From Pseudobdellovibrionaceae bacterium (GTDB lineage Bacteria > Bdellovibrionota > Bdellovibrionia > Bdellovibrionales > UBA1609): a DNA stretch of 64,000 bases. The notes beneath the pieces are model-generated. The model did not search any database. It was given only the letters and a program-made list of their open reading frames with translations, and was not told where the DNA came from. A program made the translations under genes and the position numbers. This document shows, piece after piece, positions 1 to 64,000 of this stretch. The DNA lies in contig JACKAM010000002.1 in assembly GCA_020635075.1 (NCBI GenBank), positions 365,896-429,895 on the forward strand, given 5' to 3'. How positions within the stretch are numbered: position 1 is the stretch's first letter; each line of letters opens with the position of its first letter.

Positions 1-1214
1 CCGATCTCCTCATGCTGACTGTTGATGCGGCCAAGGAGTTTTTGTTTTTCGGCGAGAAACCTTTGCCGATCCAAATCCGCCAAGATCTTTTCCGTCTTTT
101 TGCTCTGTCCCCCTAAAGGAACAGAGACCAACAGCCCTACCGCATAGCCTGCTTGGCCGTTGTCCTGAAGATCTTCCGTGGAAAGGGATGTTCCCTGGTC
201 CACTCCGCTTACCTGAACCTCAGCACTTAATTTGACATCCACATCACTGTGGGTGGCGGTGATTCTTTTTTGACCCAAATGCTCCTGTTCAAGGAGCTTG
301 ACCATTTCATCAAGTGAAGTCGCCTCCCAGGGGGTTTCCTTTTTGCCGGCAATGGATTGGGTGCAGGCCAAGACCCCGTTAACGGCCTTGTCCAAATCAT
401 AGGGGGCGAGACCCAGGACCTGCTGATGAAGACCGGGCAGCTGTTCCTTCAACTGGCGGTACAAAATTTCCTTTTGGTATTCGAGCGAAGTCAAATTCCC
501 CTGCCGGGCAGCCACCAGAGCTTCCCACCGGGCCACTTCACCCGCATCGCCCACTGAGTTGCGCAGGCGTTGTTTGGCATCTTTCAACTGTCGATGTGAG
601 GTTTCCAAAAGCCCTTGGGAGATGCGCCAGGCCTCCTGGTTGGCCACTAAGGACCAATAGAGTTTACGCACATTCAGTTCAAAGCTCTTTTGTTGAACGA
701 CACTGTCCAGTTTTTGAATCTCATTGCGCAGACTCAGGTTTTCCAACTGGGTGTGACCTGTCTTTCCCAACCAGTCCCGCCACAAATCCATGGTGGCTTT
801 CACTTGAAGTCCGGTGCGAGTGGCGCGGTCAATACTGCCATCGGCGGTTGATCTTTGATCGGTAAAGGCATGAACCCCAACAGTGGTTCCATAGGACGAT
901 GCCTTTTCCACTCCCAGTGACAACAAATGTGTGGGACCAAAAGTGGGAATAAACACGGCAATGGATTTCTCTTTTGAGTTTTGATAATTGCCCTGGCCGA
1001 CAAATCGGGTTTGGTATCTCTCTTCCAGTTGTCCCAATTGTCCTTCTACCTGCAGCCTTCCGGCTTCAATTTGTAGGGCAATGGGAGCTTCCTGTTTGGC
1101 CAATTCCACCAGCTTTTTTTCATCCAAATTGAGTGTCGGCGCCTGCGCCCAGGCCGAGCGCACCGCCAGTAGGGTGAGTCCCACAACCGCGATCATCCAC
1201 TTCAACTGCTTCAT
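1..1214 (-). CDS. TolC-family outer membrane efflux/channel protein (3' end cut by window edge)
   Basis: Absent from the ORF track because it runs off the window. My translation from the ATG (complement of 1212-1214) gives MKQLKWMIAVVGLTLLAVRSAWAQAPTLNLDEKKLVELAKQEAP... This is a Sec signal peptide followed by the L-x-L-x-E start and long Q/L/E-rich helical segments typical of OEP/TolC proteins. The frame stays open to position 3. Confidence 0.55.
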   Translation of the reverse strand, partial: MKQLKWMIAVVGLTLLAVRSAWAQAPTLNLDEKKLVELAKQEAPIALQIEAGRLQVEGQLGQLEERYQTRFVGQGNYQNSKEKSIAVFIPTFGPTHLLSLGVEKASSYGTTVGVHAFTDQRSTADGSIDRATRTGLQVKATMDLWRDWLGKTGHTQLENLSLRNEIQKLDSVVQQKSFELNVRKLYWSLVANQEAWRISQGLLETSHRQLKDAKQRLRNSVGDAGEVARWEALVAARQGNLTSLEYQKEILYRQLKEQLPGLHQQVLGLAPYDLDKAVNGVLACTQSIAGKKETPWEATSLDEMVKLLEQEHLGQKRITATHSDVDVKLSAEVQVSGVDQGTSLSTEDLQDNGQAGYAVGLLVSVPLGGQSKKTEKILADLDRQRFLAEKQKLLGRINSQHEEI

Positions 1215-1414
1215 CTCTTCGCCCTCTTTCCGGTTTGGAATTCAAACGTTTGTTTTAATTTACCGGAAAGCCCCCTCCCCCACAAGGACATTTTCAAACA
1301 AACGTTTGAAATTTCTCAAATGTATGTAATTACTGTATTTAATTGAATCTCAACCTGGATCGATCAGCTGCATCCAAAAAAGAACATCGGCACCCAGACT
1401 GCCAAATACATGGC

Positions 1415-2059
1415 TTAATCCGCTCCGCGCATACAGCCCCGATCTGGCTCTTCCCAAACCTCATAGTTTGGCGTTATCTCTATACCAGATTTTACTCGTC
1501 GCCCTTTGAGCGTCGTCTCTTTTGCCGGTCGCAAACAGCGAATGTCAGAAAACTTGATTCCCTTTTTGGGAAGCTCCTTTGGGAAATCAATCACGGACCC
1601 AGCTGGAATTACCCCTTCAGGCAACTTCAGATCCTCACAAAGCTTGATCTCAAAAACTTCCAGCGTCTGCGCGTGCTGACCCAAGTATTCACAGATCTTG
1701 ATGCCATTGATCGTGATGGGGCCTTTAAAGTAAACATGCCAAAGGTCAGATCGACCTTCCACCACAACACCGGCAGGGTAATTGCGCCCACCCATTTCAA
1801 CTTGAGCAGTCGTCGTTAGCCCAACATTCAGACCATCGATTGGATCCATGAGATTCAAGCGGACATCAACTTTTTGAAAATCAGTCTTGGCAAAGAAGGG
1901 GATTACCTTGAGGTTCTGATTTTGATTCTCAGACAATGATGATGTTGGATTTTTAGCAGAATCGGCCAAGCACCTCAACCCACTCAATCCAATCAGACCA
2001 AAACAGCAACTCCCCATGAATCGAATTATTAATTTCCAAAATGCATTACTATTGAGCAT
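1415..2059 (-). CDS. Secreted hypothetical protein; putative immunity protein for the orphan toxin module 2049-3737
   Basis: 214-aa ORF with a hydrophobic N-terminus. It overlaps the stop of the upstream toxin-like ORF by 11 nt. Paralogous to ORF 4605-5291 (shared GQHAQTLE[VI]FE[IL]KLCED and IP[AG]GS motifs). The immunity role is inferred from position only. Confidence 0.55.
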   Translation of the reverse strand: MLNSNAFWKLIIRFMGSCCFGLIGLSGLRCLADSAKNPTSSLSENQNQNLKVIPFFAKTDFQKVDVRLNLMDPIDGLNVGLTTTAQVEMGGRNYPAGVVVEGRSDLWHVYFKGPITINGIKICEYLGQHAQTLEVFEIKLCEDLKLPEGVIPAGSVIDFPKELPKKGIKFSDIRCLRPAKETTLKGRRVKSGIEITPNYEVWEEPDRGCMRGAD

Positions 2060-3737
2060 TAGGCACTAATCCTATATGAATATGATGATAGTGACCTTTA
2101 ATCATCTTTGTCTTGAATTTGATCGGCTGATTTCCAACACCACTATCAGGAAATGGTGTGAGATCGCACTCAACATCCGGAGTCGAAAAGTCATCAACAC
2201 ACTTTCCTATCGGCACCAAAGCACCACCTAAGCTCTCAGCCAACATTTCTTTTTGTTCAATAGTCCCCGAAAGCATGATCCTCTGCTGCCATCGCTCTCT
2301 TGCGGGAGCCACAGGAGGAGGTAAATTGGGCTGTGGTGGCGGTTTTTTGGGGCCAGGAGAAAAATATATGAAGGCTCGCGGAAACCGCTGCGTTAGATCG
2401 GTCCATTTGTGTCGATTGTACACGGTCCAGCGACTTAGGCGTATTATTGCACGTAAATTCCTGGCGGCAATTCTGCGGTTTTTCTCTAGCTCCAAATTGT
2501 AGTCAGGCACACTTACCGACGTCACACTTTGGGCAATCAACTCAGGACATACTGAAGATGTGGCCAGACAGGCTTGACGGGCGGTCTCGCTAAGTCCCTC
2601 AAGGGCTAACAAGAATTCTTTGGAATGGTCCCAATCCTTGATTCTCCTAGTAGCGTTAGGATGATCATAATAATTCTCAAAACTGCCCTTAACCTCACAT
2701 GCTGATTGCTCGTCAGGAATCGAGGGTTGACTCACGACCACAGCCTGAAATTCAAACGGGATCTGATCTCCTGAACCTACCGCGAAGGCAGAGCAATCTT
2801 GATCCGAAAAATACCTAAGATCCATGTGCTCGCCATCCTTGTGAGACATATGGGTGGTGTTCAGTGCTTCCTCCTGATAATTTACAGAAAATCTTCCCCC
2901 AAAAGGCAGAGACCCATCGTTGCACAGTGTCCTCACTCCCATGACATTGGTGAGGTAATGAACCACTTCTGCCATTTCAGATGAAACATAGCTACTCATG
3001 GAAGTACTGTAATCTCTCGTACAGCCGCCTGCAACGTAATTATGGGGCTGATTATCCTTACGTCTCAAATTGAACGAGGTCTTAAAGGTTCTTTCTAGTG
3101 GCTCGCCCGATGTAACCTTGAGTCCAGTTTCCGTTTCTGTACCCACGAAGGTGTAAGCAAACTTTAGGTCGCTGATCTTTCTGGAGTTGTGATTGGCCCA
3201 ATTATACTTTTGCGAAATGGTCGTCATCATGCCTTCAATGTGATCCTCAATGCCTCCTGACGCCAAAAGCTCAGAATAAAGAACGTCCTTCTTTTTGGCA
3301 TTCCCGGTATTTGTCGCGTGGTCTTCCCTGAGTGGCAGATCAAATTCCAATAAATCGTGGCTTTCGTTGCCAACAAAAACCCGAACGCTGTCCCAGGTCA
3401 CCTTGTCTTCATTGTATTCCGCAGTAAACGAGTACCGGGGTACAAAGCGACCACCCCTGTTTTTGTAGGTATTGGAAGTTTCAGTGCTCTGAAATAACCC
3501 TGTTAAATCCAAATCAACAGGAAACAGCCCCTCTGTTTTGCTCAAGGACCGCTGAGCATCTCCGGTTGAAGAGTAGATCTGACTGGCTTGTTGGCTGCTG
3601 GGGACCGATGGCTGATCGGCGTCTCCGTTGGTTCCTTTGTTGATTGCCGTTAACTTGATGTAGTCAACCCTGGGAAAAGAGACGTAACAATGAGCCCGAT
3701 ACTCAGTTTCCCATTGTTGAGGAGCAGTTGGTATCAT
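2049..3737 (-). CDS. Orphan toxin-like protein: homolog of the C-terminal ~600 aa of the giant ORF, with a MepA/LAS-like metallopeptidase module; no signal peptide
   Basis: 562 aa. Its N-terminus QQWETEYRAHCYVSFP aligns with HYWEALPHRMSCHISWP of the 2001-aa protein, and LFPVDLD aligns with MFPVDVD. It carries CNDGSLPFGGRF...HMSHKDGEHMDLRY and a terminal GHYHHIHIG (H..D plus HxH zinc-ligand layout). Confidence 0.7.
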   Translation of the reverse strand: MIPTAPQQWETEYRAHCYVSFPRVDYIKLTAINKGTNGDADQPSVPSSQQASQIYSSTGDAQRSLSKTEGLFPVDLDLTGLFQSTETSNTYKNRGGRFVPRYSFTAEYNEDKVTWDSVRVFVGNESHDLLEFDLPLREDHATNTGNAKKKDVLYSELLASGGIEDHIEGMMTTISQKYNWANHNSRKISDLKFAYTFVGTETETGLKVTSGEPLERTFKTSFNLRRKDNQPHNYVAGGCTRDYSTSMSSYVSSEMAEVVHYLTNVMGVRTLCNDGSLPFGGRFSVNYQEEALNTTHMSHKDGEHMDLRYFSDQDCSAFAVGSGDQIPFEFQAVVVSQPSIPDEQSACEVKGSFENYYDHPNATRRIKDWDHSKEFLLALEGLSETARQACLATSSVCPELIAQSVTSVSVPDYNLELEKNRRIAARNLRAIIRLSRWTVYNRHKWTDLTQRFPRAFIYFSPGPKKPPPQPNLPPPVAPARERWQQRIMLSGTIEQKEMLAESLGGALVPIGKCVDDFSTPDVECDLTPFPDSGVGNQPIKFKTKMIKGHYHHIHIGLVPNAQ

Positions 3738-3773
3738 CTGAAGCTGTATCTTTCCGAAGGATTGATTTAAGTG

Positions 3774-3833
3774 GAGTGACCGTCACTTTTTGGTATTGCA
3801 GTACAATACTAAAAGTTGACGGTCACCTTACTA
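3774..3833. repeat. 60-bp dyad-symmetric repeat, copy A (57/60 identical to 6327-6386)
   Basis: GAGTGACCGTCACTTTTTGGTATTGCAGTACAATACTAAAAGTTGACGGTCACCTTACTA. It contains GTGACcGTCAC and tTGACgGTCAC sites flanking an inner GTATTG-cagta-CAATAC palindrome. It lies 36 bp upstream of the ATG of ORF 2049-3737. Confidence 0.9.
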
Positions 3834-4466
3834 CAAAACATCTCGCGAAGCTTTAGTGAGGATGAAGAGGGCGGTCAAAGCAGCAACCTCGGTCAGTCCG
3901 TGGACAACGAAGACTTGGGAGCTGCCCTCCGCTACCAACCCGAAACTGAGAAGGACTGGAGCCTGGGAACGGATGCCGGTATCAAACTGGTTTCACCCCC
4001 TGATCCCTTTTTGCGCTTTCGTATGCGCCGTACCTGGTGGCCAGGAAATTGGGAAATCCGCGCCACAGAAACCGTCTTTTGGTTTAAGTCCGAAGGCTAT
4101 GGTCATACGGAATCCCTAGAGTTTGACTATCCTCTCAGCCTTTCTTTTCTGTTTCGTTTTGCCAACCAGGCCTCCTGGCGCAAAAATGATCTGGAGTACC
4201 GCTTCGACAACACCCTTAATTTGTTTCAGAGAGTGAGCGACCGCTTGGCCATTGCCTACACCGCCGGGATGCACGGCCGCGATGTTCCGGCCGTCGCCGT
4301 TGATTCCTATTCCTTTGGCGTCAACTTCCGTCGCCGCATTCACAAAGACTGGTTGTTTTTCAACATCAAACCTGGCGGCTTCTGGCCCCGTGAAGAGAAC
4401 TTCACTTATGTCGCCTCCATCAGCTTCAAACTCGAAGTCATGATCGGTCAGGGCGAAACATGGTAG
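3816..4466 (+). CDS. Hypothetical; possible 5'-truncated beta-barrel outer membrane protein remnant
   Basis: 216-aa ORF whose TTG start lies inside repeat copy A. It has no signal peptide. It shows alternating-hydrophobic strands (YSFGVNFRRRI, FTYVASISFKLEVMI) and a C-terminal aromatic residue (…GETW-stop), as in OMP barrels. Confidence 0.3.
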   Translation: MTVTLLQNISRSFSEDEEGGQSSNLGQSVDNEDLGAALRYQPETEKDWSLGTDAGIKLVSPPDPFLRFRMRRTWWPGNWEIRATETVFWFKSEGYGHTESLEFDYPLSLSFLFRFANQASWRKNDLEYRFDNTLNLFQRVSDRLAIAYTAGMHGRDVPAVAVDSYSFGVNFRRRIHKDWLFFNIKPGGFWPREENFTYVASISFKLEVMIGQGETW

Positions 4467-4604
4467 GCTGCCAACTCCGCCCTCAATTCAGCACAAGTGT
4501 TTGAGTCATTCAAACACTGTTATTTTGCCGCAGCCGACAAGCCCATTAAGCCAGTCAGAAATTCTTTAGTATAATCCCAATCCAGAATTCGCCGATACAC
4601 GTGA

Positions 4605-5291
4605 TTACTCACTTTCGGAGGTTTCCCACACTTGAACCTCACACGAAGTGATCTTGTCAGGGTCCGATGGCATTCCCGTTTCAGATCGAGGTGCAAGGAT
4701 AGAGCCCGTCAAAAAGGTGCGGCCCTTGAACTTCATACTTGCCCCAGGTGAAATACACCCTACTTCGGGCCACCTCTGACCCGCCTTAACCTTGCCGTTA
4801 ATAAAAGAGACAAAGGAACCTCCCGGTATCCTCAAACCATTGATCTCCGAATCCTCACATAGCTTGAGCTCAAAAATCTCCAGCGTCTGTGCGTGCTGGC
4901 CCAGGTTGCCACATACTTTTATAGAGTTCACTTCTACAACCATCTTCTCTCCACCCAGGCGGAAAAGAGTACCTATTCCCGATACAAATGTTCCTCGCGG
5001 ATAGGTAATACCCCCTATCTTCACAGGCTTTTTTACCCATAATTTAACAACAAAGTCTGTAGGGGATGGCCCCTCATTAAACACCTGGCTTATGTACACA
5101 TTGTCCCAAACCATATCTTTAAAGATCGGCCACTTCGATAGCTTTTCCAAATCATCCTTTAGGACAACTGGAGGACTACTCTTCATTACCTTAGGGATAT
5201 CATCGTTCGAATCTGCAATAACGGAGACCGAGACAACAATCAAACAACTTAGAAAAGCACTTCTCCAAATCATGACAGATCTCCCCCTCAA
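4605..5291 (-). CDS. Secreted hypothetical protein; putative immunity protein for the orphan module 5298-6320
   Basis: 228 aa with an N-terminal signal/TM segment (MIWRSAFLSCLIVVSVSVIADS). It starts 6 nt after the toxin-like ORF. Paralog of 1415-2059. Confidence 0.55.
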   Translation of the reverse strand: MRGRSVMIWRSAFLSCLIVVSVSVIADSNDDIPKVMKSSPPVVLKDDLEKLSKWPIFKDMVWDNVYISQVFNEGPSPTDFVVKLWVKKPVKIGGITYPRGTFVSGIGTLFRLGGEKMVVEVNSIKVCGNLGQHAQTLEIFELKLCEDSEINGLRIPGGSFVSFINGKVKAGQRWPEVGCISPGASMKFKGRTFLTGSILAPRSETGMPSDPDKITSCEVQVWETSESE

Positions 5292-5297
5292 CCAATA

Positions 5298-6320
5298 TCA
5301 CTGATAAATTCCCAAATGTAGATGATCGATATGCCCTGACGCACCATCGTTTCTCAAATTCTTATTATCTCCAGGCTCTTGGTGTAAATCACACTGGGCA
5401 TCCTCATCGCACGATCCAATTCTCACTAAACCCGAACCATCTGCAGACAGACTCAACATGTCATGGTCATCCACTGTTCCATCTAAAAATAGCTTTTTCT
5501 GCCATTCGGGGCGGCTATCAGTTTCCTTAATAAATGAAATCATCACCTGAACTTTATCAAATCTCAGACTCAACGCTGTCCACGTTCGTCTGTTATACAC
5601 GACCCATCGACTCAGTCTTTTCATCGCTGCTAGATTCCTAACGGAAATCCTTCGGTTCTTCTCTAGCTCCAGATAGTAATTGGAAACACTAGCTGGCGTG
5701 ATTTTTTGGGCAATTAGCTCGGGACAAGTCGAGGAAGTTGTCAAGCAGGTTTGACGAGCAGTCTCGCTGAGTCCCATCATGTCTGCCAGGAACTCCTTTG
5801 TATGGTCCCAGTCCTTAATCCGCCTCGATGCTTTTGGGTGATCATAGTAGTCTTCAAAACTACCTTTAGTATCACACGCGGAATGCTCATCAGGGATCAC
5901 AGGCTGATTAACATTAATCGCTCCTTGAAACTTGAACGGAATCCGATCTCCCGGATCTACCAAAAAGGCAGAGCAATCTTGATCCGAAAAGTATCTAAGA
6001 TCTATATGTTTTCCTCCATCGTGGGTACCATGTCCCAACTGAGGGATATCCAGATTAACTCGAAACTGACCACCAAAAGGCAGAGACCCATCGTTGCACA
6101 GCGTCCTCACTCCCATCACATTGGTGAGGCAATGAACGACTTCCGCCATTTCAGATGACACGTAACTACTCATCGTACCACTGTAATCATCTATGCAGCC
6201 GTTCACAACGTAATTATGGGGCTGATTATCCTTACGTCTCAAATTGAACGAAGTCTTAAAAGTTCTTTCTAGTGGCTCGCCTGAAACAACCTTGAGTCCT
6301 GTGCCGGTTTCTGTACCCAC
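5298..6320 (-). CDS. 5'-truncated orphan copy of the toxin C-terminal (MepA/LAS-like) module
   Basis: 340 aa. Nucleotide-level homology to 2440-3143 runs up to position ~6323 and then breaks into repeat copy B. The start is a GTG that corresponds to an internal Val (FVGTETETG) of the 562-aa paralog. Putative catalytic motifs are retained (GHGTHDGGKHIDLRY ... GHIDHLHLG). Confidence 0.6.
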   Translation of the reverse strand: MGTETGTGLKVVSGEPLERTFKTSFNLRRKDNQPHNYVVNGCIDDYSGTMSSYVSSEMAEVVHCLTNVMGVRTLCNDGSLPFGGQFRVNLDIPQLGHGTHDGGKHIDLRYFSDQDCSAFLVDPGDRIPFKFQGAINVNQPVIPDEHSACDTKGSFEDYYDHPKASRRIKDWDHTKEFLADMMGLSETARQTCLTTSSTCPELIAQKITPASVSNYYLELEKNRRISVRNLAAMKRLSRWVVYNRRTWTALSLRFDKVQVMISFIKETDSRPEWQKKLFLDGTVDDHDMLSLSADGSGLVRIGSCDEDAQCDLHQEPGDNKNLRNDGASGHIDHLHLGIYQ

Positions 6321-6326
6321 GAGGTA

Positions 6327-6386
6327 GAGTGACCGTCACTTTTTGGTATTGCAGTACAATACTAAATAGTGACGGTCACCTTACTA
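6327..6386. repeat. 60-bp dyad-symmetric repeat, copy B
   Basis: GAGTGACCGTCACTTTTTGGTATTGCAGTACAATACTAAATAGTGACGGTCACCTTACTA. It has two perfect GTGAC-N-GTCAC sites whose centres are 40 bp apart. It directly abuts the truncation point of ORF 5298-6320. Confidence 0.9.
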
Positions 6387-6427
6387 AAAGTATGTCTGTA
6401 TCTGGATAATTGGGATACCCCGCTGAA

Positions 6428-7768
6428 CTACTTCGTACAGTTCCCGGGTGAAAAATCCTTGTGAATGATTTTACCATTCGAAATTAACCCAAGACTTCCC
6501 TTGGGAAGGACTGTCCCTAGGATTTTAGTATCCTGATCCACATGGATACAGCGGATAGGTGGGAATCCTTGACTGATCCGTTTTTCATGACGGCCAAAAT
6601 ACAAGGTCGCCCCCTTAGGTAATTTCAATCCGTTGATTTTGGCATCCTTCATCAGTTGCAAAGAGCGAGGGTTGCCGTTGTCCACATCAAAAACCGCTGT
6701 GCCGCCAAACTCCGCACCTCCATATTTGATCGACTCGGCCCCAAACAGCACCTGTTCTTTCCCATCCGGACCCGCAACAAAAATGAGAGAGCCTTTCGGC
6801 CGTTGGAGATCATAGAACCGAAAGTCCTTTTTGACCGAAACCACATATCGGATGTCTGGAAATGAGGATCCAAGCCTTATCTTCTTAAGGGAGGAAATTT
6901 GGCTGTAGGCCAGTACATAATCCTCTGGACTTAATTCCCTCAATCCCGGGGCTTTCCGCACGGAATCGAAGTTCTTTGTTTCTCCCGCCCGCCAAAGTAG
7001 CTTTCCATTTTCATCCAAACCCTCTTTATCCGAGCTTTTACCGGTGTGGTCGCAGTTAACACATGGCGCCTCCGTCGCCGGCGGCTCCACAATGTCGGGA
7101 GGGGTGTAAAGGCAGGTGTTCTCATTAAACTCCAGCTGAAGCTTTCCCGCATCATCTATATGAACCAGTCTTCTCTTCCACACATGAGTCCCCTGGATCG
7201 TCATATCCTCCTTCCCCTGAAGGCAAACAATTGGCGGAAACTCCGAGGTTAATGGGCCCCTATGGCGCCTAAAGTTGATTGATGTCAACTTAGGCAGCCT
7301 AACTCCATTAATGACTACATCTTTCAAGGTTCTGGCTTCTCGAGGATTTCCGGTATCGATATCCATTGAGCTTACTGCTATCTCTTTTCCTTTCCACAGG
7401 GCAGCGGATTCACCAGAAATACGCATTTCTGGTCCTCCCCACACTCCACCTAGTCCAGTTATCTTTGTGCCCTTCCTGCCATGTACCTCATAGATTCGGA
7501 AGTCCTTGTTAATGATGAGTTCAAACTGAATTTGAGGAACTGCGAAGCCACTTTCCGGATCAGCTTCAAGATAATCACTAATACTCAACTCATAGTCACC
7601 AGGCTTCAACTTGTCCAATCCCGGAATACCCATCAAATATTTGATACTCCGAAGCTGCCCTTCTGTCCATGGTGTCCCCTCTGAACCACCAGGCAAGGTA
7701 ACCAATCCTTCCTGACCCCAACCTGCTGCGCTCCAGGCAATACAGAGAAGAAATATCAACGTCTTCAC
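6428..7768 (-). CDS. Secreted two-domain hypothetical protein (internal duplication of the 7818-8600 domain); putative immunity/accessory protein
   Basis: 446 aa with signal peptide MKTLIFLLCIAWSAAGWG. The first half plus the linker TPPDIVEPPATEAPCVNCD aligns with the whole 260-aa neighbour. The second half repeats the domain (KKDFRFYDL..., GFPPIRCIH). Confidence 0.65.
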   Translation of the reverse strand: MKTLIFLLCIAWSAAGWGQEGLVTLPGGSEGTPWTEGQLRSIKYLMGIPGLDKLKPGDYELSISDYLEADPESGFAVPQIQFELIINKDFRIYEVHGRKGTKITGLGGVWGGPEMRISGESAALWKGKEIAVSSMDIDTGNPREARTLKDVVINGVRLPKLTSINFRRHRGPLTSEFPPIVCLQGKEDMTIQGTHVWKRRLVHIDDAGKLQLEFNENTCLYTPPDIVEPPATEAPCVNCDHTGKSSDKEGLDENGKLLWRAGETKNFDSVRKAPGLRELSPEDYVLAYSQISSLKKIRLGSSFPDIRYVVSVKKDFRFYDLQRPKGSLIFVAGPDGKEQVLFGAESIKYGGAEFGGTAVFDVDNGNPRSLQLMKDAKINGLKLPKGATLYFGRHEKRISQGFPPIRCIHVDQDTKILGTVLPKGSLGLISNGKIIHKDFSPGNCTK

Positions 7769-7817
7769 ATCAACTCCCCATCGGTCTCTTGTTGCGGGTG
7801 AAAGGTGACCTGCCTAT

Positions 7818-8600
7818 CTAGTTAGATGATCCCTTTGCTGCTCCTTCACCGGCCCCGTCGCAATTAAGGCAGGGAGCCTCAGTTGCCGGCGGATCAACAA
7901 TGTCCGGGGGAGTATGAGCACATGCAGTCGAGGTAAACTCGAGAAGGGGGGCACCTTTTTCATCAAAATTCACCACCTTGCCTGCTGGTATCGTCAATCC
8001 AGCAATTGTCAGCTCTTTCTCGGCCTGGATACATACAATCGGCGGGAATCCCGCTATTAGCCTTTCACGATGACGACGAAAGTAGACTTTCGTGGACTTT
8101 GGGAGAGTTAAGTCATTAACTCTAAGTTCTGAAACCAAGCTTATCGACCTTGGTAGACCCGTATCAATATCGAAGGTTCCCACCCAAATATCAATTCCTC
8201 GCCATTTTGCTGGCCCACCTGAAAAATGAACCTGTGGACCTCCCCACCCTCCTCCTAGGCCGGTAACTACCGTCCCCCTTTTCCCATGCAAATCGTAAAA
8301 TCGGAAGTCTTTATTAATCTTAAGCTCAAATTCAAACCGAGGTACGGCGAAACCGCTCTCAGGATCAGGATCCAAATACTCACTGATAACCAATTTATAA
8401 TCACCTTGTTTTAACTTATCAAATCCAGGCACTCCCATCAGATAATCGATACTTTTTCTTTGACCAGAAGTCCATGAGGTCTCCTTAGATCCTGAAGGAA
8501 GCGTCGCAAGTTGGCCCAAAGCTTCTAAGCCACTGAATGCAAGCACAACAAACAGTGCTCCAATTGTAACCACGTAGAGCCTCCTATCTTTCCATGGCAT
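7818..8600 (-). CDS. Secreted hypothetical protein; putative cognate immunity protein of the giant toxin-like ORF
   Basis: 260 aa with a signal peptide (LYVVTIGALFVVLAFSGLEALG). Its start overlaps the stop of the 2001-aa ORF by 17 nt, which suggests translational coupling. Confidence 0.65.
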   Translation of the reverse strand: MPWKDRRLYVVTIGALFVVLAFSGLEALGQLATLPSGSKETSWTSGQRKSIDYLMGVPGFDKLKQGDYKLVISEYLDPDPESGFAVPRFEFELKINKDFRFYDLHGKRGTVVTGLGGGWGGPQVHFSGGPAKWRGIDIWVGTFDIDTGLPRSISLVSELRVNDLTLPKSTKVYFRRHRERLIAGFPPIVCIQAEKELTIAGLTIPAGKVVNFDEKGAPLLEFTSTACAHTPPDIVDPPATEAPCLNCDGAGEGAAKGSSN

Positions 8601-11600
8601 GCAGGTGGAAATGCGTTAGATGAGTCGCTGTGGGATCAAACCACACGTTTGTTTCCGACAAATCACAAGATGTCGGATTAATCTGACAGGAGGTATATGA
8701 CTGTGGACCGACAGTAAACTTGCCTATTTTACAATTCAGATCCTCCGAACAAGTTCCAATCGCTTCCATCCTCCCATCAGTGGTCTTTTCGAGAAGAGGG
8801 AAATTGTCCACTTTGCCATCAAATAACAACTTCTCCTGCCATCTTTTGAAATACGAAGGATTGCCATTTGCATACACTCCCTGGGAGACTAGGACGGCGA
8901 GGGTCTTGTCCTGGAGTACGTAACTCGACAATATACTTCTTTGATTCATCGTCCAGTGTGCAAGCCTAAAATTTGCAGCTTTGCCATTGGCAAACGCCTC
9001 CTTATCTTCCGGACTAAAATTCTGAGGAGCAACACATGCAGAATAGCTGTCCTTGCATGTTAAAAGCAAAGTCGAATTACCCGATGCATTCACCCATTGG
9101 AGGAATCTCCTCGCCAGAGGAAGATCTACTAATCTTTCCTGCGCATCATTGGCATCATAATAATCAGGAAAGCCATTTGGATATGCTGATGTTTGCTGAC
9201 AACTGCTCTTCCTTGCAAGGTGAAGATCGGCATTATCACACGTTAAATCAACATGATAACGAAAGTCCAAATGTAGCCCATTTTTGTGGGAATCATGAGC
9301 CGGAATTTTCCCGCCAAAAGGTAATGAAGCATCATTACAATAGGCCGTATGAGGATCATAGAATTTCACAGCCCTGACTATATCAATTATCGGCCTCCGG
9401 GCAAATATGGACACATTGTTTCCATACTTCCGATCACAGACACCAGGAACAAAATTAAAGGCCTTGGCAGGAGATCTCTGATGACTGGCCTTTAGAATAA
9501 AAGGATTGAGGTTAAAACTGGCTTTAAACTGAGCTCGTTGAGCTGTTGGAGTGATCAGGATCTGGTCCGTCAGAGGATCATAGACCTCCACGAAAAAATT
9601 GATTGCGAACTTGTCAGGTTGGTTCAAGGGCGCCCAGTTCAAATGCTCGGTGAGGTTTTTGACATCGACCTCAATCCGGACTTTCGTCTCGCTCCTCTTT
9701 GTTTGGCTGGGAATTTCCTCCAAGATCCTGAAATAGTACCGACGTTGAGTCGAGGTCGAAAAACCAACGAGGCCACCCACTCCGGAGACCCTAAAGCGTT
9801 GGTTGTCTCCGACAGACAGCGTGACAGTGTATTCGGGCCTCCAAGTTCCGCCGTGGTTCTCATAAAGGTTGTAGTGGGTCGATTCATCCACATCCACTGG
9901 AAACATTCCGGTTGCATAGGCGAGACTTCGCTTTGAATCCTCCACTGGTGTGTACACTGGAGTGGGAGGTGTCGTGGTGGCGGCCATTATCGTGTTTTGC
10001 GCCGATGCAGTGACGACAACCGGAGTTGTTTCCCCAATTCCATCTTCGACAGATTTGATTTCTGGATAGGGTCCGGTAGGCCAAGAGATATGGCAGCTCA
10101 TTCGGTGTGGCAATGCCTCCCAATAATGGAACCAGTCCGTCGAAAGGCTTACATATGGCCTAGGATCAAAGTTATCATTTGGATCCAAATCTACAAGATG
10201 AAGATCTTTCGGAATTTTCACTCGCCAAGTCCAGTTGAGACCCCAATCAATCACATTTTGACCTGCCTCCCCAGCTGGAGGGAACTTCACATAATCTGCC
10301 ATTTCTTCGTCACTTGAAATCCCTAGGCGGGCCCTGACATTGGCGGCACTATCATAAATGGTCTTAGTAATGGTTTCCCGCTTCACCGGATCCCAGAAAT
10401 TGACCCTGATAGGGAATACTCTGGCATCGTTACCTCTGATGGTATTGATATCCACATTTCTCCAGTACCATTGTTTGGCGTGGGTTGCGGGATCATAGTT
10501 GGGAGGGCGACACCAAAGAGCCTTACTACGCTCATACCACTGCAAGTAGGGAATATAGCCAGATAAGGATTGAAAATTACAGTTGACGATGACTTCTTCA
10601 GCAAAAGGCGGAATCTTTTTGGCATCCGTGTAACTTGGCTTAGTTGGGTCTGTCGAGACGTAGTGGTCATGATTCAAGTATGGATTACTGTGGGGCCCCA
10701 CTTGGTGAATGATACCATCGCCAGGATAAACTCGGCTTTGACAAATGTCCGTCATATTGGTGTTCATGTATTCTGGCCCAGTGATAGACTGTATGGGGAA
10801 ATCAACCGTCGGCGGAATATCGAAACCTTGGACAAGCCCCACGTTAGCCGATTTGACGGCAGTTGACCCTCGGACAACCTCTAGGACCTGATCAAAGGAG
10901 CTTGGTCGATATTCCGGCAGGGAGAACGAAAAGCTCGGCTGCCTTGAATCCAGTGCCGCAAACGAAGTTTCCTGAGCCCCGACCTTCTGCGCCAGTTGAC
11001 TCACCTCGTTACCTGGTTGATTGAAATCAATAAAGGCATAGGTACCAGGCTCTAAGTCCGCCAACTTCTCCATAGGGCCGGTCGATGGCGACGTGGTTTC
11101 AACCAGGTACTTTCCTGCTGGTAGATCCTCAAAAGAAACATTTCCAGAGACCTCGTGGCGACTCCGAACAATGGAAGTACCAAGGGCGCGAACCAGAACC
11201 TCCCGGGCATCGGGGGGTAAACCAACCGTGATTCCAGAACTTCCAACATAGTGTGGTTCTGTGGCGCCAACTACGGGAGTTCCATCAACGGCATTAGACC
11301 CATGGATTTCAAACCAATAGGTATCGGTCAAATTATCAAGTTTTGAAAGAAATTGTTGGGTATCGACAACAATCTCAGTGCCATCAATTTCAATAATATC
11401 GGTCAAATCAAGCGGAATCGGTTTTCCCATTGGCGACCAGTGAACAAATAAAATTGGCTCTTGGCTTGATGAGGGCTCAGGAAAACTCAGAGCCACTCCG
11501 TGATTGTTTCGCAGCCTGAAAGTTGGCTTTGAAGTGGGAATCACATTACCTATCGAATCCCCAACGCGGAAACAGGTTGAATGATGTGCCATAAATGAAC

Positions 11601-14589
11601 AGTCGACATCGTTGACGGCAACCACGACGGCCAAAGAAGCCGTGTCTGACTTTCCAGATGGACTGGTCATAGTAAGATCTACTTGGAACACTCCCTCGGT
11701 CTCAAAGACATGTTGACCATTTCTCAGCATACTGCTGGTTCCATCCCCAAAATCCCAGTGGGCCTGAGTGCCGTCGTCATACATCACTGAGTCATCTGAT
11801 GAAAACTCGATGATTGCCGGAATTGAATCGATATTAAGAACCTGCCCTTTGGCGAATTCTGGTCGCGGGTACTTTTTGGAGTCAATGATCGTGGGGTTTG
11901 ATACTGGAAAGGGTTCTGGTAAGACATCAACGACTTTTTCAGCCAGATACACTGCCCCTGATGAATCAGTCACCTCTAGTCTTACCGTCTTGGACCCTGG
12001 CACAGAAAAAATATGAGACGAAATTTCTCCTAAACCAGATCCACCGTCCCCGAAACTCCATTGATATGCCAGTGGCAGGCCTGTCGGGTTGTAAGTCGGA
12101 ACTGCTGAAAAGGTTGTGGTCAGTCCTGTGTACACAGCTTGAGGTGATGAAATGAAGTTAGGGACGATATCACCACCAGGCGGGTTGGGGTCCAAGACTG
12201 TGACTACTAAAAATGAGCTTGCGGTTTTCCCGTGATTGTCCGTGACCGTAAGCACAATCGAATGTGCCCCGGGTTGGTCAAATGTATCGACGTAATAGGG
12301 ACCAGTCCATACATGGCCATTTGAGTTGTCCCATCTATACTCAATTATTTCTCCATCGGGATCGTAGGAATTATAGGCGTCGACTTCGACTCGCAAAGGG
12401 GCTGTCCCCGTCGTAGGAGTTAGAGCCACAATTTCTGCAACGGGAGGCTGATTATCTAGTGGTGGTGGCGCACTGAGAACGCGGATCTCGGCTGTGTGGG
12501 TCGCGTAATTTCCTGCTTGGTCAATAACTGTGAGGCTAGGAAAATACTGGCCAGGCTCTTGGTAGGTGTGGCTTTCATAGGGGCCACTGATTGATTTCTG
12601 TCCGTCTCCCCAGCTCCAAATCCAAGTTGTCACCTGATCGTCGCTGTCCCAGGTGTAACTGCCATTAAAACTGACTTCTACCGGAGCTTGGCCTACAAGC
12701 GGTGTGGCAATAAAAAGTGGCAGAGGTGGTGTCCCCGAATAGACATTGATTTCAGTTTCAAGCCGAGTGGTGAGATTTTCTGGATTTGTGAGTGAAAGAG
12801 TGATTTTGTAAAGGCCACTTTTCGCGTAAGTATGGCTTATGCTGTGAAGGTCTGATCCAATGCCTGTTAAAACTGTACCGTCTCCCAGATCCCATTTTAG
12901 ATTAAAATCGGCAATTTGATTAAGATCAAAGGTATCAAGCCAGATTTGAATCTCTTCATTGACCGATGGCGAGTAATTGTCGAGGGCAATCGCTACGGGT
13001 AGATCGGCTGATGTGTGCTGGACATTGACGGTCTTTTTCGTCAAATACCTTTGACCCAAGACATCAAAGGCTGAGAGCTGAACTTCGTAGGGACCGGGGC
13101 CTGGGTAGGTGTGGCTTTGGTTTCGGCCTCTGGCGTAACTGTTGTCTCCGTAAAACCAGTGGAAATTGTGATACTCAATCGGAGCTGTTGTAAGGCCAAC
13201 TGAGTTATCAAACCACAACTCTAGAGGATCTGAAGGGTTGGCTTGAGCCAAAAAATCTACTTTTGCAGGGTCACCTGAAAGAACGTGGACCGTAAAGTGC
13301 TCAACTGAGGACTTTCCTTGAGCGTCCCTGACGGTGAGTCTTCCGTAATAAGATCCTGGGTAGTTAAAGGTGTGGCTTGTCATTGCCCCTTGAGTGAAAT
13401 CAATCGGATCATGGTCATCCCCAAAGGTCCATTCGACTTGGGAGATCGAATCACCTGAGTCGATGTCAAATGACTGAGAGGCGTCGAGTTGAACTGTAAA
13501 TGGACTTTGCCCCAACAACCCCGATGAAATCAAAACAGGTGTGGGAGGTACATTGGCATCAGTCTCGCCCACGACGATCTGAGTTGTCACTTCCCGCCGG
13601 GCCAAGAACTGATCTCGAAGCCTGAGCCTGACAGTGTAGGTTCCAGGCTGTGAATAGGTATGGCTCACAACTGCTTGATCAGTACCAATCACTTCAGGTG
13701 AATTATCCCCAAACCGCCAACGATAACGGATTTCATCGTTTTCTGGGTCAAAGCTCTCTGAGGCATCAAATGTCACGGTCAAGGGGGCTGGGCCACTGGC
13801 TTGATTAACCGAAATATGAGGCACTGGGGGCTGATTGGGCACAATTTCAATTTGTCTTGAAGTCGAAGTTGAAAGCCCTGAGTCGTCAGTAATGGTGAGA
13901 GTGACCTGATAAACTCCGGTGTTTTGATAATAGTGCTCCACACTGGCATATAGGTCCGTTTCATGAGGGTAGAGAGTCAGGATTTTACCTATGCCAAAAT
14001 CCCAGGTGTAGCTCACTATCTGACCCCCATCCTGGTCTTCAGCTGGCATCAAAGTGAAAAACAACGCCTTGGTCGGCACGTGATCCGTTGTCGTAACAAA
14101 AAAGATTCCGCCTCCATCAGTAGGAGGCTTTGGTTTTGGCAGCACAGTATACTCAATGGGAACCGAGGTCTGAGCGCCATCGTCGTCAGTTGCGGTTACT
14201 GTCACCACATAAACCCCTGCCACTTGCCACGAGTGCTCGGCTACAAAGCCAGTACTTGAGGTATTGTCCCCCCAGTCAAAATGCACCTCGGTTACCAAAC
14301 CATCTGGATCGGTTGAGGCCATGGCATCAAAGAGCACCACTTCATCTTCAAGGGGCTGATCGGTACTCCAGGTCAAATTCAAAATAGGTGGCTGATTGGA
14401 GTCTTCACCGTAAATGCTCACTTTAACGAAGGAACCGGGAAAGCCTTTAAGCTTTAAAGACAGTGTTGATGTGTCTTCAGTGAGGTCAATCGGTATTCGA
14501 ACTTCCTGGGTGCCGATGTTGAGGCTACCCGGAGTTAGGATCAAATTTTGATTGAGCCACACATGACCGGCATGAACGCGAGTAAACAA
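8584..14589 (-). CDS. Giant PKD-repeat exoprotein with a C-terminal MepA/LAS-like metallopeptidase module (body of a gene frameshifted at 14704-14712)
   Basis: 2001-aa ORF. It has about ten PKD-type repeats (for example APLTVTFDASESFDPENDEIRYRWRFGDNSPE..HTYSQPGTYTVRLRLRD) spanning roughly nt 11700-14340. The C-terminal ~290 aa (nt 8587-9459) read CNDASLPFGGKIPAHDSHKNGLHLDFRY ... THFHLHAMER. The annotated TTG start is probably an internal Leu codon. Confidence 0.85.
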   Translation of the reverse strand: MFTRVHAGHVWLNQNLILTPGSLNIGTQEVRIPIDLTEDTSTLSLKLKGFPGSFVKVSIYGEDSNQPPILNLTWSTDQPLEDEVVLFDAMASTDPDGLVTEVHFDWGDNTSSTGFVAEHSWQVAGVYVVTVTATDDDGAQTSVPIEYTVLPKPKPPTDGGGIFFVTTTDHVPTKALFFTLMPAEDQDGGQIVSYTWDFGIGKILTLYPHETDLYASVEHYYQNTGVYQVTLTITDDSGLSTSTSRQIEIVPNQPPVPHISVNQASGPAPLTVTFDASESFDPENDEIRYRWRFGDNSPEVIGTDQAVVSHTYSQPGTYTVRLRLRDQFLARREVTTQIVVGETDANVPPTPVLISSGLLGQSPFTVQLDASQSFDIDSGDSISQVEWTFGDDHDPIDFTQGAMTSHTFNYPGSYYGRLTVRDAQGKSSVEHFTVHVLSGDPAKVDFLAQANPSDPLELWFDNSVGLTTAPIEYHNFHWFYGDNSYARGRNQSHTYPGPGPYEVQLSAFDVLGQRYLTKKTVNVQHTSADLPVAIALDNYSPSVNEEIQIWLDTFDLNQIADFNLKWDLGDGTVLTGIGSDLHSISHTYAKSGLYKITLSLTNPENLTTRLETEINVYSGTPPLPLFIATPLVGQAPVEVSFNGSYTWDSDDQVTTWIWSWGDGQKSISGPYESHTYQEPGQYFPSLTVIDQAGNYATHTAEIRVLSAPPPLDNQPPVAEIVALTPTTGTAPLRVEVDAYNSYDPDGEIIEYRWDNSNGHVWTGPYYVDTFDQPGAHSIVLTVTDNHGKTASSFLVVTVLDPNPPGGDIVPNFISSPQAVYTGLTTTFSAVPTYNPTGLPLAYQWSFGDGGSGLGEISSHIFSVPGSKTVRLEVTDSSGAVYLAEKVVDVLPEPFPVSNPTIIDSKKYPRPEFAKGQVLNIDSIPAIIEFSSDDSVMYDDGTQAHWDFGDGTSSMLRNGQHVFETEGVFQVDLTMTSPSGKSDTASLAVVVAVNDVDCSFMAHHSTCFRVGDSIGNVIPTSKPTFRLRNNHGVALSFPEPSSSQEPILFVHWSPMGKPIPLDLTDIIEIDGTEIVVDTQQFLSKLDNLTDTYWFEIHGSNAVDGTPVVGATEPHYVGSSGITVGLPPDAREVLVRALGTSIVRSRHEVSGNVSFEDLPAGKYLVETTSPSTGPMEKLADLEPGTYAFIDFNQPGNEVSQLAQKVGAQETSFAALDSRQPSFSFSLPEYRPSSFDQVLEVVRGSTAVKSANVGLVQGFDIPPTVDFPIQSITGPEYMNTNMTDICQSRVYPGDGIIHQVGPHSNPYLNHDHYVSTDPTKPSYTDAKKIPPFAEEVIVNCNFQSLSGYIPYLQWYERSKALWCRPPNYDPATHAKQWYWRNVDINTIRGNDARVFPIRVNFWDPVKRETITKTIYDSAANVRARLGISSDEEMADYVKFPPAGEAGQNVIDWGLNWTWRVKIPKDLHLVDLDPNDNFDPRPYVSLSTDWFHYWEALPHRMSCHISWPTGPYPEIKSVEDGIGETTPVVVTASAQNTIMAATTTPPTPVYTPVEDSKRSLAYATGMFPVDVDESTHYNLYENHGGTWRPEYTVTLSVGDNQRFRVSGVGGLVGFSTSTQRRYYFRILEEIPSQTKRSETKVRIEVDVKNLTEHLNWAPLNQPDKFAINFFVEVYDPLTDQILITPTAQRAQFKASFNLNPFILKASHQRSPAKAFNFVPGVCDRKYGNNVSIFARRPIIDIVRAVKFYDPHTAYCNDASLPFGGKIPAHDSHKNGLHLDFRYHVDLTCDNADLHLARKSSCQQTSAYPNGFPDYYDANDAQERLVDLPLARRFLQWVNASGNSTLLLTCKDSYSACVAPQNFSPEDKEAFANGKAANFRLAHWTMNQRSILSSYVLQDKTLAVLVSQGVYANGNPSYFKRWQEKLLFDGKVDNFPLLEKTTDGRMEAIGTCSEDLNCKIGKFTVGPQSYTSCQINPTSCDLSETNVWFDPTATHLTHFHLHAMER

Positions 14590-14686
14590 AGTCTTAAAGG
14601 CTGCAAGGCCATGTTTGATCCGGCAAACAAACGAAACAAAGCTTCGCTCTTTTGGACAAACTCCTAAATCAACAGGAAGACCGTTT

Positions 14687-15004
14687 TCAATAACAAGGAG
14701 ATACCCCCCCCCTAGCTAGATCAAGACTTTGCGTTTGAACGTGAGGCTTAAAGATGCGGCCATGGAAAGTCTCGGGGCCCCAGACGAGATCGAGTTCTTC
14801 AGATGAATTTTGATTGTTCGAATCACTTGGTGGTTGAACGACCGACGGACCATGCTTAAACCAGTGGCCCATCTTGGCGTAGGAAACTTCCGGGGCAAGG
14901 AACCCAAAAGCCAAGAGCACAAAAAAGGCTCTGAAGGTAATTGAAGTAACAACAAACCACCAACTACTGCTACGACCGCAAGCTCTCTCAACTCCAAACG
15001 CCAT
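14687..15004 (-). CDS. Signal-peptide-bearing N-terminal fragment of the giant exoprotein gene, separated from it by a frameshift
   Basis: The 105-aa ORF begins MAFGVERACGRSSSWWFVVTSITFRAFFVLLAFGFLAPEVSYA-K. It ends 5 codons after the G9 tract. Removing one G fuses it in frame to ORF 8584-14589. Confidence 0.7.
   Translation of the reverse strand: MAFGVERACGRSSSWWFVVTSITFRAFFVLLAFGFLAPEVSYAKMGHWFKHGPSVVQPPSDSNNQNSSEELDLVWGPETFHGRIFKPHVQTQSLDLARGGVSPCY
14704..14712 (-). repeat. Homopolymer: C9 on the plus strand, G9 on the coding strand, at the frame junction
   Basis: Counted directly: ataCCCCCCCCCtagc. Both reading frames overlap only at this tract. Confidence 0.95.
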
Positions 15005-15334
15005 GACTTCTCCCTTTTTATCCCGTCAACGTGCCACTTTTAAACACGGGAAGTCGTTCTTATTTTGTGAAGACTTGATTCTAACCTAACAATCCTTGTT
15101 GACCTATCACCCGGCAAAACGAGGGTCGTGCAAATCAAGGACTTAGAGGCCAAAACCAGAGAGGGGGAAACCGAGCAAATCCGCATTGGCTCAGGCTTTG
15201 AGGGGAAAATAAGGATTATTCACAAGAGTGTTTCAGATTTAGAAGGTACGCCCGGGCCTTCGCTCGGGGCCTCGACTCAACTTTGATTAAGATCAATCCC
15301 TTCTCGAAACGCTTTCTCAAGCAATTTACCCTCG

Positions 15335-15652
15335 CTAGGTCGCGAGGGTAAGCTTATAGATCGAGGCCCCTAGATGATCGGCAAGATCTAAGAGCTTGAG
15401 GTCTTCGATTCCTTCAATTCTCAATATCGCCTGACATTCGCGCAGAGAACCAAGGGCAATAGAGTAAAACCGCCTTTTGTCCTTTGGACTTGGCTTGCCA
15501 CTCCCCTCGGCAAGATTCAGCGCCACGGATGAAGACGCCCGGAGCATCTGATCCCGCAAATGAATCGGCAGCTTCAACAGCTTCACTTGCTGACAAAATT
15601 CCACTGCCAAATCTAAGGTCCTAAATCTGTATTCGTGTTTTTTCTGTGTCAT
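15335..15652 (-). CDS. Four-helix-bundle protein (23S rRNA intervening-sequence protein / Avd-like family)
   Basis: 105 aa. The motifs ...SSVALNLAEGSGKPSPKDKRRFYSIALGSLRECQAIL... match the family signature (NIAEG...s.kd...f..iA.GS..E) as I remember it. Confidence 0.75.
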   Translation of the reverse strand: MTQKKHEYRFRTLDLAVEFCQQVKLLKLPIHLRDQMLRASSSVALNLAEGSGKPSPKDKRRFYSIALGSLRECQAILRIEGIEDLKLLDLADHLGASIYKLTLAT

Positions 15653-15714
15653 TTTAACTTCCTTTGTAAAGTGTGTTGGCCATCACCCCAAGGTGGGCCA
15701 ACCACTGCCACAAA

Positions 15715-15940
15715 GGAAAACGGATCACGGTACGGATACGGGAACTGTCGCCGAAACGCTAACAGGTTACGGTTTACTGGTTACGGAAAAAGGGGACCAA
15801 CGAACGCAACAAAGGAGGAATTTCCGTTTGCGTAACCCGTTACCCGGAACCAGTAAACGTGACAGTGACAGTGACAGTTACGGATACCGAAACCGTCACG
15901 ACAACGTTTACGGGTTACCGATCACGGATTACGGTTCTTG
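15715..15940. repeat. Array of short ACGG/CCGT-centred repeats (GTTACGG, ATCACGG, CCGTAAC), plus (GTGACA)x3 at 15859-15876
   Basis: Examples: cggatcACGGtACGGatACGG, ggttACGGtttactggttACGG, CGTAACCCGTTACCCGG, tttACGGgttACCGatcACGGattACGG. It lies in the divergent intergenic region between the 4HB and HNH genes. Confidence 0.8.
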
Positions 15941-16195
15941 GTTAACGAGAAAAAATTCCGTTCGTTTCAAAAATATTTTAAACACTACTATTGACGCCTT
16001 TTTCGTCGTCGTTAAACGCCCAATATTCGCTTTAACTCGCAAATTTGGTTTTCCTCTCTCGCTCTCACTAAAAACCTACCAACGCCTTTCCTGGTGCGCC
16101 TCCCAGGCGACTTGATCTACGTTAGGCAGCTCGCCAAACTAGGCGCTATAAAACCCATGCTATACATCCATTACTCGTTTCGAGGGGGATTTAAC

Positions 16196-17587
16196 ATGAA
16201 TGATCACATGAATTTCGAAGACCATCTGCCAGTCAAGATCCGCAACATTCACCAGCAAGCCCTGCAGGCCTCGGCCAGATATAAAACGGCTGAAATTGAC
16301 CTCATCAACATATTAGACCAAGTAGAGCAAAACCGGGTTTACCTTCGCTATGGTTACAACTCTCTTTTTCAATATGGGGTCCAATGCCTGGGGCTCTCGG
16401 ACGGCGTGGTCTATGCTCTGATTGCTGTGACCCGCAAATCTCGCGAGGTTCCGGAACTGAAGGAAGAAATCAAAGAGGGTAGACTTACGGTTTCAAAGGC
16501 CAAACGAATTACTTCGGTGATCAACAATGAAAACAAAACCCAATGGCTTGAGTTAGCCAAAACCTCAACTCAATCCAAAGTGGAGCGGGAAGTGGCAAAG
16601 GCAAACCCTCAAGAGGCTCGCAAGGGGAAGATGACCTATGTCCACCCGCAAAATGAGATTCAGGAGAAGGTGGCCATCCAGCAACAACCGACAGCTGTTC
16701 GGGTGCAACTTCAAGTGGGGATCTCGGAAAGACTGATGATTAAGATTCGCCGGGCTCAGGACCTCATGAGTCAGAAGGCCCAAAAGCCAGCCAACTTGGA
16801 AGCAACATTGGAATCCATAGTCGACTTGTTTTTGGCAAAGCATGATCCGCTGAAGAAAGCGGAACGGCAAATGATTCGCGGAAAGCTCTCCCGTGAGAAT
16901 CAGTCTACATCTGCTCCAATCCCCGATAACCAAGGATCGCCTGAAATATCAGTGACAGAAGCAAAACCTGAACTCTCCTTGAGGAGAGCTGGCGAAGTGG
17001 CTGCGTCAAAGGAAACTCCTGACAGGGAAATCTATCGAGATGGTAAACCTACCACTAAAAAACCGGCTCACCTAACTGTCGATCAGCTGAACAATGACTC
17101 CCCTTTGTCCGATAGTCGGTCCGATTGCCGAGCCATTTCCGGAAATCCGAATCCTCGCCGTCGCGCTGGGCGTATCCGAACTGCGGCGGCAAAGCTGACG
17201 CAGTCCGAAGACGCGCCTGCGGCCGATAAGGCGTGTGAGGATTTGCGGAGAATGGTCGGCAATGGACTGAATCACCTGATAAAGGTTTCTGCGAATCAAC
17301 AATTAGGTGGGCCAGTTAATACAAATAGAACTAAAACGACGGGGAGAAAGCGAAAACCACTTCCAGCCGCCACTAAACACCGGGTGATGCTGAAATTTGC
17401 CGGCCAATGTAGTCATGAAAACCACCAGGGAGAAAGATGTCGGGAGACTAAGTTTCTGGAGATCCATCATCTGAAACCCATTGCTCTTGGCGGAGGTGAC
17501 CACCTTGAAAATCTGACCCTGCTTTGCTCGGGACATCATCGCGCCCAACATCTTTCTGGCACATCGACCCTATCCTTACCCGGCTAG
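16196..17587 (+). CDS. HNH endonuclease with a DUF222-like N-terminal domain and a long low-complexity insert
   Basis: The C-terminus reads CSHENHQGERCRETKFLEIHHLKPIALGGGDHLENLTLLCSGHHRAQH (HNH). The N-terminus (ARYKTAEIDLINILDQVEQNRVYLRYGYNSLFQYGV...GRLTVSKAKRI) resembles DUF222-HNH proteins. I prefer the ATG at 16196, preceded by GAGGGGGA, over the track start at 16094. Confidence 0.8.
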   Translation: MNDHMNFEDHLPVKIRNIHQQALQASARYKTAEIDLINILDQVEQNRVYLRYGYNSLFQYGVQCLGLSDGVVYALIAVTRKSREVPELKEEIKEGRLTVSKAKRITSVINNENKTQWLELAKTSTQSKVEREVAKANPQEARKGKMTYVHPQNEIQEKVAIQQQPTAVRVQLQVGISERLMIKIRRAQDLMSQKAQKPANLEATLESIVDLFLAKHDPLKKAERQMIRGKLSRENQSTSAPIPDNQGSPEISVTEAKPELSLRRAGEVAASKETPDREIYRDGKPTTKKPAHLTVDQLNNDSPLSDSRSDCRAISGNPNPRRRAGRIRTAAAKLTQSEDAPAADKACEDLRRMVGNGLNHLIKVSANQQLGGPVNTNRTKTTGRKRKPLPAATKHRVMLKFAGQCSHENHQGERCRETKFLEIHHLKPIALGGGDHLENLTLLCSGHHRAQHLSGTSTLSLPG

Positions 17588-17599
17588 GTGGCAAGGGTG

Positions 17600-17830
17600 A
17601 GTTTGCTTTTTCCGTAACCGGTGCTCCGTAACCTGTAAACGTTTCCGGGACGGTTTCCGAATCCGGGCGGTGATCCGTTTTCCGGTAAGAAAATGTAAAC
17701 TATGTCTCCGGTATATTCTGTAAACTATGTACCCGGTATGTACCCCGGTATGTACCGAAAACCACTAACGGTACCGGAAACTGGCACGGCAACGCTTACG
17801 GGTTACAGATCACGGGTTACGGAGAATTAA
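17600..17830. repeat. Second ACGG/CCGT-rich repeat array, with a 25-nt tandem repeat (17694-17718 and 17719-17743)
   Basis: Examples: tCCGTAACCGGtgctCCGTAACC; TGTAAACTATGTctCCGGTAT / TGTAAACTATGTacCCGGTAT; cttACGGgttacagatcACGGgttACGG. It lies in the convergent intergenic region. Confidence 0.8.
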
Positions 17831-17863
17831 CTCCCTGCTTCCACGAATAGGACCTGGAACCTT

Positions 17864-18055
17864 TTAGGATTCGAGTTGGGCGAGGATCTCTTTGACCGAT
17901 CCTTTGATGGCGAATTTGAAGCCGGCGACGAAGAGTTTTACATGACCTTCAACTCGGCTGCTGGCGGGGGACTCTTCCAGAACATCAACGGATTCTTTGC
18001 GAACCACGATGGTGGTGTTATCCGTTGTTTTGAGCTCGATGTACTTTTTGCTCAT
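17864..18055 (-). CDS. Small hypothetical protein (63 aa)
   Basis: ORF only. It sits upstream of nothing recognisable and has no recognisable motif. Confidence 0.4.
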   Translation of the reverse strand: MSKKYIELKTTDNTTIVVRKESVDVLEESPASSRVEGHVKLFVAGFKFAIKGSVKEILAQLES

Positions 18056-18087
18056 AACCGCCCCTCCTTGCTGCTGATTCTTCTATG

Positions 18088-18831
18088 TTACGCGTGAAAA
18101 AAGCTAGAGACAACTTTTGCCAGTTGGTTGGGCTGGTCCAGGTGGACCCGGTGTCCTGCACCTGGAACGAAGGCCAGGTGTTGGATCACCTTTTGTGCCT
18201 TCAAGACCTCATAGAGCTGGACGTACTTCCTGTCCTTTTGGCCCGCCACCCATAAAACAGGGACTGGCAAACTCCTGAGCTGGGATTCAGTAAACCCATG
18301 TCGCGTGGGCGACCATTCAACTAAGGCCTGAGCTAACAATTGGCGGGTTTGTTCGTTCTCAGCCAATTGGGAATTGGTCGTCGAGTTTTGTAGGACTTGG
18401 TTTTGATTCCACTCTTGCCAGAGCTGATCCCAGGGCAAAGATTGAAACTTCTCAGCCCAGGTCGATTCCCAGAACTGACGACTCCGAATCTCTTCCTCTT
18501 CATTGATCCCCGGATGTGAAGAAATCAGAACGGCAGAAGAAAACAACTCTGGATGGCGGCAAAGAGCATGAAGGAGCAAGCGACCACCAAGCGAGTAACC
18601 AATGGCCCTGACCGGCTTTCCTTGTCCACGATCTTTGATCTCTTTGACAAAGTGATGGGTCCAAGTCGCGATATTGTTTACAGGAGAAAGGGGCCCGGGG
18701 AAAAACAAGTCCGGAAGCCAAACCGAGTCGGGGGATGTTTCTGTCACAACCGATTCGAACAAGGGGCGCAAATCCCCGCCTTGTCCCCCAAAGCCGTGAA
18801 GACCCACCCAAAACATCAGTGGTCCTTCCAC
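18088..18831 (-). CDS. menH: Alpha/beta hydrolase, probable SHCHC synthase
   Basis: Motifs GLHGFGG...GYSLGGRLLL (nucleophile elbow) and a C-terminal GAGHRVH. It overlaps menD by 16 nt within a menF-menD-menH string. Confidence 0.7.
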   Translation of the reverse strand: MEGPLMFWVGLHGFGGQGGDLRPLFESVVTETSPDSVWLPDLFFPGPLSPVNNIATWTHHFVKEIKDRGQGKPVRAIGYSLGGRLLLHALCRHPELFSSAVLISSHPGINEEEEIRSRQFWESTWAEKFQSLPWDQLWQEWNQNQVLQNSTTNSQLAENEQTRQLLAQALVEWSPTRHGFTESQLRSLPVPVLWVAGQKDRKYVQLYEVLKAQKVIQHLAFVPGAGHRVHLDQPNQLAKVVSSFFHA

Positions 18832-20390
18832 ATTTGTTCGTACTGTTGCCAGAATCTTTGTGTGGCTTCATCATTGGGGCGAATCTCAATGATCACTTGC
18901 TTGGCCAGCTCAGGAAGTTTTTCCGGCACCCGCCGCCACAAGTGGTAATCGAGACCCCACATTTCAGCAAAAGACTCAAAACTCAAGCTATGTTGATTTT
19001 CGAACAGTGGATCAGCAAACAGCCGGCGAAAAATCTGCCCACCCCGATTGTTAATCACCACGATGCGAATCTTGTGTTGCTGACAAAACCTCAAGGCCCA
19101 AGGAGCATTGAGGTCATACAAGGCTGACAAATCACCCAGGATCAACCAATTCTCCTGGTCTGCTGTCGCACTACCAAGAAATGTGGCAATCAACCCGTCA
19201 ATGCCATTGGCCCCACGATTGGCCATGGGGACATGATCACTCCCCGATACCCCTGCCACCAAATCCCACTCACGAATCGGCAGACTATTACCCAAGAAGA
19301 CATGACTGCCTGAGGGAATCATTCTCGCTAATTCGTAAAATACCGCGGGCTCTGAGTGAGGGTCGGTCTCTAGCAGCTTCTTCAGACGATCCCTCTGAGC
19401 CTGCTGGCAATCGAGCCACTTACTCTGATCTTGCGAGAAGCCCTGAATCAACTCTAAAGCTGCAAGAGGAAGCGGTTCGACCTTAATCCGCGCCAAGCCC
19501 GAAAAGGAACGCTGACTAAAAGAGAGCACTGGCCAATGACCGAGTTTTGATTCCAAATCCCGCCACAAGCGGGTGGTGGGGATTCCTCCAATACGAATCA
19601 CTCCATCAAACTCATTCATAAACGAGGAGCTTTTAAATACCCCTTCGCCCAAATTCAGTCGCCAGGGCTTTAATTCGCTTCGTCCATAAAGCCCTGAGCT
19701 CGCCTCAAGATAAACGGGTCGTTTCCACTCTAAGACTTTTTTTATCACCAGTTCTCTTTTGTTGGTGGGAAGTTCACTCACCACGATGAGAGGTTTTTGG
19801 CAGTTCTGCAAAAACTCTTGGACCCTATCCTGGCTAAGAGCCACGCGATCTTGAACAAAGTCGCTTTCAGCTCCCGGCCGAGGAACAATAGTCCACATCC
19901 CCAACTCCCCGTCTATCAGTGGTTCATCAAAGCTGACATTGATATGGGTGGGAGCATGATCGGCCAAAGTGATTTCTCCGGGTTCCTCCCCCAAGAAATC
20001 AAACTCATTTTGAACGTAGGTCGAAAAAATCCCCACCTGCTCAATGGCCTGAGGGGCTCCCGTCCCGCGGTAATTTGGCGGTCGATCGGCTGTGACCAAC
20101 ACCAGAGGAAGTCCCGAGTACCAAGCTTCAATAGTGGCCGGTAGAAGTTCGGCCGCCGCTGTTCCAGAAGTGGTGACCACCGCCACCGGACAATTCGTCC
20201 GGCGAATGCGACCGAGAGCAAAAAAGGCGGCGGCTCTCTCATCAAAAAAGGGCAACACCTGAAGGCCTGAACAAACAGACAGTGCTTTGACCAGCGGGGC
20301 ATTGCGAGCACCTGCACACAAAAGAACCTCGGCCACTCCTTGATGAGCGAGCTGAGTTAATAGCTTTTGGGCACCCAACATCTGCTTCAT
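18816..20390 (-). CDS. menD: 2-succinyl-5-enolpyruvyl-6-hydroxy-3-cyclohexene-1-carboxylate (SEPHCHC) synthase, ThDP-dependent
   Basis: 524 aa. The N-terminus LLCAGARNAPL...TSGTAAAELLPA and the ThDP-binding region GDLSALYDLN..NNRGGQIF are typical of MenD. Operon context supports the call. Confidence 0.85.
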   Translation of the reverse strand: MKQMLGAQKLLTQLAHQGVAEVLLCAGARNAPLVKALSVCSGLQVLPFFDERAAAFFALGRIRRTNCPVAVVTTSGTAAAELLPATIEAWYSGLPLVLVTADRPPNYRGTGAPQAIEQVGIFSTYVQNEFDFLGEEPGEITLADHAPTHINVSFDEPLIDGELGMWTIVPRPGAESDFVQDRVALSQDRVQEFLQNCQKPLIVVSELPTNKRELVIKKVLEWKRPVYLEASSGLYGRSELKPWRLNLGEGVFKSSSFMNEFDGVIRIGGIPTTRLWRDLESKLGHWPVLSFSQRSFSGLARIKVEPLPLAALELIQGFSQDQSKWLDCQQAQRDRLKKLLETDPHSEPAVFYELARMIPSGSHVFLGNSLPIREWDLVAGVSGSDHVPMANRGANGIDGLIATFLGSATADQENWLILGDLSALYDLNAPWALRFCQQHKIRIVVINNRGGQIFRRLFADPLFENQHSLSFESFAEMWGLDYHLWRRVPEKLPELAKQVIIEIRPNDEATQRFWQQYEQMWKDH

Positions 20391-21463
20391 AGACCAAGTG
20401 ACTCCAGCACAAATTGCTTTTTTAATTCTAACTCACGCCACTCAGCCTCGGCCTGACTTTGCGCCACCACCCCACAGCCAACGGGAAGTAAACTTCCCTG
20501 TTTTGACCACTGAAGATTGCGAATGGCGACCAAACACCAAGAATTGCCCTCGGGGTCACTCACTCCAAAGGGTGCACCAAAACGTGGGGCCTGACGAGTG
20601 CGGTTTTTCCTCAACCACTGCAATCCCGCTTGGCGGGGATAGGCTCCAAGGGCCGGCGTCGGATGCAGAAGTCGAACACAGTCTTCGAAGTTGGGAACAT
20701 GGGAAGACTTTAACTCTACAAATAAATCAGTTTTTAAGTGAGTCAGAGTTCCTAAATTGAGTTCATCCGTGTTGCCCATATTCACTGTTCCCAGCTCACT
20801 CAGTCGTTGATGCAAGTCTTCAACGACAATCTGATGCTCAGCTCTCTCTTTTTTGTCGGCAAGAAGCTCCCCTGCAGGGAAGCCACTCCGGCGCGTGCCC
20901 GCCAAAGCCATGGTCTGCAATTGACTCCCTGATAACTGAAACAACAGCTCGGGGGTCAGACCAATCATGCCTTCTGATGGGGTCCAAAACCCAAAGGTGT
21001 GCAGAGCCGGGTGAGCCCGCTCCACCGATTGAGCGCGAAGGATCAATTGGGCCACATCCTGAGAACTTGGCACCCACTCCGATTGGGCCACCACCACCGG
21101 CACGGCCTTTCTTAGTTCCCCTTGGGCAAAGAGCTGCTGAAGATCTTCAAATTGAGAGAAAAAGCTCCCCTGATTTCCCAGGTTCCAGCTCGCATTGATG
21201 CGATTTGTTAGTCCGTCAACCCCCTGCTCCTCATGACTCGCGAGGAAAAACACCTCTTCGGGGGTCCACCAAGGCTGTGGATCTTCAAGAAAGAAATCGG
21301 GCAAATAGAAGTTCCAGGCCCCAGGTTCCGGAGTGGCACCACGGGCCCTGAGCCCGCAACCAAGTAGAATTTGCCCGGACGGCAGAGAAAGGCAAAACCC
21401 TTCACTTGGGAGAATCGTCCCATCTGGCCATGTTTCCGGTAATTCGGGGCTTTTCTTTGACAT
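20387..21463 (-). CDS. menF: Isochorismate synthase (short form)
   Basis: Chorismate-binding motifs MALAGTRR, LHPTPALGAYP and GAPFG. A 4-nt ATGA-type overlap joins it to menD. Confidence 0.75.
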   Translation of the reverse strand: MSKKSPELPETWPDGTILPSEGFCLSLPSGQILLGCGLRARGATPEPGAWNFYLPDFFLEDPQPWWTPEEVFFLASHEEQGVDGLTNRINASWNLGNQGSFFSQFEDLQQLFAQGELRKAVPVVVAQSEWVPSSQDVAQLILRAQSVERAHPALHTFGFWTPSEGMIGLTPELLFQLSGSQLQTMALAGTRRSGFPAGELLADKKERAEHQIVVEDLHQRLSELGTVNMGNTDELNLGTLTHLKTDLFVELKSSHVPNFEDCVRLLHPTPALGAYPRQAGLQWLRKNRTRQAPRFGAPFGVSDPEGNSWCLVAIRNLQWSKQGSLLPVGCGVVAQSQAEAEWRELELKKQFVLESLGL

Positions 21464-21602
21464 CTTCTCCTCAGCCCTTTAACTCAATCTTCAAAAAGAC
21501 TAGAGATGCCTGCCGCTTTGCTGTATGTTACGAGGGTTCCACGCCAGGCCCTTTAGGCTGGGTTATGCGACAAACATCTCGAATCGGCAAGCTGAGGTGA
21601 CA

Positions 21603-22406
21603 ATGACTGAGAAGGCTTCACCCGTCAAGGTGGGTCAAATTTCAATAGGCGGAAATAATGGCGGATTTGCTGTTATCGCCGGCCCCTGCTCCATTGAGTC
21701 TCAGGAGCAGATGAGCACCATTGCTGAGAGTGTGAAGTCCAATGGCGCCGTGGCTTTGCGCGGAGGCATGTTTAAGTTGCGGACTGATCCCAACTCTTTC
21801 CAGGGACTCGGCCGTGAAGCCTTTGAAATTGTTCGTAAAGTAAAGGCCTCAACGAATCTGCCCTTTTTCTGTGAAGTCACCGATCCCCGACAAATCAGCG
21901 ACATGATGGAATTTGTAGACGCCTTTCAGGTCGGCTCCCGTAATATGCACAACTACGCTCTGTTGAAGGAGCTGGGACAAACGGACAAGCCTGTTCTTTT
22001 GAAGCGCGGGTTTTCTGGTTTGGTGAAAGAGTGGATCTTGGCCGCTGACTACGTCGTCAGTGGCGGCAACGACCAAGTGATTCTTTGCGAGCGGGGCATT
22101 CGCACATTTGAAACCTGCACACGAAATACTTTTGATCTCAATGCCATCGCTCATGTGAAAGAGTATTCCAGCTACCCGGTGGTGGCTGACCCTTCTCATG
22201 CGACAGGTGACAGCCGACTGGTGATTCCCATGTCTTTGGCGGCAGCTGCAGCTGGTGCCGATGGTTTAATTGTTGAAGTTCATCATCAGCCGGATCAGGC
22301 CAAGTCCGACGGCTTTCAAGCCTTAGATTTGGATCAGTTTAAAACTCTGATGATTCGTCTGGAGAAAGTTCTGACTGCTCTCGACCGTCCCCTGGCCAAG
22401 GTCTAA
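21603..22406 (+). CDS. aroF: 3-deoxy-7-phosphoheptulonate (DAHP) synthase, type I-beta (KDO8PS-like)
   Basis: Motifs IAGPCSIES, LRGGMFKLRT, FQVGSRNM, LLKRG and ADPSHATG. I prefer the ATG at 21603, after GAGGTGA, over the track start at 21525. Confidence 0.85.
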   Translation: MTEKASPVKVGQISIGGNNGGFAVIAGPCSIESQEQMSTIAESVKSNGAVALRGGMFKLRTDPNSFQGLGREAFEIVRKVKASTNLPFFCEVTDPRQISDMMEFVDAFQVGSRNMHNYALLKELGQTDKPVLLKRGFSGLVKEWILAADYVVSGGNDQVILCERGIRTFETCTRNTFDLNAIAHVKEYSSYPVVADPSHATGDSRLVIPMSLAAAAAGADGLIVEVHHQPDQAKSDGFQALDLDQFKTLMIRLEKVLTALDRPLAKV

Positions 22407-23129
22407 GTGATGACCACCCAACACCACGGCCCAGATCCCGAATTTATCAAAGGACTCTTTGGCTCTATCTCTGGCGGCTATGACCGCGCCAATGATCTGA
22501 TGACTTTTGGTGTGGCCCGCTTTTGGCGCAAGCAATTGGTCAAATGGAGTGAGGCTCAGCAGGGCGACAGGGTTTTGGATTGTGCAACCGGTACGGGTGA
22601 TTTGGCTTTGGCCTTTGCGGAAAAAGTCGGCCCAACCGGTCAGGTCGTCGGTTCTGACTTTTGCCCCGAGATGCTCGCCGTTGCCCCTGAAAAGGCCAGA
22701 AAACTTGGCGTGACCTGGGCCTCGTTTGAAGTGGCTGACGCTCTTGATCTTCCCTATGAAGACAATTCCTTTAATGTCACCAGCATTGCCTTTGGCATTC
22801 GTAATGTGCAAGACCCGGTTAAAGCCCTACGGGAAATGGCGCGTGTCACTCAACCCGGCGGGCGAGTGATGATTTTGGAAACCGGTGACAACCGCATGCC
22901 GGTTGTGGGCCCAATGATTCAGTTTTACTTTAAAGTGGGCGTTCCCTTTTTAGGTGGTCTGGTGACCGGCAAGAAATCGGCCTACGAGTATCTGAACAAC
23001 TCGTCCAACAAGTTCCCTGGTCAGAAGAAGTTCTTGGATTTGATGAGAGCTTCTCAAGCCTTCAGCCAGGTGGAGTGCCGCTCTCTTCTCGGCGGCGCCA
23101 GTTATCTCTATAAAGGTGTTGTCGCCTAG
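22407..23129 (+). CDS. ubiE: Demethylmenaquinone/ubiquinone C-methyltransferase
   Basis: Motifs FGSISGGYDRANDLMTFGVARFWRK and VLDCATGTGDLA (SAM motif I), plus AFGIRNV. Confidence 0.85.
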   Translation: MMTTQHHGPDPEFIKGLFGSISGGYDRANDLMTFGVARFWRKQLVKWSEAQQGDRVLDCATGTGDLALAFAEKVGPTGQVVGSDFCPEMLAVAPEKARKLGVTWASFEVADALDLPYEDNSFNVTSIAFGIRNVQDPVKALREMARVTQPGGRVMILETGDNRMPVVGPMIQFYFKVGVPFLGGLVTGKKSAYEYLNNSSNKFPGQKKFLDLMRASQAFSQVECRSLLGGASYLYKGVVA

Positions 23130-24655
23130 GCGGCCAAGATTTTCCGTCTGCCGTCCATTTTCTTCTGCACAGAACTGAGCACTTCGCGAAATTGCCGACT
23201 GGTAAATGGCTTGTCGAGTTTTTCATCGACGGAAACACTTGCCTCACTGGTATCCAATGAGTCCAGAAAGCCGGAAATGACCACCACAAGGAGCTCTGGA
23301 AAGGCTCCACGGACCTGACGGATAAACTCCATTCCGTCCATGACCGGCATTTTCAAATCAGTAAAGACGATGGCCACATCAGGATGGCTGATCACTTTCT
23401 CCAGCCCCTCCTGGCCATTCTTTGCAGTAATCACCTGAAAGCCTTCTTCCTCCAGTCGTTCTTTGATCACCCGACGGACCAACTGCTCGTCATCCACGAC
23501 CAGGGCCTTCACCTTGTCTTTAGAACCATCATCTTTTATCGCCGGGAACTTCATTTCAAAACAAGTTCCCTTGTCGTTTGAGTACTTAAGCTTCAAACTT
23601 CCTTTGTGAGCACGCAAAATTCCCGAGCAGACAGACAACCCCAGTCCCGTCCCTTTGCCGACAGCCTTGGTGGTAAAGAAAGGATTTAGGATACTGTCTT
23701 GAACCTCTTTAGGAATAGCCGGTCCAGTGTTCCAGATCTCGACAAGAGTGTAATCGGAGGATGGAGTCACCGTAATAGTGATCTTTCGCACTTCATAGGA
23801 GGCTTCTTCCATCGCATCCATGGCATTGTTGATCATGTTGACCACGACCTGCTCAATCTGGGTGCGGTTACCCTTGACCATCACTCCCGCAGGACATTCC
23901 ACCTTAATTTCAACTCCAAGAAAGTTGGATCGATGCTGAACCAGCAATAGACCCTCGTTCATCACCCTTGCTAGATCCATTTTATCCATCTTGCCGTCAG
24001 GAGCTCGGGCGATGTTCTTCATTTGGGTGACGATTTGGGACATCCTCTCGACTGAACGATAGATGGGGTCCACCAATCGCCTGACTTCTTCCTCTGAGAG
24101 AGCATTTTTAGAAGCTTTCAGTTCGAGTAGCTCCGCCTGCCCTTGAATCACCATTAGAGGGTTATTCATTTCGTGGGCCACCGAGGCCGCAATTTTACCC
24201 AGATCAGCCAGTTTGGCCATGTGGTAAACCGACTTCAAATCCTCAGCCAGCTTTTGCTTTTCTTTGACCCCTTTCGTGTGGTCAAAAAAGGTGACCATTA
24301 ACAACTCATGGCCAGCGACGACAATGCCTGAAAAGGAACAGATCACCGGAACACTTCGTCCACTCTTTCGCACAATCGATAGATCATGTTCAACCGGGGT
24401 AAAGACCTCAAACTCCAGATTGTAAAGATCGGAAATGGAATTCAGAGTCTCTTTGGCCTTACCATCAAATAGAACAGACCAAGACTGTTGAACAAGATTC
24501 TCTTCTGCCACCCCCATGAGCTCCTCAAACTGGTAGTTGGCATAGATAATCTCAAGAGTCTTGAGTTCAACCAAAACAACAGGAAGCCCCAAGCGATGGA
24601 GCCAAGGTCTGACTTCTTTGGTGATTTCCTCGTGCTTAACGTCCTGGGTGGACAA
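23126..24655 (-). CDS. Hybrid sensor histidine kinase (PAS-like, HisKA, HATPase, C-terminal receiver)
   Basis: H-box SVAHEMNNPL, N-box NMINNAMDAM, G-box GTGLGLSV, and receiver ALVVDDE...TDLKMPVMDG. Confidence 0.85.
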   Translation of the reverse strand: MSTQDVKHEEITKEVRPWLHRLGLPVVLVELKTLEIIYANYQFEELMGVAEENLVQQSWSVLFDGKAKETLNSISDLYNLEFEVFTPVEHDLSIVRKSGRSVPVICSFSGIVVAGHELLMVTFFDHTKGVKEKQKLAEDLKSVYHMAKLADLGKIAASVAHEMNNPLMVIQGQAELLELKASKNALSEEEVRRLVDPIYRSVERMSQIVTQMKNIARAPDGKMDKMDLARVMNEGLLLVQHRSNFLGVEIKVECPAGVMVKGNRTQIEQVVVNMINNAMDAMEEASYEVRKITITVTPSSDYTLVEIWNTGPAIPKEVQDSILNPFFTTKAVGKGTGLGLSVCSGILRAHKGSLKLKYSNDKGTCFEMKFPAIKDDGSKDKVKALVVDDEQLVRRVIKERLEEEGFQVITAKNGQEGLEKVISHPDVAIVFTDLKMPVMDGMEFIRQVRGAFPELLVVVISGFLDSLDTSEASVSVDEKLDKPFTSRQFREVLSSVQKKMDGRRKILAA

Positions 24656-24884
24656 TCGTGACTCCTTGAATGAACTGATGGCGCCGACTTGTTTCTGGAG
24701 ATCTTATCGACATTTACCTACGGAGGTCTTAACAAAAGAGCCGTCCTCACTCAGCATGAGACAATGACAAGGCTCTAGGTTTTGATCGAAGTCATTGTTG
24801 AAGGGAATTCCACATTTAGCACCGAGGATGGGGAGGACGTGGTGTTTTAAGATGAGACATTGAGAAGCTCACAGAGTCAGCTCT

Positions 24885-26708
24885 TTAGAGGCCTTGGGAC
24901 TGCCAAAACTTTCGCTGAAAATCGGCCTGAGTGCGAAACATGGCGACCCCCGATTCGTACTCAGCACCCACTCGTTCAGCATACTCCAATCCGGGAGAGT
25001 CCGCCGTGTAGTTGAGGTCAATCACCAGCTTGGGTTGCCATTCCCCGGGAGGCCAAACACTTGTCGCCTGGCGATTTCTGCCAACCGCCCAGATCACCAC
25101 ATCGGGTAAAAAACCCTCGGGTCCGGGGCCAGCTCTTTCCTCACCACTTCGCGCTGAAAAAAACCGGGCATGGGGGATCACATCCCGCAAGGCCCCCTTT
25201 GTGCCTCCTCCTCCCCAGACTGCAACGGACACACCTTCTGGAAGCCCTTGAAGTTGAACCTTAATGCCCTCCAAATCGGTGTTGTCAACCATCCACTTGT
25301 TGTCAGCTCGCAAGGCCAAGGTGTTAGCCGAGCCCAAACTCTCGGCTGAAGGGCTGCGATCATAAACCAGAGAGTGAATTTGGTTCTTCAATGGACTGGT
25401 GATGGCCGCGGCCCTGAGCCCCAACTCGCGAAGAAAATCCAAGGACTCCTGGGTCAGCTCGTCCTCATCCATTTCAATGGCCACAATCGGCATATTCCGT
25501 TCCGCAAAAAAAGCAGCCTGCTCCACGGGCGTCCAACTGTGGCGAATGGGTTTACCTATGACGGCTGCAAAGCTCTTCCAACTGTCTGGCACCGAAAGCC
25601 AATCGGAAAGTGAGGGCTGATCTGGCGCCGAGCCTCTGCCTTCCCGCCAAAACCCATAGACCATCTTTTTTCCCATCAACTGGCGGTACCACTTCCAACG
25701 GCCGTCTTTTGAACGAGGCAGAAACACCCGTCGATGGGGATCCAAAGACCACCACTGATGGCCTTCCTCCAACTCCTCAAAAGAATTCACCTCTACGGCC
25801 ATCTTCAAAACACTCAGCCGCCACTTTTTTCCGACTTCAGTGAACTGCTCTAAAACGGCATCGAGGCTTTGATCACCCCGTTCGTGTTGAGAAATGATTG
25901 GGGGATCTTCTCCCTCTGGCGGCATTCCCAATTCCAGAGCCCAATCCCAAATGCCAGCTGTCGATCGAGCCAAGCTAACTTGGTTACTCAATCGCAAACT
26001 GGCAATGCGTCTTTCGTAAGGAATCACCTCACAGGCCCATTGCAATTGCTCGCCATTGATAAGATCCTCGCGCAGCTCGAACATCACATCAGGCCATTTG
26101 AGTCTCTTTTGCAGATACCAATGAGCCGCATCTTCGCTGCGGAGAAATTCCGGCATGACCGTCAAGACCCCACCGACATGGGGTGTTTCGACCTCCCAGA
26201 ACAACTGGTCTCCCTGGTGCAAGAGTTCATCAAGCCCTTCCTGACGGTCAAAGATTTCATCGGCCCACTCGGCATAGCGCTGATCCCGGTCACCGTAATG
26301 ATAGTGGTACTCATCATAAGAGGACCGCATTTGCGTCAACCGCGGACGATTGCGAAAGATACGTCCAGACTCGTCACTCGGTCGGCGCAACCAAATGGTG
26401 TGAACACCTTCTGGCGGATAAGAACCATAACCAGCACCTACGGCAATAAAAGTGTCCGGCGGGTTGTCTTGGTACTTCCTCACCAAGGCCTCAAGGTGGC
26501 TCACTTCCAACTGGCGGAAAGTCTGTTCACCATCTGCGGCAAAAATCTCGGCAACAGTTTTACCCGTTGCCTGCTCAATCACCGTATCCAAATCAAAATA
26601 TCTACGATCAGGTAAGGCTTCTTTCAAAGCTCTGAGCCAAGATGTCTTCCCCGTTCCCCGATGTCCGACGATCAAGACAATCATGGATGTACCCCAAGGC
26701 TTGTCCAA
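24885..26708 (-). CDS. Trifunctional fusion: shikimate kinase, type I 3-dehydroquinate dehydratase-like domain, shikimate dehydrogenase
   Basis: 607 aa. The N-terminus has the Walker A GHRGTGKTS plus a shikimate kinase-like FRQLE. The middle has MFELREDL, IISQHE, LKMAVEV and GSAPDQPS (type I DHQase-like). The C-terminus has ITSPLKN, NTDLEG and VWGGGGTKGA (AroE-like). Confidence 0.75.
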   Translation of the reverse strand: MDKPWGTSMIVLIVGHRGTGKTSWLRALKEALPDRRYFDLDTVIEQATGKTVAEIFAADGEQTFRQLEVSHLEALVRKYQDNPPDTFIAVGAGYGSYPPEGVHTIWLRRPSDESGRIFRNRPRLTQMRSSYDEYHYHYGDRDQRYAEWADEIFDRQEGLDELLHQGDQLFWEVETPHVGGVLTVMPEFLRSEDAAHWYLQKRLKWPDVMFELREDLINGEQLQWACEVIPYERRIASLRLSNQVSLARSTAGIWDWALELGMPPEGEDPPIISQHERGDQSLDAVLEQFTEVGKKWRLSVLKMAVEVNSFEELEEGHQWWSLDPHRRVFLPRSKDGRWKWYRQLMGKKMVYGFWREGRGSAPDQPSLSDWLSVPDSWKSFAAVIGKPIRHSWTPVEQAAFFAERNMPIVAIEMDEDELTQESLDFLRELGLRAAAITSPLKNQIHSLVYDRSPSAESLGSANTLALRADNKWMVDNTDLEGIKVQLQGLPEGVSVAVWGGGGTKGALRDVIPHARFFSARSGEERAGPGPEGFLPDVVIWAVGRNRQATSVWPPGEWQPKLVIDLNYTADSPGLEYAERVGAEYESGVAMFRTQADFQRKFWQSQGL

Positions 26709-27871
26709 AAACCCAGGTAGCTTTTGGCGATGACGTCAGGGTTGAGAATACGAATAGGAAATCCCGCACGCAAAAAGATCGCGCCCGCCATGGCCAGGCG
26801 GTGATCCAAGTCCGTATCAAAATCAAAGGGAGTGCCTGGCTTTGCAGGTTCATCACCGACGATCATCAATCCCCCCTCGACTGTCTCCACTCTTCTTCCC
26901 GCCTTGCGAATCAACTCCACGAGTTTTTCTATGCGATTGGACTCTTTAAATACTAGCTGATCTGCCCCCCAAAGACGACTAGGCCCCTTAGCGAGAGCAC
27001 AGAGAGCGGCGAGAACCGGAAATAGGTCCGGGCTGTCGTTAAGATTAATATCGATACCTCGTAGCTCAGGCGCTTCCTTAACTTTGAGAGTGCCATCAAC
27101 TCGCTCCACCACGGCCCCCATTTGTTCCAGAATATGGGGAAAAATGGCGTCCGGCTGGGGGCTCTTGAGCGGGAAATCCTCAAGAGTGGCTTCACCGCTT
27201 ACGGCCGCGACTGCGGCAATGGCGAAGCCTGAACTCATGTCCATCTCTACAGTATAGTGATCGATCTTCACCTGCTGTTGAGACCAGATGCGAAAATCAC
27301 CTTCCCATTTTTCCAGCTCCATGCCGAAATGGCGCATCAAACCCACTGTCATCAACCAATAGGGTCTGGAGACCATGCGTGAACTCACAGAAAGATAAAG
27401 GGACTCTGGCAAGTTCCAACAATTCAACAATACTGCTGAAGCAAATTGGCTGGAACGATCGCTGGGAATATGAAGGGAATCCCCCATGGGTTTCCACCCA
27501 TAGCTCCTGATTACGAGTCGGTCTTTATAAAGTTTCGCTTCCACTCCAAGTTGGCTCAAGATCCGCACGATTTCGTCCTGGGGGCGACTAAAAAGCCGTT
27601 CACTGCCCCTGAGTTCATGCTCGCCGGGTTGACGTGAGGCTCTGAGTGCCAAAAAGCGCAGCACTGCCCCGGCGTGGCCACACTCAATGGGCCGATAGCA
27701 ACTTAGGCTCAGAAGACCTTCCTTCATCAGCTCCACATCCTGGCTATCCGAGTAACCGACGATGTCGAGTTCGTGCTTGGCATAACTAGCCGCCACCAAA
27801 GCTCGGTTGTAGAGAGATTTCGACGCCGGAATCTTGCCTATAAAGCTAAATGGCTGAGTCACATCTACCAA
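26681..27871 (-). CDS. aroA: 3-phosphoshikimate 1-carboxyvinyltransferase (EPSP synthase)
   Basis: Motifs IPASKSLYNRALVAA, SSQFASAVLL and FKESNRIEKL. It overlaps the downstream fusion gene by 28 nt. Confidence 0.8.
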   Translation of the reverse strand: MVDVTQPFSFIGKIPASKSLYNRALVAASYAKHELDIVGYSDSQDVELMKEGLLSLSCYRPIECGHAGAVLRFLALRASRQPGEHELRGSERLFSRPQDEIVRILSQLGVEAKLYKDRLVIRSYGWKPMGDSLHIPSDRSSQFASAVLLNCWNLPESLYLSVSSRMVSRPYWLMTVGLMRHFGMELEKWEGDFRIWSQQQVKIDHYTVEMDMSSGFAIAAVAAVSGEATLEDFPLKSPQPDAIFPHILEQMGAVVERVDGTLKVKEAPELRGIDINLNDSPDLFPVLAALCALAKGPSRLWGADQLVFKESNRIEKLVELIRKAGRRVETVEGGLMIVGDEPAKPGTPFDFDTDLDHRLAMAGAIFLRAGFPIRILNPDVIAKSYLGFWTSLGVHP

Positions 27872-28920
27872 CCCTGCCGACGCATTTCACGAATCACGTC
27901 TGAGACTTTCACCTTTTCCCTCTTAGGTTTGCCTATTCGTGAGAGAAAAACAAAAGTCACATGATCCGAAGACGCTAGTTTCTTATCCCGATGCAGGAGC
28001 CGCTTAAGGGTCATAGATGGGATGCGCTTGCGGCGATGCAATTGTCTCTGCAGCTCTACAAGACCCAGCCTTGTCTCCAACTCCTCAAGGACCTCTTTCT
28101 CTGTTTGCTTGCTAGTCGTTCCAAGAAGAGCCCCCCACTGGACAGCAAATTTTAAACCCAGAGCTACAGTCCAGCCATGAGGGATGTCGTAAAAAGCCTC
28201 AATGGCATGACCGACCGTGTGGCCGAGGTTTAGAATCTGGCGGTGGCCCTTCTTTTCCTGGGGATCCAGTTCAACGATTTTATTTTTAGCAACAACCGCC
28301 TTAGGCAAAACCTCCCAAAGAGAGTTGGTGGATAGATTTGGCAACCCGATTGTCTTGCGATACAGAGGGCCACCGGTCAAAAGTGCCACTTTATAGAGTT
28401 CCGCAAATGCCGCCTGATGCAGGTAGGGATTCTGGGTTGCCAAAAGATTGCGACACATGACGACTATTGAGGCCGGATAAAAAGTCCCGATTTGATTTTT
28501 AGTGCCTCCTAAATTTAGGCCTGTTTTCCCACCGTGGGCCGAATCAACGGCCGCCAACCAGGTGGAAGGCAGATGGGCTAAACCAACTCCCCTTTTGTAG
28601 ACACTGGCAAAAAAACCGGCAAAGTCACCAATCGAACCACCGCCCACAGCTAAAACCACAAGGTTTCGACCAGGAACAGCACCAGCAATTTTATTCAGAC
28701 GATGGGCATGGTGGGAAAACTGTTCCACGGCCTTTAATTTTTCACCTGCCGCCACGCCGTAGCGCAAAGGAAACTGCCTCACCCACTGGGCAAACCGACC
28801 CTTATTTTTGAGCTTGCGGTCAAAGATGACCAGAAAATGGGTGTCCTTGGTCAGACGCAAATGCCGCTTCAACCAGGCGGCAGAAGGAAGATTGGTTGAA
28901 TATCGTACCAAGGTTGCCAT
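27865..28920 (-). CDS. aroB: 3-dehydroquinate synthase
   Basis: Motifs VGGGSIGDFAGFFAS, DSAHGGKTGLN, NQIGTFYPA and LNLGHTVGHAIE. It overlaps aroA by 7 nt. Confidence 0.85.
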   Translation of the reverse strand: MATLVRYSTNLPSAAWLKRHLRLTKDTHFLVIFDRKLKNKGRFAQWVRQFPLRYGVAAGEKLKAVEQFSHHAHRLNKIAGAVPGRNLVVLAVGGGSIGDFAGFFASVYKRGVGLAHLPSTWLAAVDSAHGGKTGLNLGGTKNQIGTFYPASIVVMCRNLLATQNPYLHQAAFAELYKVALLTGGPLYRKTIGLPNLSTNSLWEVLPKAVVAKNKIVELDPQEKKGHRQILNLGHTVGHAIEAFYDIPHGWTVALGLKFAVQWGALLGTTSKQTEKEVLEELETRLGLVELQRQLHRRKRIPSMTLKRLLHRDKKLASSDHVTFVFLSRIGKPKREKVKVSDVIREMRRQGW

Positions 28921-28929
28921 TAAATGAAC

Positions 28930-29781
28930 CTACTTCAACTTGGGATCAAGGGCATCCCGCAGCCCATCGCCCAAAAGATTAAAACAAAGAACCACAACCA
29001 GAATACAAACTCCAGGAAGAGTCACCAGCCACCAGGCGCTCTCGATGTAGCTGCGGGCATCGGACAGCATCACTCCCCATTCAGGAGTGGGAGGCTGAGC
29101 GCCCAAGCCGAGAAAGCCCAAGGCTGCGGCATTTAAGATGCCATCACTAAAGCCCAAGGTGGCCTGAACAATAATTGGAGCCATGCAGTTAGGGAGAATA
29201 TTGCGAACAGCGATCCGGGTATGACTGGCCCCAAAACTCACCGTCGCATCCACATAGGGCTTGGCCTTTTCAGCCAGAACCGACGCACGAACGATGCGAA
29301 TGAAACTGGGGAGAGCAACGATACTGACGGCGATCACCGCATTGGTCAAACTCGGACCCAAGACCGCCACCACCACAATAGCTAACAGAATCGACGGTAG
29401 TGACATCAGGATGTCCACTGCTCGCAAAATCACACTGTCGACCCAGCCACCAAAATAACCAGCCAACAAACCAAAAAAACTACCTGTCGCCAAAGTCAGA
29501 GTGACCACCATCAACCCGACACCCAGGGACACTCGGGCCCCGTAGATCAGGCGGCTTAAGACATCTCGGCCGATGTCGTCGGTGCCGAGAAGAAACTCCA
29601 CACTTCCTCCCGTCATCCAAAAGGGAGGAATATTGAGTGCCCCTTCATTCACCCAAGTGGGATCATGAGGCGCCACCCAGGGCGCTAACAAAGCAACTAA
29701 TGAAAGAACCGTGAGTAGGACCAAGCTCGCCAGAGCCCCTTTGTTGCGACAAAATGACCGCCACAGCCGCCGGCACTCCAT
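28930..29781 (-). CDS. Peptide/nickel ABC transporter permease (DppC/OppC-like)
   Basis: 283-aa multi-TM protein with a binding-protein-dependent permease signature region (SVLAEKAKPYVDATVSFGAS). Confidence 0.8.
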   Translation of the reverse strand: MECRRLWRSFCRNKGALASLVLLTVLSLVALLAPWVAPHDPTWVNEGALNIPPFWMTGGSVEFLLGTDDIGRDVLSRLIYGARVSLGVGLMVVTLTLATGSFFGLLAGYFGGWVDSVILRAVDILMSLPSILLAIVVVAVLGPSLTNAVIAVSIVALPSFIRIVRASVLAEKAKPYVDATVSFGASHTRIAVRNILPNCMAPIIVQATLGFSDGILNAAALGFLGLGAQPPTPEWGVMLSDARSYIESAWWLVTLPGVCILVVVLCFNLLGDGLRDALDPKLK

Positions 29782-30806
29782 CAGGCCTTCCCTCTCATCA
29801 TGGGGTTAACGACCTGGTAAAGAACATCAACCACCATGTTGACGGAAATCACCACAATAGAAATCAACAGCACTCCACCCTGAATCACCGGATAATCGCG
29901 AGCCGTCACACTGTTGACCAGCCACTTGCCAATTCCCGGCCAGGAAAAAATGGTCTCGGTCAAAATCGCACCGGTGAGGACGGCGCCTACCATCAAACCA
30001 ACAACCGTAATAATCGGAATCAAAGCGTTGCGAAGAGCGTGAACCACAACCACACCATAGGCACCAAGACCTTTTGCTTTTGCCGTGCGAATATAGTCTT
30101 CACGTAAAACCTCTAACAAACTGGAGCGGGTCATGCGCGCCACGGCCGCCAAAGGGATTGTTCCCAGTGCGATCCCGGGAAGAATCAAGTGGGAAAAGGC
30201 ACTCTTAAATCCGGCCCAGCCTTCTCCACTGAGCCAGGTGTCAAAAATCATGAACCCGGTTTTAGGATCAATGTCGTACATCACGCTAATGCGCCCAGAG
30301 ACGGGAGTCCAACCAAGGGTGACAGAAAAGATTAGGATTAAAATCAATCCCCACCAAAAAATCGGCATGGAGTAACCCACCAGGGCTCCACCCATAACCG
30401 TGTAATCCAAAGGAGTGTTGCGTTTAACGGCGGCGATCAAACCTATGGGAATCCCCAAAAGCACCGCCCAAAACATACCAAAAAGTCCAAGTTCAACCGT
30501 GGCCGGAAACCGATCGGCGAACTCTTCCAAAACCGGTCGCTTTGAATGAATGGAAACTCCCAGGTCACCCGTCAGGGCATTCCCCATAAAACTAAGATAC
30601 TGTTCGAGCAGGGGGCGATCCAACCCCAGGTTCTTTTGCATCTCCGCATAGACTTCGGGCGAAGCACCGCGCTCACCCAACAACAACATGACCGGGTCCC
30701 CGGGCACCATGCGGATAAGAGAAAAGGCGACGATAGAAACGCCGATAAGAGTTGGAATGGAAACCACCAGGCGGCGGAGGATCAGGCGCAGAATCACGAA
30801 GGACAA
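29781..30806 (-). CDS. Peptide/nickel ABC transporter permease (DppB/OppB-like)
   Basis: 341 aa. The N-terminus ILRRLVVSIPTLIGVSIVAFSLIRMVPGDP and the motif EDYIRTAKAKGL are typical of DppB/OppB. Confidence 0.8.
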   Translation of the reverse strand: MSFVILRLILRRLVVSIPTLIGVSIVAFSLIRMVPGDPVMLLLGERGASPEVYAEMQKNLGLDRPLLEQYLSFMGNALTGDLGVSIHSKRPVLEEFADRFPATVELGLFGMFWAVLLGIPIGLIAAVKRNTPLDYTVMGGALVGYSMPIFWWGLILILIFSVTLGWTPVSGRISVMYDIDPKTGFMIFDTWLSGEGWAGFKSAFSHLILPGIALGTIPLAAVARMTRSSLLEVLREDYIRTAKAKGLGAYGVVVVHALRNALIPIITVVGLMVGAVLTGAILTETIFSWPGIGKWLVNSVTARDYPVIQGGVLLISIVVISVNMVVDVLYQVVNPMMRGKA

Positions 30807-30864
30807 CTCTCCGGTGGGGTCGCTCCCGAATCACCCAAGGAACGACCCGAAATCAATTCAATAC

Positions 30865-32463
30865 TTACTTGAGATCAACTTCATAAAAGGACTCAGTGCC
30901 AAAGGGGCTCAACTTGTAACCCTTGACCGAGCTACTCATGGCTCTAAAGACAGTTGAGTGAGCCACAGTCACCCAGGGAGCTTCTTGTTTGAAGATCATC
31001 TGAGCTTTTTTGTAAAATGTCGTGCGTTTTTTGATATTGGTGATGGTCTTGGCACGGTTGATCAGTTGAGCGAAGTCCTTGTCACACCAGCGAGCCACGT
31101 TGCTTCCAGCCTCAATGGCGGCACAACCTAGTAGCACGTTCAAGAAATTGTCAGGGTCACCGTTGTCACCCGTCCAACCGAGTTGGATCATGCTATGCTC
31201 ACCTTTGCGGGCCTTAGCCAAATAAGTCGGCCAGTCATAACTCACTAGCTTCACCTTGACCCCAATTTTGGCCAAATCTGCTTGGATCATCTCACCCAAT
31301 TTTTTGCCGTTAGGCATATAGGGGCGAGAGACGGGCAAGGTCCACAATTCGGTTTCAAATCCGTTGGGAAAGCCCGCCTTCTTCAGCAGGTCCTTAGCCT
31401 CTTTGGGATCGTATTTGTAATCCTTGGTTTTACTGTTCCAGGACCACATAGACGGTGGAATGGGGTTCACAGCAACCTTGGCATTCCCCAAATAGATGGC
31501 GTCAATATAAGAACCACGATTCAAAGCATGATGAACAGCACGGCGAACAAGCACGTTATCAAAAGGCTTTTTCTCCGTGTTCATCGCCACATAGCCAACG
31601 TTGAGGCCATCTTGTTGTAAGACCGTGATCTTGGGATTGTCCATCATTGCCTTGAGATCAGTGGGCGAAGGCTCAGCAATCAGGTGGCACTCTCCGGTCT
31701 TTAGCTTTTGGAAGCGCACACTTGGATCCTTGGTAATAGCAAACACCACTTTGTCCAACTTAGGGGCGCCAAGGAAATACTCTCGGTTGGCTTCATAACG
31801 AATCATGGTGTCTTTAACATAGCGTTTGAAAACAAAGGGGCCGGTGCCGACGGGCTCGGTATCCAGTTTTTCTGGAGTTCCCTCGGTGAGAAGCTGAGTT
31901 CCATATTCAGCCGATGTGATCGAGGCAAAGTCCATTCCCAGGTTCGCCAAAAAGGGCGCCTCAGGACGACTCAGCACAAACTTAATGGTGTAGGCATCGA
32001 TCTTCACAATGTCCTTAATGATCTTATCCATTTCCATGGAGGAAAAGTACTCATAGCTTCCGCCGTTCACTTTATGGAAGGGGTGGCTCGGATCTTTCAT
32101 CCTCTGGAAGGACCAAATGACATCATCAGCATTGAACTTGCGCTTGGGAGTGAAGTTCTCAGTCTTTTGAAAGCTCACATCTTTGCGCAACTTAAATGTA
32201 AACTCCAAGCCATCTTTGGAAACCGTCCAGGACTCAGCCAGGGAGGGAATGATTTCCGTTCCGCCCTGCTTGAAGTCCACCAATCGGTTATAAATCATTC
32301 TCGAACTGGCATTAAATGTCGGACCATCAGTTGCCAATTGAGGATTGAAAGTACTGGGGCTTCCCTCAGAACAGTATACAAAGGTTTTATCAGCGGCCTG
32401 TGCCACACCTACTGACAAACACAACACCGCAGCCAGAGCAGAAAACAGATTCCGAGCTCTCAT
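30865..32463 (-). CDS. ABC transporter periplasmic substrate-binding protein, family 5 (DppA/OppA-like)
   Basis: 532 aa with a signal peptide. Family-5 SBP-like sequence (FVYCSEGSPSTFNPQ, ...PVGTGPFVFK). Confidence 0.8.
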   Translation of the reverse strand: MRARNLFSALAAVLCLSVGVAQAADKTFVYCSEGSPSTFNPQLATDGPTFNASSRMIYNRLVDFKQGGTEIIPSLAESWTVSKDGLEFTFKLRKDVSFQKTENFTPKRKFNADDVIWSFQRMKDPSHPFHKVNGGSYEYFSSMEMDKIIKDIVKIDAYTIKFVLSRPEAPFLANLGMDFASITSAEYGTQLLTEGTPEKLDTEPVGTGPFVFKRYVKDTMIRYEANREYFLGAPKLDKVVFAITKDPSVRFQKLKTGECHLIAEPSPTDLKAMMDNPKITVLQQDGLNVGYVAMNTEKKPFDNVLVRRAVHHALNRGSYIDAIYLGNAKVAVNPIPPSMWSWNSKTKDYKYDPKEAKDLLKKAGFPNGFETELWTLPVSRPYMPNGKKLGEMIQADLAKIGVKVKLVSYDWPTYLAKARKGEHSMIQLGWTGDNGDPDNFLNVLLGCAAIEAGSNVARWCDKDFAQLINRAKTITNIKKRTTFYKKAQMIFKQEAPWVTVAHSTVFRAMSSSVKGYKLSPFGTESFYEVDLK

Positions 32464-32623
32464 TCGATACTCCCATTATCCTGGTCATTGGACGCCTGAG
32501 GCGTCTTAGAACATTCACCCCTATTAAGAGGCCCCTATAATATAGAGAAGAGTTATAGCATGGAGAGGGGTTTATCAACGCCCAAAGACCTGGGAGTAGA
32601 TGCGCAATGTCAACCAACTCCCG

Positions 32624-33328
32624 TTAGGAGAGAAGATCTTGCTTGGCAGGAAGCGACCAGTCAATGGGCTCAAGACCCCACTTCTCCAGGTACTGGTTCG
32701 CCTGAGAAAAGGGCCTGCTGCCAAAAAAACCCCGGTGGGCCGAAAGAGGCGAGGGATGAGGGGCTTCCAGCACCAAATGCTTTTGCCGGTCGATCACCCG
32801 ACCCTTTTTTTGGGCGTAGCTTCCCCACAAAACAAAGACCAGATGTTCCCGCTCTCGGTTAAGAGCTGCCACAGCCTGATCGGTGAACTCTTCCCAGCCC
32901 TTTCCCTGATGGGATCCGGCCTTTCCTGCCTGCACCGATAATGTCGCGTTTAGCAATAGGACACCTTGATCCGCCCATTTTTGCAGGAATCCGTGGCCAG
33001 GAGGCTCAATCCCCAGGTCGTTTTTCAACTCCTGGTAGATGTTTTTGAGCGAGGGGGGAATATCCACCTCAGGTCGCACACTAAAACAAAGACCGTGGGC
33101 CTGACGAGGACCATGATAAGGGTCCTGCCCAAGGATTACCACTTTGGTTTCAGCAAATGGCGTGGAATCAAATGCGGCAAAAAACTCTTTGCCTCTCGGG
33201 TAGATTTTCTTCCCTGACGAAAGCTGGTCCTTTAGAAACTGTCGCAGATTCACCATGTATTCCTTGGTGAACTCGCTTCCCAGCATCTTCTTCCAGCCTG
33301 GCTCCAGCTGCACTCGACTCTCTGCCAC
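32624..33328 (-). CDS. ung: Uracil-DNA glycosylase
   Basis: Motifs VVILGQDPYHGPRQAHGLCFSV and HPSPLSA. Confidence 0.9.
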   Translation of the reverse strand: MAESRVQLEPGWKKMLGSEFTKEYMVNLRQFLKDQLSSGKKIYPRGKEFFAAFDSTPFAETKVVILGQDPYHGPRQAHGLCFSVRPEVDIPPSLKNIYQELKNDLGIEPPGHGFLQKWADQGVLLLNATLSVQAGKAGSHQGKGWEEFTDQAVAALNREREHLVFVLWGSYAQKKGRVIDRQKHLVLEAPHPSPLSAHRGFFGSRPFSQANQYLEKWGLEPIDWSLPAKQDLLS

Positions 33329-33471
33329 CTAAGTCTCCTTAAAGCTTTCTTAATCTAAAATCTGGCCTCATGCCAAGGTCCAATTCCCCGCACCATCGCT
33401 TGGAGGCGATGTACATTGTGTCGATTGATAGTAAACTTAAATTGGCTTCATTTAGAGAGGGTTAATAACTA

Positions 33472-34602
33472 ATGAAGATCCTATTGGTGAGCCTGAGTAT
33501 TCCTATTCTCTTGGCTTCAGTTTTTATGGGATGGAGATTGCGGACGACTGGAATGAGTCGTCGGCTTTTGCGCGGGTGGACTGCTCTGCAGGGGTTCTCC
33601 ATCTTGTTTGTTTTGGCCTACTCCTTTACGCTTTACTTTCTTTTAAATGACGCCCGTAAAATCACTTTGCCTGCCAATGGCTTAATTCTATTTGGTGGCT
33701 CCATCTATGTTTTGTTTTCCACCCTCGTCACGGTGTCTCTGGTGAGATTGCTCAACAGGGAAAAAACCAGCCTCGACCGTCGGGTGGAAGAACAAACCCA
33801 ACAATTGGCCGACACCTTGGGTGAGCTGGAGGACAAGCACGGTCATCTTAAGGCCACCCAGGAGCACCTGATTGAAAGTCACAAAATGATGGCCATTGGC
33901 GAGTTGACCTCTGGGGCCGCCAACGAGATCAACACCCCTTTGAGTACCATCATGCTCAACTCCGAGGCCCTACTTCGACTGGTTGAAAAGGGTGAGGCCG
34001 ATGGCAAAGTCAAAAAGGCAGCAAACAAGATCAAGCTGTCGGCCGGCCAAATCAACACCATCATCTCAGCCCTTTTGACCTTCTCTCATAGAGACTACGA
34101 GGGCGGGGACGAGACCTTTTCGATGCGCGATCTTTGGCAATCCGTTTTGGTATTGACTCAGGATTTTGCCAACCAAAATCGCGTACGCCTGGAGTTCACC
34201 ATGTTGGACGCAACCGATATGCATCTCAAGGCCCCCAAATCCAAACTCCTTGAGGCCATCTCTCATTTGGTGAAAAACGCCATCGAAGCCGCCAGTCGTT
34301 ACCCCGTTCGCTGGGTGCGGGTGGAGGTCAGCCGGGATCACAACTGGATCAACATCCGCGTCTCCGACAGTGGCACCGGGATCAGCAAAGAGGATGGCGA
34401 AAAAATCTTTCGCCCCTTCTTCACTACCAAGGACACGGGGCTTGGCGCGGGGCTTGGCCTTTCCGTTGCCAAGGGGGTGGCCGAATCACAAGACGGAATC
34501 ATTGAGGTGGACTTTTCCCACCCCCACACCTCCTTAATTATGCGCCTGCCACGAACCCGAGTTGAACCCACCATTCAAGACCAGGCCTCGTCACCTAATT
34601 AG
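33472..34602 (+). CDS. Membrane histidine-kinase-like protein with Asn in place of the phospho-acceptor His
   Basis: Two to three N-terminal TM segments. The H-box reads GELTSGAANEINTPL (AAC codon where CAC is expected). HATPase N, G1 and G2 boxes are intact (KNAIEAA, DSGTGIS, GLGAGLGLSV). Confidence 0.75.
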   Translation: MKILLVSLSIPILLASVFMGWRLRTTGMSRRLLRGWTALQGFSILFVLAYSFTLYFLLNDARKITLPANGLILFGGSIYVLFSTLVTVSLVRLLNREKTSLDRRVEEQTQQLADTLGELEDKHGHLKATQEHLIESHKMMAIGELTSGAANEINTPLSTIMLNSEALLRLVEKGEADGKVKKAANKIKLSAGQINTIISALLTFSHRDYEGGDETFSMRDLWQSVLVLTQDFANQNRVRLEFTMLDATDMHLKAPKSKLLEAISHLVKNAIEAASRYPVRWVRVEVSRDHNWINIRVSDSGTGISKEDGEKIFRPFFTTKDTGLGAGLGLSVAKGVAESQDGIIEVDFSHPHTSLIMRLPRTRVEPTIQDQASSPN

Positions 34603-34710
34603 GCAAAACCCCCAAAGTGAACTAAGTTCGTTTGCTATTGACAGAGGCCTTGTGATCAGTCATTGGTGAGGCCCTTTTTCCGATGTGGCCAATAACGACG
34701 CCAACAATGA

Positions 34711-35382
34711 ATGATTCATGATTGGTCAGGAACAACTGTGCAAATGGATTTTCACCCGCCTACAACCGAATGCCTTCCCCGCTCCTTTTATTTACAAGAC
34801 ACAGTGGAAGTGGCGCGCCAACTTTTGGGCAAGGAGTTGGTGTACGAACATCCCCAACTGGGCACTCTCTCGGGGATCATCGTCGAGACAGAGGCCTATT
34901 TGGGCAATCAAGATCCTGCCTGTCACAGCTTTAACAACCGCCGCACTCCGCGGACAGAAACCATGTTTGGCCTGGGTGGCTTTTCCTACGTCTACTTTAT
35001 TTACGGCATGTACCACTGCTTTAATGTCGTCACCATGAATGAAGGCGAACCTGAAGCCGTTCTTATTCGGGCACTGGAACCACGCCTTGGTCTCGGACGT
35101 CTGATGAGCCGCTGTAAACCCGGAACAAAGCCTCACCAACTGCTCAATGGCCCCGGCAAACTGTGTAAGACCCTTGAGATCAACCGGGAGCACAATGCTC
35201 TCGATCTCTGTCAGTCGCCGATTGTTATTCGCCAGGCCGAGGAAACTTGCCATTCTATGGAAATTGAAATCACTCCGCGCATCGGTATCGGATCGACCGG
35301 AGATGCGGCCCATTGGCCCCTCAGATTCCTCTGCTCGGGCCACCCCTGTTTGTCTCCCGTAAAATCACCTAACTACCTGTAA
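34711..35382 (+). CDS. mpg: DNA-3-methyladenine glycosylase (Mpg/AAG family)
   Basis: Motifs VARQLLGK, IVETEAYLGNQDPACHS, and GGFSYVYFIYGMYHCFNVV. Confidence 0.8.
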   Translation: MIHDWSGTTVQMDFHPPTTECLPRSFYLQDTVEVARQLLGKELVYEHPQLGTLSGIIVETEAYLGNQDPACHSFNNRRTPRTETMFGLGGFSYVYFIYGMYHCFNVVTMNEGEPEAVLIRALEPRLGLGRLMSRCKPGTKPHQLLNGPGKLCKTLEINREHNALDLCQSPIVIRQAEETCHSMEIEITPRIGIGSTGDAAHWPLRFLCSGHPCLSPVKSPNYL

Positions 35383-35463
35383 ACACCAGACTCTTAGCCA
35401 TACTCCCAACCTTGACAAATCTCATTTTGGACACAGATTTGTTAAAAGGAGGGAAGTTCATTT

Positions 35464-35832
35464 ATGAAGGACTCTGAACAAAAAATTCTTCAATATGAAC
35501 CCAGTCCTGAAGTAAAGGCTTTTATCTTTCAACAAATCCAGGACCTGGAGCCTTTTTTGGAAAAGGTCGGTGGCCTCGGTGTGTTTGTTGAAAAAACCGA
35601 AAAACACCAGGAAGGCGGCCAAGTGGAAGAAAACTTCCTCATCCGCCTTGTGGTATCCCCTGATGGCGGAAGAATTGAGGTTCAAGGTGAAAGCCCAAAT
35701 ATCTTCGAAGCCTGCATCAAGGCCAAAAGCTCCCTCGTCTCCCGCCTCTCACCCTTGGTGAACGCCCTTTCGGCAACGGCTGGTCGAGACGAATTAGTGG
35801 AGTACTTCTCCCAGGGCGGACAGGTTCATTAA
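35464..35832 (+). CDS. Hypothetical; weak resemblance to the HPF/RaiA ribosome-hibernation family
   Basis: 122 aa. The beta-alpha-beta-like pattern and ...IEVQGESPNIFEACIKAKSSLVSRL recall HPF. The similarity is weak. It is followed by a clear terminator. Confidence 0.35.
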   Translation: MKDSEQKILQYEPSPEVKAFIFQQIQDLEPFLEKVGGLGVFVEKTEKHQEGGQVEENFLIRLVVSPDGGRIEVQGESPNIFEACIKAKSSLVSRLSPLVNALSATAGRDELVEYFSQGGQVH

Positions 35833-35861
35833 GCTGAAATTGAACATCTAAAAAATTTAAA

Positions 35862-35887
35862 GCCGGCTCGCTGAGCCGGCTTTTTTG
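35862..35887 (+). terminator. Rho-independent terminator
   Basis: GCCGGCTC-gct-GAGCCGGC followed by TTTTTTG. Confidence 0.8.
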
Positions 35888-36271
35888 TTTGATCGATAAA
35901 AGTGGCCCCTAGGGGGATGCCTAGGGGCCGGGGAATGGGCGATCAAACATGTAGAGATGGGATGCTCGCTCATTCGGGAATAATTGATTAACCAAAGTCA
36001 CCCGAAGTTGTTGCTTTATACTTCGATCGTACGGGATAGGAAGGGATCAGCACTCAAGTGCCAGCTCAGTCTAGAGGGGGGAGGGGTCGACCTTTGCCAA
36101 CGAGAAGCAGCAGTCAAAGATGTTTATGCCGATCTACCTATCCTATTTCGTACTTTAGCCGTTCTTATGCCCAGAGGCTTTCTCCTGTCCAACTTTCCCT
36201 TGTGAATTTTAAGTGTAGGAGAAAAGATTTCAGCTCAGATCAAAAGCGCACAGAACTGAACAAAACAGGTT

Positions 36272-36301
36272 GAAAAAATTGCCAAACACCCCCGTCGGGT
36301 G
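36272..36301 (-). terminator. Rho-independent terminator of the SGNH-hydrolase gene
   Basis: On the minus strand: CACCC-gacgg-GGGTG followed by TTTGGCAATTTTTT. Confidence 0.6.
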
Positions 36302-36322
36302 AATGCGCAAAATAGCTGAAGT

Positions 36323-37633
36323 TTAGCGCCAGCGGGCCTTGGCTTTAGCTGGTTTTAGAAGGCTGGATTTAAGATCGGACGAAATTCTCTCCAATAAGAT
36401 CTCCAAGCCCCGATCATTGGGATGAAGACCGTCGCGCCAAATTTCCTCACCTTCTCCGTGGTAAAGCTTGGAGAGATCATGAATGGTTACCCGCTTGGAC
36501 GATTGTTTCGCTGCGGTTTGAAATTCGTTGTAGGCCTGAATGACCAATTCGCGAATCGGAAAGGAGTACTTTAAAATGTGATCTTCGCGACTGGTGAGAG
36601 CCTTTGAATTGGGGACATGGGGGTTGGGCTGCAGGTAGTGAAGGTCAATGATGCCCAGGCTCTCGGCCACCGCCGAAATATCACCATGGACTAAGGCCCA
36701 ACGCTGAGCCAACCATTTAAACAACTCCCGATCAGAGCCGGCAAAAAAGGCCTCCCCTCCTTCGGCCTTGGGCAACTCTCCCTTAAGGCGAACCAGGTCG
36801 CGCATCAGTTGAGCTCCTAAGATACCCCATATCCGATGCACCAAGAGGGAGTGCTTCCAAAAGCCCTTCAATGTCGAACGAGTCAGATCCGCCAAAGCCT
36901 GACGTTTCTCAATAATCTCATGGGCCTTTTGGATCTCCTCCTCACCCCAGTCTGCGGTGCGTATCAGGTGTTCAAAATGGCTGAGGCGCACTCCGTCTGG
37001 CAACCAACCGGCCTTGTTGTTTTCCTGCCCACTCCAAATTTCATGAATACCATCAACAAAGACCACGGCATCAAAAGCTTCGCGAAAGTAGGAAAACACC
37101 TGTTGGGAAATGGTGCTGTTGTGGCCGCCGGCAGCCAGGTTGATCACGCGAACAGTTCGCCCCTTCAACCACCCACCGATAAGCTGCTCTAATTTATCTG
37201 CTTGTTCACCCACCATGTGGGCAAGGCTGCCGCCAAAGATACCAACAACAAAAGGGCGGCCCTGCTCTCCATCGGCTCCCGGCACACAGTAACCGGATTC
37301 ACAGGAGCGAAAATCATAGCGGGTTTGAAAACCAAAGCGGTTCACCTCACCTTCTCCCTGTCGGTAGACATAGCCAAACAAGGGATGGAGTTTCAGGCGG
37401 GATTCCCAGGCCTTTTTGTCAGTTCCGACAGTAAAGAGATTGGTCAGTGTGCCCAGTAGCTCATTGCGCTCAACAATGTGAATTTCCCGATCCCAGCTTT
37501 TCCACTGCTGGTAGGATTGTATGGAAAGAAACCCTTCCAGCAATAAAATCCCGAGAAGAATAATTGTTGGCACCAGGACCAGAATCAGGCCCAGTCGTTT
37601 GAAGCGGAATTTAAAACGAAATTTGGCCGCCAT
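36323..37633 (-). CDS. Membrane-anchored SGNH/GDSL-like hydrolase
   Basis: 436 aa with an N-terminal TM segment (LGLILVLVPTIILLGILLL), FGGSLAH near block I, and a C-terminal DGLHPNDRG (the D-x-x-H block of SGNH hydrolases). Confidence 0.55.
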   Translation of the reverse strand: MAAKFRFKFRFKRLGLILVLVPTIILLGILLLEGFLSIQSYQQWKSWDREIHIVERNELLGTLTNLFTVGTDKKAWESRLKLHPLFGYVYRQGEGEVNRFGFQTRYDFRSCESGYCVPGADGEQGRPFVVGIFGGSLAHMVGEQADKLEQLIGGWLKGRTVRVINLAAGGHNSTISQQVFSYFREAFDAVVFVDGIHEIWSGQENNKAGWLPDGVRLSHFEHLIRTADWGEEEIQKAHEIIEKRQALADLTRSTLKGFWKHSLLVHRIWGILGAQLMRDLVRLKGELPKAEGGEAFFAGSDRELFKWLAQRWALVHGDISAVAESLGIIDLHYLQPNPHVPNSKALTSREDHILKYSFPIRELVIQAYNEFQTAAKQSSKRVTIHDLSKLYHGEGEEIWRDGLHPNDRGLEILLERISSDLKSSLLKPAKAKARWR

Positions 37634-37683
37634 GATGTCCTCTGTACTTGTTAATGCTCGCGACGTTGCCTTTTATGACTTCA

Positions 37684-38133
37684 TTAGAGTGGGTACCGGA
37701 CGCGATCTCTTTCCATGGGACTGAGCATAGGGTTTTGAACACTTTTTTTCCAAACGCCTTTAAGAGTCGCCATGGGGTGCCAGGAGTGAGTGGTTGCTTG
37801 AGAGTCACCTTCTCCCACCTTGATGTGTTGGTAATTCACAGTGGATGTTTTTCCGGTAACAAAGGGTATTAGCTCCATCGCCTGATAACGAAAGACATCA
37901 GTCGCCGTCGAACTTGCTCCGTAGGCAATTTCACAACGGGGCCACCAACGGGGAAAATTCCATTTCATTGTCAGTCCGTCCGGTAGCTGAATTTCAATCT
38001 GAGGACGAACTTTCTTCTCTCGGATGCGATGATGGACTTGGCTCTCGTCTTCATTGAGAGGAATTTGAAAGTTCTGATGTAAATGGATCTCCACCAGTCT
38101 CGTCATGTATCTTTTTAAATCTTCGATCTGCAT
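37684..38133 (-). CDS. Hypothetical protein, divergent from lexA
   Basis: I prefer the ATG at 38133, after GAGGGGA, over the track start at 38178. No recognisable motif. Confidence 0.45.
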   Translation of the reverse strand: MQIEDLKRYMTRLVEIHLHQNFQIPLNEDESQVHHRIREKKVRPQIEIQLPDGLTMKWNFPRWWPRCEIAYGASSTATDVFRYQAMELIPFVTGKTSTVNYQHIKVGEGDSQATTHSWHPMATLKGVWKKSVQNPMLSPMERDRVRYPL

Positions 38134-38313
38134 TCGCTTTCCCCTCAATGGTGTCCAATTATAGAAGGCGAATCCCAAGAGGAACAGTCTCTCGACCTTG
38201 GTGCCACCAATTTAAACAGAGCATTAATGTAAGTCCTATTCCCCTTGAAGCCCGGCAGCATGGGTCTATGTAGGCGATTGCTTTGGCCTTTCTAAAAACA
38301 CCTGGACCTTAGA

Positions 38314-38375
38314 ACTTACATAATACCTACACTTGACTTACAAACTACTTACACATAACTTATACCTTACTTACA
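38314..38375 (+). promoter_or_regulatory. Six AC[TC]TA[CT]A heptamers at exact 11-bp spacing in the lexA leader; candidate operator array
   Basis: The heptamers start at 38314 (ACTTACA), 38325 (ACCTACA), 38336 (ACTTACA), 38347 (ACTTACA), 38358 (ACTTATA) and 38369 (ACTTACA). The lexA ATG is at 38386. A possible sigma-70 promoter, TTGACT (38333-38338)-N17-TAACTT, lies inside the array. Confidence 0.6.
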
Positions 38376-38385
38376 GAGGTGAAGC

Positions 38386-39201
38386 ATGAAAAACTCTAAG
38401 ACCGACTCTTCTCTCCGTCCCCTGACCAAGAAGGAAAAAAAGGTCCTGGAGTTTATTGAGAGCTATATGCAGAGCCAACAGGTGGCCCCTTCTTACCAGG
38501 AGATCCAGGATCATTTTGGTTTTAAGTCCATCAATTCGGTTCAATCTTATCTGCGCCAGCTCCAAGCCAAAGGTTACATCCATAATCCGGGTGGCAACCA
38601 GAAACGCGCCATCTCTCTTTTGCAGTCGGCCCAAACCGTTTCGTCTTCCCTAGGTTTAAGCACTCGTCGCTCCACTTCCCAGGAGCGACACCCTTCCAAC
38701 TCCTTCTACCCTTCCAAAGAGGAGACTCCGGCTCTCGTTGCCCGACCACAGCCGGAGTCTCTCTCTTTGCCCCTTTTGGGTCGAGTGGCAGCTGGTGCAC
38801 CAATTGAAGCTTTTGATCATGATGAGTTTGTCGAAGTGCCGGCCAACATGGTCCGCAACCCCAGTAAAACTTTTGCTTTGCGGGTTGAAGGACAATCAAT
38901 GATCGAAGATGGCATTTTAGATGGTGATCTTATTTTTGTTCAGCAACAGTCCTATGCCAACAATGGGGAAATCGTTGTGGCAATTGTAGACAATGAGGCC
39001 ACTGTTAAACATTTTTATTTGCATCGCGGGGACAATTTAAAAGTTATCCCCAAACATCCACAGAGTTCTTCACATCGCGGATCTGCATCTCGACAACAAG
39101 TGGAATTGCGTCCGGCAAATGCCACCATGGAATCCATGTGGTTTCAGCCGGAGCAAGTGGAAATTCGCGGCGTAGTGGTGGGTCTACTTAGGCATTATTG
39201 A
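38386..39201 (+). CDS. lexA: LexA repressor (long form, 271 aa)
   Basis: wHTH (LTKKEKKVLEFIESY..PSYQEIQDHFGFKSINSVQSYLRQLQAKGYI), cleavage site VAAGAP, catalytic GQSM and TVKHF. It has extra Ser/Pro-rich linker and C-terminal insertions. Confidence 0.9.
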   Translation: MKNSKTDSSLRPLTKKEKKVLEFIESYMQSQQVAPSYQEIQDHFGFKSINSVQSYLRQLQAKGYIHNPGGNQKRAISLLQSAQTVSSSLGLSTRRSTSQERHPSNSFYPSKEETPALVARPQPESLSLPLLGRVAAGAPIEAFDHDEFVEVPANMVRNPSKTFALRVEGQSMIEDGILDGDLIFVQQQSYANNGEIVVAIVDNEATVKHFYLHRGDNLKVIPKHPQSSSHRGSASRQQVELRPANATMESMWFQPEQVEIRGVVVGLLRHY

Positions 39202-39370
39202 TCTAAGCCGGTCCCACGCTATGACTCTTGGGCGCAACACTTTCTGTGTATGCAACCAAGAGGTCAGCACCTGACTTTTTTTACTTTAATTTGTTTTGGC
39301 TTTGCCAGAACTGTGAGGATTTATGTCTTTCGGCGAAAGGCCTAGGGGCATCTTATTCTCTGAATAATGG

Positions 39371-40021
39371 ATGACTATGAAGGACTCTTTACAAGCACTG
39401 TTTGTTCGCCCTCACGAACTGAAAACCCGGGAAGGTCTTCCCACCGGCTCGACCGAGTTGGATCAATTTTTGATTTGGCAGGGCATTCCTAAAGGTGCCG
39501 TTAGTTTACTTGTCAGCTCTCATGGCAGAGGTGCCACAAGCCTATGGGGCGATACGGCCATCCCCCTCACCCAACAAAAGAAGTGGGTAGCCTGGATGAA
39601 CAGCAGTGAGCACCACTTGTGCCCATGGAGTTGGTGGCAAAAGAAGATGGACTTCTCACGCCTGCTCGTTGTCTCCTCCCCGGATAACCGCAAAAAATTC
39701 CTCTGGGCTTTACATGAGCTTTTGTCTTTGAGTCTTTTCGATCTCATTGGTTGTGACTTGGGGGAACTCCAACTCCGGGATAGCGATGTTCTTAAACTTT
39801 CCCGCCATGCCCGCCGCGCCCAGGCGGCTGTGGTCCTGACCAGCGCCAATCGCTTTGTCCGGCGCAGCTCTTTTTACAGTTTGATTCTTAATTTCAACAG
39901 TCCCCGCCTCAAGATTGAGCGTGCCCAACATCGACTCACCCCCCACACCATAAAAAGGAGAAACACCTATGCGGACCTTGTGCCTCAACTTGCACAGAAC
40001 CGAAAAGCCCTCAGTAGCTGA
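39371..40021 (+). CDS. imuA: ImuA-like (SulA/RecA-fold) protein of the imuA-imuB-dnaE2 cassette
   Basis: 216 aa. Motifs LPTGSTELDQFL..GIPKGAVSLL. It sits between lexA and imuB. Confidence 0.65.
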   Translation: MTMKDSLQALFVRPHELKTREGLPTGSTELDQFLIWQGIPKGAVSLLVSSHGRGATSLWGDTAIPLTQQKKWVAWMNSSEHHLCPWSWWQKKMDFSRLLVVSSPDNRKKFLWALHELLSLSLFDLIGCDLGELQLRDSDVLKLSRHARRAQAAVVLTSANRFVRRSSFYSLILNFNSPRLKIERAQHRLTPHTIKRRNTYADLVPQLAQNRKALSS

Positions 40022-41279
40022 AAACTTTTTGACCTTCAGCCCACGGGTGCAGTTCCGTGAGCCAGGCCTGGTCTTTGCTGATATCACGGGCACCAGTCAT
40101 TTGTTTGGCTCAGAGAAAAAGTTATTGAGTGAGGCTCTGCAAATTGCCCGTGACTTTTACCCCCAAGCCACCGGAGCTATTGCTGACACTCCCGCTCCCG
40201 CGCAGGTTTTCACCTTTCTCCAGGACACCACCATCGTTCCCCCCACCCAGGAATCTGATGACTTAAAGACTCTACCCCTGGACTCTCTTTTACACCTTGA
40301 AGGCCTGATCACCTGGCACAGCACTCGCGAAGTGGAAGACATCATCTCTTTCTTTCAAGTGTTGGGCATGAAAACCATCGGCGATTTGGATCGTTTCCAA
40401 ATGGAATCCCTGCGCGAGCGCTGGGGGGACACAGGAGCCACTCTGTGGAAGCGCCTCCATGGTATGGAAAGGCAAGTGATCTCGCCCCTGCTACCCACGG
40501 AATCTTTGGTAGACTACATCCACTTGGATTTTCCAGTTTCTCTGCTTCCTTTTTTACTTCACTGTCTGGAAAAATCCCTACGCCACCTGTGTCGCCGCCT
40601 GCAGGGGCGGGCCGAGTTTGTCCGCAAGGTTCGCATTCATCTGTATTGTGAGTACTCGTCTAAATGTCATGTCCTGGAACTCACACCGGCCAGCCCGGGG
40701 CGAAACCTGGAACTTCTTATGAAACTCATGGAAAACAAATTGGCTGAAGTGGATTTGGAAAATCCCATTCGTGAAATGGAAATTGAAATTGTCCCCTGTC
40801 CGGAGAAAATCCAACAGCTCGACTTTTGGGAGCCACGCACCCGGGATCAGGACAAACTGGATCAACTGGTTAGTCTTTTTAACCAGGCCTCTTTGACCAC
40901 AGGTTTTTTTAAACCCCACAATGAGATTTTGCCGGAAAAGTCATGGGACCTGACTCCTGAGTTTGAAGATTTTGACGCCATTGAAGACGAAGTGGAGGTC
41001 GAGGGGCAGTCTTTTCGTTTAAGACCTGCTTACAGTCACCAACTGGCTCATTCACCCCGCCCCACTCGTTTATTGAAAAAACCCAAGCGCCTTGCCCAGC
41101 AGGAGCTGCGGCAGTTGCACTTTTTAAGCTCTTACCCCGTGGAGCGCCTTGAGGACGGTTGGTGGGACGACTCCCGAGGACGCGATTATTACTTCGCCCT
41201 GTCTTCACAGGGCCAATGCCTGTGGCTGTTTATGGACCGAATCGAAAACGAGTACTATCTCCATGGCTACTTTGATTAG
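39969..41279 (+). CDS. imuB: ImuB, Y-family-polymerase-like accessory protein
   Basis: 436 aa. The N-terminus (LVFADITGTSHLFG) is Y-family-like. It lies directly upstream of, and overlaps, dnaE2. Confidence 0.7.
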   Translation: MRTLCLNLHRTEKPSVAENFLTFSPRVQFREPGLVFADITGTSHLFGSEKKLLSEALQIARDFYPQATGAIADTPAPAQVFTFLQDTTIVPPTQESDDLKTLPLDSLLHLEGLITWHSTREVEDIISFFQVLGMKTIGDLDRFQMESLRERWGDTGATLWKRLHGMERQVISPLLPTESLVDYIHLDFPVSLLPFLLHCLEKSLRHLCRRLQGRAEFVRKVRIHLYCEYSSKCHVLELTPASPGRNLELLMKLMENKLAEVDLENPIREMEIEIVPCPEKIQQLDFWEPRTRDQDKLDQLVSLFNQASLTTGFFKPHNEILPEKSWDLTPEFEDFDAIEDEVEVEGQSFRLRPAYSHQLAHSPRPTRLLKKPKRLAQQELRQLHFLSSYPVERLEDGWWDDSRGRDYYFALSSQGQCLWLFMDRIENEYYLHGYFD

Positions 41280-44200
41280 AAAAAACTCCCAGCTTGTTTC
41301 AGCTGGGACTTCAATTGAGTACGTGGAGCTTTTAGGTCGCAGCAATTTCTCCTTTCTCCAGGGAGCCTCCCATCCAGAGGAAATGGTTTTACAGGCAAAA
41401 GCTCTCGGTTATCGTGGATTGGCCATCTGTGACATCAATGGCCTGTATGGTGTGGTTAAAGGTTTTGAGGCCGCAGAGAAACCCTCCCACTTTAGCGTTC
41501 AGGAAATTCACACGCAGGCCGCCCGCAATAAGAACTTTCGCTATCATTTGGGGGCAGAACTCACCTTAGCCGACAAGAGTTCACTGGTTCTTCTCCCCAT
41601 GAACAAAGACGGTTATTCGCGCCTGTGCCAACTGATCACTCTGGCCCGGCGTAAAGCGCCAAAGGGATATTCGGACCTCACTCTTCAGGAGATTCTCCTT
41701 CACAGCGACGACCTGATTGCCTGTCCACTTCCACCCTGGAACCTAAAGACACTTAAAAGTCTCAGGGAGATTTTTTACCGCCGGCTTTATCTTCCGGTGT
41801 GGAAAGACTTCTCCTGGTCGTCGGTGCAGCACTTTCAACAAGGACTACAGATCGAACAACAACTGGGGATCCCACTGTTTGCCACGCAACGTCCTTTTAT
41901 GCACCACCCGGATCGCAAGCCTCTCCACGATGTGTTGACCTGTATCTTCCATAAGACCAACCTGACGGAAGCCAAATCCCTACTGCTTTCCAACCGTGAG
42001 CGCCACCTAAAGCCCCTTCATGATTTGGCTTACCTGTGGCGGGAGCGCCCTGATCTTTTGACCCGTACCGTGGAAATTGCCAATCAACTGGAGTTTTCTT
42101 TGACCGAGCTGCGCTACCAGTACCCTCAGGCTAATTTGCCTCCAGGAAAGTTGCCCGCACAGTATTTGCGTGAGCGCGTGGAGGCCGGCGTTCTTTGGCG
42201 GTATCCTGAAGGTGAACCCAAGCAGGTTCGCCAACTGATCGAGCATGAGCTGGACGTCATCACTGAGCTTCAATATGAAGATTACTTTCTCACTATCTGG
42301 GACATTTGCGAGTTCGCCCGACGGGAAAAGATTCTCTTTCAGGGCCGGGGGTCTGCGGCCAACTCGGTGGTGTGTTATGTCCTGGGACTCACTGCGGTTG
42401 ATCCCACCCAAATTCAATTGTTGTTTGAGCGTTTTATTTCCAAAGAACGGGGAGAACCTCCGGATATTGACATTGATTTTGAAAGCGGCCGCCGTGAGGA
42501 GGTGATTCAATACATCTACAAAAAATACGGGGCCCAGTTCGCCGCCATGGTGGCCACCGTGATCTGCTACCGCACACGCATGGCCCTTCGTGAATCCGCC
42601 AAAGTTTTGGAGATTCCCACGGCCACCATTGACCACATGATTAAATTTATGGGCCGCGAGGGCCTTAAACGCCTGATGGAAAACCCGGATAAAGCGGTTG
42701 AGTTAAAGATCCCGCCTGAGAAGTTCCAACTGCTGATGGAGGTCAGTGCTTCTCTGCAAGGCTTTCCCCGCCACCTGGGTATTCACACCGGGGGATTTTT
42801 AATTTCCCAAAGACCCATCACTGAGTGTGTCCCGGTGGAAAAGGCCACCATGGAAAATCGCTATGTGGTGCAGTGGAACAAGGATGACCTGACCACCTTA
42901 AACATGATGAAGATTGATGTCTTGGGCTTGGGAATGCTCACCGCCTTGCAAAAGAGTTTTGCCATGTTGAGTGCGGACAAGGGCCTCTCTCTTGACCTTT
43001 CCAGCCTTCCCCCTCGTGACCAGGCCACCTATGACATGATTCAAAAGGCCGACACGGTGGGCGTTTTTCAAATTGAATCGCGGGCGCAAATGTCTCTTCT
43101 CCCCCGCTTTAAACCCAACTGTTTTTATGACCTGGTGATTGAGGTGGCCATTATCCGCCCTGGCCCTATTCAGGGCGGAATGGTCCATCCCTTTATTCGC
43201 AGAAGACATGGCAAGGAAAAGGTCACCTATCCCCATCCCGATCTAGAACCTATTCTCGGTAAAACCTTAGGAGTTCCCATTTTTCAAGAGCAGATCATGC
43301 AGATTGCCTCAACGGTTTGTGGCTTTACTCCAGGTGAGGCTGATGAACTCAGGCGCCTGATGTCCTCAAGTTGGAAGCACCCGGATGTCATGCAAGGTCT
43401 TAGACAGCGAATTCTCAACGGCATGCTCAATCATGGGATTAGCCTTCAGGATGGCGAACAGATTTACCGCACCATTGAGGGTTTTGCCTCCTACGGATTT
43501 CCCGAAAGTCATGCCGCCAGCTTTGCTTTGATTACCTATGCCAGTTGTTATCTCAAACGCCACCATCCGGAGGTTTTCACCTGTGCTCTTTTAAATAGCC
43601 AGCCCATGGGCTTTTACTCCCCTCGCACATTGATTGGCGATGCGCAAAGACACAAGGTGCGCTTTTTGCCCATTCACATTCAACGCTCTGGCTATGATTA
43701 CTCTTTGGAGAAACTGGTCACACTCGAAGATCGCAGCCGATGGGCCGTGCGCCTGGGGTTTCGCTCGATTTATGGCATTCAGGAAAGGCACATCCAAAGC
43801 CTTTTAGAAGAGCGACAATCCAGCGGTGAATTTAAAAATCTGGAAGATCTTGTCCGCCGCACTCGTTTGCCAAAACATATTTTGATTTCCCTGGCCGCAG
43901 CCGGGGCTTTTGAGTGTTGGGGACTCAATCCCCGAGCAGCCCTGTGGGCCTTGCAATCCTTGCAACTGGACCAACAGAGTCTTTTGTTTGGTCAGCCCCG
44001 TGAAAGCTTTGGCCAGCCCGATCAACTGATGGCTTTGCCAGGCGTGGAATACATCCCCGATGAGAACCAATGGGACAAACTCAGGCGGGAGTATCAGTCC
44101 AAAGGCTTTGCTTTAGATCATCACCCCTTAAGTTTGTTACGCCCCTCCATTGATCAGGCCAATGTAGAATTACGCAAGAACAATTACATTTGCTACATTC

Positions 44201-44547
44201 AGGCGAAAGACTTAGGACAAAAACGCAATGGCTCCAAGGTGCGCGTGGCAGGCCTCTTGAGCATCCAACAGCGCCCCCCTACCGCCAAGGGTTTTGCCTT
44301 CCTCACCCTCGAAGATGAAACTGGTTTTTTTAATATTGTCATGACCCCACCCATTTATCAGGCCTACCGCCTGACCCTTATCCAGTCGCCTTTAATTGAA
44401 GTTCAGGGTGTTCTCGAAAAGTATGATGGGGTTCTCAATATCAAAGCCATACGACTTTGTCCCTTGCCACTCAGAGGCTGGCTCCAACCAGAACCACCAA
44501 AGTCGCTGACTTCTTCAAAGCGAGGTCTTTCGCAAAGATCTTATTGA
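41263..44547 (+). CDS. dnaE2: Error-prone DNA polymerase III alpha-subunit paralog
   Basis: PHP domain start YVELLGRSNFSFLQGASHPEEM, polymerase core (GRGSAANSVVCY, PDIDIDF, KIDVLGLGML, GVFQIESR) and a C-terminal OB region. I prefer the ATG at 41263 over the track start at 41149, which overlaps imuB. Confidence 0.9.
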   Translation: MATLIRKNSQLVSAGTSIEYVELLGRSNFSFLQGASHPEEMVLQAKALGYRGLAICDINGLYGVVKGFEAAEKPSHFSVQEIHTQAARNKNFRYHLGAELTLADKSSLVLLPMNKDGYSRLCQLITLARRKAPKGYSDLTLQEILLHSDDLIACPLPPWNLKTLKSLREIFYRRLYLPVWKDFSWSSVQHFQQGLQIEQQLGIPLFATQRPFMHHPDRKPLHDVLTCIFHKTNLTEAKSLLLSNRERHLKPLHDLAYLWRERPDLLTRTVEIANQLEFSLTELRYQYPQANLPPGKLPAQYLRERVEAGVLWRYPEGEPKQVRQLIEHELDVITELQYEDYFLTIWDICEFARREKILFQGRGSAANSVVCYVLGLTAVDPTQIQLLFERFISKERGEPPDIDIDFESGRREEVIQYIYKKYGAQFAAMVATVICYRTRMALRESAKVLEIPTATIDHMIKFMGREGLKRLMENPDKAVELKIPPEKFQLLMEVSASLQGFPRHLGIHTGGFLISQRPITECVPVEKATMENRYVVQWNKDDLTTLNMMKIDVLGLGMLTALQKSFAMLSADKGLSLDLSSLPPRDQATYDMIQKADTVGVFQIESRAQMSLLPRFKPNCFYDLVIEVAIIRPGPIQGGMVHPFIRRRHGKEKVTYPHPDLEPILGKTLGVPIFQEQIMQIASTVCGFTPGEADELRRLMSSSWKHPDVMQGLRQRILNGMLNHGISLQDGEQIYRTIEGFASYGFPESHAASFALITYASCYLKRHHPEVFTCALLNSQPMGFYSPRTLIGDAQRHKVRFLPIHIQRSGYDYSLEKLVTLEDRSRWAVRLGFRSIYGIQERHIQSLLEERQSSGEFKNLEDLVRRTRLPKHILISLAAAGAFECWGLNPRAALWALQSLQLDQQSLLFGQPRESFGQPDQLMALPGVEYIPDENQWDKLRREYQSKGFALDHHPLSLLRPSIDQANVELRKNNYICYIQAKDLGQKRNGSKVRVAGLLSIQQRPPTAKGFAFLTLEDETGFFNIVMTPPIYQAYRLTLIQSPLIEVQGVLEKYDGVLNIKAIRLCPLPLRGWLQPEPPKSLTSSKRGLSQRSY

Positions 44548-44586
44548 TTTAAAACCGACCTATTTAACTGTTTGTATTGAGCTGAG

Positions 44587-44970
44587 TTAGCGAGCCGCTT
44601 TAGGAGCAGTTTCAGAAGTGGGAAGGCGGGCCGGCTGAGAACCGTAGTAAAGAAGCTCATCCACGCGCTTTTGCACGGAAAGGATTTGCTCTAAATCAGT
44701 CGGCAGTGGAATTGCCGTATTGGTGTCGGGCCCATCGCCCTCATTGTCGATCATATTGGGATCGTTTTCCGGTTTAAACTCAATCACCTGTTCGCCAGTA
44801 GATAAAGATGGCAGTTCACTGACTCCCTCTTTTTGAACCGAGTCAGCACTGGCTGCCGTCACTTCCTCATCAGCGTAAACAGAAGTATGAAGTAACCCCA
44901 AAGCCATCAATCCAGTCACTAAAAGACTGAGCCAGATTGTCTTAGGTTGTTGTTGTTTCAAGTGCCCCAT
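44587..44970 (-). CDS. Small secreted acidic hypothetical protein
   Basis: The ATG at 44970 is preceded by AGGAGG. Signal peptide IWLSLLVTGLMALGLLHTSVYA. Confidence 0.5.
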   Translation of the reverse strand: MGHLKQQQPKTIWLSLLVTGLMALGLLHTSVYADEEVTAASADSVQKEGVSELPSLSTGEQVIEFKPENDPNMIDNEGDGPDTNTAIPLPTDLEQILSVQKRVDELLYYGSQPARLPTSETAPKAAR

Positions 44971-45190
44971 GGGGTCCTCCTGACCTCTCATAGTCCAAGA
45001 AGCGCGCCAAGGCCTGTTTTTATTAACCACCTGAAATAACAGAGAATCTTCTGAACCGGGCCAACCCTGATCAACAAAAGCCTGTCGAACTATCAGTCGC
45101 CAGCCCATTTCCCAATCAAAAACCCGCAATTATTGACCACTTACACCGTCACCCAGCCAACACCCCTTGGAGCTCATTTCCGTAGAGTGA

Positions 45191-45559
45191 CTACTGCCCA
45201 TATCGCTTCTTCAGGATTCTGCGCAGGGAGGACTCTAGTTCTTGTGTTTTTTGGGTGACGAAATCCCAGATCATTTGGGCGTCGATTGTCATGTAGGCGT
45301 GGCCGATTCTGTTTCTCAGGCCTTTTAGGGCTGGCCATTCTAAGTCTTCGGGAAAGTGTTGGATAATTCGGTCTGGGGAGGATTCTAGGTTGGTTACCTG
45401 TTCTCCCAGGTGGGATAGTTGCATGCAGATGGCATCAAAGGATTCACGCTGTTTAAGGAAGTCCTCTTTGCTGGTGTTTGCTGCGTATTCTTGAATCTTT
45501 ACGCAGGCATTGATCATTTCCGTCAAATAGAGATCGCTTCCTTGGTACTTTTTAGACAT
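45191..45559 (-). CDS. hepT: HepT-like (DUF86) ribonuclease toxin, type VII TA system
   Basis: R-x4-H-x-Y motif RNRIGHAY. 122 aa. An 8-nt overlap joins it to the upstream nucleotidyltransferase gene. Confidence 0.8.
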   Translation of the reverse strand: MSKKYQGSDLYLTEMINACVKIQEYAANTSKEDFLKQRESFDAICMQLSHLGEQVTNLESSPDRIIQHFPEDLEWPALKGLRNRIGHAYMTIDAQMIWDFVTQKTQELESSLRRILKKRYGQ

Positions 45560-46109
45560 AGATTAAATCCTGTCGGGCAGAGGCCAAAACTTCGGGGATC
45601 ATTTTATCAAATTCAACCAAATCGACTTTGTGTCCGTCTAGAAGGGTTTCTAGAAAGGTTACTACTCTGCCGATGGTGGTGAAGCTGGGTGGTTCTGAGA
45701 ACCGAACGGCTATATCCACATCTGAATTAGTTTTGGCCTTGTCCCTTGCACAACTCCCAAAAAGGGCGATTTCTTCGATACCGAATTTTTTCTTAAGGAC
45801 AGGTCGAACTAGTCTGAGAACTTCAAGGATCCGTTTCTTGCGGGGTCGCGACTTGGGAGGTGGTTTTGGTGAAACCACGAAATCCCCAATACGTATTTCC
45901 TTGCCAAAGATCTTTAGAATTTCCAATACAGTTGAGAAGCTCACACTGCCAATGCCTTGTTCAAGATTTCTCAAAGCCTTTAAGCTAATGCCGAATTTAT
46001 TTGCCACTTGGACTTGAGTCATGCCCAGGGTCATACGCTCCTCTTTCAGAGCGGCTCCTATGGCGGTCAATTCTGGCAGATTGCCTGGCATTCGTGGTTG
46101 TGCGTTCAA
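45552..46109 (-). CDS. mntA: MntA-like minimal nucleotidyltransferase antitoxin with an N-terminal XRE-type HTH domain
   Basis: HTH LGMTQVQVANKFGISLKALRNLEQG, and the NTase motif LFGSCARDKAKTNSDVDIAV (GS-x10-D-x-D). Confidence 0.8.
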   Translation of the reverse strand: MNAQPRMPGNLPELTAIGAALKEERMTLGMTQVQVANKFGISLKALRNLEQGIGSVSFSTVLEILKIFGKEIRIGDFVVSPKPPPKSRPRKKRILEVLRLVRPVLKKKFGIEEIALFGSCARDKAKTNSDVDIAVRFSEPPSFTTIGRVVTFLETLLDGHKVDLVEFDKMIPEVLASARQDLIYV

Positions 46110-46184
46110 TTCGTTAATCCTTACGTTATTATCCCTAACCAGTATAATAACATGTAAGTAGCTAAAAATAATACAGTAAATTTA

Positions 46185-46207
46185 AATTATCCTAAATTGG
46201 GATAATT
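46185..46207. promoter_or_regulatory. Palindromic candidate operator upstream of the mntA-hepT operon
   Basis: AATTATCC-taaattg-GGATAATT. A third ATTATCC half-site lies at 46128-46134, in the AT-rich promoter region. Confidence 0.5.
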
Positions 46208-46745
46208 TGTGTTTTCATTCATAATATCAATAGATTAATGGAATACCAGAAAGCAATAAGGGCTAAGGCGTATAAACTCCATATTTAGCCATCGCTCAAT
46301 GTATAGCACTTGATGTCAGCCGACTCCCCGATAGAAATCGGTTATGTTACTCTGGACTTCGGGCCGCCGGATTCTCTGATTACGAAAACCTGGAAAACTC
46401 CAACTTACCCATAGAAGTGGATATGGTAGCAGATCAGGATCTGGCGACCGACTACCGAGAAAGTGTCGAGCGAGATTAGGTTAGGATTTAGTTTTTAAGA
46501 CCGCAGCTCAAACGTCGGAGTAGTGGATTGGGCGGCTGACAGGCGCCTGAAATTTGGGAACTCAGATTCTGCACATCTTGGGGGAAAGTTCCCATATGTA
46601 TTTTGTTGGGTCGGGGCTTCCAGAAGTTCCTTTGTAAGTTAGTATAAATCGGTTGATGTCAAGATCACCTAAATCTAAATGGTGAAGGTAGATGCGCCCC
46701 TGTTGGTCTGTAAATAGTTTTCCTAATCGCTTTTGATACTGCCAC

Positions 46746-47171
46746 TCAACAGGTTTTCCAGGCATAAATGGTAAAGGGAATAGCCCAAATTCCTGTTCCG
46801 ATGGTGTCCCAAAGACCCAATCCCCAGCGCATGGTACCAAAGGCTATACAACAGACGGCGATCCCAAGGCCTGCGCTGAGCTTAGTGGCTTTGAGGTGTT
46901 TGATCATCAGTGAGCGAAAAAGAACCTCTTCTGAAACCGCCACAAGCACTAAGCCTATGGTCAAATCAAAATACCGAATCCAATCAGAGGGGTAGCGCGG
47001 ATACCTGAATAGAGCTCCGAACTTTAAGTTGGGCGGGGGATCACCGGTTGTCATTTCCAAAAGTACTACGGCAAGGATGGAAAGCAAAACTGTGTCTCTC
47101 AACAAAACCTTAGGTTTCCAGGGTGTCAACCCAAGCGACCCGAGAGAAAAAGTGCTTCGGGCAAAGGCCAA
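46746..47171 (-). CDS. CPBP (CAAX/Abi) intramembrane protease-like protein, probably degenerate or truncated
   Basis: Motif 1 SEEVLFRS is present. The second motif reads FGTMRW (His missing) and there is no third HxxxN motif. Only 141 aa. Confidence 0.4.
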   Translation of the reverse strand: MAFARSTFSLGSLGLTPWKPKVLLRDTVLLSILAVVLLEMTTGDPPPNLKFGALFRYPRYPSDWIRYFDLTIGLVLVAVSEEVLFRSLMIKHLKATKLSAGLGIAVCCIAFGTMRWGLGLWDTIGTGIWAIPFTIYAWKTC

Positions 47172-47181
47172 ACAGCCGCCG

Positions 47182-47595
47182 ATGACGGTTTACGAGAGAG
47201 TTTTCAGATCCATTTTGAAGAGGGTCGTGGCCTTCCTTGTGGTTTACCTGTTATCTTCCATCTGGCTGTGGGGATCGGGTTGGCTATTTTCCGCAGGTAC
47301 TGAGATAGTCCTGGCGGCGGCCGTCGCACTTTTGGTGATGGTTGGTGGCCAAGTCGTTCATATCGATTACCCAGGTGAAATTCGAGATACCACACGAGAG
47401 TTTGTTCGATGGCTTTTCAGGTTTGAGTACCTAAAGGAACCCAGGCTCGTAGCGTATCTGTTTTTGTTAGTGGTCGTGGTGGGTTTGATTGCGATTTTTA
47501 AACCTCATGTTGAACAGGCCGCAAATGGAGATGAGTGGATACTAGCTCCGACTGAAAAATTTTGGATTATCGCCCCTGGGAGCTCGGATGAGTGA
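47182..47595 (+). CDS. Hypothetical membrane protein
   Basis: I prefer the internal ATG at 47182, so it does not overlap the divergent gene. Three hydrophobic segments (VAFLVVYLLSSIWLW, IVLAAAVALLVMV, AYLFLLVVVVGLIAIF). Confidence 0.5.
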   Translation: MTVYERVFRSILKRVVAFLVVYLLSSIWLWGSGWLFSAGTEIVLAAAVALLVMVGGQVVHIDYPGEIRDTTREFVRWLFRFEYLKEPRLVAYLFLLVVVVGLIAIFKPHVEQAANGDEWILAPTEKFWIIAPGSSDE

Positions 47596-47684
47596 GAAAG
47601 CTCCAGAGAAACAGCCGGGGAATTTCCCTCGTCGGCAAATAGGCACCAAAAGTGATTTGCTGTTTGCCATCTGGTTCATTGGAT

Positions 47685-48134
47685 TTAGATAGGTACCAGA
47701 ACAGGCTTTATCTGACATCTCCCCAAGGCCTCCCCAAGATCAGATTGAAGGAGAATGGCCTTCAGCAGGCTCTCATAACAATCATCCAGACCATAGCTCA
47801 AGGGGTTATGGCCGCCCTCAGGAACCTTGATGAAGGTCTTTTTCGCCTGGATTTGATTCTCATAGTGGTAGAGGGCTCCAGCCAGCGGGGTGGCCGGATC
47901 CTGTTCTCCCTGGATATAGTAGATGGGCACTGGAATTTGCCACTCACGGCTATCATAGAGGCGGGTCACGGGATAGGGCCCACAAGCTGAAGGTCCGAGG
48001 GTGACACCTACCAACTCCCCTTTTTGCAGCTCCCACTGGAAATTGCCGGGCAGTCGCATCGGATTACATCCAACCCCTCTGGGGCCCACATCAATTCTTC
48101 CCCAAGGTAAAGCCCTCAGCAGTAGTCTTGTCAA
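47685..48134 (-). pseudogene. C-terminal remnant of an alpha/beta hydrolase (proline iminopeptidase-like)
   Basis: Only the C-terminal part is present (PVPIYYIQGEQDPATP...VPEGGHNPL, carrying the catalytic-His region). There is no GxSxG nucleophile elbow. The start is a TTG and the ORF abuts the 127-nt hairpin element. Confidence 0.5.
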
Positions 48135-48161
48135 AAGGGCTTAGATACATCTATCTGCATA

Positions 48162-48288
48162 TGAGACAGGTCAAATGACCTTAGATGCAAGGCGGACGGT
48201 TTGAAGCGAGTGGAATCGTACTAACTGGTACGTTGGAGCGAGATTCAAACCGTCCAACGCCGCAGATGAGGTCATTTCACCTGTCTCA
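48162..48288. repeat. 127-nt imperfect long hairpin (nested inverted repeats)
   Basis: Outer arms are TGAGACAGGTcAAATGACC (48162-48180) and GGTCATTTcACCTGTCTCA (48270-48288). Middle arms are GGCGGACGGTTTGAA and TTCAAACCGTCCaaCGCC. The tip is CGTAC-taactg-GTACG. It starts at the stop codon of the nuclease gene. Confidence 0.85.
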
Positions 48289-48780
48289 GAGGGAGCACCA
48301 GTCGATGACGGGTTTCGTGCCCCCATCATACCTAAACCCCAACTTCCTCCGCAGCAACAAATCCCCAACCGACTTGTTACCGTCATAAATCACATCAGCC
48401 AGGATTCGAAAGTACTTACCTCGTCCGACATCAAGGAGATCAATCCGCTTGGCTTTGGACAATTCCGTTTGCACCAACATCTGAGCCCGATAAGCCACAT
48501 CTCTTTCACAAGGATCGAGAGAGCGCATCTCAGCGGTGTTGATCCCGGCAATGCGAATCTTAGCGTGGTGACCAAGCAGGGGATGAACGTTTTTGATATT
48601 AAAAGTCAGTGTGTCGCCATCGTAGTTGTCGACGTACTCCACACAATTGAATCTGGTTTCCGAATGTCGGCAGGTAGCCGCCATTGGGTTCGCATCAGCT
48701 TCGGCCAATGAAGTCGATGCTGTTAGAGAAACCACGCTTAAGAGAAGACCAATGTTGAAAATCTGTGCTGCTTTCTTCAC
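48286..48780 (-). CDS. Secreted staphylococcal-nuclease (SNase/thermonuclease) homolog
   Basis: Signal peptide, then YDGDTLTF...IRIAGINTAEM...RDVAYRAQ...GKYFRILADV, a typical SNase-fold motif order. Confidence 0.75.
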   Translation of the reverse strand: MKKAAQIFNIGLLLSVVSLTASTSLAEADANPMAATCRHSETRFNCVEYVDNYDGDTLTFNIKNVHPLLGHHAKIRIAGINTAEMRSLDPCERDVAYRAQMLVQTELSKAKRIDLLDVGRGKYFRILADVIYDGNKSVGDLLLRRKLGFRYDGGTKPVIDWCSL

Positions 48781-49042
48781 TTGTTACCCCCACATCCCTA
48801 TTAATACCCTTCATCCTGAAGAAGTGATTGGTCTATGGGTACCGCACCAAATTTCAACAATCCACTAGATCTAGTGTTTTAAGCGCTGCATTTCTATGAC
48901 CCGGGAAATCATGCCTAGTAAGTAGACATCCCTGACGCTGATCTCAGCAAATCCCTACACAATCCTTACCTGGTGCAACTTGTTCCCCATTGACAGTTTG
49001 AATCCCCTTGCGGCATAGGCGCCCCCTTAGTAAGAATCACCT

Positions 49043-49891
49043 ATGAAGCCAAACACATTCACATTTACCAAAATGAGTGGGGCGGGAAACGTCTTCCTGA
49101 TGACCGACCTAAGATCTCCTGAATCCCAAAAGTTGTGGTCCCAGTTTCCGGCCAGCACCATGGATCGCAGCCAACTTTCGGGCCTGCTCTGCCAAAGTCC
49201 TTTGGGCTTTAATGCTGATGGTCTGCTATTTGTCGAACCTTGCGAGGGAAGTGAAGACTTCCAGTGGGATTTTTATAATGCCGATGGAAGCCAAGCTGAA
49301 ATGTGCGGCAACGCCGCCCGCTGCGTGGCCCGCTTTGTTCACGATCTTGGTGACGTGGGACCCTCGATGAACATTCGCACGATTGCCGGACCGGTGGGGG
49401 CTCGTATCATTGACGACTCTGAGGTCGAAGTACAAATGCCGCCCATTTCCGGAACAAAGTGGGATCAGTATGTGACCATCGACGACCTGAAAACCCATTA
49501 CCATTTTGTGAATTCAGGGGTTCCTCATGCGGTAGTAGGAAATGACAATGTGATTTTGACCGAAGAAGTGCGCTTCTTTGCCTCGCGCCTACGCAACCAT
49601 GAAGACCTCCAACCCGACGGGGCCAACGTCACCTTTTTCAAACCAGTCGCAGCCGGTGAGATTCAAGCGGTCACTTACGAGCGTGGAGTGGAAAACTTCA
49701 CCCAGGCCTGTGGAACGGGAGCCGTGGCAGCCGCCTGGTGCCACCACCAAAGACAGCAGGGACCCGCAACAGTTAAAGTGGGGATGCCGGGAGGACTTCT
49801 TACTGTGAACTTTTCAGGAGACCGCCCTCTTCTGGCTGGGCCGGCGGTTTATCTGGGCGAAATTAAGATCCACAGCGAATTTTTTGGGTAG
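49043..49891 (+). CDS. dapF: Diaminopimelate epimerase
   Basis: Motifs MSGAGNVFLM, MCGNAARCVARF and ACGTGAVAAA (two catalytic Cys motifs). Confidence 0.85.
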   Translation: MKPNTFTFTKMSGAGNVFLMTDLRSPESQKLWSQFPASTMDRSQLSGLLCQSPLGFNADGLLFVEPCEGSEDFQWDFYNADGSQAEMCGNAARCVARFVHDLGDVGPSMNIRTIAGPVGARIIDDSEVEVQMPPISGTKWDQYVTIDDLKTHYHFVNSGVPHAVVGNDNVILTEEVRFFASRLRNHEDLQPDGANVTFFKPVAAGEIQAVTYERGVENFTQACGTGAVAAAWCHHQRQQGPATVKVGMPGGLLTVNFSGDRPLLAGPAVYLGEIKIHSEFFG

Positions 49892-49897
49892 TGGCTT

Positions 49898-51028
49898 ATG
49901 GCAAACAAAGAAAAATTGGCCCATCCCCTTAAAGTCGAAAAAATCATTCAGGAGACCCCTGATACTAAATCATTGGTCTTTACCATCCCCCCAGAGCTGG
50001 GCGAGGACTATCGCTATGAAGCCGGGCAATTCACTAGCCTGTTTATGAATGTTGGCGGCGAGGAGATCGTGCGCAGCTATAGTCTTTGCACGGCTCCCGA
50101 AACCGATTCTGAATTTAAGATTACGATCAAAAAAGTTCCTCATGGGAGAGGCAGCACTTATTTGGTCGATGAAGTCCAAGTCGGTGACGAGATCTGGTGT
50201 GGCAAACCCAAAGGTCACTTTTTTAAAAAACATCCTGATGGCACTCACTTGATCCTGGTGGCGGCCGGCAGCGGGGTCACTCCATTGATGTCGATTCTCA
50301 AGCACACCCTGGCAACGACGGCCAAATCAACCGTGAGTCTTGTTTTCTCCTGCCGGGATCAAAATCAAATCATCTTTAAAGATGAGCTGTCCAAGTGGCA
50401 AGAGAGTTTTCCGGAGCGGTTTCGCCTGATACAAGTATTGACCCGGCCTCTGCCGGGATGGTCCGGACTGAGTGGTCGGCTCAATGCAGAAGCCCTTGAT
50501 GCTTTATTTGGACCACAAGAGAATGGTCCCTCGGTTTCCCGCCAAGCCTATGTGTGTGGCCCCACCGAGTTTATGAATATGGTGAAAGAATCATTGGAGT
50601 CGATCGGCATGGACAAAAAATCAATTCACAGTGAATCATTTGGCAGCTCTCACCCTCATCAAGCTTCCGCCGGCCAGGCTGGCGAGGGCCCCCAGGCTGA
50701 CGGTTCAGTTATTGTTGGAGATCCTATGGCCGACGCCGGCGAAAAGCCTGAGGTGATAGAAGCCTATTTTGATGGCGAAAGAGTCGAAGTGCCGGCTAAA
50801 GAGAACATGTCGATCCTCGATACGCTTTTAGAGGCTGGCCACAACCCGCCTTACTCCTGCATGAGTGGAGCCTGCACCGCTTGCATGGCAAAGGTGGAAG
50901 AGGGTCGCGTTCGTCAGAGGGAACCCGGCTCCCTGTCGCCTGAGAACTTCTCAGCCCGAGAAATTCTCACTTGCCAATCAGAACCCATGAGCAAACGGGT
51001 GAAAGTTCGTTTTACATCCGGGGATTAA
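49898..51028 (+). CDS. Ferredoxin-NAD(P) reductase-type oxidoreductase with a C-terminal 2Fe-2S domain (PaaE-like)
   Basis: RSYSL (FAD binding), AAGSGVTPLMS (NAD binding) and CMSGACTACMAKV (C-x4-C-x2-C). Confidence 0.75.
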   Translation: MANKEKLAHPLKVEKIIQETPDTKSLVFTIPPELGEDYRYEAGQFTSLFMNVGGEEIVRSYSLCTAPETDSEFKITIKKVPHGRGSTYLVDEVQVGDEIWCGKPKGHFFKKHPDGTHLILVAAGSGVTPLMSILKHTLATTAKSTVSLVFSCRDQNQIIFKDELSKWQESFPERFRLIQVLTRPLPGWSGLSGRLNAEALDALFGPQENGPSVSRQAYVCGPTEFMNMVKESLESIGMDKKSIHSESFGSSHPHQASAGQAGEGPQADGSVIVGDPMADAGEKPEVIEAYFDGERVEVPAKENMSILDTLLEAGHNPPYSCMSGACTACMAKVEEGRVRQREPGSLSPENFSAREILTCQSEPMSKRVKVRFTSGD

Positions 51029-51037
51029 TTTTTCCGA

Positions 51038-51466
51038 TTAGTGGCAGCAGACCGGTTTTTTATCGAGTGTTTTGCACAAGCGGCATTGCTTGCGATTGAG
51101 ATAGTGGCCGCGCAAGAGAAGCAGGCTTCCCATTATGGTCAAACCATACTCCCAGTTACCATCTAATCCGAAAGTGGCAACTCCCACCACGGTGAGACCA
51201 GCAAAGAGCCAGGCAATCGGCGCCCATTTATTATGGCGACGAAAGCCGGCAAAAACAGAAAAACTGGCAATGATGACAAGAAGAAAGAAGAACCATGCGT
51301 GACCGTGCCCTTCAGCCTGTACCCACTGGGGCACCAAATTGGGAAGCACCACCAGGAACACTGGAGTCAGCAGGCAATGGACAATGCAAAGCCCGGATAG
51401 CAATAGCCCCCAAAAATCCCATTGGGGAATTTCAGCCGTTGGTTGTGTTGACGGGGATTTTTCCAT
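51038..51466 (-). CDS. MerC-domain-like membrane protein with a Cys-rich tail
   Basis: Four TM segments. The first carries LCIVHCLLTP. The C-terminus reads CRLCKTLDKKPVCCH. Confidence 0.4.
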   Translation of the reverse strand: MEKSPSTQPTAEIPQWDFWGLLLSGLCIVHCLLTPVFLVVLPNLVPQWVQAEGHGHAWFFFLLVIIASFSVFAGFRRHNKWAPIAWLFAGLTVVGVATFGLDGNWEYGLTIMGSLLLLRGHYLNRKQCRLCKTLDKKPVCCH

Positions 51467-51664
51467 GCCCCAGGTAAATAGAGCCCGGGACTCAGCGAGT
51501 CAACGTTAATTCTGTGAGCCGCCCTGAGGTAAGGAATAGGCCCAAATAAGGTGTTTTTACTTCGTCCAGGTGGACGCCAATTGAGAATAGAATTGCACCT
51601 GGAGAGAGCTGTTCTAGAATACGACAGTGTCTCAAGAAATCTGGCTCAAACCTGGAGAGTGTTT

Positions 51665-51967
51665 ATGACAAAAAAATTCGTACTCATATTGAGCTTAGGC
51701 ATCGGCCTGACTGGGCTCATGGGATGCTCGACTCATTCTGTATTACCAGACAAGGAAGACATTAAAACTTCCCGTGAAAAGCCAGACGATGACTGCGAGG
51801 CACTGGGCAAGGTCACGGGAAATAGCATCTCCACCAAGGCCACGCCGGAACAAGTGCTGGAAGACATGAAGCAGGAAGCGGCCAATAAGGGCGCCAATTA
51901 CGTCATGGTGGAGCAGTACTCCCCAACCGGCACCTCGGTGACTGGCCTCGCTTACAAATGTCCCTGA
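51665..51967 (+). CDS. Small lipoprotein
   Basis: Internal ATG at 51665. The N-terminus MTKKFVLILSLGIGLTGLMGCS carries a lipobox (L-M-G-C). Confidence 0.65.
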   Translation: MTKKFVLILSLGIGLTGLMGCSTHSVLPDKEDIKTSREKPDDDCEALGKVTGNSISTKATPEQVLEDMKQEAANKGANYVMVEQYSPTGTSVTGLAYKCP

Positions 51968-51977
51968 TTTAAAAACT

Positions 51978-52006
51978 CAAGGGACTGGAGATGAGCCAGT
52001 CCCTTG
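51978..52006. terminator. Bidirectional hairpin terminator between convergent genes
   Basis: CAAGGGACTGG-agatgag-CCAGTCCCTTG (11-bp perfect stem). The T-tracts are weak. Confidence 0.5.
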
Positions 52007-52070
52007 TATGACCTTTAGAAAGTAGAAGATAAACAGCCTGCTGCCGCAGGAGAAAAACCCAACAACAAAA

Positions 52071-52589
52071 CTAACGATTCAGTGGCTCAAACTGCCAGTC
52101 GCCTGCACGGTTGAATCCGGCCACCATTCTGTCCGGCAGTGTCCCGCCCTGGCGAGCGGCCTCAATAATCTTACTGACCACCTCGGTGTTACGGTCCCAG
52201 GGACGGTTCATAAAGGCGACGATGCAGTAGCTTTGATATTCAAAAGACTGGTCTTCATGGTTAAAGCCCTGAACAAAATCAACTCCGGACATACGCCACT
52301 CAGAATATACGGCCTGCCCCACATAGCGCATGAGATACTCTTCAGCTAAGGGGCTGACCTTCCCTGGTATGTGGCAAACCTTGCGGGCCTCACCAATTAA
52401 AAGATCCAAAGGAGTTTCCGGATTGGCCGCATACGGAGAGGGCTCGGAACTTGAAAGCAGAAGACCAAAGTACTGATCAGGGGTCATTCCCATATAGTGA
52501 TCAGTCTCACCTTCTCCAGCGCTGGCACCCAGGCAGGATGCAGCCAGAGCCACACAACAAACCCATTGATAGAACTTTTTTGCTTTCAT
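52071..52589 (-). CDS. Secreted hypothetical protein
   Basis: 172 aa with signal peptide (CCVALAASCLGASA). No recognisable motif. Confidence 0.55.
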   Translation of the reverse strand: MKAKKFYQWVCCVALAASCLGASAGEGETDHYMGMTPDQYFGLLLSSSEPSPYAANPETPLDLLIGEARKVCHIPGKVSPLAEEYLMRYVGQAVYSEWRMSGVDFVQGFNHEDQSFEYQSYCIVAFMNRPWDRNTEVVSKIIEAARQGGTLPDRMVAGFNRAGDWQFEPLNR

Positions 52590-52753
52590 AACAGTCCCCT
52601 CTTGGCAAAGAACCCGTTTTACCCATTTGCTTACACAACTGCTTTTGTCACAGCTGACAAAAAAAAATGAGTGCCAACTGGGACACCTAAATTTTTAACA
52701 TCGGACAATTGGAAATCTTGGATGGGGTTTTAGCCCACCCCTGAAGGGAGCCA

Positions 52754-53476
52754 TTAGGAATTCTTATTGCCGCCCTGGATTATGCCGTGAATGAAGGCCT
52801 TGAGCTCCATAAGGACCTGGAAGGGAATTTCGTGCCCCCCGCGAAAGGCCCGCAGGTGGCCTTTCCAGCCCCCTGCGCGGAGGAGCTGCTCAAGCTTTTG
52901 AGCTGCGGAAAAGGACAAAAGAGCGTCCTGGGTCCCATGGGATTGAAAGAAGGGGACTGGTGGCCGGCTTTTCACCTTTTCCCGCCAGGCCGCCTGATCC
53001 AGGAGAGTTCCTGAAAGCAAAACAGCTCCATCCACCTTCATGGGAGTCGAAAGCACCACCTCGGTGGACAGCATCGCCCCTTGGCTAAAGCCGCCGACAA
53101 TGACCTTTGAGTAGTCTTCGGGACCCAGCGCTTTAAAGAGCTTTTGGACGTCGAGGAGGACCTTATCCATTTCTACGGGCCGCAGATCCGACATCTCTCG
53201 ATGGGTGCCAGCTGCCATGGCCTGCTCCAGGCCTTGAACATCAATTTGAAACCAGGCCCGGCCTGTCCAACCGGGGCCAATGGGGACTTCCAGGGTACCG
53301 TTGGGAAAAACCCAAGTGGCTCCTTCAACTCCCAGTTCGTGACTGAGAGGGGCCAAGTCCCAGGCGTCGGCACCATAGCCATGAAAAAACACGATGAGCG
53401 GTCCACAATCTTCACCTGGAAGATAAACACAGTCCAGTCCACCAATTTTTTCCAGTCGTTGCTTGCGAAGTCCCAT
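52754..53476 (-). CDS. Phospholipase/carboxylesterase-family alpha/beta hydrolase
   Basis: Motifs FFHGYGAD, GGFSQGAM (nucleophile elbow) and GGHEI. Confidence 0.75.
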   Translation of the reverse strand: MGLRKQRLEKIGGLDCVYLPGEDCGPLIVFFHGYGADAWDLAPLSHELGVEGATWVFPNGTLEVPIGPGWTGRAWFQIDVQGLEQAMAAGTHREMSDLRPVEMDKVLLDVQKLFKALGPEDYSKVIVGGFSQGAMLSTEVVLSTPMKVDGAVLLSGTLLDQAAWREKVKSRPPVPFFQSHGTQDALLSFSAAQKLEQLLRAGGWKGHLRAFRGGHEIPFQVLMELKAFIHGIIQGGNKNS

Positions 53477-53587
53477 GGCAGATTGTTAAACCCTCTTTAG
53501 GGAACAAACAAGGGAAATGAGGGACTTTGACATCGGTGCTGAGCCATGTTGTTTTAGGCCCTTCATCCCCACGGCAAGGAGTGAGAA

Positions 53588-54748
53588 ATGAAGTCCATCA
53601 ACACGATTTTATTGCTTGGCTCAGGTGAACTTGGCCGCGAGCTGACCATCTCGCTCAAAAGACTCGGACAAAAGGTAATTGCCGTGGACAAATATCCTTT
53701 AGCTCCGGCTATGCAGGTTGCCGATGGGTTTGAAGTCATCGATATGCTAAACGGAGACGAGCTGCAGAGTTTGGTCGATAAACACCAACCCGATATTATT
53801 ATTCCTGAGATCGAGGCAATCAGAACCTCTAAGCTTCAGGAGTTTGAATCTCAAGGGACCATTGTGATTCCTACGGCCGAGGCTGCCCACCTGACCATGA
53901 ACCGGGACGCCATTCGTGATGTGGCCGCCAATGAGTTGGGATTGAGAACTGCTCGCTTTGCTTACGCAGAAAGTGAAGAACAACTGCTTGAAGTGTGTCT
54001 GGACATTGGCTTCCCTTGTGTCATCAAGCCCGTGATGTCCTCATCAGGCAAAGGTCAAACTGTCGCCAAAAAACCTGAAGAGGTAAGGGCTTCGTGGCAG
54101 GCGGCCCAGGAACAAAAGCGAGGAGACCAACTCAAGGTCATTGTTGAAGAGTTTATTGATTTTCACCTGGAAATTACCCTTCTCACAGTTCGTCAGCGCA
54201 ATGGCCAGACTCTCTTTGTCGATCCCATCGGCCATCGCCAAGAGAGAGGTGATTATCAGGAGTCCTGGATTCCTGCCGAGATGACACCCAATCAACTTAA
54301 AGAAGCCAAGTCGATGGCCAGGAAGATGACTGATCGCCTTGGTGGTGCAGGGATTTTTGGCGTCGAGTTTTTTGTAACTCGGGATAGCGTTTATTTTTCT
54401 GAACTCTCGCCCAGACCCCATGATACGGGGATGGTGACCTTGATCTCACAAAACTTCTCGGAGTTTGATCTTCACGCCAGAGCCGTTCTGGGCCTGCCCA
54501 TTCCTGAGATTGAATACTTTGGTCCGTCGGCCTCAGCTGTGATTCTGGCTGATCGTGAAATGGAAAGTGTTAAGAGTTATGAGGGAGTAGATAAGGCCCT
54601 CGGTGAAAAGGGCACTGACATTCGCTTGTTTGCCAAGCCCAATGCCCGCCAGTACAGACGGATGGGAGTCGCTCTGGCGCGCAGTAAGAGCACCAGACAG
54701 GCGCGAAACATGGCCGCCAAAGCCGCCTCACAGGTGAGCCTGAAGTAA
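53588..54748 (+). CDS. purT: Formate-dependent phosphoribosylglycinamide formyltransferase
   Basis: N-terminus LLLGSGELGRE, ATP-grasp core VIKPVMSSSGKGQ, and SPRPHDTG. Confidence 0.85.
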   Translation: MKSINTILLLGSGELGRELTISLKRLGQKVIAVDKYPLAPAMQVADGFEVIDMLNGDELQSLVDKHQPDIIIPEIEAIRTSKLQEFESQGTIVIPTAEAAHLTMNRDAIRDVAANELGLRTARFAYAESEEQLLEVCLDIGFPCVIKPVMSSSGKGQTVAKKPEEVRASWQAAQEQKRGDQLKVIVEEFIDFHLEITLLTVRQRNGQTLFVDPIGHRQERGDYQESWIPAEMTPNQLKEAKSMARKMTDRLGGAGIFGVEFFVTRDSVYFSELSPRPHDTGMVTLISQNFSEFDLHARAVLGLPIPEIEYFGPSASAVILADREMESVKSYEGVDKALGEKGTDIRLFAKPNARQYRRMGVALARSKSTRQARNMAAKAASQVSLK

Positions 54749-54971
54749 AAAAGCTGTTTCATCACGAGACAGCTCGATCCTAGTCATTTTGGGAAAAGAT
54801 CCAAACTATTGACAATTGGCCGTCGAGAATCTTGACACCTGGCCAATTGCTGAACGCAGAAAAAGGCGAATTACTAAATAATTCCGTGGGCTTCTGGCGA
54901 TATCGTCTAGTCCTTTGTATACTATGTACAGGATTTAGGGGGGACGTCGTTCGCGATCAGTTTTTTTTTCA

Positions 54972-55169
54972 ATGGGGTCACATATGGAAGTCATGGAAAA
55001 AATTGTTTACGAAGTTAAGCCCTACGGTTGTCTGGCTCTTGCTTTCTTTGCATTGCAGGTGGCAGACGTAAACTCCACAATGGGTAAGGTTGCAGCCCTC
55101 ACTCTTCTCATTTTGGGAACTGTGTTGGTCTATGCGCGCCTGCGCGGTCGAGGCATCATTAAGTGGTAA
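54972..55169 (+). CDS. Small hypothetical membrane protein
   Basis: 65 aa with two hydrophobic helices. ORF evidence only. Confidence 0.35.
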   Translation: MGSHMEVMEKIVYEVKPYGCLALAFFALQVADVNSTMGKVAALTLLILGTVLVYARLRGRGIIKW

Positions 55170-55269
55170 GCGAGGCTTCGTGCCTCTGAACTGAGAGTGC
55201 TTGGGGAAGAGTTCTCAGATCAACACCATCCATAAAATGAAGGCTCAAATATACCGAAACATGAGGTAG

Positions 55270-56400
55270 ATGGAACTACCTGATCTTAATCAACAGCCTG
55301 AGTCTGTACCGGCTTGGGTCAAAGTCCGCAACCTGTGGGTCAAAAATGAGAAGTACTTGGCCGCCGAGTTCTTTCTTGCCGGTTTTCTATTCGACATCAT
55401 CACACTAAAGCGCATCGACGAATGGTTGACGATCATTCAGCAGGGGATCTTTCTTTTGGCTGCGGTTTTTCTTCTCATACTCAAAACCAAAAACTGGAGT
55501 CCACCAGAAAAATGGCCTGGTTTCCTTCATAAGGGTTGGGGTTATCGGGTAGAAGCCATGCACTTCCTATTCGGAAGTCTTCTCAGTGCCTTTACCGTCT
55601 TCTATTTTAAGAGCTCCTCGCTCGTGGTGTCTTTTGGCTTCCTCGCTGTTTTGTGCGCATTGCTTGTTGCCAATGAACTTAAGAGGTTCCAGGGCCTGGA
55701 GCTTCCTTTTAAGTGGGCCCTGCTGACCTTGTGCTTGGTTTCCTATCTCTCCTATTTGGCACCTATTGTATTAGGATTCATTGGCGTCACCACATTCCTG
55801 GTCTCGGTTGTCCTCACTTCACTGGTTCTCTGGTTGGTCTACAGACACCTGGCCAAAGGCAATCAATCGGGAAATCTGAACCTTAAGAAACTTCTGCTCT
55901 ATCCTGCCGTTGGCGTCATGGTGTTTTTTATTGTCGCCTACATGATGCAATGGGTACCACCAGTCCCCTTGTCCCTGAAGTTCGTGGGCATTTACCATCA
56001 GGTTCAGCGCACCGAGGATGGCCACTATGAACTCCACCACCAAAAACCCTGGTGGAACTTCTGGCACAACGGGGATCAAGATTTTAAGTCGCTCTCTGGC
56101 GACAAGATCTACTGTTACTTTCGCTTGTTTTCACCGGGTGGTTTTAAGGATGAGATCCGCCTTCATTGGCTGCTCAAAGATCCCAAACGGGGATGGACCA
56201 CCCAAGACAAAATCCCCCTTAAAGTGACAGGCGGCCGCGCCGAAGGATTTCGTGGGTTTGGGGCTAAATCCAATTACTCTGCAGGAAAGTGGCGGGTGCA
56301 GGTGGAAACCACTGAAGGACGGGAAATTGGCCGCATTTATTTTAATGTTAGCGAAGCCAAAAACCCCTTCGATCGTCAGTTCATGATTGATCGTCAATAA
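55270..56400 (+). CDS. Polytopic membrane protein with a C-terminal DUF2914-like soluble domain
   Basis: About 7 TM segments, followed by IYCYFRLFSPGGF...WLLKDPKRGW...GKWRVQVETTEGREIGRIYFNV. Confidence 0.55.
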   Translation: MELPDLNQQPESVPAWVKVRNLWVKNEKYLAAEFFLAGFLFDIITLKRIDEWLTIIQQGIFLLAAVFLLILKTKNWSPPEKWPGFLHKGWGYRVEAMHFLFGSLLSAFTVFYFKSSSLVVSFGFLAVLCALLVANELKRFQGLELPFKWALLTLCLVSYLSYLAPIVLGFIGVTTFLVSVVLTSLVLWLVYRHLAKGNQSGNLNLKKLLLYPAVGVMVFFIVAYMMQWVPPVPLSLKFVGIYHQVQRTEDGHYELHHQKPWWNFWHNGDQDFKSLSGDKIYCYFRLFSPGGFKDEIRLHWLLKDPKRGWTTQDKIPLKVTGGRAEGFRGFGAKSNYSAGKWRVQVETTEGREIGRIYFNVSEAKNPFDRQFMIDRQ

Positions 56401-56405
56401 CCCTC

Positions 56406-56966
56406 TTAAAGCACTTCCATTAGGACAGCTGCGAGGTTGGGCCTCTCCATCATCGGGGGAACCCTTAAAGGATAACCAATCCACAAAAAGCCCACCAGCT
56501 CCACTAAAGCGGAGTCTGCTCCGAGAATGCGATAGGTTTCCGGGTGCCGGGTTGGCTTTCCTGTGGACCATTTGCAACCGACTCCCTGCTCCCACAGAAA
56601 CAGAGCCATGTTTTGCACCCCACAGGCAAGCGTGGCGTAGTCCTCTCGGGCCTGAAAGGCGTTTTCACTGCGCTTAATTCCCAGGGCTATCAGAACCGGA
56701 GGTTCAACAAATTTTTTTCGGGTTCGCTCAAGCATGGTCGGCGACACTGGGTCTCCAGGAGTTTCCTGTTTGAGTTTTACAGCCAGGTCTGCCAGCTGGG
56801 CTCTTGTCTGCCCCTTGGGCCAAAAATACTGCCAGGGGAAAGTCAATTTATGGTTAGGCGCAACAAGAGAGAGCCTTAGAGCTTCCTTTATGAGGTCATT
56901 AGCAATAGGATCTGATTTGAAATCATGTATTGTCCGCCGTCCGCGAATAATCTCTTCTAAAACCAA
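56406..56966 (-). CDS. Nitroreductase-family protein
   Basis: Motifs RRTIHDFKSDPI...LRLSLVAPNHKLTFPW. Confidence 0.7.
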   Translation of the reverse strand: MVLEEIIRGRRTIHDFKSDPIANDLIKEALRLSLVAPNHKLTFPWQYFWPKGQTRAQLADLAVKLKQETPGDPVSPTMLERTRKKFVEPPVLIALGIKRSENAFQAREDYATLACGVQNMALFLWEQGVGCKWSTGKPTRHPETYRILGADSALVELVGFLWIGYPLRVPPMMERPNLAAVLMEVL

Positions 56967-57082
56967 AGTGTCTCCCCTTTTTCAAAAACAGGTTCTACAA
57001 ATCCTTTTTACTGTTACGCACCAGACTTTTCAAGTTCCCCGGCTGCTGGTAGGCTTGAGTTTCTGACAGGGAGAAGGGTTGT

Positions 57083-57562
57083 ATGGTACGAGTCCTCTTT
57101 GTTTGCTTAGGAAACATTTGTCGCAGTCCAGCCGCCGAGGGGATTTTTATTTCCATGGTGGAACAAGCAGGCCTCACCGATCGGATTACCATCGATTCCG
57201 CTGGGACTTCCGCCCATCATGTGGGTGAGCCCGCTGATGGACGCATGCAAACCCATGCCCGCGACCGGGGCTATAAACTTCCCAGCCTGGCCCGACAGTT
57301 TGACCACAATAAGGACTTTGATCGATTCGATTATATCGTCACCATGGACGAGTATAATTACTCGGACATTATCGATTTGGCTCCCAACCGGGACTACCAC
57401 AACAAGGTGCGCCCTCTGGTGCAGTTTTGCCGTATTCATAACGTTCCCCGTGTGCCTGATCCCTATTATGGCGGGGACGACGGTTTTCGCCTGGTCCTAG
57501 ATATCCTGGAAGACGGTTGTACCGAGCTTCTTGAGGAAATAAAAAAAGAAATGAAGATATGA
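57083..57562 (+). CDS. Low-molecular-weight protein-tyrosine phosphatase
   Basis: P-loop VLFVCLGNICRSP and the downstream DPYY motif. Confidence 0.85.
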   Translation: MVRVLFVCLGNICRSPAAEGIFISMVEQAGLTDRITIDSAGTSAHHVGEPADGRMQTHARDRGYKLPSLARQFDHNKDFDRFDYIVTMDEYNYSDIIDLAPNRDYHNKVRPLVQFCRIHNVPRVPDPYYGGDDGFRLVLDILEDGCTELLEEIKKEMKI

Positions 57563-58395
57563 AGTCCAAACTTGAGGATCTGCTCAACAAAAGGATCCTC
57601 AACCTGGCGCCTGTCTCTGGCGGCTGTATTGCTCAGTCTTATCGGGTGAGCTGTGAGGACGGAACTCAGTTTTTTGTGAAGACCCACAATCAAGATTCAC
57701 CCCGACTCTTTGCCTGCGAGGCCCACGGACTCAGTGAACTGGCCAAGGCCGAAGCAGTACTTGTTCCTTTGCCGATCGGTAACTCCAAGGATTTTTTGAT
57801 TTTACCTTTCATTGAAACCTCCTCTCCGAAATCCGGATTTTGGCGTGAGTTTGGTATTCAACTGGCCCACCTTCACAAATACAAGGCTGATGAGTATGGC
57901 TTCTATGAAGACAATTTTATCGGCTCAACCCCTCAGTCCAATCGCCCTCACAAATCTTGGCTAGATTTTTTCTGGCAAGAGAGACTTCTCGTTCAACTTC
58001 ATCTGTTAGAACAAAACGGCCTCGCCGATAATGAGATTCGCCAGGGAATGAAACGTCTGGAATCTCGTCTCCCCCAACTGCTTGGGGAGCCGGAATTCCC
58101 CAGCCTCCTGCACGGTGATCTTTGGAGTGGGAATTTCATGTGTACCGCCGCCAACGACCCGGTTTTGATAGACCCGGCCGTTTACTATGGGGATCGGGAG
58201 GCTGACCTCGCCATGACCCGACTGTTTGGCGGATTTCATGGCGACTTTTACTCAGGTTACGAGGAGGTTTTTCCACTGCGCGAAGGATCTGAGGACAGGG
58301 TTGATCTTTACAATCTCTACCATGTCCTGAACCATCTCAATCTCTTCGGCAGCAATTACTATGGCCAAGCAGTAAACCTACTTGGCAAACTCTAA
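57559..58395 (+). CDS. Fructosamine/ketosamine-3-kinase family protein
   Basis: Motifs GGCIAQSYRV, FFVKT, LLHGDLWSGN and DPAVYYGDREADLAM. A 4-nt overlap joins it to the upstream gene. Confidence 0.8.
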   Translation: MKSKLEDLLNKRILNLAPVSGGCIAQSYRVSCEDGTQFFVKTHNQDSPRLFACEAHGLSELAKAEAVLVPLPIGNSKDFLILPFIETSSPKSGFWREFGIQLAHLHKYKADEYGFYEDNFIGSTPQSNRPHKSWLDFFWQERLLVQLHLLEQNGLADNEIRQGMKRLESRLPQLLGEPEFPSLLHGDLWSGNFMCTAANDPVLIDPAVYYGDREADLAMTRLFGGFHGDFYSGYEEVFPLREGSEDRVDLYNLYHVLNHLNLFGSNYYGQAVNLLGKL

Positions 58396-58502
58396 AGGTG
58401 CCAGGTTCCGAATATGCGTCCGTATGCGACAAATCTGAGGATCATTTTCATTCCTAGATTTGTCGCATACGGACGCATATTCGGAACCTGGCACCTTTAG
58501 AG
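58390..58502. repeat. 47-bp perfect inverted repeat (19-nt loop) covering the stop codons of both convergent genes
   Basis: I checked 58390-58436 against 58456-58502 base by base: 47/47 complementary. The TAA at 58393-58395 and the mirrored TTA at 58497-58499 are the two stop codons. Confidence 0.95.
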
Positions 58503-59336
58503 AAGCTTTTGCAGCTCAACCACTTCGGCCCAGAACTTTCCGGCAGCACCGGCAAGACGATGATCCAAGGCCAAGGGAGCCTGATTGGATTCTGACAAAT
58601 AGCCTTGGCGCAAATACTCGGCAATATTCCAATTGAGCTGCGCCAGTCGCAGCAAGGCCGCGATGGTTCTTTGTGTGAGGGGATCCCCTTGGGTGGCTTT
58701 GAGGTTGGCCAAAACTCCATCGTAGTGGCTCACCTGAGAATGCCAAAACAAAGTCTCCAGGTAATACTCGTAGGCCTTTTGGCCGGCGACCCTCTGGCCA
58801 TTTTCAGACTCACGTCCGTGCGACAAATCAAGGCGTGAATAGAAATCCCTTAGGTGAGCAGCCAATTCCCCGGGTAGGCGACCCAAGTAGGGGTCTTTGG
58901 CCGAAAGGGCTGGTGACCAACGCAAAAAATCCCGCAAATGGTTTCGCGATTTCTCAAAGCGAGTCGAACCCATCGAGTGATAGGTACTGAGAGCGGCATT
59001 AGCTGCAAGATCGGCAAGAAGCTGTTGCGCTTCATAAAAGTCATCCCTAAAACTCCGATCCTGCTGGGATCTGGAAACCCGTTTCATCTGTCTATTGGCG
59101 AATTGCCCCCACTCCTGGTACTGCCACTGCTCAAAGCTGATGTCCTTGTTGGCGAGAATCTGGCGAATGTGATCTCGATAGGTGCGCTCGGCCTTGCGAG
59201 CGGCGGCCTTGGCCTGGATGGTGGCGTACCAGGTACCAATCCCACGCCGACAACTGCCGATTAAGTCCGCCCTAGCGGAAGGGGCTGCTATCAGCACGAA
59301 TACTAGAATTGCATATATGAAAGCACAGCGGATCAA
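58497..59336 (-). CDS. Secreted helical hypothetical protein
   Basis: 279 aa with signal peptide (AILVFVLIAAPSARA). No recognisable motif. Confidence 0.55.
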   Translation of the reverse strand: MIRCAFIYAILVFVLIAAPSARADLIGSCRRGIGTWYATIQAKAAARKAERTYRDHIRQILANKDISFEQWQYQEWGQFANRQMKRVSRSQQDRSFRDDFYEAQQLLADLAANAALSTYHSMGSTRFEKSRNHLRDFLRWSPALSAKDPYLGRLPGELAAHLRDFYSRLDLSHGRESENGQRVAGQKAYEYYLETLFWHSQVSHYDGVLANLKATQGDPLTQRTIAALLRLAQLNWNIAEYLRQGYLSESNQAPLALDHRLAGAAGKFWAEVVELQKLL

Positions 59337-59511
59337 ATCTTCACCTCGAATCAGTGATCCTTCATAGCAATGATAGGGCCAGGCGAATGGGCCCTAGCCC
59401 TCTGCTGACGGCTGGGTATTTCGTGATCTTTGGGAATCAATTGGTCACTGGGCCCAAATTTGGCACTCCCGAAAGGTACAGGGCTTCTTTCGGGATTGGA
59501 GCTCCGTCCCG

Positions 59512-62397
59512 CTAGTTGCGGCTTTCGGGCACAATCCAAAGCTGAACGAGCTGGCTTTTGCGCTTTACCGTTACCTTGGTTTTCTCGCCAATTTTGAGGT
59601 GATCCAAAGCATTGGTGTAGTCGTAGATATTTTCAATCTTGTGTCCACCCATTTCAACCACCACGTCTCCCGCCTGGATTCCCGCCTTCTCAGCAGGGCC
59701 ACCCTTTTTAACTCCGTTGATCGGCATTCCCTTGCCACTGTCGTCGGCGTAGTTGGGGATAGTACCGATATAGATACGCAAGCGGCGGGTTCCCTCACCC
59801 TTTTTGACCGCCACTTCGGCATACTGGAGACTCTTGCGCTCCTGAGCCAAAGAATGGGTCAGGTCTCCAACCAGGGAAACAATGCGGGTGGCATCTTCAA
59901 AATTCACCTTGTCGGCAACATCCCGAGGGCTGTGGTAGTCCTCATGGGCGCCGGTGAAAAAGTTGATGGTGGGAATCTTTGCCAAGTAAAAGGGCGTTGA
60001 GTCCGTCGGCAAATAGGGGTCGGCCTGGAGAGCCAAAGGCAAATGCTTATTGGCACTCACCTGCTCCAAAATGGAAAACCAATCGGGACTGGAGCCAAGT
60101 CCCTGGACGATCAGCTTCTTGTTCATGCGACCAATCATGTCCATGTTCACATAGGAGTGGACCTTTAATTTTTTAGCCTCAACAAAATCCTTAATGAAGC
60201 GGTTGGAACCCAGTGTTCCCAGCTCCTCCCCGGACCACAAAACAAAGACAACGTCGTGATATAGCTTTTTGCCTGTCGTCTGAACTTGATTTTGTAATTG
60301 AGCGGCTATTTCCAAGACTCCGGCGACACCCGAGGCATTGTCATCCGCTCCTGCATGAATTTTATTGGCCTCTTCAGGTCGGGCCAAGGAATTCATCTTG
60401 TGCCCCTGGCCCAAGTGATCGTAATGGGCACCGATGACCACGGCTTCAGAGGACTTGCCGGGTAGAACTGCCACCACATTGCGCCCTTCGGACTTGATGC
60501 GCGTGAGTGCAATCCTTCCCGCCAGACTGATCTCATTGAGGTCAATAGATTTAATGGTTTTGCCTGTATCCAACTCAGTCTGGTAGGTGTTCAGTTTTTC
60601 CCTGGTGCGGGCCATCAGTTTTTTGGCCACATCCCGGGTGACAGAAATCACCGGCAAACTCATACTGCCGGAAACTTCGTTGCCCTCAAAAGGAATCAGC
60701 TCATTTTTGACTTTGGAGTTGGGACCACTCACGAGGATCAGGCCCTTTGCACCCAGGTCACGCGCCACCATGGCCTTATCCCGTAAGGTTGAATAGCGAG
60801 ACAGATGCTGGCGCGTCTTGCTGTCAGCCTTTTCGGGCAAAAAGCGAAAGACGACAACCCATTTATCTTTCACATCTAGGTCAGCATAGGAATTGTACCC
60901 TTCAAATTCGTCGGTCTTCGGGGCCCGAATGCCATAGCCGGCAAAAACGGCCGCACCACCTAACAAGTCCGCGTTCGCCGAAAAGTTCAGTGGCAACCAA
61001 TCCTTGTTGGCCACCAAAGACACCTGTTGACCACGAAAGTTCATCGCCATCTTGTTCTCCGCCGCCATTTCCACCCGTGCGGTAAAATCAAAGCCATGGA
61101 AAAAGTCCTTTTGACCTTTAATTGGTTTAAGAGCCAAATGACCAAAGGTCTTGGCAATGTAATCACCAGCCAGGCGCTCACCCTTTGATCCCGTCAAGCG
61201 ACCGGCCAACTCTGGTGCAGACAGGTAGCGAACATGGGACTCAAACCCCTGGCGGTCGACCTCTACCCTCAACTGATGAGCCGGGATCGGCGCCACTCCC
61301 AGCCCCAAGGCTTTGCGAGCCGCAGAATCATCCCAATCAGCCATAAAAATCTGGGCCTTGCCTTCCTGAGCCCTTGTTGCCGTCCAAGCCAGCCTCTGTC
61401 CATCGGGCGAAAACACCGGCAGACTATCGAAGCCTTCATTGTTTGTGACTTGCACCACCTTGCCCTGTCCATCAGTTCTCACCAAATAGAGTTCAAAGTT
61501 GTGCCCGCCGCCCAGATTACTGGAGAAAATCAAATAGTCCCCACTGGGGTGGAAATACGGCGCCCAGGAAATCGCACCAAATTTTGTTAACTGTTTTTCG
61601 CCCGACCCATCGCGATTCATCACAAAGACTTCAGCACTACGGGCATCGGGGGCAAACCTGCGCCAAGTGATCATCGTGGCGTCGGCATTAAAGAAGGGAC
61701 CCCCATCATATCCCTTGGATGTAGTGAGCCTTTTCACATCCTTGCCATCAAAGCGCATGATGTAGAGATCAATCTCGTAGGACGGGTCTACCTTAAAAAT
61801 TTTGGCATCCTGTTCAGAGAGCTTTTCCGCATAGCCGCTGCGATTCGAAGCAAAGACAATCCACTTACCGTCGTAGGAGTAAGAGGCTTCGGCGTCGTAA
61901 CCCTTTTCTTTGGTCAGACGTTTGGTGCGTTTACCGTTAAAATCTGAAACAAAAAGATCATAGTTCTCATCATAGTCCCAGGCATAGCGTCGCTTCGTGG
62001 CCTCGGCTCTTTGTTTGAACTCGTCCTTTTGCTTGGCCTTAGCCTCTTTGTCCAAATGGGTGGAGGCATAGAGAACCTTTTCTTCGAGCGGGTGAACCCA
62101 GGAGCAGGTGGTTTTACCGTGGCCGGGAGAGATGCGCTTGGTTTCGCCAGAGACAAGATTCATTAAGTAAATCTGATAAAACGGATTATCGACATCCCTT
62201 TCACTTTGGAAGACCATGTAGTTTCCGTCTAGGCGAAAGTATCCCTCACCGCTGCGACTCCCAGAAAGTGTCAACTGGTGGAGGCCAGTCAAAAACTGGT
62301 CTGCCTCCGCCTTTTCCACCTGGTTGGCCAATCCCCAAGATGTGGAAGCCAAAATCAACAAACCAAAGATCACTGCCATTCTCAACACAGACAACAT
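59512..62397 (-). CDS. Secreted multidomain peptidase: TolB-like beta-propeller, PA/M28 aminopeptidase, C-terminal PDZ
   Basis: PD40-type repeats (WIVFASNRSG, DLYIMRFDGKDVKRLT, ELYLVRTDGQG). M28 zinc motifs (GAHYDHLG, GADDNASGVAG, SGEELGTLGS, NMDMIG). PDZ domain (GGPAEKAGIQAGDVVVEMGGHKI). Confidence 0.8.
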   Translation of the reverse strand: MLSVLRMAVIFGLLILASTSWGLANQVEKAEADQFLTGLHQLTLSGSRSGEGYFRLDGNYMVFQSERDVDNPFYQIYLMNLVSGETKRISPGHGKTTCSWVHPLEEKVLYASTHLDKEAKAKQKDEFKQRAEATKRRYAWDYDENYDLFVSDFNGKRTKRLTKEKGYDAEASYSYDGKWIVFASNRSGYAEKLSEQDAKIFKVDPSYEIDLYIMRFDGKDVKRLTTSKGYDGGPFFNADATMITWRRFAPDARSAEVFVMNRDGSGEKQLTKFGAISWAPYFHPSGDYLIFSSNLGGGHNFELYLVRTDGQGKVVQVTNNEGFDSLPVFSPDGQRLAWTATRAQEGKAQIFMADWDDSAARKALGLGVAPIPAHQLRVEVDRQGFESHVRYLSAPELAGRLTGSKGERLAGDYIAKTFGHLALKPIKGQKDFFHGFDFTARVEMAAENKMAMNFRGQQVSLVANKDWLPLNFSANADLLGGAAVFAGYGIRAPKTDEFEGYNSYADLDVKDKWVVVFRFLPEKADSKTRQHLSRYSTLRDKAMVARDLGAKGLILVSGPNSKVKNELIPFEGNEVSGSMSLPVISVTRDVAKKLMARTREKLNTYQTELDTGKTIKSIDLNEISLAGRIALTRIKSEGRNVVAVLPGKSSEAVVIGAHYDHLGQGHKMNSLARPEEANKIHAGADDNASGVAGVLEIAAQLQNQVQTTGKKLYHDVVFVLWSGEELGTLGSNRFIKDFVEAKKLKVHSYVNMDMIGRMNKKLIVQGLGSSPDWFSILEQVSANKHLPLALQADPYLPTDSTPFYLAKIPTINFFTGAHEDYHSPRDVADKVNFEDATRIVSLVGDLTHSLAQERKSLQYAEVAVKKGEGTRRLRIYIGTIPNYADDSGKGMPINGVKKGGPAEKAGIQAGDVVVEMGGHKIENIYDYTNALDHLKIGEKTKVTVKRKSQLVQLWIVPESRN

Positions 62398-62569
62398 GAA
62401 CGCCCTCCCTATACCTCTGCGGAAGGGACAAATTACAAAAGGTCCCTGGGAGTGTCTATTCTAGAAAGAACCTACTAACGCGGCCACCCAATAGCCACCC
62501 ATAGACAGATCGTCTAATTGTCGGTAACAGTGGCACCACTCCGCATCCATAACTGCAAAGGAGAATAAA

Positions 62570-63007
62570 GTGGTCATTGAAGGACAAAACGGACAGCTCA
62601 TGGTGATCGTCGAGAAGGGACAAAACCTGGTGGAAACTCTCACCTCCGTAGCTAAAGAATTTAAACTCAAGGGCGGCCGCATCTCAGGAGTTGGCGCAGT
62701 TGAACATGTGGAGCTTGGCTATTATGAACTCCACGAAAAATCTTACATCCGCAAGACCTTTTCCGAGGGTGATTTTGAACTGATTTCCCTAAATGGCAAC
62801 ATCACTCTTAAAGGTGGCGAGCCCTATGTCCACGTTCACACCTCGATTGGCGATAAGAATTTTCAAGTCTATGGAGGCCATTTGTTTGAAGCCGTAGTGG
62901 CTGTTACCGTAGAGGTTCACATTATCCCTTTGGGTGCCATGCCCGAGCGCCTACCGAATGCAGACATCGGTTTGGACTTGGTTTGCGGTATTCGCGATCA
63001 GGATTGA
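62570..63007 (+). CDS. PPC/DUF296-domain protein
   Basis: 145 aa. The motifs G.GAVEHVELGYY...GNITLKGGEPYVHVHTSIGD....GGHL match the PPC (DUF296) pattern. Confidence 0.65.
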   Translation: MVIEGQNGQLMVIVEKGQNLVETLTSVAKEFKLKGGRISGVGAVEHVELGYYELHEKSYIRKTFSEGDFELISLNGNITLKGGEPYVHVHTSIGDKNFQVYGGHLFEAVVAVTVEVHIIPLGAMPERLPNADIGLDLVCGIRDQD

Positions 63008-63010
63008 GAC

Positions 63011-64000
63011 ATGAAACCCTTTCGTAGTTTTCGCGTTTATGAATCGGATGGCAAAATCTGCGGGCGCCTTGAGGCCACTGAACTTGAACAGCTGGATCCT
63101 GGAAATGTGGTGATCCAGTCTCATTACTCCAGTATCAACTTCAAAGACGCTCTGGGTGCGACGGGGGCGGGTAAGATTTTGCGTCGCTTCCCCATGGTGG
63201 CCGGAATCGACGTGGCGGGACAAGTCTTACGCAGTGAGGACCCTCGGTATAAAGTCGGACAAGAAGTGCTCGTCACCGGCTGTGGCCTGGGCGAAGACCA
63301 TGATGGTGGGTATTCCGAAGTCGTCCGCGTCCCTGGAGATTGGGTCGTTCCCATCCCCGAGGGACTGACGACAAAAGAGGCCATGATCTTGGGAACAGCC
63401 GGCTTCACTGCCGCCTTGTGCCTCCACCGCATGGAACAAAATGGCCAGGCTTCTGATCAAGGACCCATTGTAGTAACTGGTGCCTCCGGAGGAGTGGGGC
63501 TATTGGCCACCCAGATCCTGAGTCAAGTGAACTACCGAGTCCTTGCGGTGAGCGGAAAGTCTGATTCCCACAAGTTGCTCAAAGACATGGGAGCGATTGA
63601 GGTCTTAGAGCCAGGCGAGCTCGACTTAGGCTCGCGCCCCCTAGAAAAAGCCCGCTGGGCCGGTGCCATCGACAATGTTGGAGGAGACTTACTTTCAGGA
63701 CTCATTCCTCACATCGATTTGTGGGGCAACATTGCCTGCGTCGGCATGGCGGGAGGGCACTCCTTAAAAGCGACTGTATTCCCCATGATTCTTCGCGGAG
63801 TTAGTTTACTAGGGATCAGTTCCACCAATTGCCCTATGCCCTTGCGTCAAACTCTCTGGAAACGCCTGGCTCAAGAGTGGAAGCCTCACGCTTTGCAGCA
63901 GACCCTCAGCAAGACGGTAACCCTGGACAACTTAGAGGAAGGTTTTGCTTCAATTTTGCAGCGAAAAAACTGGGGAAGAATCCTGGTCGACTGCCGAGCA
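63011..64000 (+). CDS. YhdH/AcuI-type MDR NADPH-dependent oxidoreductase (3' end cut by window edge)
   Basis: Absent from the ORF track because no stop lies in the window. My translation from the ATG at 63011 gives MKPFRSFRVYESDGKICGRLE...SSINFKDALG...VTGASGGVG...GRILVDCRA. It is open through position 64000. Confidence 0.75.
   Translation, partial: MKPFRSFRVYESDGKICGRLEATELEQLDPGNVVIQSHYSSINFKDALGATGAGKILRRFPMVAGIDVAGQVLRSEDPRYKVGQEVLVTGCGLGEDHDGGYSEVVRVPGDWVVPIPEGLTTKEAMILGTAGFTAALCLHRMEQNGQASDQGPIVVTGASGGVGLLATQILSQVNYRVLAVSGKSDSHKLLKDMGAIEVLEPGELDLGSRPLEKARWAGAIDNVGGDLLSGLIPHIDLWGNIACVGMAGGHSLKATVFPMILRGVSLLGISSTNCPMPLRQTLWKRLAQEWKPHALQQTLSKTVTLDNLEEGFASILQRKNWGRILVDCRA

Follow-up and report, generated by a model that had tools for sequence, protein, structure and literature searches.

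Displaced tips with their own partner genes downstream of a giant gene: the probable trailing array of a rare polymorphic toxin locus

Background

Positions 1415-6389 of the window (as we call the whole 64-kb stretch of DNA that was analysed) carry, with a probability that we put at roughly three in four, the trailing array of a polymorphic toxin locus, i.e. displaced and 5'-truncated tips that are each accompanied by a partner gene of their own. The locus belongs to a Bdellovibrio-like bacterium (Bdellovibrionaceae) and its main product is a giant secreted, probably cell-wall-cutting protein. The main gene (8584-15004) encodes a Sec signal peptide, a conserved stalk of PKD repeats (~750 aa) and a strain-variable region of ~1245 aa, at the end of which lies a Zn-peptidase-like tip with motif-level kinship to the murein endopeptidase MepA. 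An earlier note had read the locus in terms of toxins and immunity proteins, and was essentially right; the reading frames it named are all present on the minus strand, among the following features.

1387..1405, minus strand: terminator-like hairpin with T-run directly 3' of the last partner gene (consensus match only)
1415..2059, minus strand: partner of orphan 1 (214 aa, signal-like N-terminus)
2049..3737, minus strand: orphan tip 1 (562 aa), with a beta-sandwich pre-tip ahead of the catalytic domain and no signal peptide
3771..3836, minus strand: copy B of the palindromic element (palindrome 3776-3826), with 92% identity to copy A
4522..4600, minus strand: third, very short tip fragment (...RRILDWDYTKEFLTGLMGLSAAAK, then stop), corresponding to about residues 364-403 of the 562-aa orphan
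4605..5291, minus strand: partner of orphan 2 (228 aa, signal peptide)
5298..6320, minus strand: orphan tip 2 (340 aa from GTG), catalytic domain only, without signal peptide
6324..6389, minus strand: palindromic element copy A (TAGTAAG, 51-nt palindrome 6329-6379, TCTACC)
6428..7768, minus strand: partner 2 of the main gene (446 aa, signal peptide), two tandem partner-type domains
7818..8600, minus strand: partner 1 of the main gene (260 aa, signal peptide), overlapping the main-gene stop by 17 nt
8584..14589, minus strand: main gene body (2001-aa ORF) with PKD-repeat stalk, variable C-terminal region and MepA-like tip (Pfam, translation, family profile)
12317..12330, minus strand: junction of constant and strain-variable parts, at about residue 756 and within a PKD repeat (DNA and amino acid alignments)
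14687..15004, minus strand: 5' ORF (105 aa) with signal peptide and N-terminus of the main gene, 67% identical to P0007 residues 1-99
14704..14712, minus strand: homopolymer G9 (C9 on the plus strand), cause of the frame break (DNA alignment with L010)

Results

Main gene

The 105-aa 5' ORF, with its hydrophobic core at residues 26-37, and the 2001-aa ORF lie in different reading frames according to the DNA alignment. In the relative L010 (MAG contig JAGRAD010000020.1, Bdellovibrionales) the same tract is G8 and the main gene is in frame. The G9 tract is the sole 9-mer C/G run of its kind in the window, and the break may reflect sequencing error or phase variation alike; as it stands, it splits the signal peptide from a frame-broken main gene, which weighs against the toxin-locus reading, as does the fact that no outer-membrane export route is evident near the locus. 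The 2001-aa ORF comprises 10 PKD stretches (Pfam) and its translation displays the tip motif HDSHKNGLHLDFRY...HLTHFHLH. DNA homology to L010 (92%), L017 (88%) and L018 stops at 12317-12324, and amino acid identity to P0007, which is 88-100% up to about residue 756, falls to ~25% beyond. The orphans cover just the last 562 and 340 aa of a variable part of this type.

Truncated tips and their full-length relatives

The 562-aa ORF aligns with the giant protein from its residue 9 onward, as had been claimed, although the match (residues 1490-1952, 23% identity, E 1e-27) extends over the last ~510 aa and not ~600. The 340-aa ORF is indeed a further-truncated copy, with 59% identity to residues 198-557 of the 562-aa ORF (E 4e-143) and 26% to the giant protein (E 5e-23); the related tip in L019 reaches ~200 aa further upstream. 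The DNA identity of about 90% between the orphans did not hold, as 2416-3148 and 5593-6322 are 74.8% identical and just the first 240 nt reach ~88%. In keeping with the earlier note, the tips diverge most towards their C-termini (87% amino acid identity in the first 90 residues, ~30% in the last 120), and both orphans retain every invariant position of a 17-member family alignment, putative catalytic residues included (N76 D77 P81 H97 H100 G103 D107 W273 G281 H330 H333, numbered as in the 340-aa ORF). Neither has a hydrophobic, signal-like N-terminus; devoid of both stalk and signal peptide, they are therefore not exported as they stand.

That the short ORFs are truncations is seen in L010, whose full-length main gene (at least 1761 aa) is 88-100% identical to that of the window over its N-terminal ~750 aa and runs in frame into the first 137 codons of orphan 1 at ~97% nucleotide identity (11 substitutions from the right edge of the element onward), a match that extends as far as the contig end. 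Thus the strain comparison proposed earlier revealed a swapped tip, the orphan 1 sequence being carried by a relative's main gene. At the protein level, orphan 1 is 96.7% identical to P0007 residues 1611-1761, and the tip of P0003 (1697 aa) is 47% identical to it across all 562 aa. Since the L010 main gene reads through the ATG of orphan 1 as an internal Met, short ORFs that would be full-length, independently exported proteins in relatives are excluded.

The organisation of a main gene plus displaced tips, as proposed earlier, recurs: main gene, partner, truncated tip(s) and partner(s) follow each other in this order in at least five other assemblies (L011, L016/17/18, L012/13, L001/14, L020-25), and L016 harbours three truncated tips in succession, along with partners of three kinds and an IS-type transposase. 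All of these relatives are metagenome assemblies, which counts against our reading. So does an unexplained ORF on the opposite strand (3816-4466) between the two orphan modules, and the array is therefore not one simple operon. The third tip fragment, with tblastn matches at 4475-4618 (at most 70% identity to P0002), shares ~78-80% nucleotide identity with the same segment in L001 and L016-18.

Partner genes

Throughout the family, partner genes lie directly 3' of a tip, overlapping it or only a few bases away; the earlier description of an 11-nt overlap (2049-2059) and a 6-nt gap (5292-5297) at the two orphans is correct. The orphan partners are paralogous (38% identity, E 3e-24), with hydrophobic signal-like N-termini, and differ from those of the main gene, yet they are not unrelated to them: the 228-aa protein is similar to either half of the 446-aa protein (E 4e-8 and 1e-4), and all four are distant homologues of each other. 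In the 446-aa protein the 260-aa type is duplicated in tandem, the two halves being 55% and 34% identical to the 260-aa protein. Together the partners represent a novel beta-rich family with only nine database members. In L012, P0154 (74% identical to the 228-aa partner) lies behind a truncated tip of 67% identity, and fragments 76-83% identical to the 214-aa partner of orphan 1 occur in L022 and L024. As had been suggested, tips and partners diverge in step, partner identity tracking that of the last 175 tip residues (Spearman 0.90, 15 module pairs). Shared history of linked genes alone would predict such co-divergence, a point held against the main reading.

Tip family and candidate chemistry

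An exhaustive profile search among 1.84 billion proteins retrieved only 30 family members, most of them giant proteins (1400-1900 aa) that combine signal peptide and PKD repeats with a C-terminal tip. The sole PDB match of the profile is MepA (1tzp/1u10; penicillin-insensitive murein endopeptidase, an M74, LAS-type Zn peptidase) at E 0.014, through the motif ND.S.P.GG.F...H.SH..G...D, so that the pattern D-x-S-x-P-x-G-G-x-F-x(2,n)-H-x-S-H-x-x-G-x-x-x-D aligns. The residues of H..H..G...D and of the C-terminal H-x-x-H-x-H (H..H.H) are invariant in the tip family, and Peptidase_M74 is the sole recurrent Pfam family (5 of 21 members match, best E 3.9e-5). In contrast to MepA, the tip domain forms the end of a ~2000-aa protein and has a helical insertion of ~110 residues between the motif halves. 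Two results count against our reading: all M74 matches of individually scanned full-length members stay below the gathering score, and Foldseek searches with a confidently modelled catalytic domain (pLDDT 82.5) gave no match in PDB (best E 2.3) or BFVD. The likeness to MepA is thus one of motif, and it suggests that the tips may cleave peptidoglycan.

Such chemistry would equally suit giants that serve in predation or cell-wall remodelling, with the partners as inhibitors for self-protection and the short ORFs as decaying tandem paralogues. The source is annotated as Bdellovibrionaceae or Bdellovibrionales, and in B. bacteriovorus self-protection from its own peptidoglycan endopeptidases is documented (PMC4686830), the Bd3459/Bd3460 pair providing a precedent for this logic. 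We nevertheless regard this view as unlikely: the sharp junction, with ~25% identity beyond it in otherwise near-identical genes, the cognate, co-diverging partners and the retained partner genes of the orphans are the signature of conflict between close relatives, unlike that of a housekeeping predation enzyme. Warfare and predation would involve the same biochemistry and are not mutually exclusive.

Are the orphans redeployed or expressed on their own?

Neither orphan ORF is interrupted, every invariant residue is present and dN/dS against relatives is 0.15-0.22, a sign of selection that also counts in favour of the main reading. Such features would be expected of a silent reservoir from which new tips recombine back onto the main gene. 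Fusion of this kind was shown for orphan rhs-CT of Salmonella and forms part of a published model (PMC4927057, PMC4436062). Here, a tip segment of ~120 nt (RRI.DWD.TKEFL...), with 78-80% DNA identity among otherwise divergent tips and recurring as a fragment left 3' of partner genes, likewise speaks for a reservoir. However, neither orphan matches the resident main gene in blastn; this also weighs against the main reading, and because of it redeployment by homologous recombination is unsupported in this genome. Moreover, ~2.2 kb (~730 codons) separate the end of the constant region, at ~12320, from the more downstream equivalent of the orphan 1 start (residue ~1490, ~10120), and a simple fusion would remove ~700 aa of the variable region. 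A reservoir function is thus distinctly improbable.

It is harder still to believe that the short ORFs are functional stand-alone genes with promoters of their own, whose products are cytoplasmic or exported by another route. Open frames and conserved catalytic residues would fit, as would a promoter-like hexamer pair at the same position in both (6242-6213 and 3068-3039; 10 of 12 matches) and a 291-aa product from an ATG at 6173 in the source annotation of orphan 2 (P0004). Yet promoter-like sites are not in excess (11 found, 10.3 expected from shuffled sequence), the truncation points vary among assemblies (562, 340, 192, 113 and ~60 aa), and the missing signal peptides and the internal position of the orphan 1 start in L010 speak against it as well.

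Palindromic element at the module joints

A 64-nt palindromic element is located directly upstream of each of the two orphans, and these are its only two copies in the window. Copy A (RNA fold -33.2 kcal/mol, z -5.5) is separated by 38 nt from the preceding stop codon of the 446-aa gene and directly adjoins the 340-aa orphan at its first codon; the right edge of copy B is the exact point where homology to the L010 main gene begins. The element was also found at module junctions of related assemblies, its orientation relative to the genes being constant in all 12 copies seen, and a related half-motif is scattered between the genes of Pseudobdellovibrionaceae MAGs, where 40 kb of the loci analysed contain 11 copies. 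The repeat could mislead assemblers on the order of modules, which is counted against our reading. That strain variants of one tip region were merely joined in tandem at this repeat during assembly deserves hardly any credence, even though all data stem from MAGs or metagenome contigs and one MAG has the same 100-nt partner 3' end and element with two right flanks (contigs L001 and L012), given that the window sits within a contig of 1,005,854 bp, a segment swap at the two copies would still leave a truncated tip after each, repeat-free arrays exist (L011, L020, L022-25) and the junctions of L016, L017 and L018 are identical across three independent assemblies.

Discussion

The locus resembles cdiBAI in its large secreted protein with conserved N-terminal part and strain-variable C-terminal end, and in the cognate protector gene directly 3'. 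Like orphan cdiA-CT/cdiI pairs, displaced 5'-truncated tips and protectors follow further downstream in the same orientation, arrays of relatives (here L016) include broken-up pairs and a transposase, and another strain carries the same tip as part of its main gene (PMC4927057, PMC4436062). By contrast, there is no CdiB/two-partner secretion gene, haemagglutinin repeat or VENN motif at this locus, a Sec signal peptide is followed by a stalk of PKD repeats, the strain-variable region spans ~1245 aa instead of the 100-300 aa of CdiA, and the partners bear signal peptides for secretion, while CDI protectors are cytoplasmic. Unlike many cdi and rhs orphans, those described here share no DNA homology with the main gene of their own locus. 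Main gene, displaced tips and an orphan tip fused to a full-length gene in another genome are shared with orphan rhs-CT/rhsI, but Pfam detects neither YD/RHS repeats nor a PxxxxDPxGL demarcation, and type VI secretion genes were not found among the neighbours scanned. Islands of MafB/MafI in Neisseria likewise combine a Sec-dependent toxin with N-terminal signal peptide and many orphan CT and immunity cassettes downstream (PMC4436062), whereas the MafB proteins are unrelated, small, without PKD stalk and mostly equipped with nuclease or deaminase domains.

A putative cell-wall hydrolase next to the gene of an inhibitor with signal peptide is also reminiscent of peptidoglycan hydrolases that act in the periplasm and are paired with periplasmic immunity proteins, such as type VI Tse/Tsi-type pairs and Bd3459/Bd3460. 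The protein families differ, Bd3460 being an ankyrin-repeat protein and the partners here beta-rich, and for neither kind of pair are orphan arrays described in the literature compared. The element, finally, recalls GTAG-tagged REPs and REPINs (family definition in PMC3733652) in being a short palindrome whose arms each bear an outward (G)TAG tag, in having two inverted halves that form one long hairpin and in lying downstream of coding regions, but differs in being present in two copies only in the 64-kb window and in its constant orientation to genes.

The displacement model published for cdi and rhs loci (PMC4927057, PMC4436062) would account for the array. Motif, position, signal peptides and co-divergence point to toxin and immunity roles, in which the periplasmic partners encoded directly 3' would be the likely cognate inhibitors (immunity proteins) and may neutralise the tips. 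The short ORFs are displaced 3' ends of alternative versions of the main gene with their own partner gene still attached, an incoming module having presumably been placed in front of the older one at the element joint; the REP-like element coincides with each truncation point, marks the joint and may have caused it. Of each displaced module, it is probably the partner gene that stays in use, where it would guard against neighbours whose main gene carries the tip in question. The layout of displaced tips is known from other bacterial warfare toxins, and here it is met in a family that is very rare and undescribed.

Organization of the locus

All relevant genes of the locus are carried on the minus strand. 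They comprise a main gene for a giant protein, two shorter ORFs (orphans 2 and 1) that correspond to the C-terminal end, or tip, of such giants, and signal-peptide proteins encoded 3' of the tips, to which we refer as partners.

Features of the locus (window positions, strand, feature)
15004-14687, minus, signal-peptide ORF of 105 aa (ORF call)
14589-8584, minus, main-gene body, 2001-aa ORF with ten PKD stretches (Pfam)
8600-7818, minus, signal-peptide partner of 260 aa
7768-6428, minus, signal-peptide partner of 446 aa
6320-5298, minus, orphan 2, 340-aa ORF
5291-4605, minus, signal-peptide partner of orphan 2, 228 aa
3816-4466, plus, opposite-strand ORF in the ~770-nt stretch between the modules
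3737-2049, minus, orphan 1, 562-aa ORF
2059-1415, minus, signal-peptide partner of orphan 1, 214 aa
1405-1387, minus, terminator-like hairpin

The relationships proposed in the earlier note were largely recovered, with corrections to their extent. Orphan 1 aligns with residues 1490-1952 of the giant (23% identity, E 1e-27), i.e. with its last ~510 aa and not the last ~600 aa. Orphan 2 matches residues 198-557 of the 562-aa ORF (59% identity, E 4e-143) and, more distantly, the giant (26% identity, E 5e-23). At the DNA level the two orphans had been judged ~90% identical by eye, but the measured value is 74.8% (2416-3148 against 5593-6322), and ~88% is attained in the first 240 nt only. The orphan partners are paralogous, as claimed (38% identical, E 3e-24); they had also been said to differ from the main-gene partners, of which they are in fact distant homologues. 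Indeed, the 228-aa partner matches the 446-aa protein in both halves (E 4e-8 and 1e-4), the latter being a tandem duplication of the 260-aa partner type. Each of the four partners, like the 105-aa ORF, begins with a hydrophobic signal-like N-terminus; neither orphan has one. A third tip remnant of ~26 codons (4600-4522, minus strand; RRILDWDYTKEFLTGLMGLSAAAK, then a stop) lies directly 3' of the 228-aa partner gene, and its conserved tip segment (78-80% nucleotide identity) recurs as a remnant 3' of partner genes in three related loci from other assemblies (L016, L017, L018).

Searches of the three tips, the four partners and the plus-strand ORF against Pfam, NCBIfam and PHROGs yielded almost nothing. 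The exceptions are weak matches to the Pfam conjugative-transposon family TraM, just over threshold across 45 residues of the 228-aa partner (28.3 bits) and fainter in the 446-aa partner. The plus-strand ORF (up to 216 aa, C-terminal end ...GQGETW) begins its open frame within copy B of the palindromic element described below, has a GC content of 0.51 versus 0.45-0.46 in the modules, and is followed by a hairpin with a 10-bp stem and a T-run (4496-4518). It has no match in the three family databases and no homologue among the related loci; the genes flanking the array of locus L012 were considered as relatives and show no homology. Identical promoter-like hexamer pairs (TTGAGA, 18-nt spacer, CATAAT) occupy equivalent positions in both orphans (6213-6242 and 3039-3068, minus strand), one of them ~40 nt 5' of the ATG at 6173, where the 291-aa product of the source annotation starts; the frequency of such sites does not exceed that in shuffled sequence. 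No tRNA genes were detected in the window.

The region 5' of the main gene encodes a four-helix protein of the 23S-rRNA-intervening-sequence (IVP) type (15335-15652, minus strand), odd low-complexity ORFs (15693-16115) and a 497-aa protein whose C-terminal part has an HNH nuclease motif (16094-17587, plus strand), and also includes menaquinone and shikimate genes. The upstream neighbours scanned contain no secretion system. A second giant paralogue (P0033) is encoded outside the window on the same contig of 1,005,854 bp. The first ~120 aa of its N-terminus are ~90% identical to the main gene of the window, and its MepA-like tip is different. It is annotated as 'partial' and starts after the signal-peptide region, as does the gene in the window.

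The orphans are truncated ends of long genes

An exhaustive profile search, seeded with the three tips of the window and one relative, found 30 proteins of the tip family among 1.84 billion representatives. Most of these are giant proteins (1400-1900 aa) that combine a signal peptide and PKD repeats with a tip at the extreme C-terminus. The most informative is P0007, the product of the main gene on contig L010 of a Bdellovibrionales MAG (GCA_020435105.1). P0007 matches the start of orphan 1 over its last 151 residues (96.7% identity), and the match includes the 14 codons 5' of the orphan's ATG. The corresponding DNA match starts exactly at the right edge of the palindromic element (window ~3771-3775) and extends to the end of contig L010, with 11 substitutions in 137 codons. 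Because the sequence of P0007 and L010 is continuous across this ATG, the start codon of orphan 1 is an internal Met of a long gene in the relative. The comparison of strains for swapped tips at the main gene, which the earlier note had suggested, thus gave a positive case: the main gene of L010 carries the tip sequence of orphan 1. It likewise excludes that the short ORFs exist in relatives as full-length proteins exported on their own.

Other relatives lend further support. The tip of a 1697-aa protein (P0003) is 47% identical to orphan 1 across all 562 residues, and relatives of orphan 2 extend it by ~200 aa on the upstream side (L019). DNA homology of the two orphans ends at 6322, two bases from copy A of the palindrome (6324-6389); the equivalent position in orphan 1, 3148, lies 620 nt within the 562-aa ORF. 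Truncation points vary widely between loci, as is expected of displacement or decay and not of stand-alone genes. The dN/dS ratios of 0.15-0.22 show that most of the divergence arose under purifying selection, which could date from the time when the tips still sat on main genes.

A sharp junction within the main gene

The main gene is 88-100% identical to P0007 and to the giant gene of L017 up to about residue 756, after which identity drops to ~25%. At the DNA level, homology to L010 (92%), L017 (88%) and L018 stops at 12317-12324 in all three. The junction (~12317-12330) lies inside a PKD repeat, just 3' of ...DPDGEIIEYRW, and is shared by these loci within a few bases; neither a VENN-like motif nor any other motif or element was found in the junction region. 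It follows from this sharp break near 12320 that the strain-variable region comprises ~1245 aa and is far longer than a 'tip'. Of this region, the orphans cover just the final 562 and 340 aa.

For cdi and rhs loci, displaced modules have been discussed as a reservoir for homologous recombination (PMC4927057). Here, a self-blastn of positions 1-15200 revealed no similarity between main gene and orphans, whose proteins are 23-26% identical to it. This lack of DNA similarity favours a reading of the orphans as fossil tips with a retained protector over a reservoir for recombination, which we hold to be less likely.

The 5' end of the main gene contains a G9 homopolymer (14704-14712; C9 on the plus strand), which puts the signal-peptide ORF (14687-15004) out of frame with the body (8584-14589). 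In L010 the tract is G8 and the frame is single and continuous. The ninth G is either a homopolymer sequencing error or a slipped-strand (phase-variation) switch; in the latter case, the G8/G9 tract might possibly switch toxin export on and off.

Recurrence of the modules in other assemblies

A word-indexed search of a 5.8-billion set returned nine matches to the partners, and the contigs that carry them repeat the same gene grammar, in the following orders:

Gene order in related loci
L016, L017, L018: giant, partner, 113-aa tip fragment, palindrome, longer truncated tip
L016:2195-9265 (MAG GCA_020434765.1), a longer array: ~576-aa truncated tip (P0015-like, N gap inside), paralogous 217-aa and 222-aa signal-peptide partners (other family), IS-type transposase (opposite strand), 396-aa truncated tip (P0016), 448-aa signal-peptide protein
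L012, L013: palindrome, 192-aa truncated tip, partner, tip fragment, palindrome
L001, L014: tip, partner, palindrome, 190-nt tip fragment, palindrome
L011: 1955-aa giant, 202-aa partner (other family), 440-aa truncated tip; palindrome absent
L020, L022-25: densely arrayed partner genes and truncated tips; palindrome absent

The tip of L012 and L013 is 67% identical to orphan 2 and their partner 74% identical to the 228-aa protein. The 190-nt fragment of L001 and L014 shares 83% amino-acid identity with residues 117-188 of orphan 1.

A palindromic element at the joints

A 64-nt unit occurs exactly twice in the window, as copy A (6324-6389) upstream of orphan 2 and copy B (3771-3836) upstream of orphan 1. 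The copies are 92% identical, and none would be expected by chance. The unit consists of TAGTAAG, a 51-nt near-perfect palindrome (GTGACCGTCAC-N29-GTGACGGTCAC) and TCTACC. Its predicted RNA fold has an energy of -33 kcal/mol (z -5.5), and its left end provides stop codons in two frames. Ten further copies were found in related loci. In all 12, the orientation relative to the genes is constant, and in all ten copies from related loci the ends of the element are sharp, with unrelated flanks beyond. In the loci fetched, the element follows a partner gene at a distance of 10-40 nt, follows a short tip fragment, or abuts a truncated tip with its right side, and truncated tips of differing break points adjoin this right edge. 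Furthermore, an identical left flank (100 nt, the 3' end of the P0151 partner gene) is joined to two different right flanks (L012:1-170 versus L001:1730-1900, the latter in L001/L014), and one right flank is joined through the element to two left flanks (L012 versus L013:36-535). Such switching of flanks represents either real rearrangement or branching of the assembly graph at a repeat. In one copy (L001:2122-2172, L014:1735-1785) the inner palindrome is inverted relative to the asymmetric flanks (GTATTGCAGTACAATAC for GTATTGTACTGCAATAC), which is the expected product of hairpin-mediated strand switching.

The closest likeness is to REP sequences, short palindromes with a GTAG-type tag whose inverted dimers (REPINs) form a larger hairpin (PMC3733652). 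The element reads (G/T)TAGTAAG-GTGACCGTCAC...GTGACGGTCAC-TCTAC(C); its right end, when reverse-complemented, gives GGTAGAG. On the outer side, each arm has a (G)TAG tag, which fits GTAG-tagged REP dimers (PMC3733652). A related half-motif, GGTGACCGTCACTTTTTAGTATTGCGATTGGTCAC, is dispersed between genes in Pseudobdellovibrionaceae MAGs (11 copies within the 40 kb of loci that were fetched) and looks like a lineage-wide REP family. It occurs with up to 4 copies in 8 kb in L003, L004, L006, L007 and L009 (CAZZCP01, JAUVAX01), and no toxin or partner genes were found near it in these five loci. Of the complete element, the 64-kb window has only the two copies, both at orphan junctions. In our view the element is REP-like; in this lineage it marks the joints, whose formation it may have promoted.

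A stronger reading would make the 64-nt palindrome the joint of a dedicated mechanism that captures and reshuffles tip and immunity cassettes in these relatives of predatory bacteria. It would then be comparable in function to integron attC sites or RAYT-mobilised REPINs, and neither a passive terminator nor a chance REP insertion. This reading draws on the sharp boundaries, the constant orientation (12/12), the varied tip breaks at the right edge and the switching of flanks. We regard a dedicated cassette mechanism as unlikely. Arrays without the palindrome exist (L011, L020, L022-25), so the system does not always include it.

Identity with attC itself was rejected, the ends lacking R boxes (no GTTRRRY), and a Pfam scan of the eight ORFs at 15.3-26.7 kb revealed no integrase. 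A CRISPR-like or tandem-repeat nature does not suit just two copies 2.5 kb apart. Rfam gave no match at the gathering threshold in the whole window, and at an E-value threshold in 3700-6450 the palindrome received sub-threshold miRNA-hairpin matches only. A pattern scan for the element gave no hits in JGI metagenome contigs or in viral contigs. Matches from a genome scan in Lachnospiraceae and Ruthenibacterium lack the palindrome and look like chance.

Predicted function of tips and partners

Eleven positions are invariant in the family alignment (N76, D77, P81, H97, H100, G103, D107, W273, G281, H330 and H333 in the numbering of the 340-aa ORF) and H335 is nearly so; orphans 1 and 2 keep every invariant residue. 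H100-x6-D107 and H333-x-H335, together with H97 and H330, are invariant or nearly so and correspond to the Zn-binding/catalytic signature of M74 and LAS Zn-peptidases, an H-x(3-6)-D motif and a C-terminal H-x-H on beta-strands. In PDB the family profile matches a single protein, the murein endopeptidase MepA (1tzp/1u10), with an E of 0.014 over the segment ND.S.P.GG.F...H.SH..G...D. Similarly, Peptidase_M74 is the only Pfam family matched repeatedly, namely by 5 of the 21 trimmed members (best E 3.9e-5). Among the full-length relatives scanned individually, no match to M74 exceeds the curated threshold (at most 19.7 bits, cut-off 25), and the three tips of the window have no Pfam match.

AlphaFold models of the 562-aa and 340-aa ORFs are fairly confident (pLDDT 76.8 and 82.5). 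In these models, D107 and H333-H335 fall on predicted beta-strands that a long helical insert separates. Foldseek searches of the catalytic-domain model against PDB and BFVD gave no significant neighbour; such a search may miss a core that is small and interrupted by a large helical insert, as modelled here. The full 562-aa model yielded only Ig-like matches (Kir channel C-terminal domain) to its N-terminal beta-sandwich (E ~1e-3). Two further searches gave chance matches only: phmmer of the 562-aa ORF against PDB sequences, and a profile of the C-terminal 42 residues against PDB, which retrieved beta-lactamases and not MepA. Our working assignment, which we hold to be somewhat probable and which falls short of established family membership, is that the tip is a Zn-dependent peptidoglycan peptidase of the LAS/MepA type.

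Partner genes are always immediately 3' of tips, with stop and start codons overlapping or nearly abutting, and tip (last 175 residues) and partner co-diverge (Spearman 0.90 across 15 non-independent module pairs). The signal peptides would put the partners where the substrate is. Position, signal peptides and co-divergence indirectly suggest that they are putative periplasmic inhibitors.

Comparison with known toxin systems

Polymorphic toxin systems (sensu Zhang/Aravind; Jamet & Nassif) have been characterized by a set of criteria (PMC4436062), most of which find a counterpart here. A secreted multidomain protein is encoded, since the signal-peptide ORF is continuous with the body in relatives and ten PKD stretches follow, the frame being broken at G9 in the window. 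The same N-terminal region is combined with different C-terminal regions in related strains, and orphan modules without a trafficking part each possess a putative cognate immunity gene. An immunity gene is typically located immediately downstream; the partners fit in position, signal peptide and co-divergence, and neutralisation of the toxin is predicted. A homologous region for recombination between main gene and orphans, frequent but not obligatory in such systems (PMC4436062), is lacking within 1-15200.

Unlike CDI systems, the locus has no CdiB/TPS gene among the neighbours scanned, no haemagglutinin-type repeats and no VENN or ELYN demarcation motif. Unlike Rhs toxins, the main protein has no RHS or YD match in Pfam, where only PKD-type domains were detected, and no PxxxxDPxGL core end. 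The earlier note had proposed a main gene with displaced tips in an unrelated toxin family; this arrangement is real and its interpretation is supported. The evidence supports a locus of polymorphic toxin type, of predicted function, with two displaced modules of truncated tip and partner and without relationship to CdiA, Rhs or MafB. It is distinguished by a PKD stalk behind a Sec signal peptide, a very long variable region whose junction falls within a PKD repeat, partners that are secreted and belong to a novel family, the fact that both families are extremely rare, and the palindrome at the joints.

The tip family has not been described previously and is very rare, with 30 representatives in 1.84 billion and nine partner relatives. 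The tip is probably peptidoglycan-cleaving and paired with periplasmic partners, and tip and partner offer a tractable pair for a new hydrolase-inhibitor interaction. As the palindrome coincides with every truncation point in several assemblies, cassette exchange becomes testable. The locus also allows one to ask whether predators compete with their own kin. Finally, the presence of a main gene with displaced tips in a family unrelated to CdiA, Rhs and MafB, in Bdellovibrio-like hosts, suggests that this architecture is a general outcome of toxin-immunity arms races and therefore no peculiarity of a few secretion systems.

Follow-up and report, generated by a model that had tools for sequence, protein, structure and literature searches.

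Polymorphic toxin systems in which orphan C-terminal toxin/immunity cassettes occur include CdiA-CT/CdiI, Rhs-CT/RhsI, MafB/MafI, and WapA/WapI (reviewed in PMC4436062). In Bdellovibrio bacteriovorus, Bd3459 and Bd0816 are predatory DD-endopeptidases, and the self-protection protein Bd3460, a small signal-peptide protein encoded by the next gene, blocks Bd3459 in the producer's periplasm (PMC4686830).

In the window described here, that is, the whole 64-kb stretch of DNA that was analysed, a bacterium of the order Bdellovibrionales carries what is probably a polymorphic effector-immunity locus, with a putative MepA-like, cell-wall-cutting C-terminal module (CT) and exported putative immunity proteins. 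The enzyme with which we compare this module, Escherichia coli MepA, is a penicillin-insensitive murein DD/LD-endopeptidase and LAS metallopeptidase (MEROPS M74, Pfam PF03411).

The giant PKD gene and its reading frame

A preliminary description of this DNA had reported, for positions 8584-15004, a 2001-aa ORF with about ten PKD repeats. The ORF and the repeats were confirmed (ten stretches each with the Pfam families PKD_4, at E 4.8e-126, and PKD, at E 8.7e-81). The part up to 15004 belongs to a separate 105-aa ORF in another frame (14687..15004), which has a signal peptide and is joined to the long ORF by the loss of one G. The separation is due to a frameshift in a G9 tract, the sole G/C run of at least 8 in the 64 kb. 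Deleting one G from this tract (14704-14712) gives an uninterrupted 2139-aa ORF with no stop; the same site reads A+G9 in the window and A+G8 in the orthologous locus of another strain (L002), whose protein (P0002) is continuous across the frameshift point (…LELARGGYLLVIENG…). A further MAG contig, JAGRAH010000132.1, starts a few bases inside the tract, as judged from a 2037-aa gene call that reaches the contig end. The true gene start is 15004, with a single minus-strand gene running from 15004 to 8584 and encoding a protein of ~2139 aa, in the order Sec signal peptide, ten PKD repeats, ~690-aa middle region, and ~320-aa CT (Table 1). The earlier reading had missed the frameshift, as well as two further CT copies (5298-6332 and 2049-3779) and a strain with a swapped C-terminal half.

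The G9 tract reflects either an error in sequencing or slipped-strand phase variation caught in its "off" position and, being frameshifted, the toxin gene in the window may be inactive. The frameshift could also be taken as the mark of a pseudogene, under an account that we consider very improbable: a structural PKD protein, housekeeping or decaying, would remodel the producer's own sacculus, with the downstream proteins as regulators and the extra copies as decaying duplications. That MepA itself does housekeeping work in the periplasm of the cell that makes it lends this account some support, but the orthologue, with its G8, is in frame.

The middle region, which had been reported to resist assignment, continued to do so, as neither a Pfam search (nothing above threshold) nor a PDB sequence search (no match) placed it. 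It is homologous in P0001, P0002, P0005, and the L006 protein, contains conserved Cys residues and a weak SdrD_B/carboxypeptidase-regulatory-like stretch (SdrD_B E 0.077), and might serve as a pre-toxin region or in translocation.

Table 1. Features of the locus, by position in the window.
Feature	Position	Strand	Description and basis
Toxin gene, 5' part	14705..15004	minus	start codon, Sec-type signal peptide (…FLAPEVSYA/K), first ~100 codons
G9 homopolymer (C9 on plus strand)	14704..14712	minus	+1 frameshift site
Main ORF	8584-14589	minus	2001 aa
N-terminal region and ten PKD repeats (conserved "stalk")	11620..14589	minus	residues 1-990 of the 2001-aa ORF
Middle region	9553..11619	minus	~690 aa; common to all full-length relatives
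"Type A" CT, putative divergent LAS/M74-like zinc peptidase	8587..9552	minus	residues ~1680-2001; alignments, Pfam, NCBIfam, hhalign
Motif block 1, H1765-x2-H1768-x2-G1771-x3-D1775	9265..9297	minus	invariant in 8/8 modules
Motif block 2, H1990-x2-H1993-x-H1995	8605..8622	minus	invariant in 8/8 modules; six residues from C-terminus
Putative immunity A1	7818..8600	minus	260 aa, signal peptide; member of downstream-protein superfamily
Putative immunity A2	6428..7768	minus	446 aa, signal peptide; tandem duplication of A1-type domain
~61-nt near-perfect palindrome	6324..6389		border of immunity A2 and orphan cassette 1; DNA fold -19.3 kcal/mol, z -7.0
Orphan CT module 1, "type B"	5298..6332	minus	ORF 5298..6320, 340 aa, GTG start
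Putative immunity B1	4605..5291	minus	228 aa, signal peptide; 6 nt past orphan 1 stop
Toxin module remnant	4478..4606	minus	43 aa; tblastn, 70% identity with residues 169-211 of P0003; blastn with L005
~61-nt palindrome, second copy	3771..3836		DNA fold -18.5 kcal/mol, z -6.5
Orphan cassette 2, "type B"	2049..3779	minus	ORF 2049..3737, 562 aa, plus 42 nt upstream
Putative immunity B2	1415..2059	minus	214 aa, signal peptide; start overlaps orphan 2 stop by 11 nt

The C-terminal module and E. coli MepA

The strings on which a MepA/LAS-type tip had been proposed are present, with CNDASLPFGGKIPAHDSHKNGLHLDFRY at residue 1751 and THFHLHAMER directly before the stop. An alignment of eight CT modules that share 21-30% identity contains ~20 invariant residues, including six His/Asp in two blocks; the motifs C-N-D, LP-x-GG, H-x2-H-x2-G-x3-D, and H-x2-H-x-H are invariant throughout (C1751-N-D…LP-x-GG lies upstream of motif block 1), and the modules carry several conserved Cys residues. 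Such conservation is more than chance, and the invariant residues agree with the motifs described for LAS enzymes, H-x(3-6)-D…H and H-x-H (PMC4087270). We propose that motif block 1 provides the first zinc ligands, equivalent to MepA H110/H113/D120, and that motif block 2, as the counterpart of MepA H206/H209/H211, is the LAS-type H-x-H.

Profile comparisons favour MepA, with every Pfam, NCBIfam, and hhalign score below the family threshold. Pfam Peptidase_M74 matched one of the eight modules (E 0.016, 15.3 bits against a threshold of 25), and the NCBIfam MepA equivalog matched two (E 0.16), the sole family matched by more than one member; MepA is also the only LAS-type family to appear, weakly, in both collections. 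The best hmmsearch domain fell on MepA positions ~90-123 for all eight modules. By hhalign, the CT matched E. coli MepA and the MepA-family profile at E 0.0017-0.0022, with motif block 1, the only block aligned at full length, set against MepA residues 91-121. The true hhalign score was 30.9 versus a maximum of 25.2 among 200 column-shuffled decoys, and hhalign probabilities were 13-46%. When halves were compared, the N-terminal ones aligned over 80 collinear columns (E 2.1e-4), and in the C-terminal ones H-x2-H-x-H fell on MepA H206/H209/H211 (HRAHMH; E 0.038). Upstream of motif block 1, an N-G-C…Y…helix segment is likewise collinear with MepA. The suggested structural check turned out negative: two AlphaFold models (pLDDT 53 and 72) had no Foldseek match, LAS or other, at E < 0.9 in PDB or BFVD, and PDB sequence profile searches with the family alignments found neither MepA nor any LAS protein. 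In these models the motif regions are the low-confidence parts; in that of a paralogue, motif block 2 lies in the last beta-strand and a helical bundle makes up much of the well-modelled part. The Asp-to-H-x-H spacing is ~215 residues in the CT versus ~86 in MepA, with a mostly helical insertion of ~130 aa between the two motif blocks. From this partly supporting evidence we infer the CT to be a LAS-type zinc peptidase that has diverged very far, with MepA (MEROPS M74) as its nearest counterpart.

Alternatively, the locus may encode a polymorphic toxin whose CT is another metal enzyme—perhaps a nuclease rich in His, or else a phospholipase or amidase with some other envelope component as its substrate—so that the resemblance to MepA is convergent motif similarity. 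We regard this as unlikely, although the M74 similarity is sub-threshold throughout and confined to short blocks, Foldseek returned no LAS match, and orphan 1 terminates in H-x-D-H-x-H-x-G, which bears a superficial likeness to the ends of colicin DNase H-N-H motifs. Convergence sits poorly with two separate blocks and an upstream segment all collinear with MepA, and no nuclease, lipase, or other enzyme family emerged at permissive thresholds, apart from Exo_endo_phos in one member (E 0.013). The conserved Cys residues of toxin and immunity proteins suggest disulfides, and signal peptides are present in all 11 downstream proteins, so any activity that they neutralise would be extracytoplasmic, which argues against a nuclease.

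Downstream genes, orphan cassettes, and strain mosaicism

The two genes that follow the toxin gene had been described as encoding signal-peptide proteins, the first overlapping the toxin stop by 17 nt; this is correct (overlap at 8584-8600). The two halves of A2 share 55% and 34% identity with A1 by blastp, and A2 in turn matches B1 (E 4e-7). Three immunity-type domains follow the main gene. Each of the nine cassettes examined that carry a CT continues with a gene for a signal-peptide protein, and these proteins all belong to a single divergent superfamily; the stop of the first gene and the start of the second often overlap. A Pfam scan found in this superfamily no ankyrin repeat and no domain at all. 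Toxin and immunity similarity matrices are correlated (Spearman 0.67, permutation p about 0.002), although this co-variation could partly reflect simple linkage.

Both orphan cassettes retain a downstream signal-peptide protein of their own. Orphan 1, which corresponds to P0004 of the public collection and is spanned by tblastn with P0001 from 6332 to 5301, has every invariant motif residue. Orphan 2 comprises the last part of a middle region and a CT, and matches the C-terminal end of full-length P0002 at 96.7% identity; the second palindrome sits exactly where this homology starts (3779). The 3' ends of a P0002-type allele and of a third allele survive in the window as two displaced cassettes. 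By blastn, neither orphan has DNA homology to the resident main CT, so they resemble leftovers more than a stock at hand for recombination.

A sliding comparison with P0002 gave 96-100% identity at residues 300-850, approximately the first eight PKD repeats, and an abrupt fall to 20-40% beyond about residue 900. The related strain joins the same N-terminal half to a C-terminal half of the orphan 2 type, and the C-terminal half is, on this comparison, the exchangeable part. An exhaustive HMMER search of 1.84 billion representative proteins found only five relatives or clusters, all of them full-length PKD proteins with the CT family or stand-alone CT modules. One Bdellovibrio MAG carries the CT family on another N-terminal scaffold (beta-helix-like repeats plus two PKD), and the two distant relatives are both from Bdellovibrio MAGs. 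A member of the same cluster, at 90% identity or more, is labelled Bdellovibrionales bacterium. The host order, Bdellovibrionales, is predatory.

These data bear on the account of a housekeeping or decaying envelope protein. The orphans have no obvious start signals of their own and one copy is a 43-aa fragment, as decay might leave them; however, the identity drop between strains (100% to ~25%) is abrupt and points to allele replacement, not drift, the orphan ORFs run without interruption over 340 and 562 codons and have lost none of the motif residues, and the rarity and patchiness of the family fit a housekeeping function poorly.

The same layout—a conserved stalk, a variable tip, a co-varying downstream gene, and spare cassettes—is also that of tail fibres and their chaperones, and H-x-H motifs bind structural metal in some phage tail-fibre tips. 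The PKD protein could accordingly be an adhesin or surface fibre that recognises prey or a substrate through a variable receptor-binding tip, in which the histidines hold structural metal, the exported downstream proteins are tip-specific folding chaperones, and the spare cassettes serve host-range switching, not killing. The absence of a Foldseek match to any enzyme, the helical bundle, and the relevance of prey recognition to a host of this order agree with this proposal, to which we nevertheless assign a low probability. The ~20 invariant residues, with six His/Asp mapping in the right order on the MepA zinc-site residues, form a pattern usual for catalytic sites and not for binding surfaces that vary; no family other than MepA recurs among the weak library matches; and protection accounts better than chaperoning for the three immunity-type domains and for the immunity gene that L003 keeps behind no more than a fragment of a toxin.

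The label "polymorphic-toxin-style" given in the preliminary description is supported by the orphan cassettes, the strain with another C-terminal half, the alternative Bdellovibrio scaffold, the same-superfamily protein behind every CT, and toxin-immunity co-variation; in its architecture the locus fits a polymorphic effector-immunity system.

Proposed mechanism and comparison with known systems

In a polymorphic effector-immunity system of this kind, the toxin would be exported by Sec and then released or displayed on the surface, and the PKD stalk and middle region would carry the CT to a target cell (prey or rival predator), where it would cut peptidoglycan peptide cross-links. The producer would export the downstream proteins to its own periplasm to bind and block their cognate CT, orphan immunity genes would preserve protection against the alleles of relatives, and the G tract would possibly toggle expression on and off. 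The earlier statement that no known delivery machinery lies nearby holds at the Pfam level for the window: scans of its ORFs identified no secretion or translocation component, with no Rhs, haemagglutinin, T6SS, or other secretion-system domain.

With the LAS-type bacteriolysins lysostaphin and zoocin A, and with the T6SS pairs Tae/Tai, Tge/Tgi, and VgrG3/TsaB, in which peptidoglycan hydrolases act in the periplasm and immunity is periplasmic too, the locus would share an antibacterial enzyme aimed at peptidoglycan, although no sequence relationship was detected. Pfam scans found no T6SS genes in the window, unlike the latter systems, and lysostaphin-type immunity is a cell-wall modification, not a binding protein. 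The resemblance to Bd3459/Bd3460 lies in the predatory context, a (putative) secreted cross-link-cutting enzyme, and a signal-peptide protein from the next gene. However, Bd3459 is a serine enzyme of the PBP4 type and not unusually large, whereas the present one would be a LAS-type zinc enzyme borne by a giant PKD protein; Bd3460 consists of ankyrin repeats, unlike the protector family here; and the present pair is polymorphic, with orphan cassettes.

MepA and the CT have in common …D-x3-P-x-G-G-[RK]-[FI]…H-x-S-H-x2-G-x3-D followed by H-x2-H-x-H in the same order, the collinear upstream segment, several conserved Cys, and action outside the cytoplasm (predicted for the CT). Unlike MepA, the CT sits on a carrier of 1700 aa, is polymorphic, has an inhibitor-like gene as its partner, is interrupted by its insertion, and scores below every family threshold.

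Another close parallel is with polymorphic toxins, which likewise combine a large secreted multidomain protein, internal repeats, and a conserved N-terminal with an exchangeable C-terminal part; an immunity-type gene directly downstream with displaced CT and immunity cassettes beyond it; and the pairing of one N-terminus with different CTs and of one CT family with different N-termini. As in WapA and MafB, the signal peptide is an ordinary one rather than a T5/T6 signal. The locus differs in lacking TPS, haemagglutinin, RHS/YD, PAAR, VgrG, DUF1020, or other known trafficking domains, its repeats being PKD; in its very long exchanged unit (~1200 aa, covering two PKD repeats, middle region, and CT); in alternative CTs that form one family at 26-30% identity, in contrast to the unrelated folds exchanged in classical systems; and in its exported immunity proteins, its 61-nt palindrome at cassette borders, and its host order. 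It would represent a rare, undescribed variant of the polymorphic toxin system.

Gene architecture, the G tract and the genomic setting

The main toxin gene is built around a 2001-aa ORF in which Pfam places ten PKD/PKD_4 stretches (E 4.8e-126) at residues ~56-985, with no match in the last ~1000 residues, while NCBIfam models gave PKD-related partial matches only. The 2001-aa ORF, its ten PKD repeats and the protein strings quoted in the preliminary description are borne out by translation and Pfam; CNDASLPFGGKIPAHDSHKNGLHLDFRY begins at residue 1751, and the protein terminates …THLTHFHLHAMER. The interval had also been drawn as one gene reaching to 15004, which holds for the 2001-aa ORF and not for the segment above it: 15004 is the ATG of a separate-frame 105-aa ORF. 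A run of nine Gs, the sole G/C run of 8 nt or more in the 64 kb, marks the junction of the two frames. When one G is removed from this run, a 2139-aa protein without a stop results, and the orthologous protein P0002 (contig L002, GCA_020435105.1), which has A+G8 at the same site, reads uninterrupted through …LELARGGYLLVIENG…. The MAG contig JAGRAH010000132.1 (GCA_020434765.1), 100% identical to window 3843-9173, appears to start a few bases inside the tract, as its 2037-aa gene call reaches the contig end. The nine Gs could be a homopolymer sequencing error or a slipped-strand "off" state, which makes the tract a candidate phase-variation switch; phase variation at the main gene may reasonably be supposed, because a long G tract is kept in both strains with a ±1 difference.

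Features of the toxin locus and its surroundings (window coordinates unless a locus is named)
Feature	Position	Strand	Remarks
497-aa protein	16094-17587	+	C-terminal HNH nuclease motif; upstream of toxin gene
140-aa ORF	15693-16115	+	Upstream of toxin gene
23S-rRNA-intervening-sequence/Avd-family four-helix fragment	15335-15652	-	Profile positions 29-78 of 106
105-aa ORF	14687-15004	-	Other frame than 2001-aa ORF; typical signal peptide
G9 run (C9 on + strand)	14704-14712		Junction of the 105-aa and 2001-aa ORF frames
2001-aa ORF	8584-14589	-	PKD repeats, middle region, C-terminal module (CT)
A1	7818-8600		260 aa; putative immunity protein
A2	6428-7768		446 aa; putative immunity protein
Palindrome copy 1	6324-6389		Between A2 and orphan 1
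Orphan 1 ORF	5298-6320	-	340 aa; paralogue of main CT, on strand of main gene
Promoter-like site	6213-6242	-	Inside orphan 1 module
B1	4605-5291		228 aa; signal-peptide ORF directly after orphan 1
Remnant of further CT module	4478-4606		43 aa
216-aa ORF	3816-4466	+	Between the two orphan cassettes
Palindrome copy 2	3771-3836		Where orphan 2 homology to full-length allele begins
Orphan 2 ORF	2049-3737	-	562 aa; paralogue of main CT, on strand of main gene
Promoter-like site	3039-3068	-	Inside orphan 2 module
B2	1415-2059		214 aa; signal-peptide ORF directly after orphan 2, 11-nt overlap
Region after last immunity gene	1-1400		~1.4 kb; no ORF >113 aa
18-nt inverted repeat	1241-1310		Within the region after the last immunity gene
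Palindrome copies in locus L005	1822-1886 and 2115-2178		L005 coordinates

Between the PKD array and the CT lies a middle region (~690 aa) that is kept in all full-length relatives and has no known relative in Pfam and no sequence relative in the PDB; a role for it in reaching the target periplasm would be pure conjecture. The absence of Rhs, haemagglutinin/CdiA, T6SS and T7SS markers, noted beforehand, was upheld by a Pfam scan of the window ORFs: neither the toxin nor any of the scanned ORFs of the 64 kb showed a TPS, Rhs, PAAR, VgrG, T1SS, T6SS or T7SS domain. Nor were there trafficking domains of the CDI, Rhs/T6SS, MafB or LXG kind (TPS/haemagglutinin, RHS/YD with PAAR/VgrG, DUF1020, LXG) or adjacent secretion genes; among the neighbours in the window are genes of the shikimate pathway and genes for Opp, DnaE, LexA, DapF and PurT. 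The three ORFs just upstream of the toxin gene may be mobile-element debris. One of them, the Avd-family fragment, brought a diversity-generating retroelement into consideration, which was rejected because no reverse transcriptase lies nearby. Scans for Rfam families and tRNAs gave no match in the window. At the other end of the locus, the stretch after the last immunity gene is poor in ORFs and holds an inverted repeat.

Partner genes, orphan cassettes and allelic mosaic

The two genes that follow the toxin had been described as having signal-peptide-like starts, the first overlapping the toxin end by 17 nt, and both observations stand for A1 and A2. N-terminal signal peptides are present in 11/11 downstream proteins examined, namely A1, A2, B1 and B2, two proteins each in loci L003 and L004 (two L004 starts were extended) and one each in L005, L006 and L007. 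Every CT module is followed by a gene of this one superfamily, whose members are very divergent by blastp (A2 vs B1, E 4e-7; the partners L004_i2 vs L007_i, E 2e-7; L006_i and L007_i to B1 marginal, 0.002) and in which A2 has the A1 domain duplicated in tandem. No informative relative of the superfamily turned up in Pfam, NCBIfam, PADLOC or the PDB, and searches of PHROGs and PADLOC gave no matches. A Pfam match to Transposon_TraM at B1 residues 81-128 (28.3 bits vs a gathering score of 25.1, E 3e-6; fainter in A2) was judged uninformative, since it lies just above threshold and covers 45 residues only; its probable source is a small beta-rich element common to these proteins and not a conjugation function. 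Pairwise similarities of toxin modules and of partners are correlated (Spearman 0.67, permutation p about 0.002), and the partner proteins diverge faster than the toxin modules. Such co-variation fits cognate immunity, with physical linkage alone contributing too, and the export of the partners implies that the activity to be blocked would be extracytoplasmic.

The two orphans share 26-29% identity with the main CT and are closer to each other (75% DNA identity). The order of the window—orphan 1 with B1, a 43-aa CT fragment, then orphan 2 with B2—is that of the orphan modules of polymorphic toxin systems. Neither orphan has DNA homology to the resident main CT, so that they look like relics of successive displacement and not like a ready recombination reservoir. 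Exactly at the cassette borders lies a ~61-nt near-perfect palindrome (GGTGACCGTCACTTTTTRGTATTG-TACTG-CAATACYAAAAAGTGACGGTCAC), of which the 64 kb holds two copies only (0 expected by chance). Its DNA hairpins reach -18.5 to -27.5 kcal/mol (z -6.5 to -11), and one copy contains the break of a MAG contig. The palindrome may act as a terminator or as a site of recombination, and on its account an integron-like array was considered as a candidate, for which no integrase was found; a RAYT-type gene was not seen either.

Two further observations concern the orphan region. The 216-aa ORF, which starts inside a palindrome and is called by the MAG gene caller too, has no Pfam match; judged by eye, its alternating hydrophobic pattern and C-terminal aromatic residue are suggestive of an outer-membrane beta-barrel-like protein. 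An identical promoter-like site, TTGAGA-18-CATAAT (10/12), is present in each of the two orphan modules; ~40 nt downstream of it comes an internal ATG (MSSYVSS…), at which the orphan 1 protein P0004 starts in public annotation. Promoter and terminator consensus scans gave chance-level results, and with regional promoter-like counts at chance level the site is only a hint at separate expression of the orphan CTs.

Relatives were found by exhaustive HMMER searching only, word-indexed searches for homologues, queried with the CT module or with the alignment of 8 modules, having returned nothing. Residues 991-2001, searched against 1.84 billion representative proteins, gave five matches only: P0001 (full-length type with CT), P0002 (orthologue of the main protein), P0003 (a stand-alone CT), P0004 (identical to orphan 1) and the divergent P0005 (1866 aa, with signal peptide, PKD repeats, middle region and CT). 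A genome scan added two distant CT members, both from Bdellovibrio MAGs: a 291-aa stand-alone CT (L007) and a 1121-aa protein (L006) in which signal peptide, beta-helix-like repeats, two PKD domains and middle region precede the CT, which places the family on a second scaffold. A scan of metagenome contigs yielded one extra locus (L008), with match statistics equal to those of L006. The host itself is placed in the predatory order Bdellovibrionales by a protein named "Bdellovibrionales bacterium" that shares a 90% cluster with a housekeeping protein of the window, and the CT family is so far very rare and confined to this order. Cassettes occur in other loci as well: L003 has, in this order, a full gene, an immunity gene, an 80-aa toxin fragment and a second immunity gene, while L005 holds a CT and an immunity gene, after which a further cassette begins. 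As a separate observation, the CT gene of L006 sits within a cluster (L006 3079-7201 and 11353-13877) of at least five paralogous signal-peptide proteins with beta-helix-like repeats, which have a common N-terminal motif (…HPNGGGFVA-TA-V…) and one of which has, by eye, an RCC1-like repeat region; this scaffold family may carry other tips.

Compared with P0002, the repaired main protein has 59-92% identity over the first 300 residues, 96-100% over residues 300-850 and, after an abrupt fall at about residue 900, 20-40% over the remainder. This drop points to a recombination breakpoint within the PKD array and to the exchange of ~1200 residues (two PKD repeats, middle region and CT) as a block. 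The C-terminal end of P0002 shares 96.7% identity with window 3779-3327, within orphan 2; the window strain therefore has a "type A" C-terminal half in the expressed position and, downstream of it, has kept 3' ends from two alleles of "type B". A housekeeping gene in decay is an unlikely reading, against which this strain mosaic, the intact orphans and the rarity of the family all speak.

The C-terminal module and the LAS peptidases

LAS enzymes carry a zinc motif, H-x(3-6)-D … H, together with an H-x-H whose first His is catalytic (PMC4087270). An alignment of eight CT modules (21-30% identity to the main CT) has about 20 invariant residues, among them, in 8/8, C1751-N-D, L-P-x-G-G, H1765-x2-H1768-x2-G1771-x3-D1775-x2-Y and H1990-x2-H1993-x-H1995, as well as W1879, S1902, W1917 and C1975. 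The first LAS motif is thus found as H1768-x6-D1775 … H1995 and the second as H1993-F-H1995 in all eight modules, the latter within the last predicted beta-strand.

The tip had earlier been likened to E. coli MepA, whose sequence was taken from NC_000913 for comparison. Its extended motifs, GG-R-F…H-x-S-H-x2-G-x3-D and then H-x2-H-x-H, are present in the CT in that order. In hhalign, CND-SLPFGG-F…H-x-H-x2-G-x3-D of the CT falls onto MepA 91-121 (probability 13-15%; E 0.0022 when MepA enters as a single sequence, 0.0017 when it enters as a 20-member profile), sensitivity being limited by the narrowness of that profile (Enterobacterales, >=72% identity). The full-length run aligned block 1 only, and a low mact did not register H-x2-H-x-H; run as separate halves, the N-terminal parts gave 80 collinear columns (N-G-C … Y … helix … motif; E 2.1e-4, probability 46%) and the C-terminal parts placed H-x2-H-x-H onto MepA H206/H209/H211 (E 0.038). 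The real full-length score, 30.9, lies above that of every one of 200 MepA decoys made by column shuffling, which average 14.0 (sd 2.7) and peak at 25.2, and the MepA HMM has its best domain at positions ~90-123 in 8/8 modules.

Family-level searches gave lower scores. When the eight modules were scanned permissively against Pfam, Peptidase_M74 (PF03411) was the sole peptidase family to appear (1/8 modules, E 0.016, 15.3 bits vs a cut-off of 25), so that of the M74, M15 and M23 families proposed for a profile check the first is present below threshold and the other two are absent. The MepA equivalog NF006947 was the sole NCBIfam model matched by more than one member (2/8, E 0.16, 11.4 bits vs 272). 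No CT score reaches the M74 family threshold in Pfam or NCBIfam, and phmmer/hmmsearch of PDB sequences with the module and with family alignments did not retrieve MepA, giving chance-level matches to Nab2, methylthioribose-1-P isomerase and L24e. The distance from D1775 to H1990 is ~215 residues, vs ~86 between the Asp and the His cluster in MepA, and is at odds with a compact ~240-aa M74 domain; the gap is filled by an insertion between the motif blocks that is mostly helical in the AlphaFold model. For the main CT (6-row alignment) the model was poor (pLDDT 53) and its Foldseek matches meaningless. Orphan 1 was modelled at pLDDT 72 and pTM 0.78, the confident part being mainly the long helical insertion and the motif loops having pLDDT < 50; with these two low-confidence-motif models, Foldseek found nothing at E < 0.9 in the PDB and BFVD. 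In the orphan 1 model the D of H-I-D-L-R and H-L-H-L lie in beta-strands, and the elements run helix, strand(D), helical insertion, strand, helix, strands(HxH), a succession compatible with the LAS core, in which a central antiparallel sheet would hold the three ligands close to one another.

The earlier likening to MepA thus survives in part, with both LAS motifs invariant and MepA the only recurring weak match, and all scores below family thresholds. We lean towards reading the CT tip as a very divergent LAS enzyme, nearest M74, and it should not be filed as an M74 member. That the enzymatic assignment draws on motifs and sub-threshold profile similarity is the main weakness of the analysis. 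The same architecture would suit an adhesive tip of variable type that is paired with its own chaperone in the periplasm, on the logic of tail fibres, and here the catalytic-looking invariant residues and the MepA mapping weigh against such a tip. A toxin with some other metal-dependent activity, directed for example at an envelope target other than peptidoglycan, is a less probable alternative; its target would hardly be cytoplasmic, given the exported immunity proteins.

Proposed mechanism and comparison with known systems

With a LAS-like peptidase as the tip, the toxin would be exported by Sec and then displayed at the surface or released, the PKD stalk would contact the target and the CT tip would enter the target periplasm, where zinc-dependent cutting of peptidoglycan cross-links might cause rounding or lysis. 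The producer would be protected by exported cognate inhibitors, old immunity genes may be kept against the alleles of relatives, and on/off switching could occur at the G tract. It is conceivable, if rather doubtful, that the locus represents an unrecognised Sec-dependent polymorphic weapon class in Bdellovibrionales that joins a fibre of PKD repeats, a ~690-aa region dedicated to entry, a tip from a new LAS-like family of peptidoglycan endopeptidases, a new periplasmic immunity family that would neutralise every such tip, a poly-G contingency switch and cassette-wise replacement at the 61-nt palindrome borders (as recombination site rather than terminator), and that serves predator-versus-predator (kin) competition or the breaching of prey walls without T5, T6 or T7 machinery.

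Polymorphic toxin systems are recognised by a secreted multidomain protein that has internal repeats and a trafficking part at its N-terminus, an immunity gene directly downstream and orphan CT and immunity modules, with one N-terminus bearing different CTs and one CT family occurring on different N-termini (PMC4436062). The architecture of the locus fits these defining features, with the partners as putative immunity genes: the signal peptide and 10 PKD repeats make a multidomain protein whose secretion is predicted, as are the toxicity of its C-terminal domain to target cells and the protection by the downstream genes. Loci of this kind, in which polymorphic toxin-immunity genes are accompanied by orphan cassettes, are already known. 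In classical systems the alternative CTs have unrelated folds, whereas all those of the present locus belong to one family. New are the toxin and immunity families, the host order, a PKD-repeat carrier that lacks any trafficking domain so far known, the great length of the block exchanged and the palindromes at the borders of the cassettes; in the literature searched on polymorphic toxins in Bdellovibrio, on Bdellovibrio self-protection/immunity pairs and on PKD-type polymorphic toxins, no such system was found described. Standard pipelines do not see the locus, as its toxin and immunity families are at present without annotation.

Should the module prove to be an active wall cutter with cognate periplasmic inhibitors, this would be, as far as the literature searched extends, the first polymorphic toxin-immunity system in predatory Bdellovibrionales; the known delivery scaffolds would gain a new carrier type in the Sec-exported PKD stalk, the LAS/M74 peptidases a highly divergent new branch, and the immunity proteins a new fold. 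The nearest functional precedent comes from the same organism group, in which the DD-endopeptidase pair Bd3459/Bd0816 is accompanied by a downstream signal-peptide-bearing inhibitor, Bd3460 (PMC4686830). The likeness is a functional analogy only, the proteins being unrelated: Bd3459 is a PBP4-like serine DD-endopeptidase and Bd3460 an ankyrin-repeat inhibitor, whereas the present locus has neither type, no PBP, beta-lactamase-type or ankyrin Pfam domain occurring in the toxin or the downstream proteins. Bd3459/Bd3460, the lone known example of predator self-protection, would then be extended to an allelic, cassette-exchanging system, which would allow direct tests of kin discrimination among predators, or of variation in their prey range.

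Follow-up and report, generated by a model that had tools for sequence, protein, structure and literature searches.

On its minus strand the window (the whole 64-kb stretch of DNA that was analysed) carries a 105-aa ORF, here ORF1, followed by a giant ORF of some 6 kb, and the two frames meet at an uninterrupted G9 homopolymer (C9 on the plus strand; Table 1). The minus-strand sequence around the tract is GATCTAGCTAGGGGGGGGGTATCTCC. The tract sits in the 5′ coding region, 100 codons from the start of the gene, and falls inside a 26-nt overlap (14715-14690) across which both frames are open. In the G9 state ORF1 ends in SLDLARGGVSPCY, with its stop five codons past the tract. The large frame opens behind a TAG at 14718-14716, continues as LGGGYLLVIENG and is stop-free to 8584, a TTG at 14589 being the earliest start-type codon in it. 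An earlier note on this DNA had placed a G9 at the boundary of the two frames and had read the large frame as free of stops from 14715 to 14587, and both observations held, the tract lying within the overlap and the first upstream stop being the TAG.

Table 1. Features of the locus in window coordinates, in order of minus-strand transcription.
Feature	Position	Strand	Description
5′ leader	15005..15094	-	GGGAG Shine-Dalgarno-like sequence ~5 nt before the ATG; near-invariant in three lineages
ORF1, 105 aa	14687..15004	-	ATG start; 5′ portion of the gene, encoding the signal peptide and the first 57 mature residues
Predicted Sec signal peptide	14876..15004	-	aa 1-43, cleavage after VSYA; from sequence features and hydropathy; kept in L001 and L007
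G9 homopolymer	14704..14712	-	frame-setting; in the G8 state Arg-Gly-Gly is read as AGG GGG GGG
38 large-frame codons	14590..14703	-	from tract to nominal TTG; start-less; coding only when joined to ORF1
Gene body	8584..14589	-	2001 codons from TTG; ~10 PKD domains, then ~1000 aa without family
C-terminal domain	8587..9528	-	314 aa; H-x2-H-x2-G-x3-D-x-R-Y ... H-x2-H-x-H invariant, plus conserved cysteines
o260	7818..8600	-	small signal-peptide protein; shares 17 nt with the 3′ end of the giant gene
o446	6428..7768	-	tandem duplication of o260-type domain
66-nt element, copy 2	6324..6389	.	palindrome-rich; upstream of o340
o340	5298..6320	-	5′-truncated spare C-terminal domain; 60% identical to o562, 26% to C-terminus of the giant gene
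o228	4605..5291	-	small signal-peptide protein after o340 cassette; 38% identical to o214
66-nt element, copy 1	3771..3836	.	palindrome-rich; directly upstream of o562 cassette; contig L005 ends beside it
o562	2049..3737	-	5′-truncated spare of alternative C-terminal region; 47% identical to C-terminus of P0003
o214	1415..2059	-	small signal-peptide protein after o562 cassette; homologues follow the giant gene in L008

Removal of one G in silico produced a single ORF of 2139 aa, and addition of two G's produced one of 2140 aa. The junction in both fused states (G8 and G11) reads ...LDLARGG-YLLVIENG..., as had been predicted, and the same junction occurs in a natural G8 orthologue described below. 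A G7 tract would place the body in the third reading frame, also out of frame, and no further stop or frameshift was detected across the 6-kb body in the window. As sequenced, the window allele is out of frame, matching the OFF state assigned to it previously: inspection of the minus-strand sequence revealed no Shine-Dalgarno at the TTG, and a hypothetical product started there would be devoid of export signal and hydrophobic N-terminus (maximum 1.18). The N-terminus of ORF1, judged by eye and by hydropathy, is typical of a Sec signal peptide, with basic residues R7, R11 and R25, a core of AFFVLLAFGFL (Kyte-Doolittle 2.7) and a putative cleavage site VSYA/K, consistent with the Sec-type signal earlier ascribed to the short ORF. 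A simple scan of the leader found no sigma-70-like promoter.

The earlier note had suggested comparing tract length among relatives, and the comparison returned G7, G8 and G9. Three lineages were found in total across all collections searched, a very small sample, and they comprise the window (G9, out of frame), L007 (G8, in frame) and five separate metagenome or MAG assemblies (L001-L004 and L006; G7), the last being out of frame in the opposite direction to G9. All three alleles are already present in public metagenomes. The in-frame allele is annotated as protein P0004 (MCB0383893.1) of the Bdellovibrionales MAG GCA_020435105.1, whose DNA is that of L007; the protein reads ...ELARGG-YLLVIENGLPVDL... 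and the junction context is ELARGGYLLVIENGLPVDL. Besides the tract, a 535-nt three-way alignment contains only one indel, of 3 nt and in-frame. The ORF1 tail past the tract is unconserved: the window has 5 aa there, L001 has 52 aa in another frame. A 152-aa hypothetical protein (P0001) is annotated in the G7 lineage, with an identical product in a second NCBI MAG, and the longest contig in its cluster spans 554 kb. All five contigs of this lineage carry G7 despite mutual divergence of 0-1.8%; at consensus the lineage looks stably OFF and resembles a fixed frameshift more than rapid switching. Neither an exact flank pattern nor profile-guided locus searches recovered a further orthologue of the tract region from genome and metagenome contigs, and only a few MAG or metagenome contigs carry the family. 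Taken across the relatives, the three lengths fit an unstable tract better than a split that is conserved throughout.

Purifying selection, as judged from substitution patterns, is acting on both sides of the tract in the fused frame. Upstream of the tract (ORF1) dN/dS was 0.22-0.34 in the fused frame and exceeded 1 in the other frames, while downstream of it values were 0.12-0.19, start-less 38 codons included. These 38 codons alone displayed 7 synonymous and 5 non-synonymous changes, giving a dN/dS of 0.19 against 1.3 and 3.2 in the other two frames, and 0.12-0.13 in a three-way analysis; for the body compared with L001 the value was 0.089. The compared lineages are separated by dS of 0.46-0.71, which together with low dN/dS implies that the fusion has been functional through most of their divergence. 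Within the G7 lineage we counted ~15 synonymous positions against ~6 non-synonymous codons, small numbers to which recombination may contribute, and no additional stop or frameshift in the 185-243 body codons known. Because the three lineages differ in frame at the tract alone and selection has followed the fused frame, the data argue for one gene with a length-variable poly-G. On sequence evidence, then, 15004-8584 (-) is one gene of ~2140 aa and not two, and the single split gene posited beforehand finds support in the natural G8 orthologue and in the coding-like evolution of the 38 start-less codons.

The G9 is the sole G/C run longer than 6 in the 64-kb window, where runs of 6 occur 15 times and runs of 7 or 8 are absent. 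Matches to GGGGGGG numbered 3, all within the G9, against 18.8 ± 6.0 in dinucleotide-preserving shuffles of the 64 kb. The tract is built from the rarest codons for Arg and Gly (AGG 11%, GGG 19%), the probability of AGG-GGG-GGG given Arg-Gly-Gly being 0.004, and it is free of interruptions in all three lineages. By a rough estimate (p ~0.1-0.2), the keeping of an uninterrupted tract across this divergence is not, taken alone, statistically compelling. At nine residues the window tract reaches the poly-G cut-off of at least 9 applied to phase-variable tracts in a Neisseria phasome analysis (PhasomeIt; PMC5953494), and G7 falls under the usual mutability threshold.

The fused frame would encode a product of ~2140 aa. 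Its Sec signal peptide leads into an N-terminal region and ~10 PKD domains, and the last ~1000 aa form a variable C-terminal domain. These C-terminal 1000 aa returned nothing at threshold from Pfam, NCBIfam, the PDB (by sequence and by profile) or a word search of 5.8 billion proteins. Alignments of five diverged copies, the number present in about 15 billion proteins, showed that H81-x6-D88 and H306-x-H308 are invariant in the C-terminal domain, and we take H-x(3-6)-D plus H-x-H zinc-ligand motifs to define the LAS family. The top Pfam match was Peptidase_M74 (PF03411), which covers the first motif exactly, although it came from only one of the five copies and lay below threshold (E = 0.014, 15.4 bits against a cut-off of 25). 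AlphaFold2 models of the domain reached pLDDT 30 from one sequence and 51.7 from five, and a Foldseek search with the latter, a poor model, gave no match. The domain represents an uncharacterised family with a metal-binding signature, and its identity as a MepA-like (LAS-type) zinc peptidase is weakly indicated. The earlier description of the body as enzyme-bearing is tentative, drawing on the conserved His/Asp motif and this sub-threshold Pfam match.

The C-terminal part of the gene varies sharply among alleles. L007 and the window are 94-100% identical over 14195-12400 and then fall to ~50%, the level of unrelated sequence; C-terminal domains are 23-30% identical. The body of the window allele matches the MAG contig L005, another assembly of that allele, in all but 1 position. 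Behind the giant gene lies o260, a candidate cognate partner or immunity protein that shares 55% identity with repeat 1 of o446. The downstream genes form module pairs, namely giant/o260(+o446), o340/o228 and o562/o214, and the same layout of cassettes and partners recurs in L008, an unrelated JGI metagenome contig. At the DNA level o562 and the 3′ end of L007, the G8 orthologue, are 96.9% identical, and the two copies of the 66-nt element (family D4) share 92% identity. No Pfam or NCBIfam match was obtained for the partner proteins (o260 and the others). The gene upstream is a member of the 23S_rRNA_IVP family, to which Avd also belongs. A diversity-generating retroelement was considered and set aside; the neighbour genes scanned contain no reverse-transcriptase domain. 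Variable C-termini that are each accompanied by a small signal-peptide protein, together with 5′-truncated spares, would fit the idea, raised in the earlier note, of a weapon dangerous to its own producer, and a combination of polymorphic C-termini with small cognate proteins and spare cassettes is what loci under fluctuating selection typically show.

We favour, with a probability of roughly 0.55, a single gene whose poly-G, via slippage, acts as a heritable contingency-type ON/OFF switch of a polymorphic secreted effector. Tract length would be altered by slipped-strand mispairing at replication. With G8 (or G5 or G11) the signal peptide and the body would share a frame and the gene would be ON; with G9, the state of the window, translation would end five codons past the tract, leaving the body untranslated and unexported (OFF); and G7 would be OFF via the other frame. 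The tract would in this way constitute a heritable translational switch of the contingency-locus (phase-variation) type, for which we infer the slippage mechanism, its reversibility, its adaptive value and the loss of downstream expression in OFF cells. The phase-variation proposal is partly supported, by the one-gene anatomy and the variable tract length across lineages, and sits poorly with the G7 lineage, which looks locked OFF. Indirect signs on length change within a population point in opposite directions, the Illumina contig L005 breaking off 7 nt from the G9 tract and G7 being uniform over five contigs. In the literature searched, no phase-variable homopolymer is described from Bdellovibrio-like bacteria.

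The alternative that survives best, though we regard it as unlikely, is that the G9 of the window is an assembly or base-calling error, in which case the real tract would be G8, the gene intact and the frameshift genuine in the G7 lineage only. Homopolymers of at least 9 are a classic site of long-read consensus error, Illumina quality falls there too, and the window appears to come from a Mb-scale contig, which suggests a long-read assembly; short-read polishing may have been weak at the tract. The sole independent short-read contig of the allele, L005, ends at window position 14697, 7 nt from the tract, and the relative L007 carries an in-frame G8. Nevertheless, the window agrees with L005 at 10,854 of 10,855 positions with 0 indels, several 6-nt homopolymers being covered, and the eight homopolymer-frameshift candidates in the 64 kb resolve into this tract and seven ordinary operon junctions. 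A frameshift at the same tract in five assemblies of the sister lineage also makes a real G9 unsurprising.

A mutational hotspot without a switching role is likewise an unlikely reading, according to which the gene is dispensable and G9 and G7 are independent, effectively permanent inactivations, that is, early pseudogenes. In its favour, two of three lineages are out of frame, G7 is constant over five contigs differing by up to 1.8%, and the spare cassettes and mosaicism point to fast turnover of the locus. The bodies, however, bear no other lesion, neither over the 6 kb of the window nor over the G7 codons available, and with pairwise dN/dS at 0.09-0.2 a long neutral phase is hard to accommodate. 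Changes in the G7 lineage are still mostly synonymous, with the same caution over small numbers and possible recombination, and an uninterrupted tract has been retained where the 64 kb otherwise has no G/C run of at least 7.

Recoding is improbable. Here RNA-polymerase slippage or ribosomal frameshifting on G GGG GGN would yield a low, set level of expression in every cell. A run matching the length of the RNA:DNA hybrid is a prerequisite for transcriptional slippage, and the run of 9 equals that length; tRNA re-pairing would be possible both ways on G-only heptamers; and lineages that look OFF are still under purifying selection. Against this, the required shift differs among orthologues, being +1 nt for G7, 0 for G8 and -1 nt for G9, and such opposite requirements argue against a programmed signal, whose direction would be conserved. 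The cases of transcriptional slippage characterised in bacteria are, as far as is known, on A/T runs. RNA structure downstream of the tract was not significant (14580-14760, MFE z-score = -0.81), Rfam returned no match, and in the G-tract analogue examined by experiment the ON state was put down to replication slippage of the DNA (PMC9187656). In the G7 lineage G GGG GGU is formally a slippery heptamer for -1 frameshifting, which we do not favour given the lack of a significant downstream structure and an unconserved requirement. The tract and the next bases (AGGGGG...UAUCU) resemble the E. coli RF2 (prfB) site, and the G run is itself Shine-Dalgarno-like, but on inspection a suitable shift codon does not follow; prfB-like +1 frameshifting was rejected because no CUU-U-type shift codon or in-frame stop occurs at the required spacing and the shifts of the orthologues differ. 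A regulatory RNA at the tract was likewise discarded on the Rfam result. A terminator was discarded too, the weak hairpin at 14713-14696 (G run/CTCC, then T-rich) being one of 2 such sites found where 2 are expected by chance.

Least probable by far, and already contradicted, is a pair of true separate genes that abut at the G run, one for a small secreted protein and the other for a large cytoplasmic PKD protein, as ORF finders and the NCBI MAG annotation split them (P0001), since the 38 conserved, coding-like codons before the TTG have no start codon, the TTG has no Shine-Dalgarno, the ORF1 tail past the tract is unconserved and a natural single-ORF orthologue exists (P0004).

If the single-gene switch is accepted, its broader meaning can be put forward tentatively. 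The locus could represent, in a Bdellovibrio-like and possibly predatory bacterium, a giant secreted PKD effector under two layers of variation, a poly-G switch of its export and translation and a set of silent, 5′-truncated C-terminal cassettes, with their periplasmic immunity-like partners, that could recombine into the expressed gene, the C-terminus being a new and very divergent MepA-like family of cell-wall endopeptidases; we rate this full picture as possible and no higher. If true, a cell-wall weapon that is both phase-variable and cassette-switching would exist in a setting other than the host-associated pathogens known for contingency loci. To our knowledge, homopolymer contingency loci are documented almost wholly in host-adapted pathogens and a few commensals, and a well-supported case from an environmental Bdellovibrionales would add a phylum and an ecological setting to those in which stochastic ON/OFF switching is known. 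The gene with the candidate switch has immunity-like partners and shows exchange of C-terminal cassettes as well. For annotation, gene callers and the NCBI annotation of the MAG split the locus into a hypothetical protein and a start-less giant ORF, and it should be one variable-tract gene.

Comparison with known systems places the locus near several of them. With MepA (PF03411, LAS-type) the C-terminal domain shares H-x2-G-x3-D and a C-terminal H-x-H, both invariant in the five copies, and it differs in that its Peptidase_M74 match reaches 15.4 bits rather than 25 and the PDB holds no sequence match. Polymorphic toxin loci (Rhs, CdiA-CT/CdiI, MafB) likewise have an N-terminal part that is conserved and a C-terminus that diverges sharply, a small gene overlapping or following each C-terminal domain, and 5′-truncated spares with their own partners downstream. 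Unlike those loci, the one described here has PKD domains only, with no Rhs/YD, haemagglutinin-repeat, PT-VENN or other delivery or pre-toxin domain, and its partner proteins belong to no known family. We know of no general practice among polymorphic toxin loci of combining with a homopolymer frame switch. Judged by its architecture, the locus seems to work like a polymorphic toxin/immunity family, and we do not file it as a member.

Poly-G/C tracts in the 5′ part of genes also set the frame of surface or secreted proteins in Neisseria (e.g. pilC), Campylobacter jejuni and Haemophilus, where ON and OFF lengths occur among strains as they do here. Those genomes contain dozens of tracts, whereas a single long G/C run occurs in our 64 kb; the present organism is environmental and not host-associated, and one of its lineages is stably G7 across samples. 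Several contingency genomes of this type lack or modulate mismatch repair.

The closest likeness is to the sortase-dependent pilus genes bbr_0113a/b and bbr_1889a/b of Bifidobacterium breve UCC2003, which are switched by replication slippage at a G-tract inside the gene (Penno et al. 2022, PMC9187656). That organism is a gut commensal of the Actinomycetota and ours an uncultured Bdellovibrionales MAG; its product is an LPXTG pilin, in contrast to a PKD-repeat protein with variable C-terminus and partner genes; the tract is shorter here (G7-G9); and the B. breve work measured switching, population heterogeneity and phenotype, whereas our locus is known from its sequence. In B. breve, bbr_1889a encodes 65 aa with a promoter, a Shine-Dalgarno and a Sec signal, and bbr_1889b encodes 2674 aa and has neither Shine-Dalgarno nor signal; the ORF pairs are separated by a G10/G11 tract, G10 in bbr_1889, the reference genome is OFF, and bbr_1889 is ON at G9 through replication slippage (PMC9187656). 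The two systems share the arrangement of a short signal-bearing ORF and a huge ORF with a G-tract between them, sequenced in the OFF state and fused by a change of ±1.

The tract for which the earlier note had proposed either a phase-variation switch or a sequencing error lies on the minus strand in the context ...CAAAGTCTTGATCTAGCTAGGGGGGGGGTATCTCCTTGTTATTGA..., between a short frame encoding a signal peptide (ORF1) and the large frame of the giant gene. After its TAG the large frame reads LGGGYLLVIENGLPVDLGVCPKERSFVSFVCRIKHGLAAFKTLFTRVHAGHVW... and remains open without a stop to 8584, with no other stop or frameshift in the 6-kb body, and its earliest start-type codon is a TTG that has no Shine-Dalgarno-like sequence before it on the minus strand. 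ORF1 displays the n/h/c layout predicted for a Sec signal peptide (basic residues, core AFFVLLAFGFL, VSYA/K), and a product initiated at the TTG would have no hydrophobic N-terminus. Removal of one G or addition of two generated a single ORF of 2139 or 2140 aa, respectively, with the junction ...LDLARGG-YLLVIENG.... The factual statements of the earlier note were all correct: the G9 sits at the boundary of the two frames, the large frame is open across the junction, G8 or G11 fuses the ORFs, and sequence layout and hydrophobicity place a Sec-type signal peptide on ORF1 and none on the TTG-initiated body.

Features of the giant-gene locus and its surroundings, in window positions
Feature	Position	Strand	Description
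Cassette array	1415-8600		5'-truncated C-terminal copies o340 and o562 with o228 and o214; o260/o446 after the giant gene
o562	2049-3737		5'-truncated C-terminal cassette
66-nt element	3771-3836 and 6324-6389		copies 92% identical; nested inverted repeats GTGACCGTCAC ... GTGACGGTCAC; directly upstream of each silent cassette
o340	5298-6320		5'-truncated C-terminal cassette
Giant gene	15004-8584	minus	ORF1 plus body
TTG	14589	minus	38 codons 3' of the tract
Tract	14712-14704	minus	nine G's
Tract plus following base	14703-14712	minus	following base T (GnT motif)
TAG of the large frame	14718-14716	minus	
ORF1	15004-14687	minus	ATG start, 105 aa; C-terminus ...SLDLARGGVSPCY before the stop, 5 codons past the tract
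Leader	15005-15334		IVP gene to ATG of the giant gene
IVP gene	15335-15652	minus	23S_rRNA_IVP family (PF05635)
Tandem repeats	15700-15935		degenerate, short; GGTTACG, GTGACA and TTACGGA units
HNH ORF	16094-17587	plus	497 aa
Mutagenesis cassette	39371-44547		imuA-imuB-dnaE2-type
A9 run	52659-52667		intergenic
T9 run	54961-54969		intergenic

The N-terminus, conceptually fused, was used as a query and retrieved one protein cluster only (P0001, 152 aa, a hypothetical protein of Bdellovibrionaceae/Bdellovibrionales MAGs), which matched ORF1 as far as ...SLDLARGG and thereafter followed a different frame; in its DNA from five separate assemblies (L001-L004, L006) the orthologous tract was G7 in 5/5. 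Exhaustive HMMER searching with the non-PKD C-terminal 1005 aa identified four distant relatives, among them P0004 (NCBI MCB0383893.1, 'PKD domain-containing protein, partial', Bdellovibrionales MAG GCA_020435105.1), which starts MACGNQKAWGRSNRWLSFASLSLRALFVLLTIGFLAPEVSYGKTGHW... and runs uninterrupted through ...ELARGGYLLVIENGLPVDLRSCPKERSF... into the PKD repeats, and whose DNA (L007) carries a G8 tract. The predicted fused protein thus has a natural counterpart, and the comparison of tract lengths in related genomes suggested by the earlier note yields G7 and G8 against the G9 of the window. In an alignment of the three lineages that starts at the 5' leader and extends 50 codons 3' of the tract, the tract was the only frame-changing difference (G9/G7/G8), one further indel being 3 nt, in-frame and within the signal peptide; the out-of-frame G9 and G7 alleles depart from the G8 fusion in opposite directions. 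By this comparison the giant gene is established as one gene, not two, and tract length is shown to vary between lineages. This variability is independent of the window: five assemblies support G7, and the MAG that supports G8 shares its submission series with one of the five (WGS prefixes JAGRAD, JAGRAH).

Between the window and the G7 contig L001, dN/dS in the fused frame was 0.22 over ORF1 (1.25 and 5.8 in the other frames), 0.19 over the 38 start-less codons (7 synonymous, 5 non-synonymous changes; 1.3 and 3.2 in the other frames) and 0.089 over the next 256 codons (1.24 and 2.97). Across all three pairs, at a dS of 0.46-0.71 in the three-way analysis, fused-frame values were 0.22-0.34 upstream and 0.12-0.13 downstream of the tract, compared with >1 in the other frames. 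These low values imply that the stretch between tract and TTG is coding, translatable only as a continuation of ORF1, and that purifying selection has acted on the fusion for the larger part of the lineages' separate history. The G7 contigs, which differ mutually by 0-1.8%, all retain G7; their within-gene differences are mostly synonymous (~15 synonymous positions vs ~6 non-synonymous codons) and clustered, as if by recombination.

The tract is also the sole G/C run of >6 bases in the 64 kb. GGGGGGG matched three times, all within the tract, compared with 18.8 +/- 6.0 matches in dinucleotide-preserving shuffles (at least 3 in every shuffle), which indicates that long G/C runs are strongly avoided in this genome and that the tract is an exception. 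Its codons are the rarest for Arg and Gly (AGG 11%, GGG 19%); Arg-Gly-Gly would be spelled AGG-GGG-GGG by chance in 0.4% of cases, and of the 91 Gly-Gly pairs encoded by genes of the window, one is GGG-GGG. The remaining 9-nt runs, one of A and one of T, could act on promoter spacing or transcription and not on reading frame. GnT motifs such as that formed by the tract and its following base have been reported as hotspots of T-to-G substitution, by which G runs grow longer (PMC12344412); here the substitution would extend the run, leave the frame unchanged and convert Tyr to Asp.

That the window's G9 is a miscall of G8 is unlikely. L005, an independent 10,855-nt contig of the window allele from MAG GCA_020434765.1, matches window 14697..3843 with one substitution (13991) and 0 indels, so the window sequence is accurate over many 6-nt homopolymers, and no other homopolymer in the window resembles a broken gene. 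L005 stops 7 nt before the tract, however (its opposite end adjoins the 66-nt repeat), and the G9 length of this allele is therefore read in the window only, whose source, apparently a Mb-scale contig, is possibly a long-read assembly. A break of this kind is expected where a G run is too long or too heterogeneous for short reads to be assembled across it, and does not in itself show heterogeneity. The same MAG holds a window-type allele (L005, JAGRAH010000132.1, 99.99% identical) and a G7-type allele (L001, JAGRAH010000193.1, ~89%), so either the bin mixes two related populations or the locus is present in two copies. Pure decay at a mutational hotspot, the other main alternative, fits poorly with an otherwise intact, strongly constrained gene and is less probable still. 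Programmed recoding is disfavored, as the shift required differs among the orthologues (+1, 0 and -1 nt). The fold around the tract was not significantly stable (z = -0.81), and no Rfam match was found. The resemblance to the prfB-type frameshift site fails at the shift codon.

To this anatomy the locus adds tracts of three lengths, a fused frame under selection and a rare-codon tract kept uninterrupted in a run-avoiding genome. We consider ON/OFF phase variation, a contingency-type translational switch, the most likely mechanism (probability roughly 0.55). Replication of the G/C run would change tract length by slipped-strand mispairing; G8 (or G5/G11) would give the full-length exported protein, and G9 or G7 a short signal-peptide fragment with the 6-kb body left untranslated. 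Slippage, its reversibility, polarity on the downstream genes and whatever adaptive value switching may have are inferred. One consideration against rapid switching is the uniformity of the G7 lineage, whose tract falls short of the usual threshold for mutability and may represent a locked-off allele; another is that persistence of the tract through this divergence is no more than weakly improbable (rough estimate, p ~0.1-0.2). Read sets that already exist allow a direct test of the switching hypothesis.

The giant protein contains ~10 PKD domains (Pfam), followed by ~1000 aa that matched no Pfam family and nothing in NCBIfam, PDB sequence and profile searches or a search of 5.8 billion proteins. 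Its last 314 aa form a domain that the window carries three times, terminally in the giant gene and once each in o340 and o562, and five diverged copies share an invariant H-x2-H-x2-G-x3-D-x-R-Y ... H-x2-H-x-H motif and several cysteines. LAS-type zinc peptidases carry H-x6-D together with H-x-H as their signature. The best Pfam match over the first motif was Peptidase_M74 (MepA murein endopeptidase), below threshold (E = 0.014, 15.4 bits vs 25), and the predicted structure was of poor quality. The description of the body as enzyme-bearing in the earlier note is thus plausible, not established, given the conserved His/Asp motif and the sub-threshold match.

Each domain copy is followed by a small predicted signal-peptide protein (o260 with its duplicated relative o446, o228, o214), and these proteins are mutually homologous. 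Over 14195-12400 the G8 orthologue L007 shares 94-100% identity with the window; beyond that it has an unrelated C-terminal half, its expressed 3' end showing 96.9% DNA identity to the window's silent o562 cassette. In a distant JGI contig (L008) the giant gene is likewise followed by a partner, then a cassette fragment and a further partner. Domain searches found no known delivery domain in the giant protein. From sequence alone, the array appears organized like polymorphic toxin/immunity loci with orphan modules. The 66-nt element, one copy of which lies right beside an end of the Illumina contig L005, may serve in recombination or regulation.

Upstream of the giant gene lies a gene of the 23S_rRNA_IVP family, to which the Avd proteins of diversity-generating retroelements also belong; no reverse transcriptase was found among its scanned neighbors. 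This gene and the tandem repeats just upstream of it are also conserved beside the G7 allele (L001). The leader between it and the giant gene is conserved between lineages above the level of coding sequence, with its last 75 nt almost invariant in 3/3 lineages; no sigma-70-like promoter and no Rfam family was found in it. The sole recognizable feature of the 497-aa ORF is a C-terminal HNH nuclease motif, weakly similar to the IscB HNH region. The mutagenesis cassette comprises a weak ImuA_translesion match, an ORF resembling Y-family polymerases and a DNA pol III alpha paralogue of 1132 aa.

In the literature searched, homopolymer phase variation was not reported for Bdellovibrio-like bacteria. 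Among characterized systems, the pilus genes of B. breve UCC2003 come nearest, with a G-tract switch in which a 65-aa Sec-signal ORF, a G10 tract and a 2674-aa ORF without Shine-Dalgarno or signal follow one another, the reference genome is OFF, and the ON state arises by replication slippage, as detected by Maximum Depth Sequencing, and is enriched in vivo (PMC9187656). The wider class comprises the poly-G/C contingency loci of Neisseria and Campylobacter, whose defining dynamic property is reversible high-frequency switching, and the window's G9 reaches the poly-G cut-off of PhasomeIt (PMC5953494). In its structure and comparative pattern the locus corresponds to a contingency locus, and it would extend this known kind to a new phylum and a new type of cargo: the mechanism is classical, and its setting and pairing with cassette exchange are unusual.
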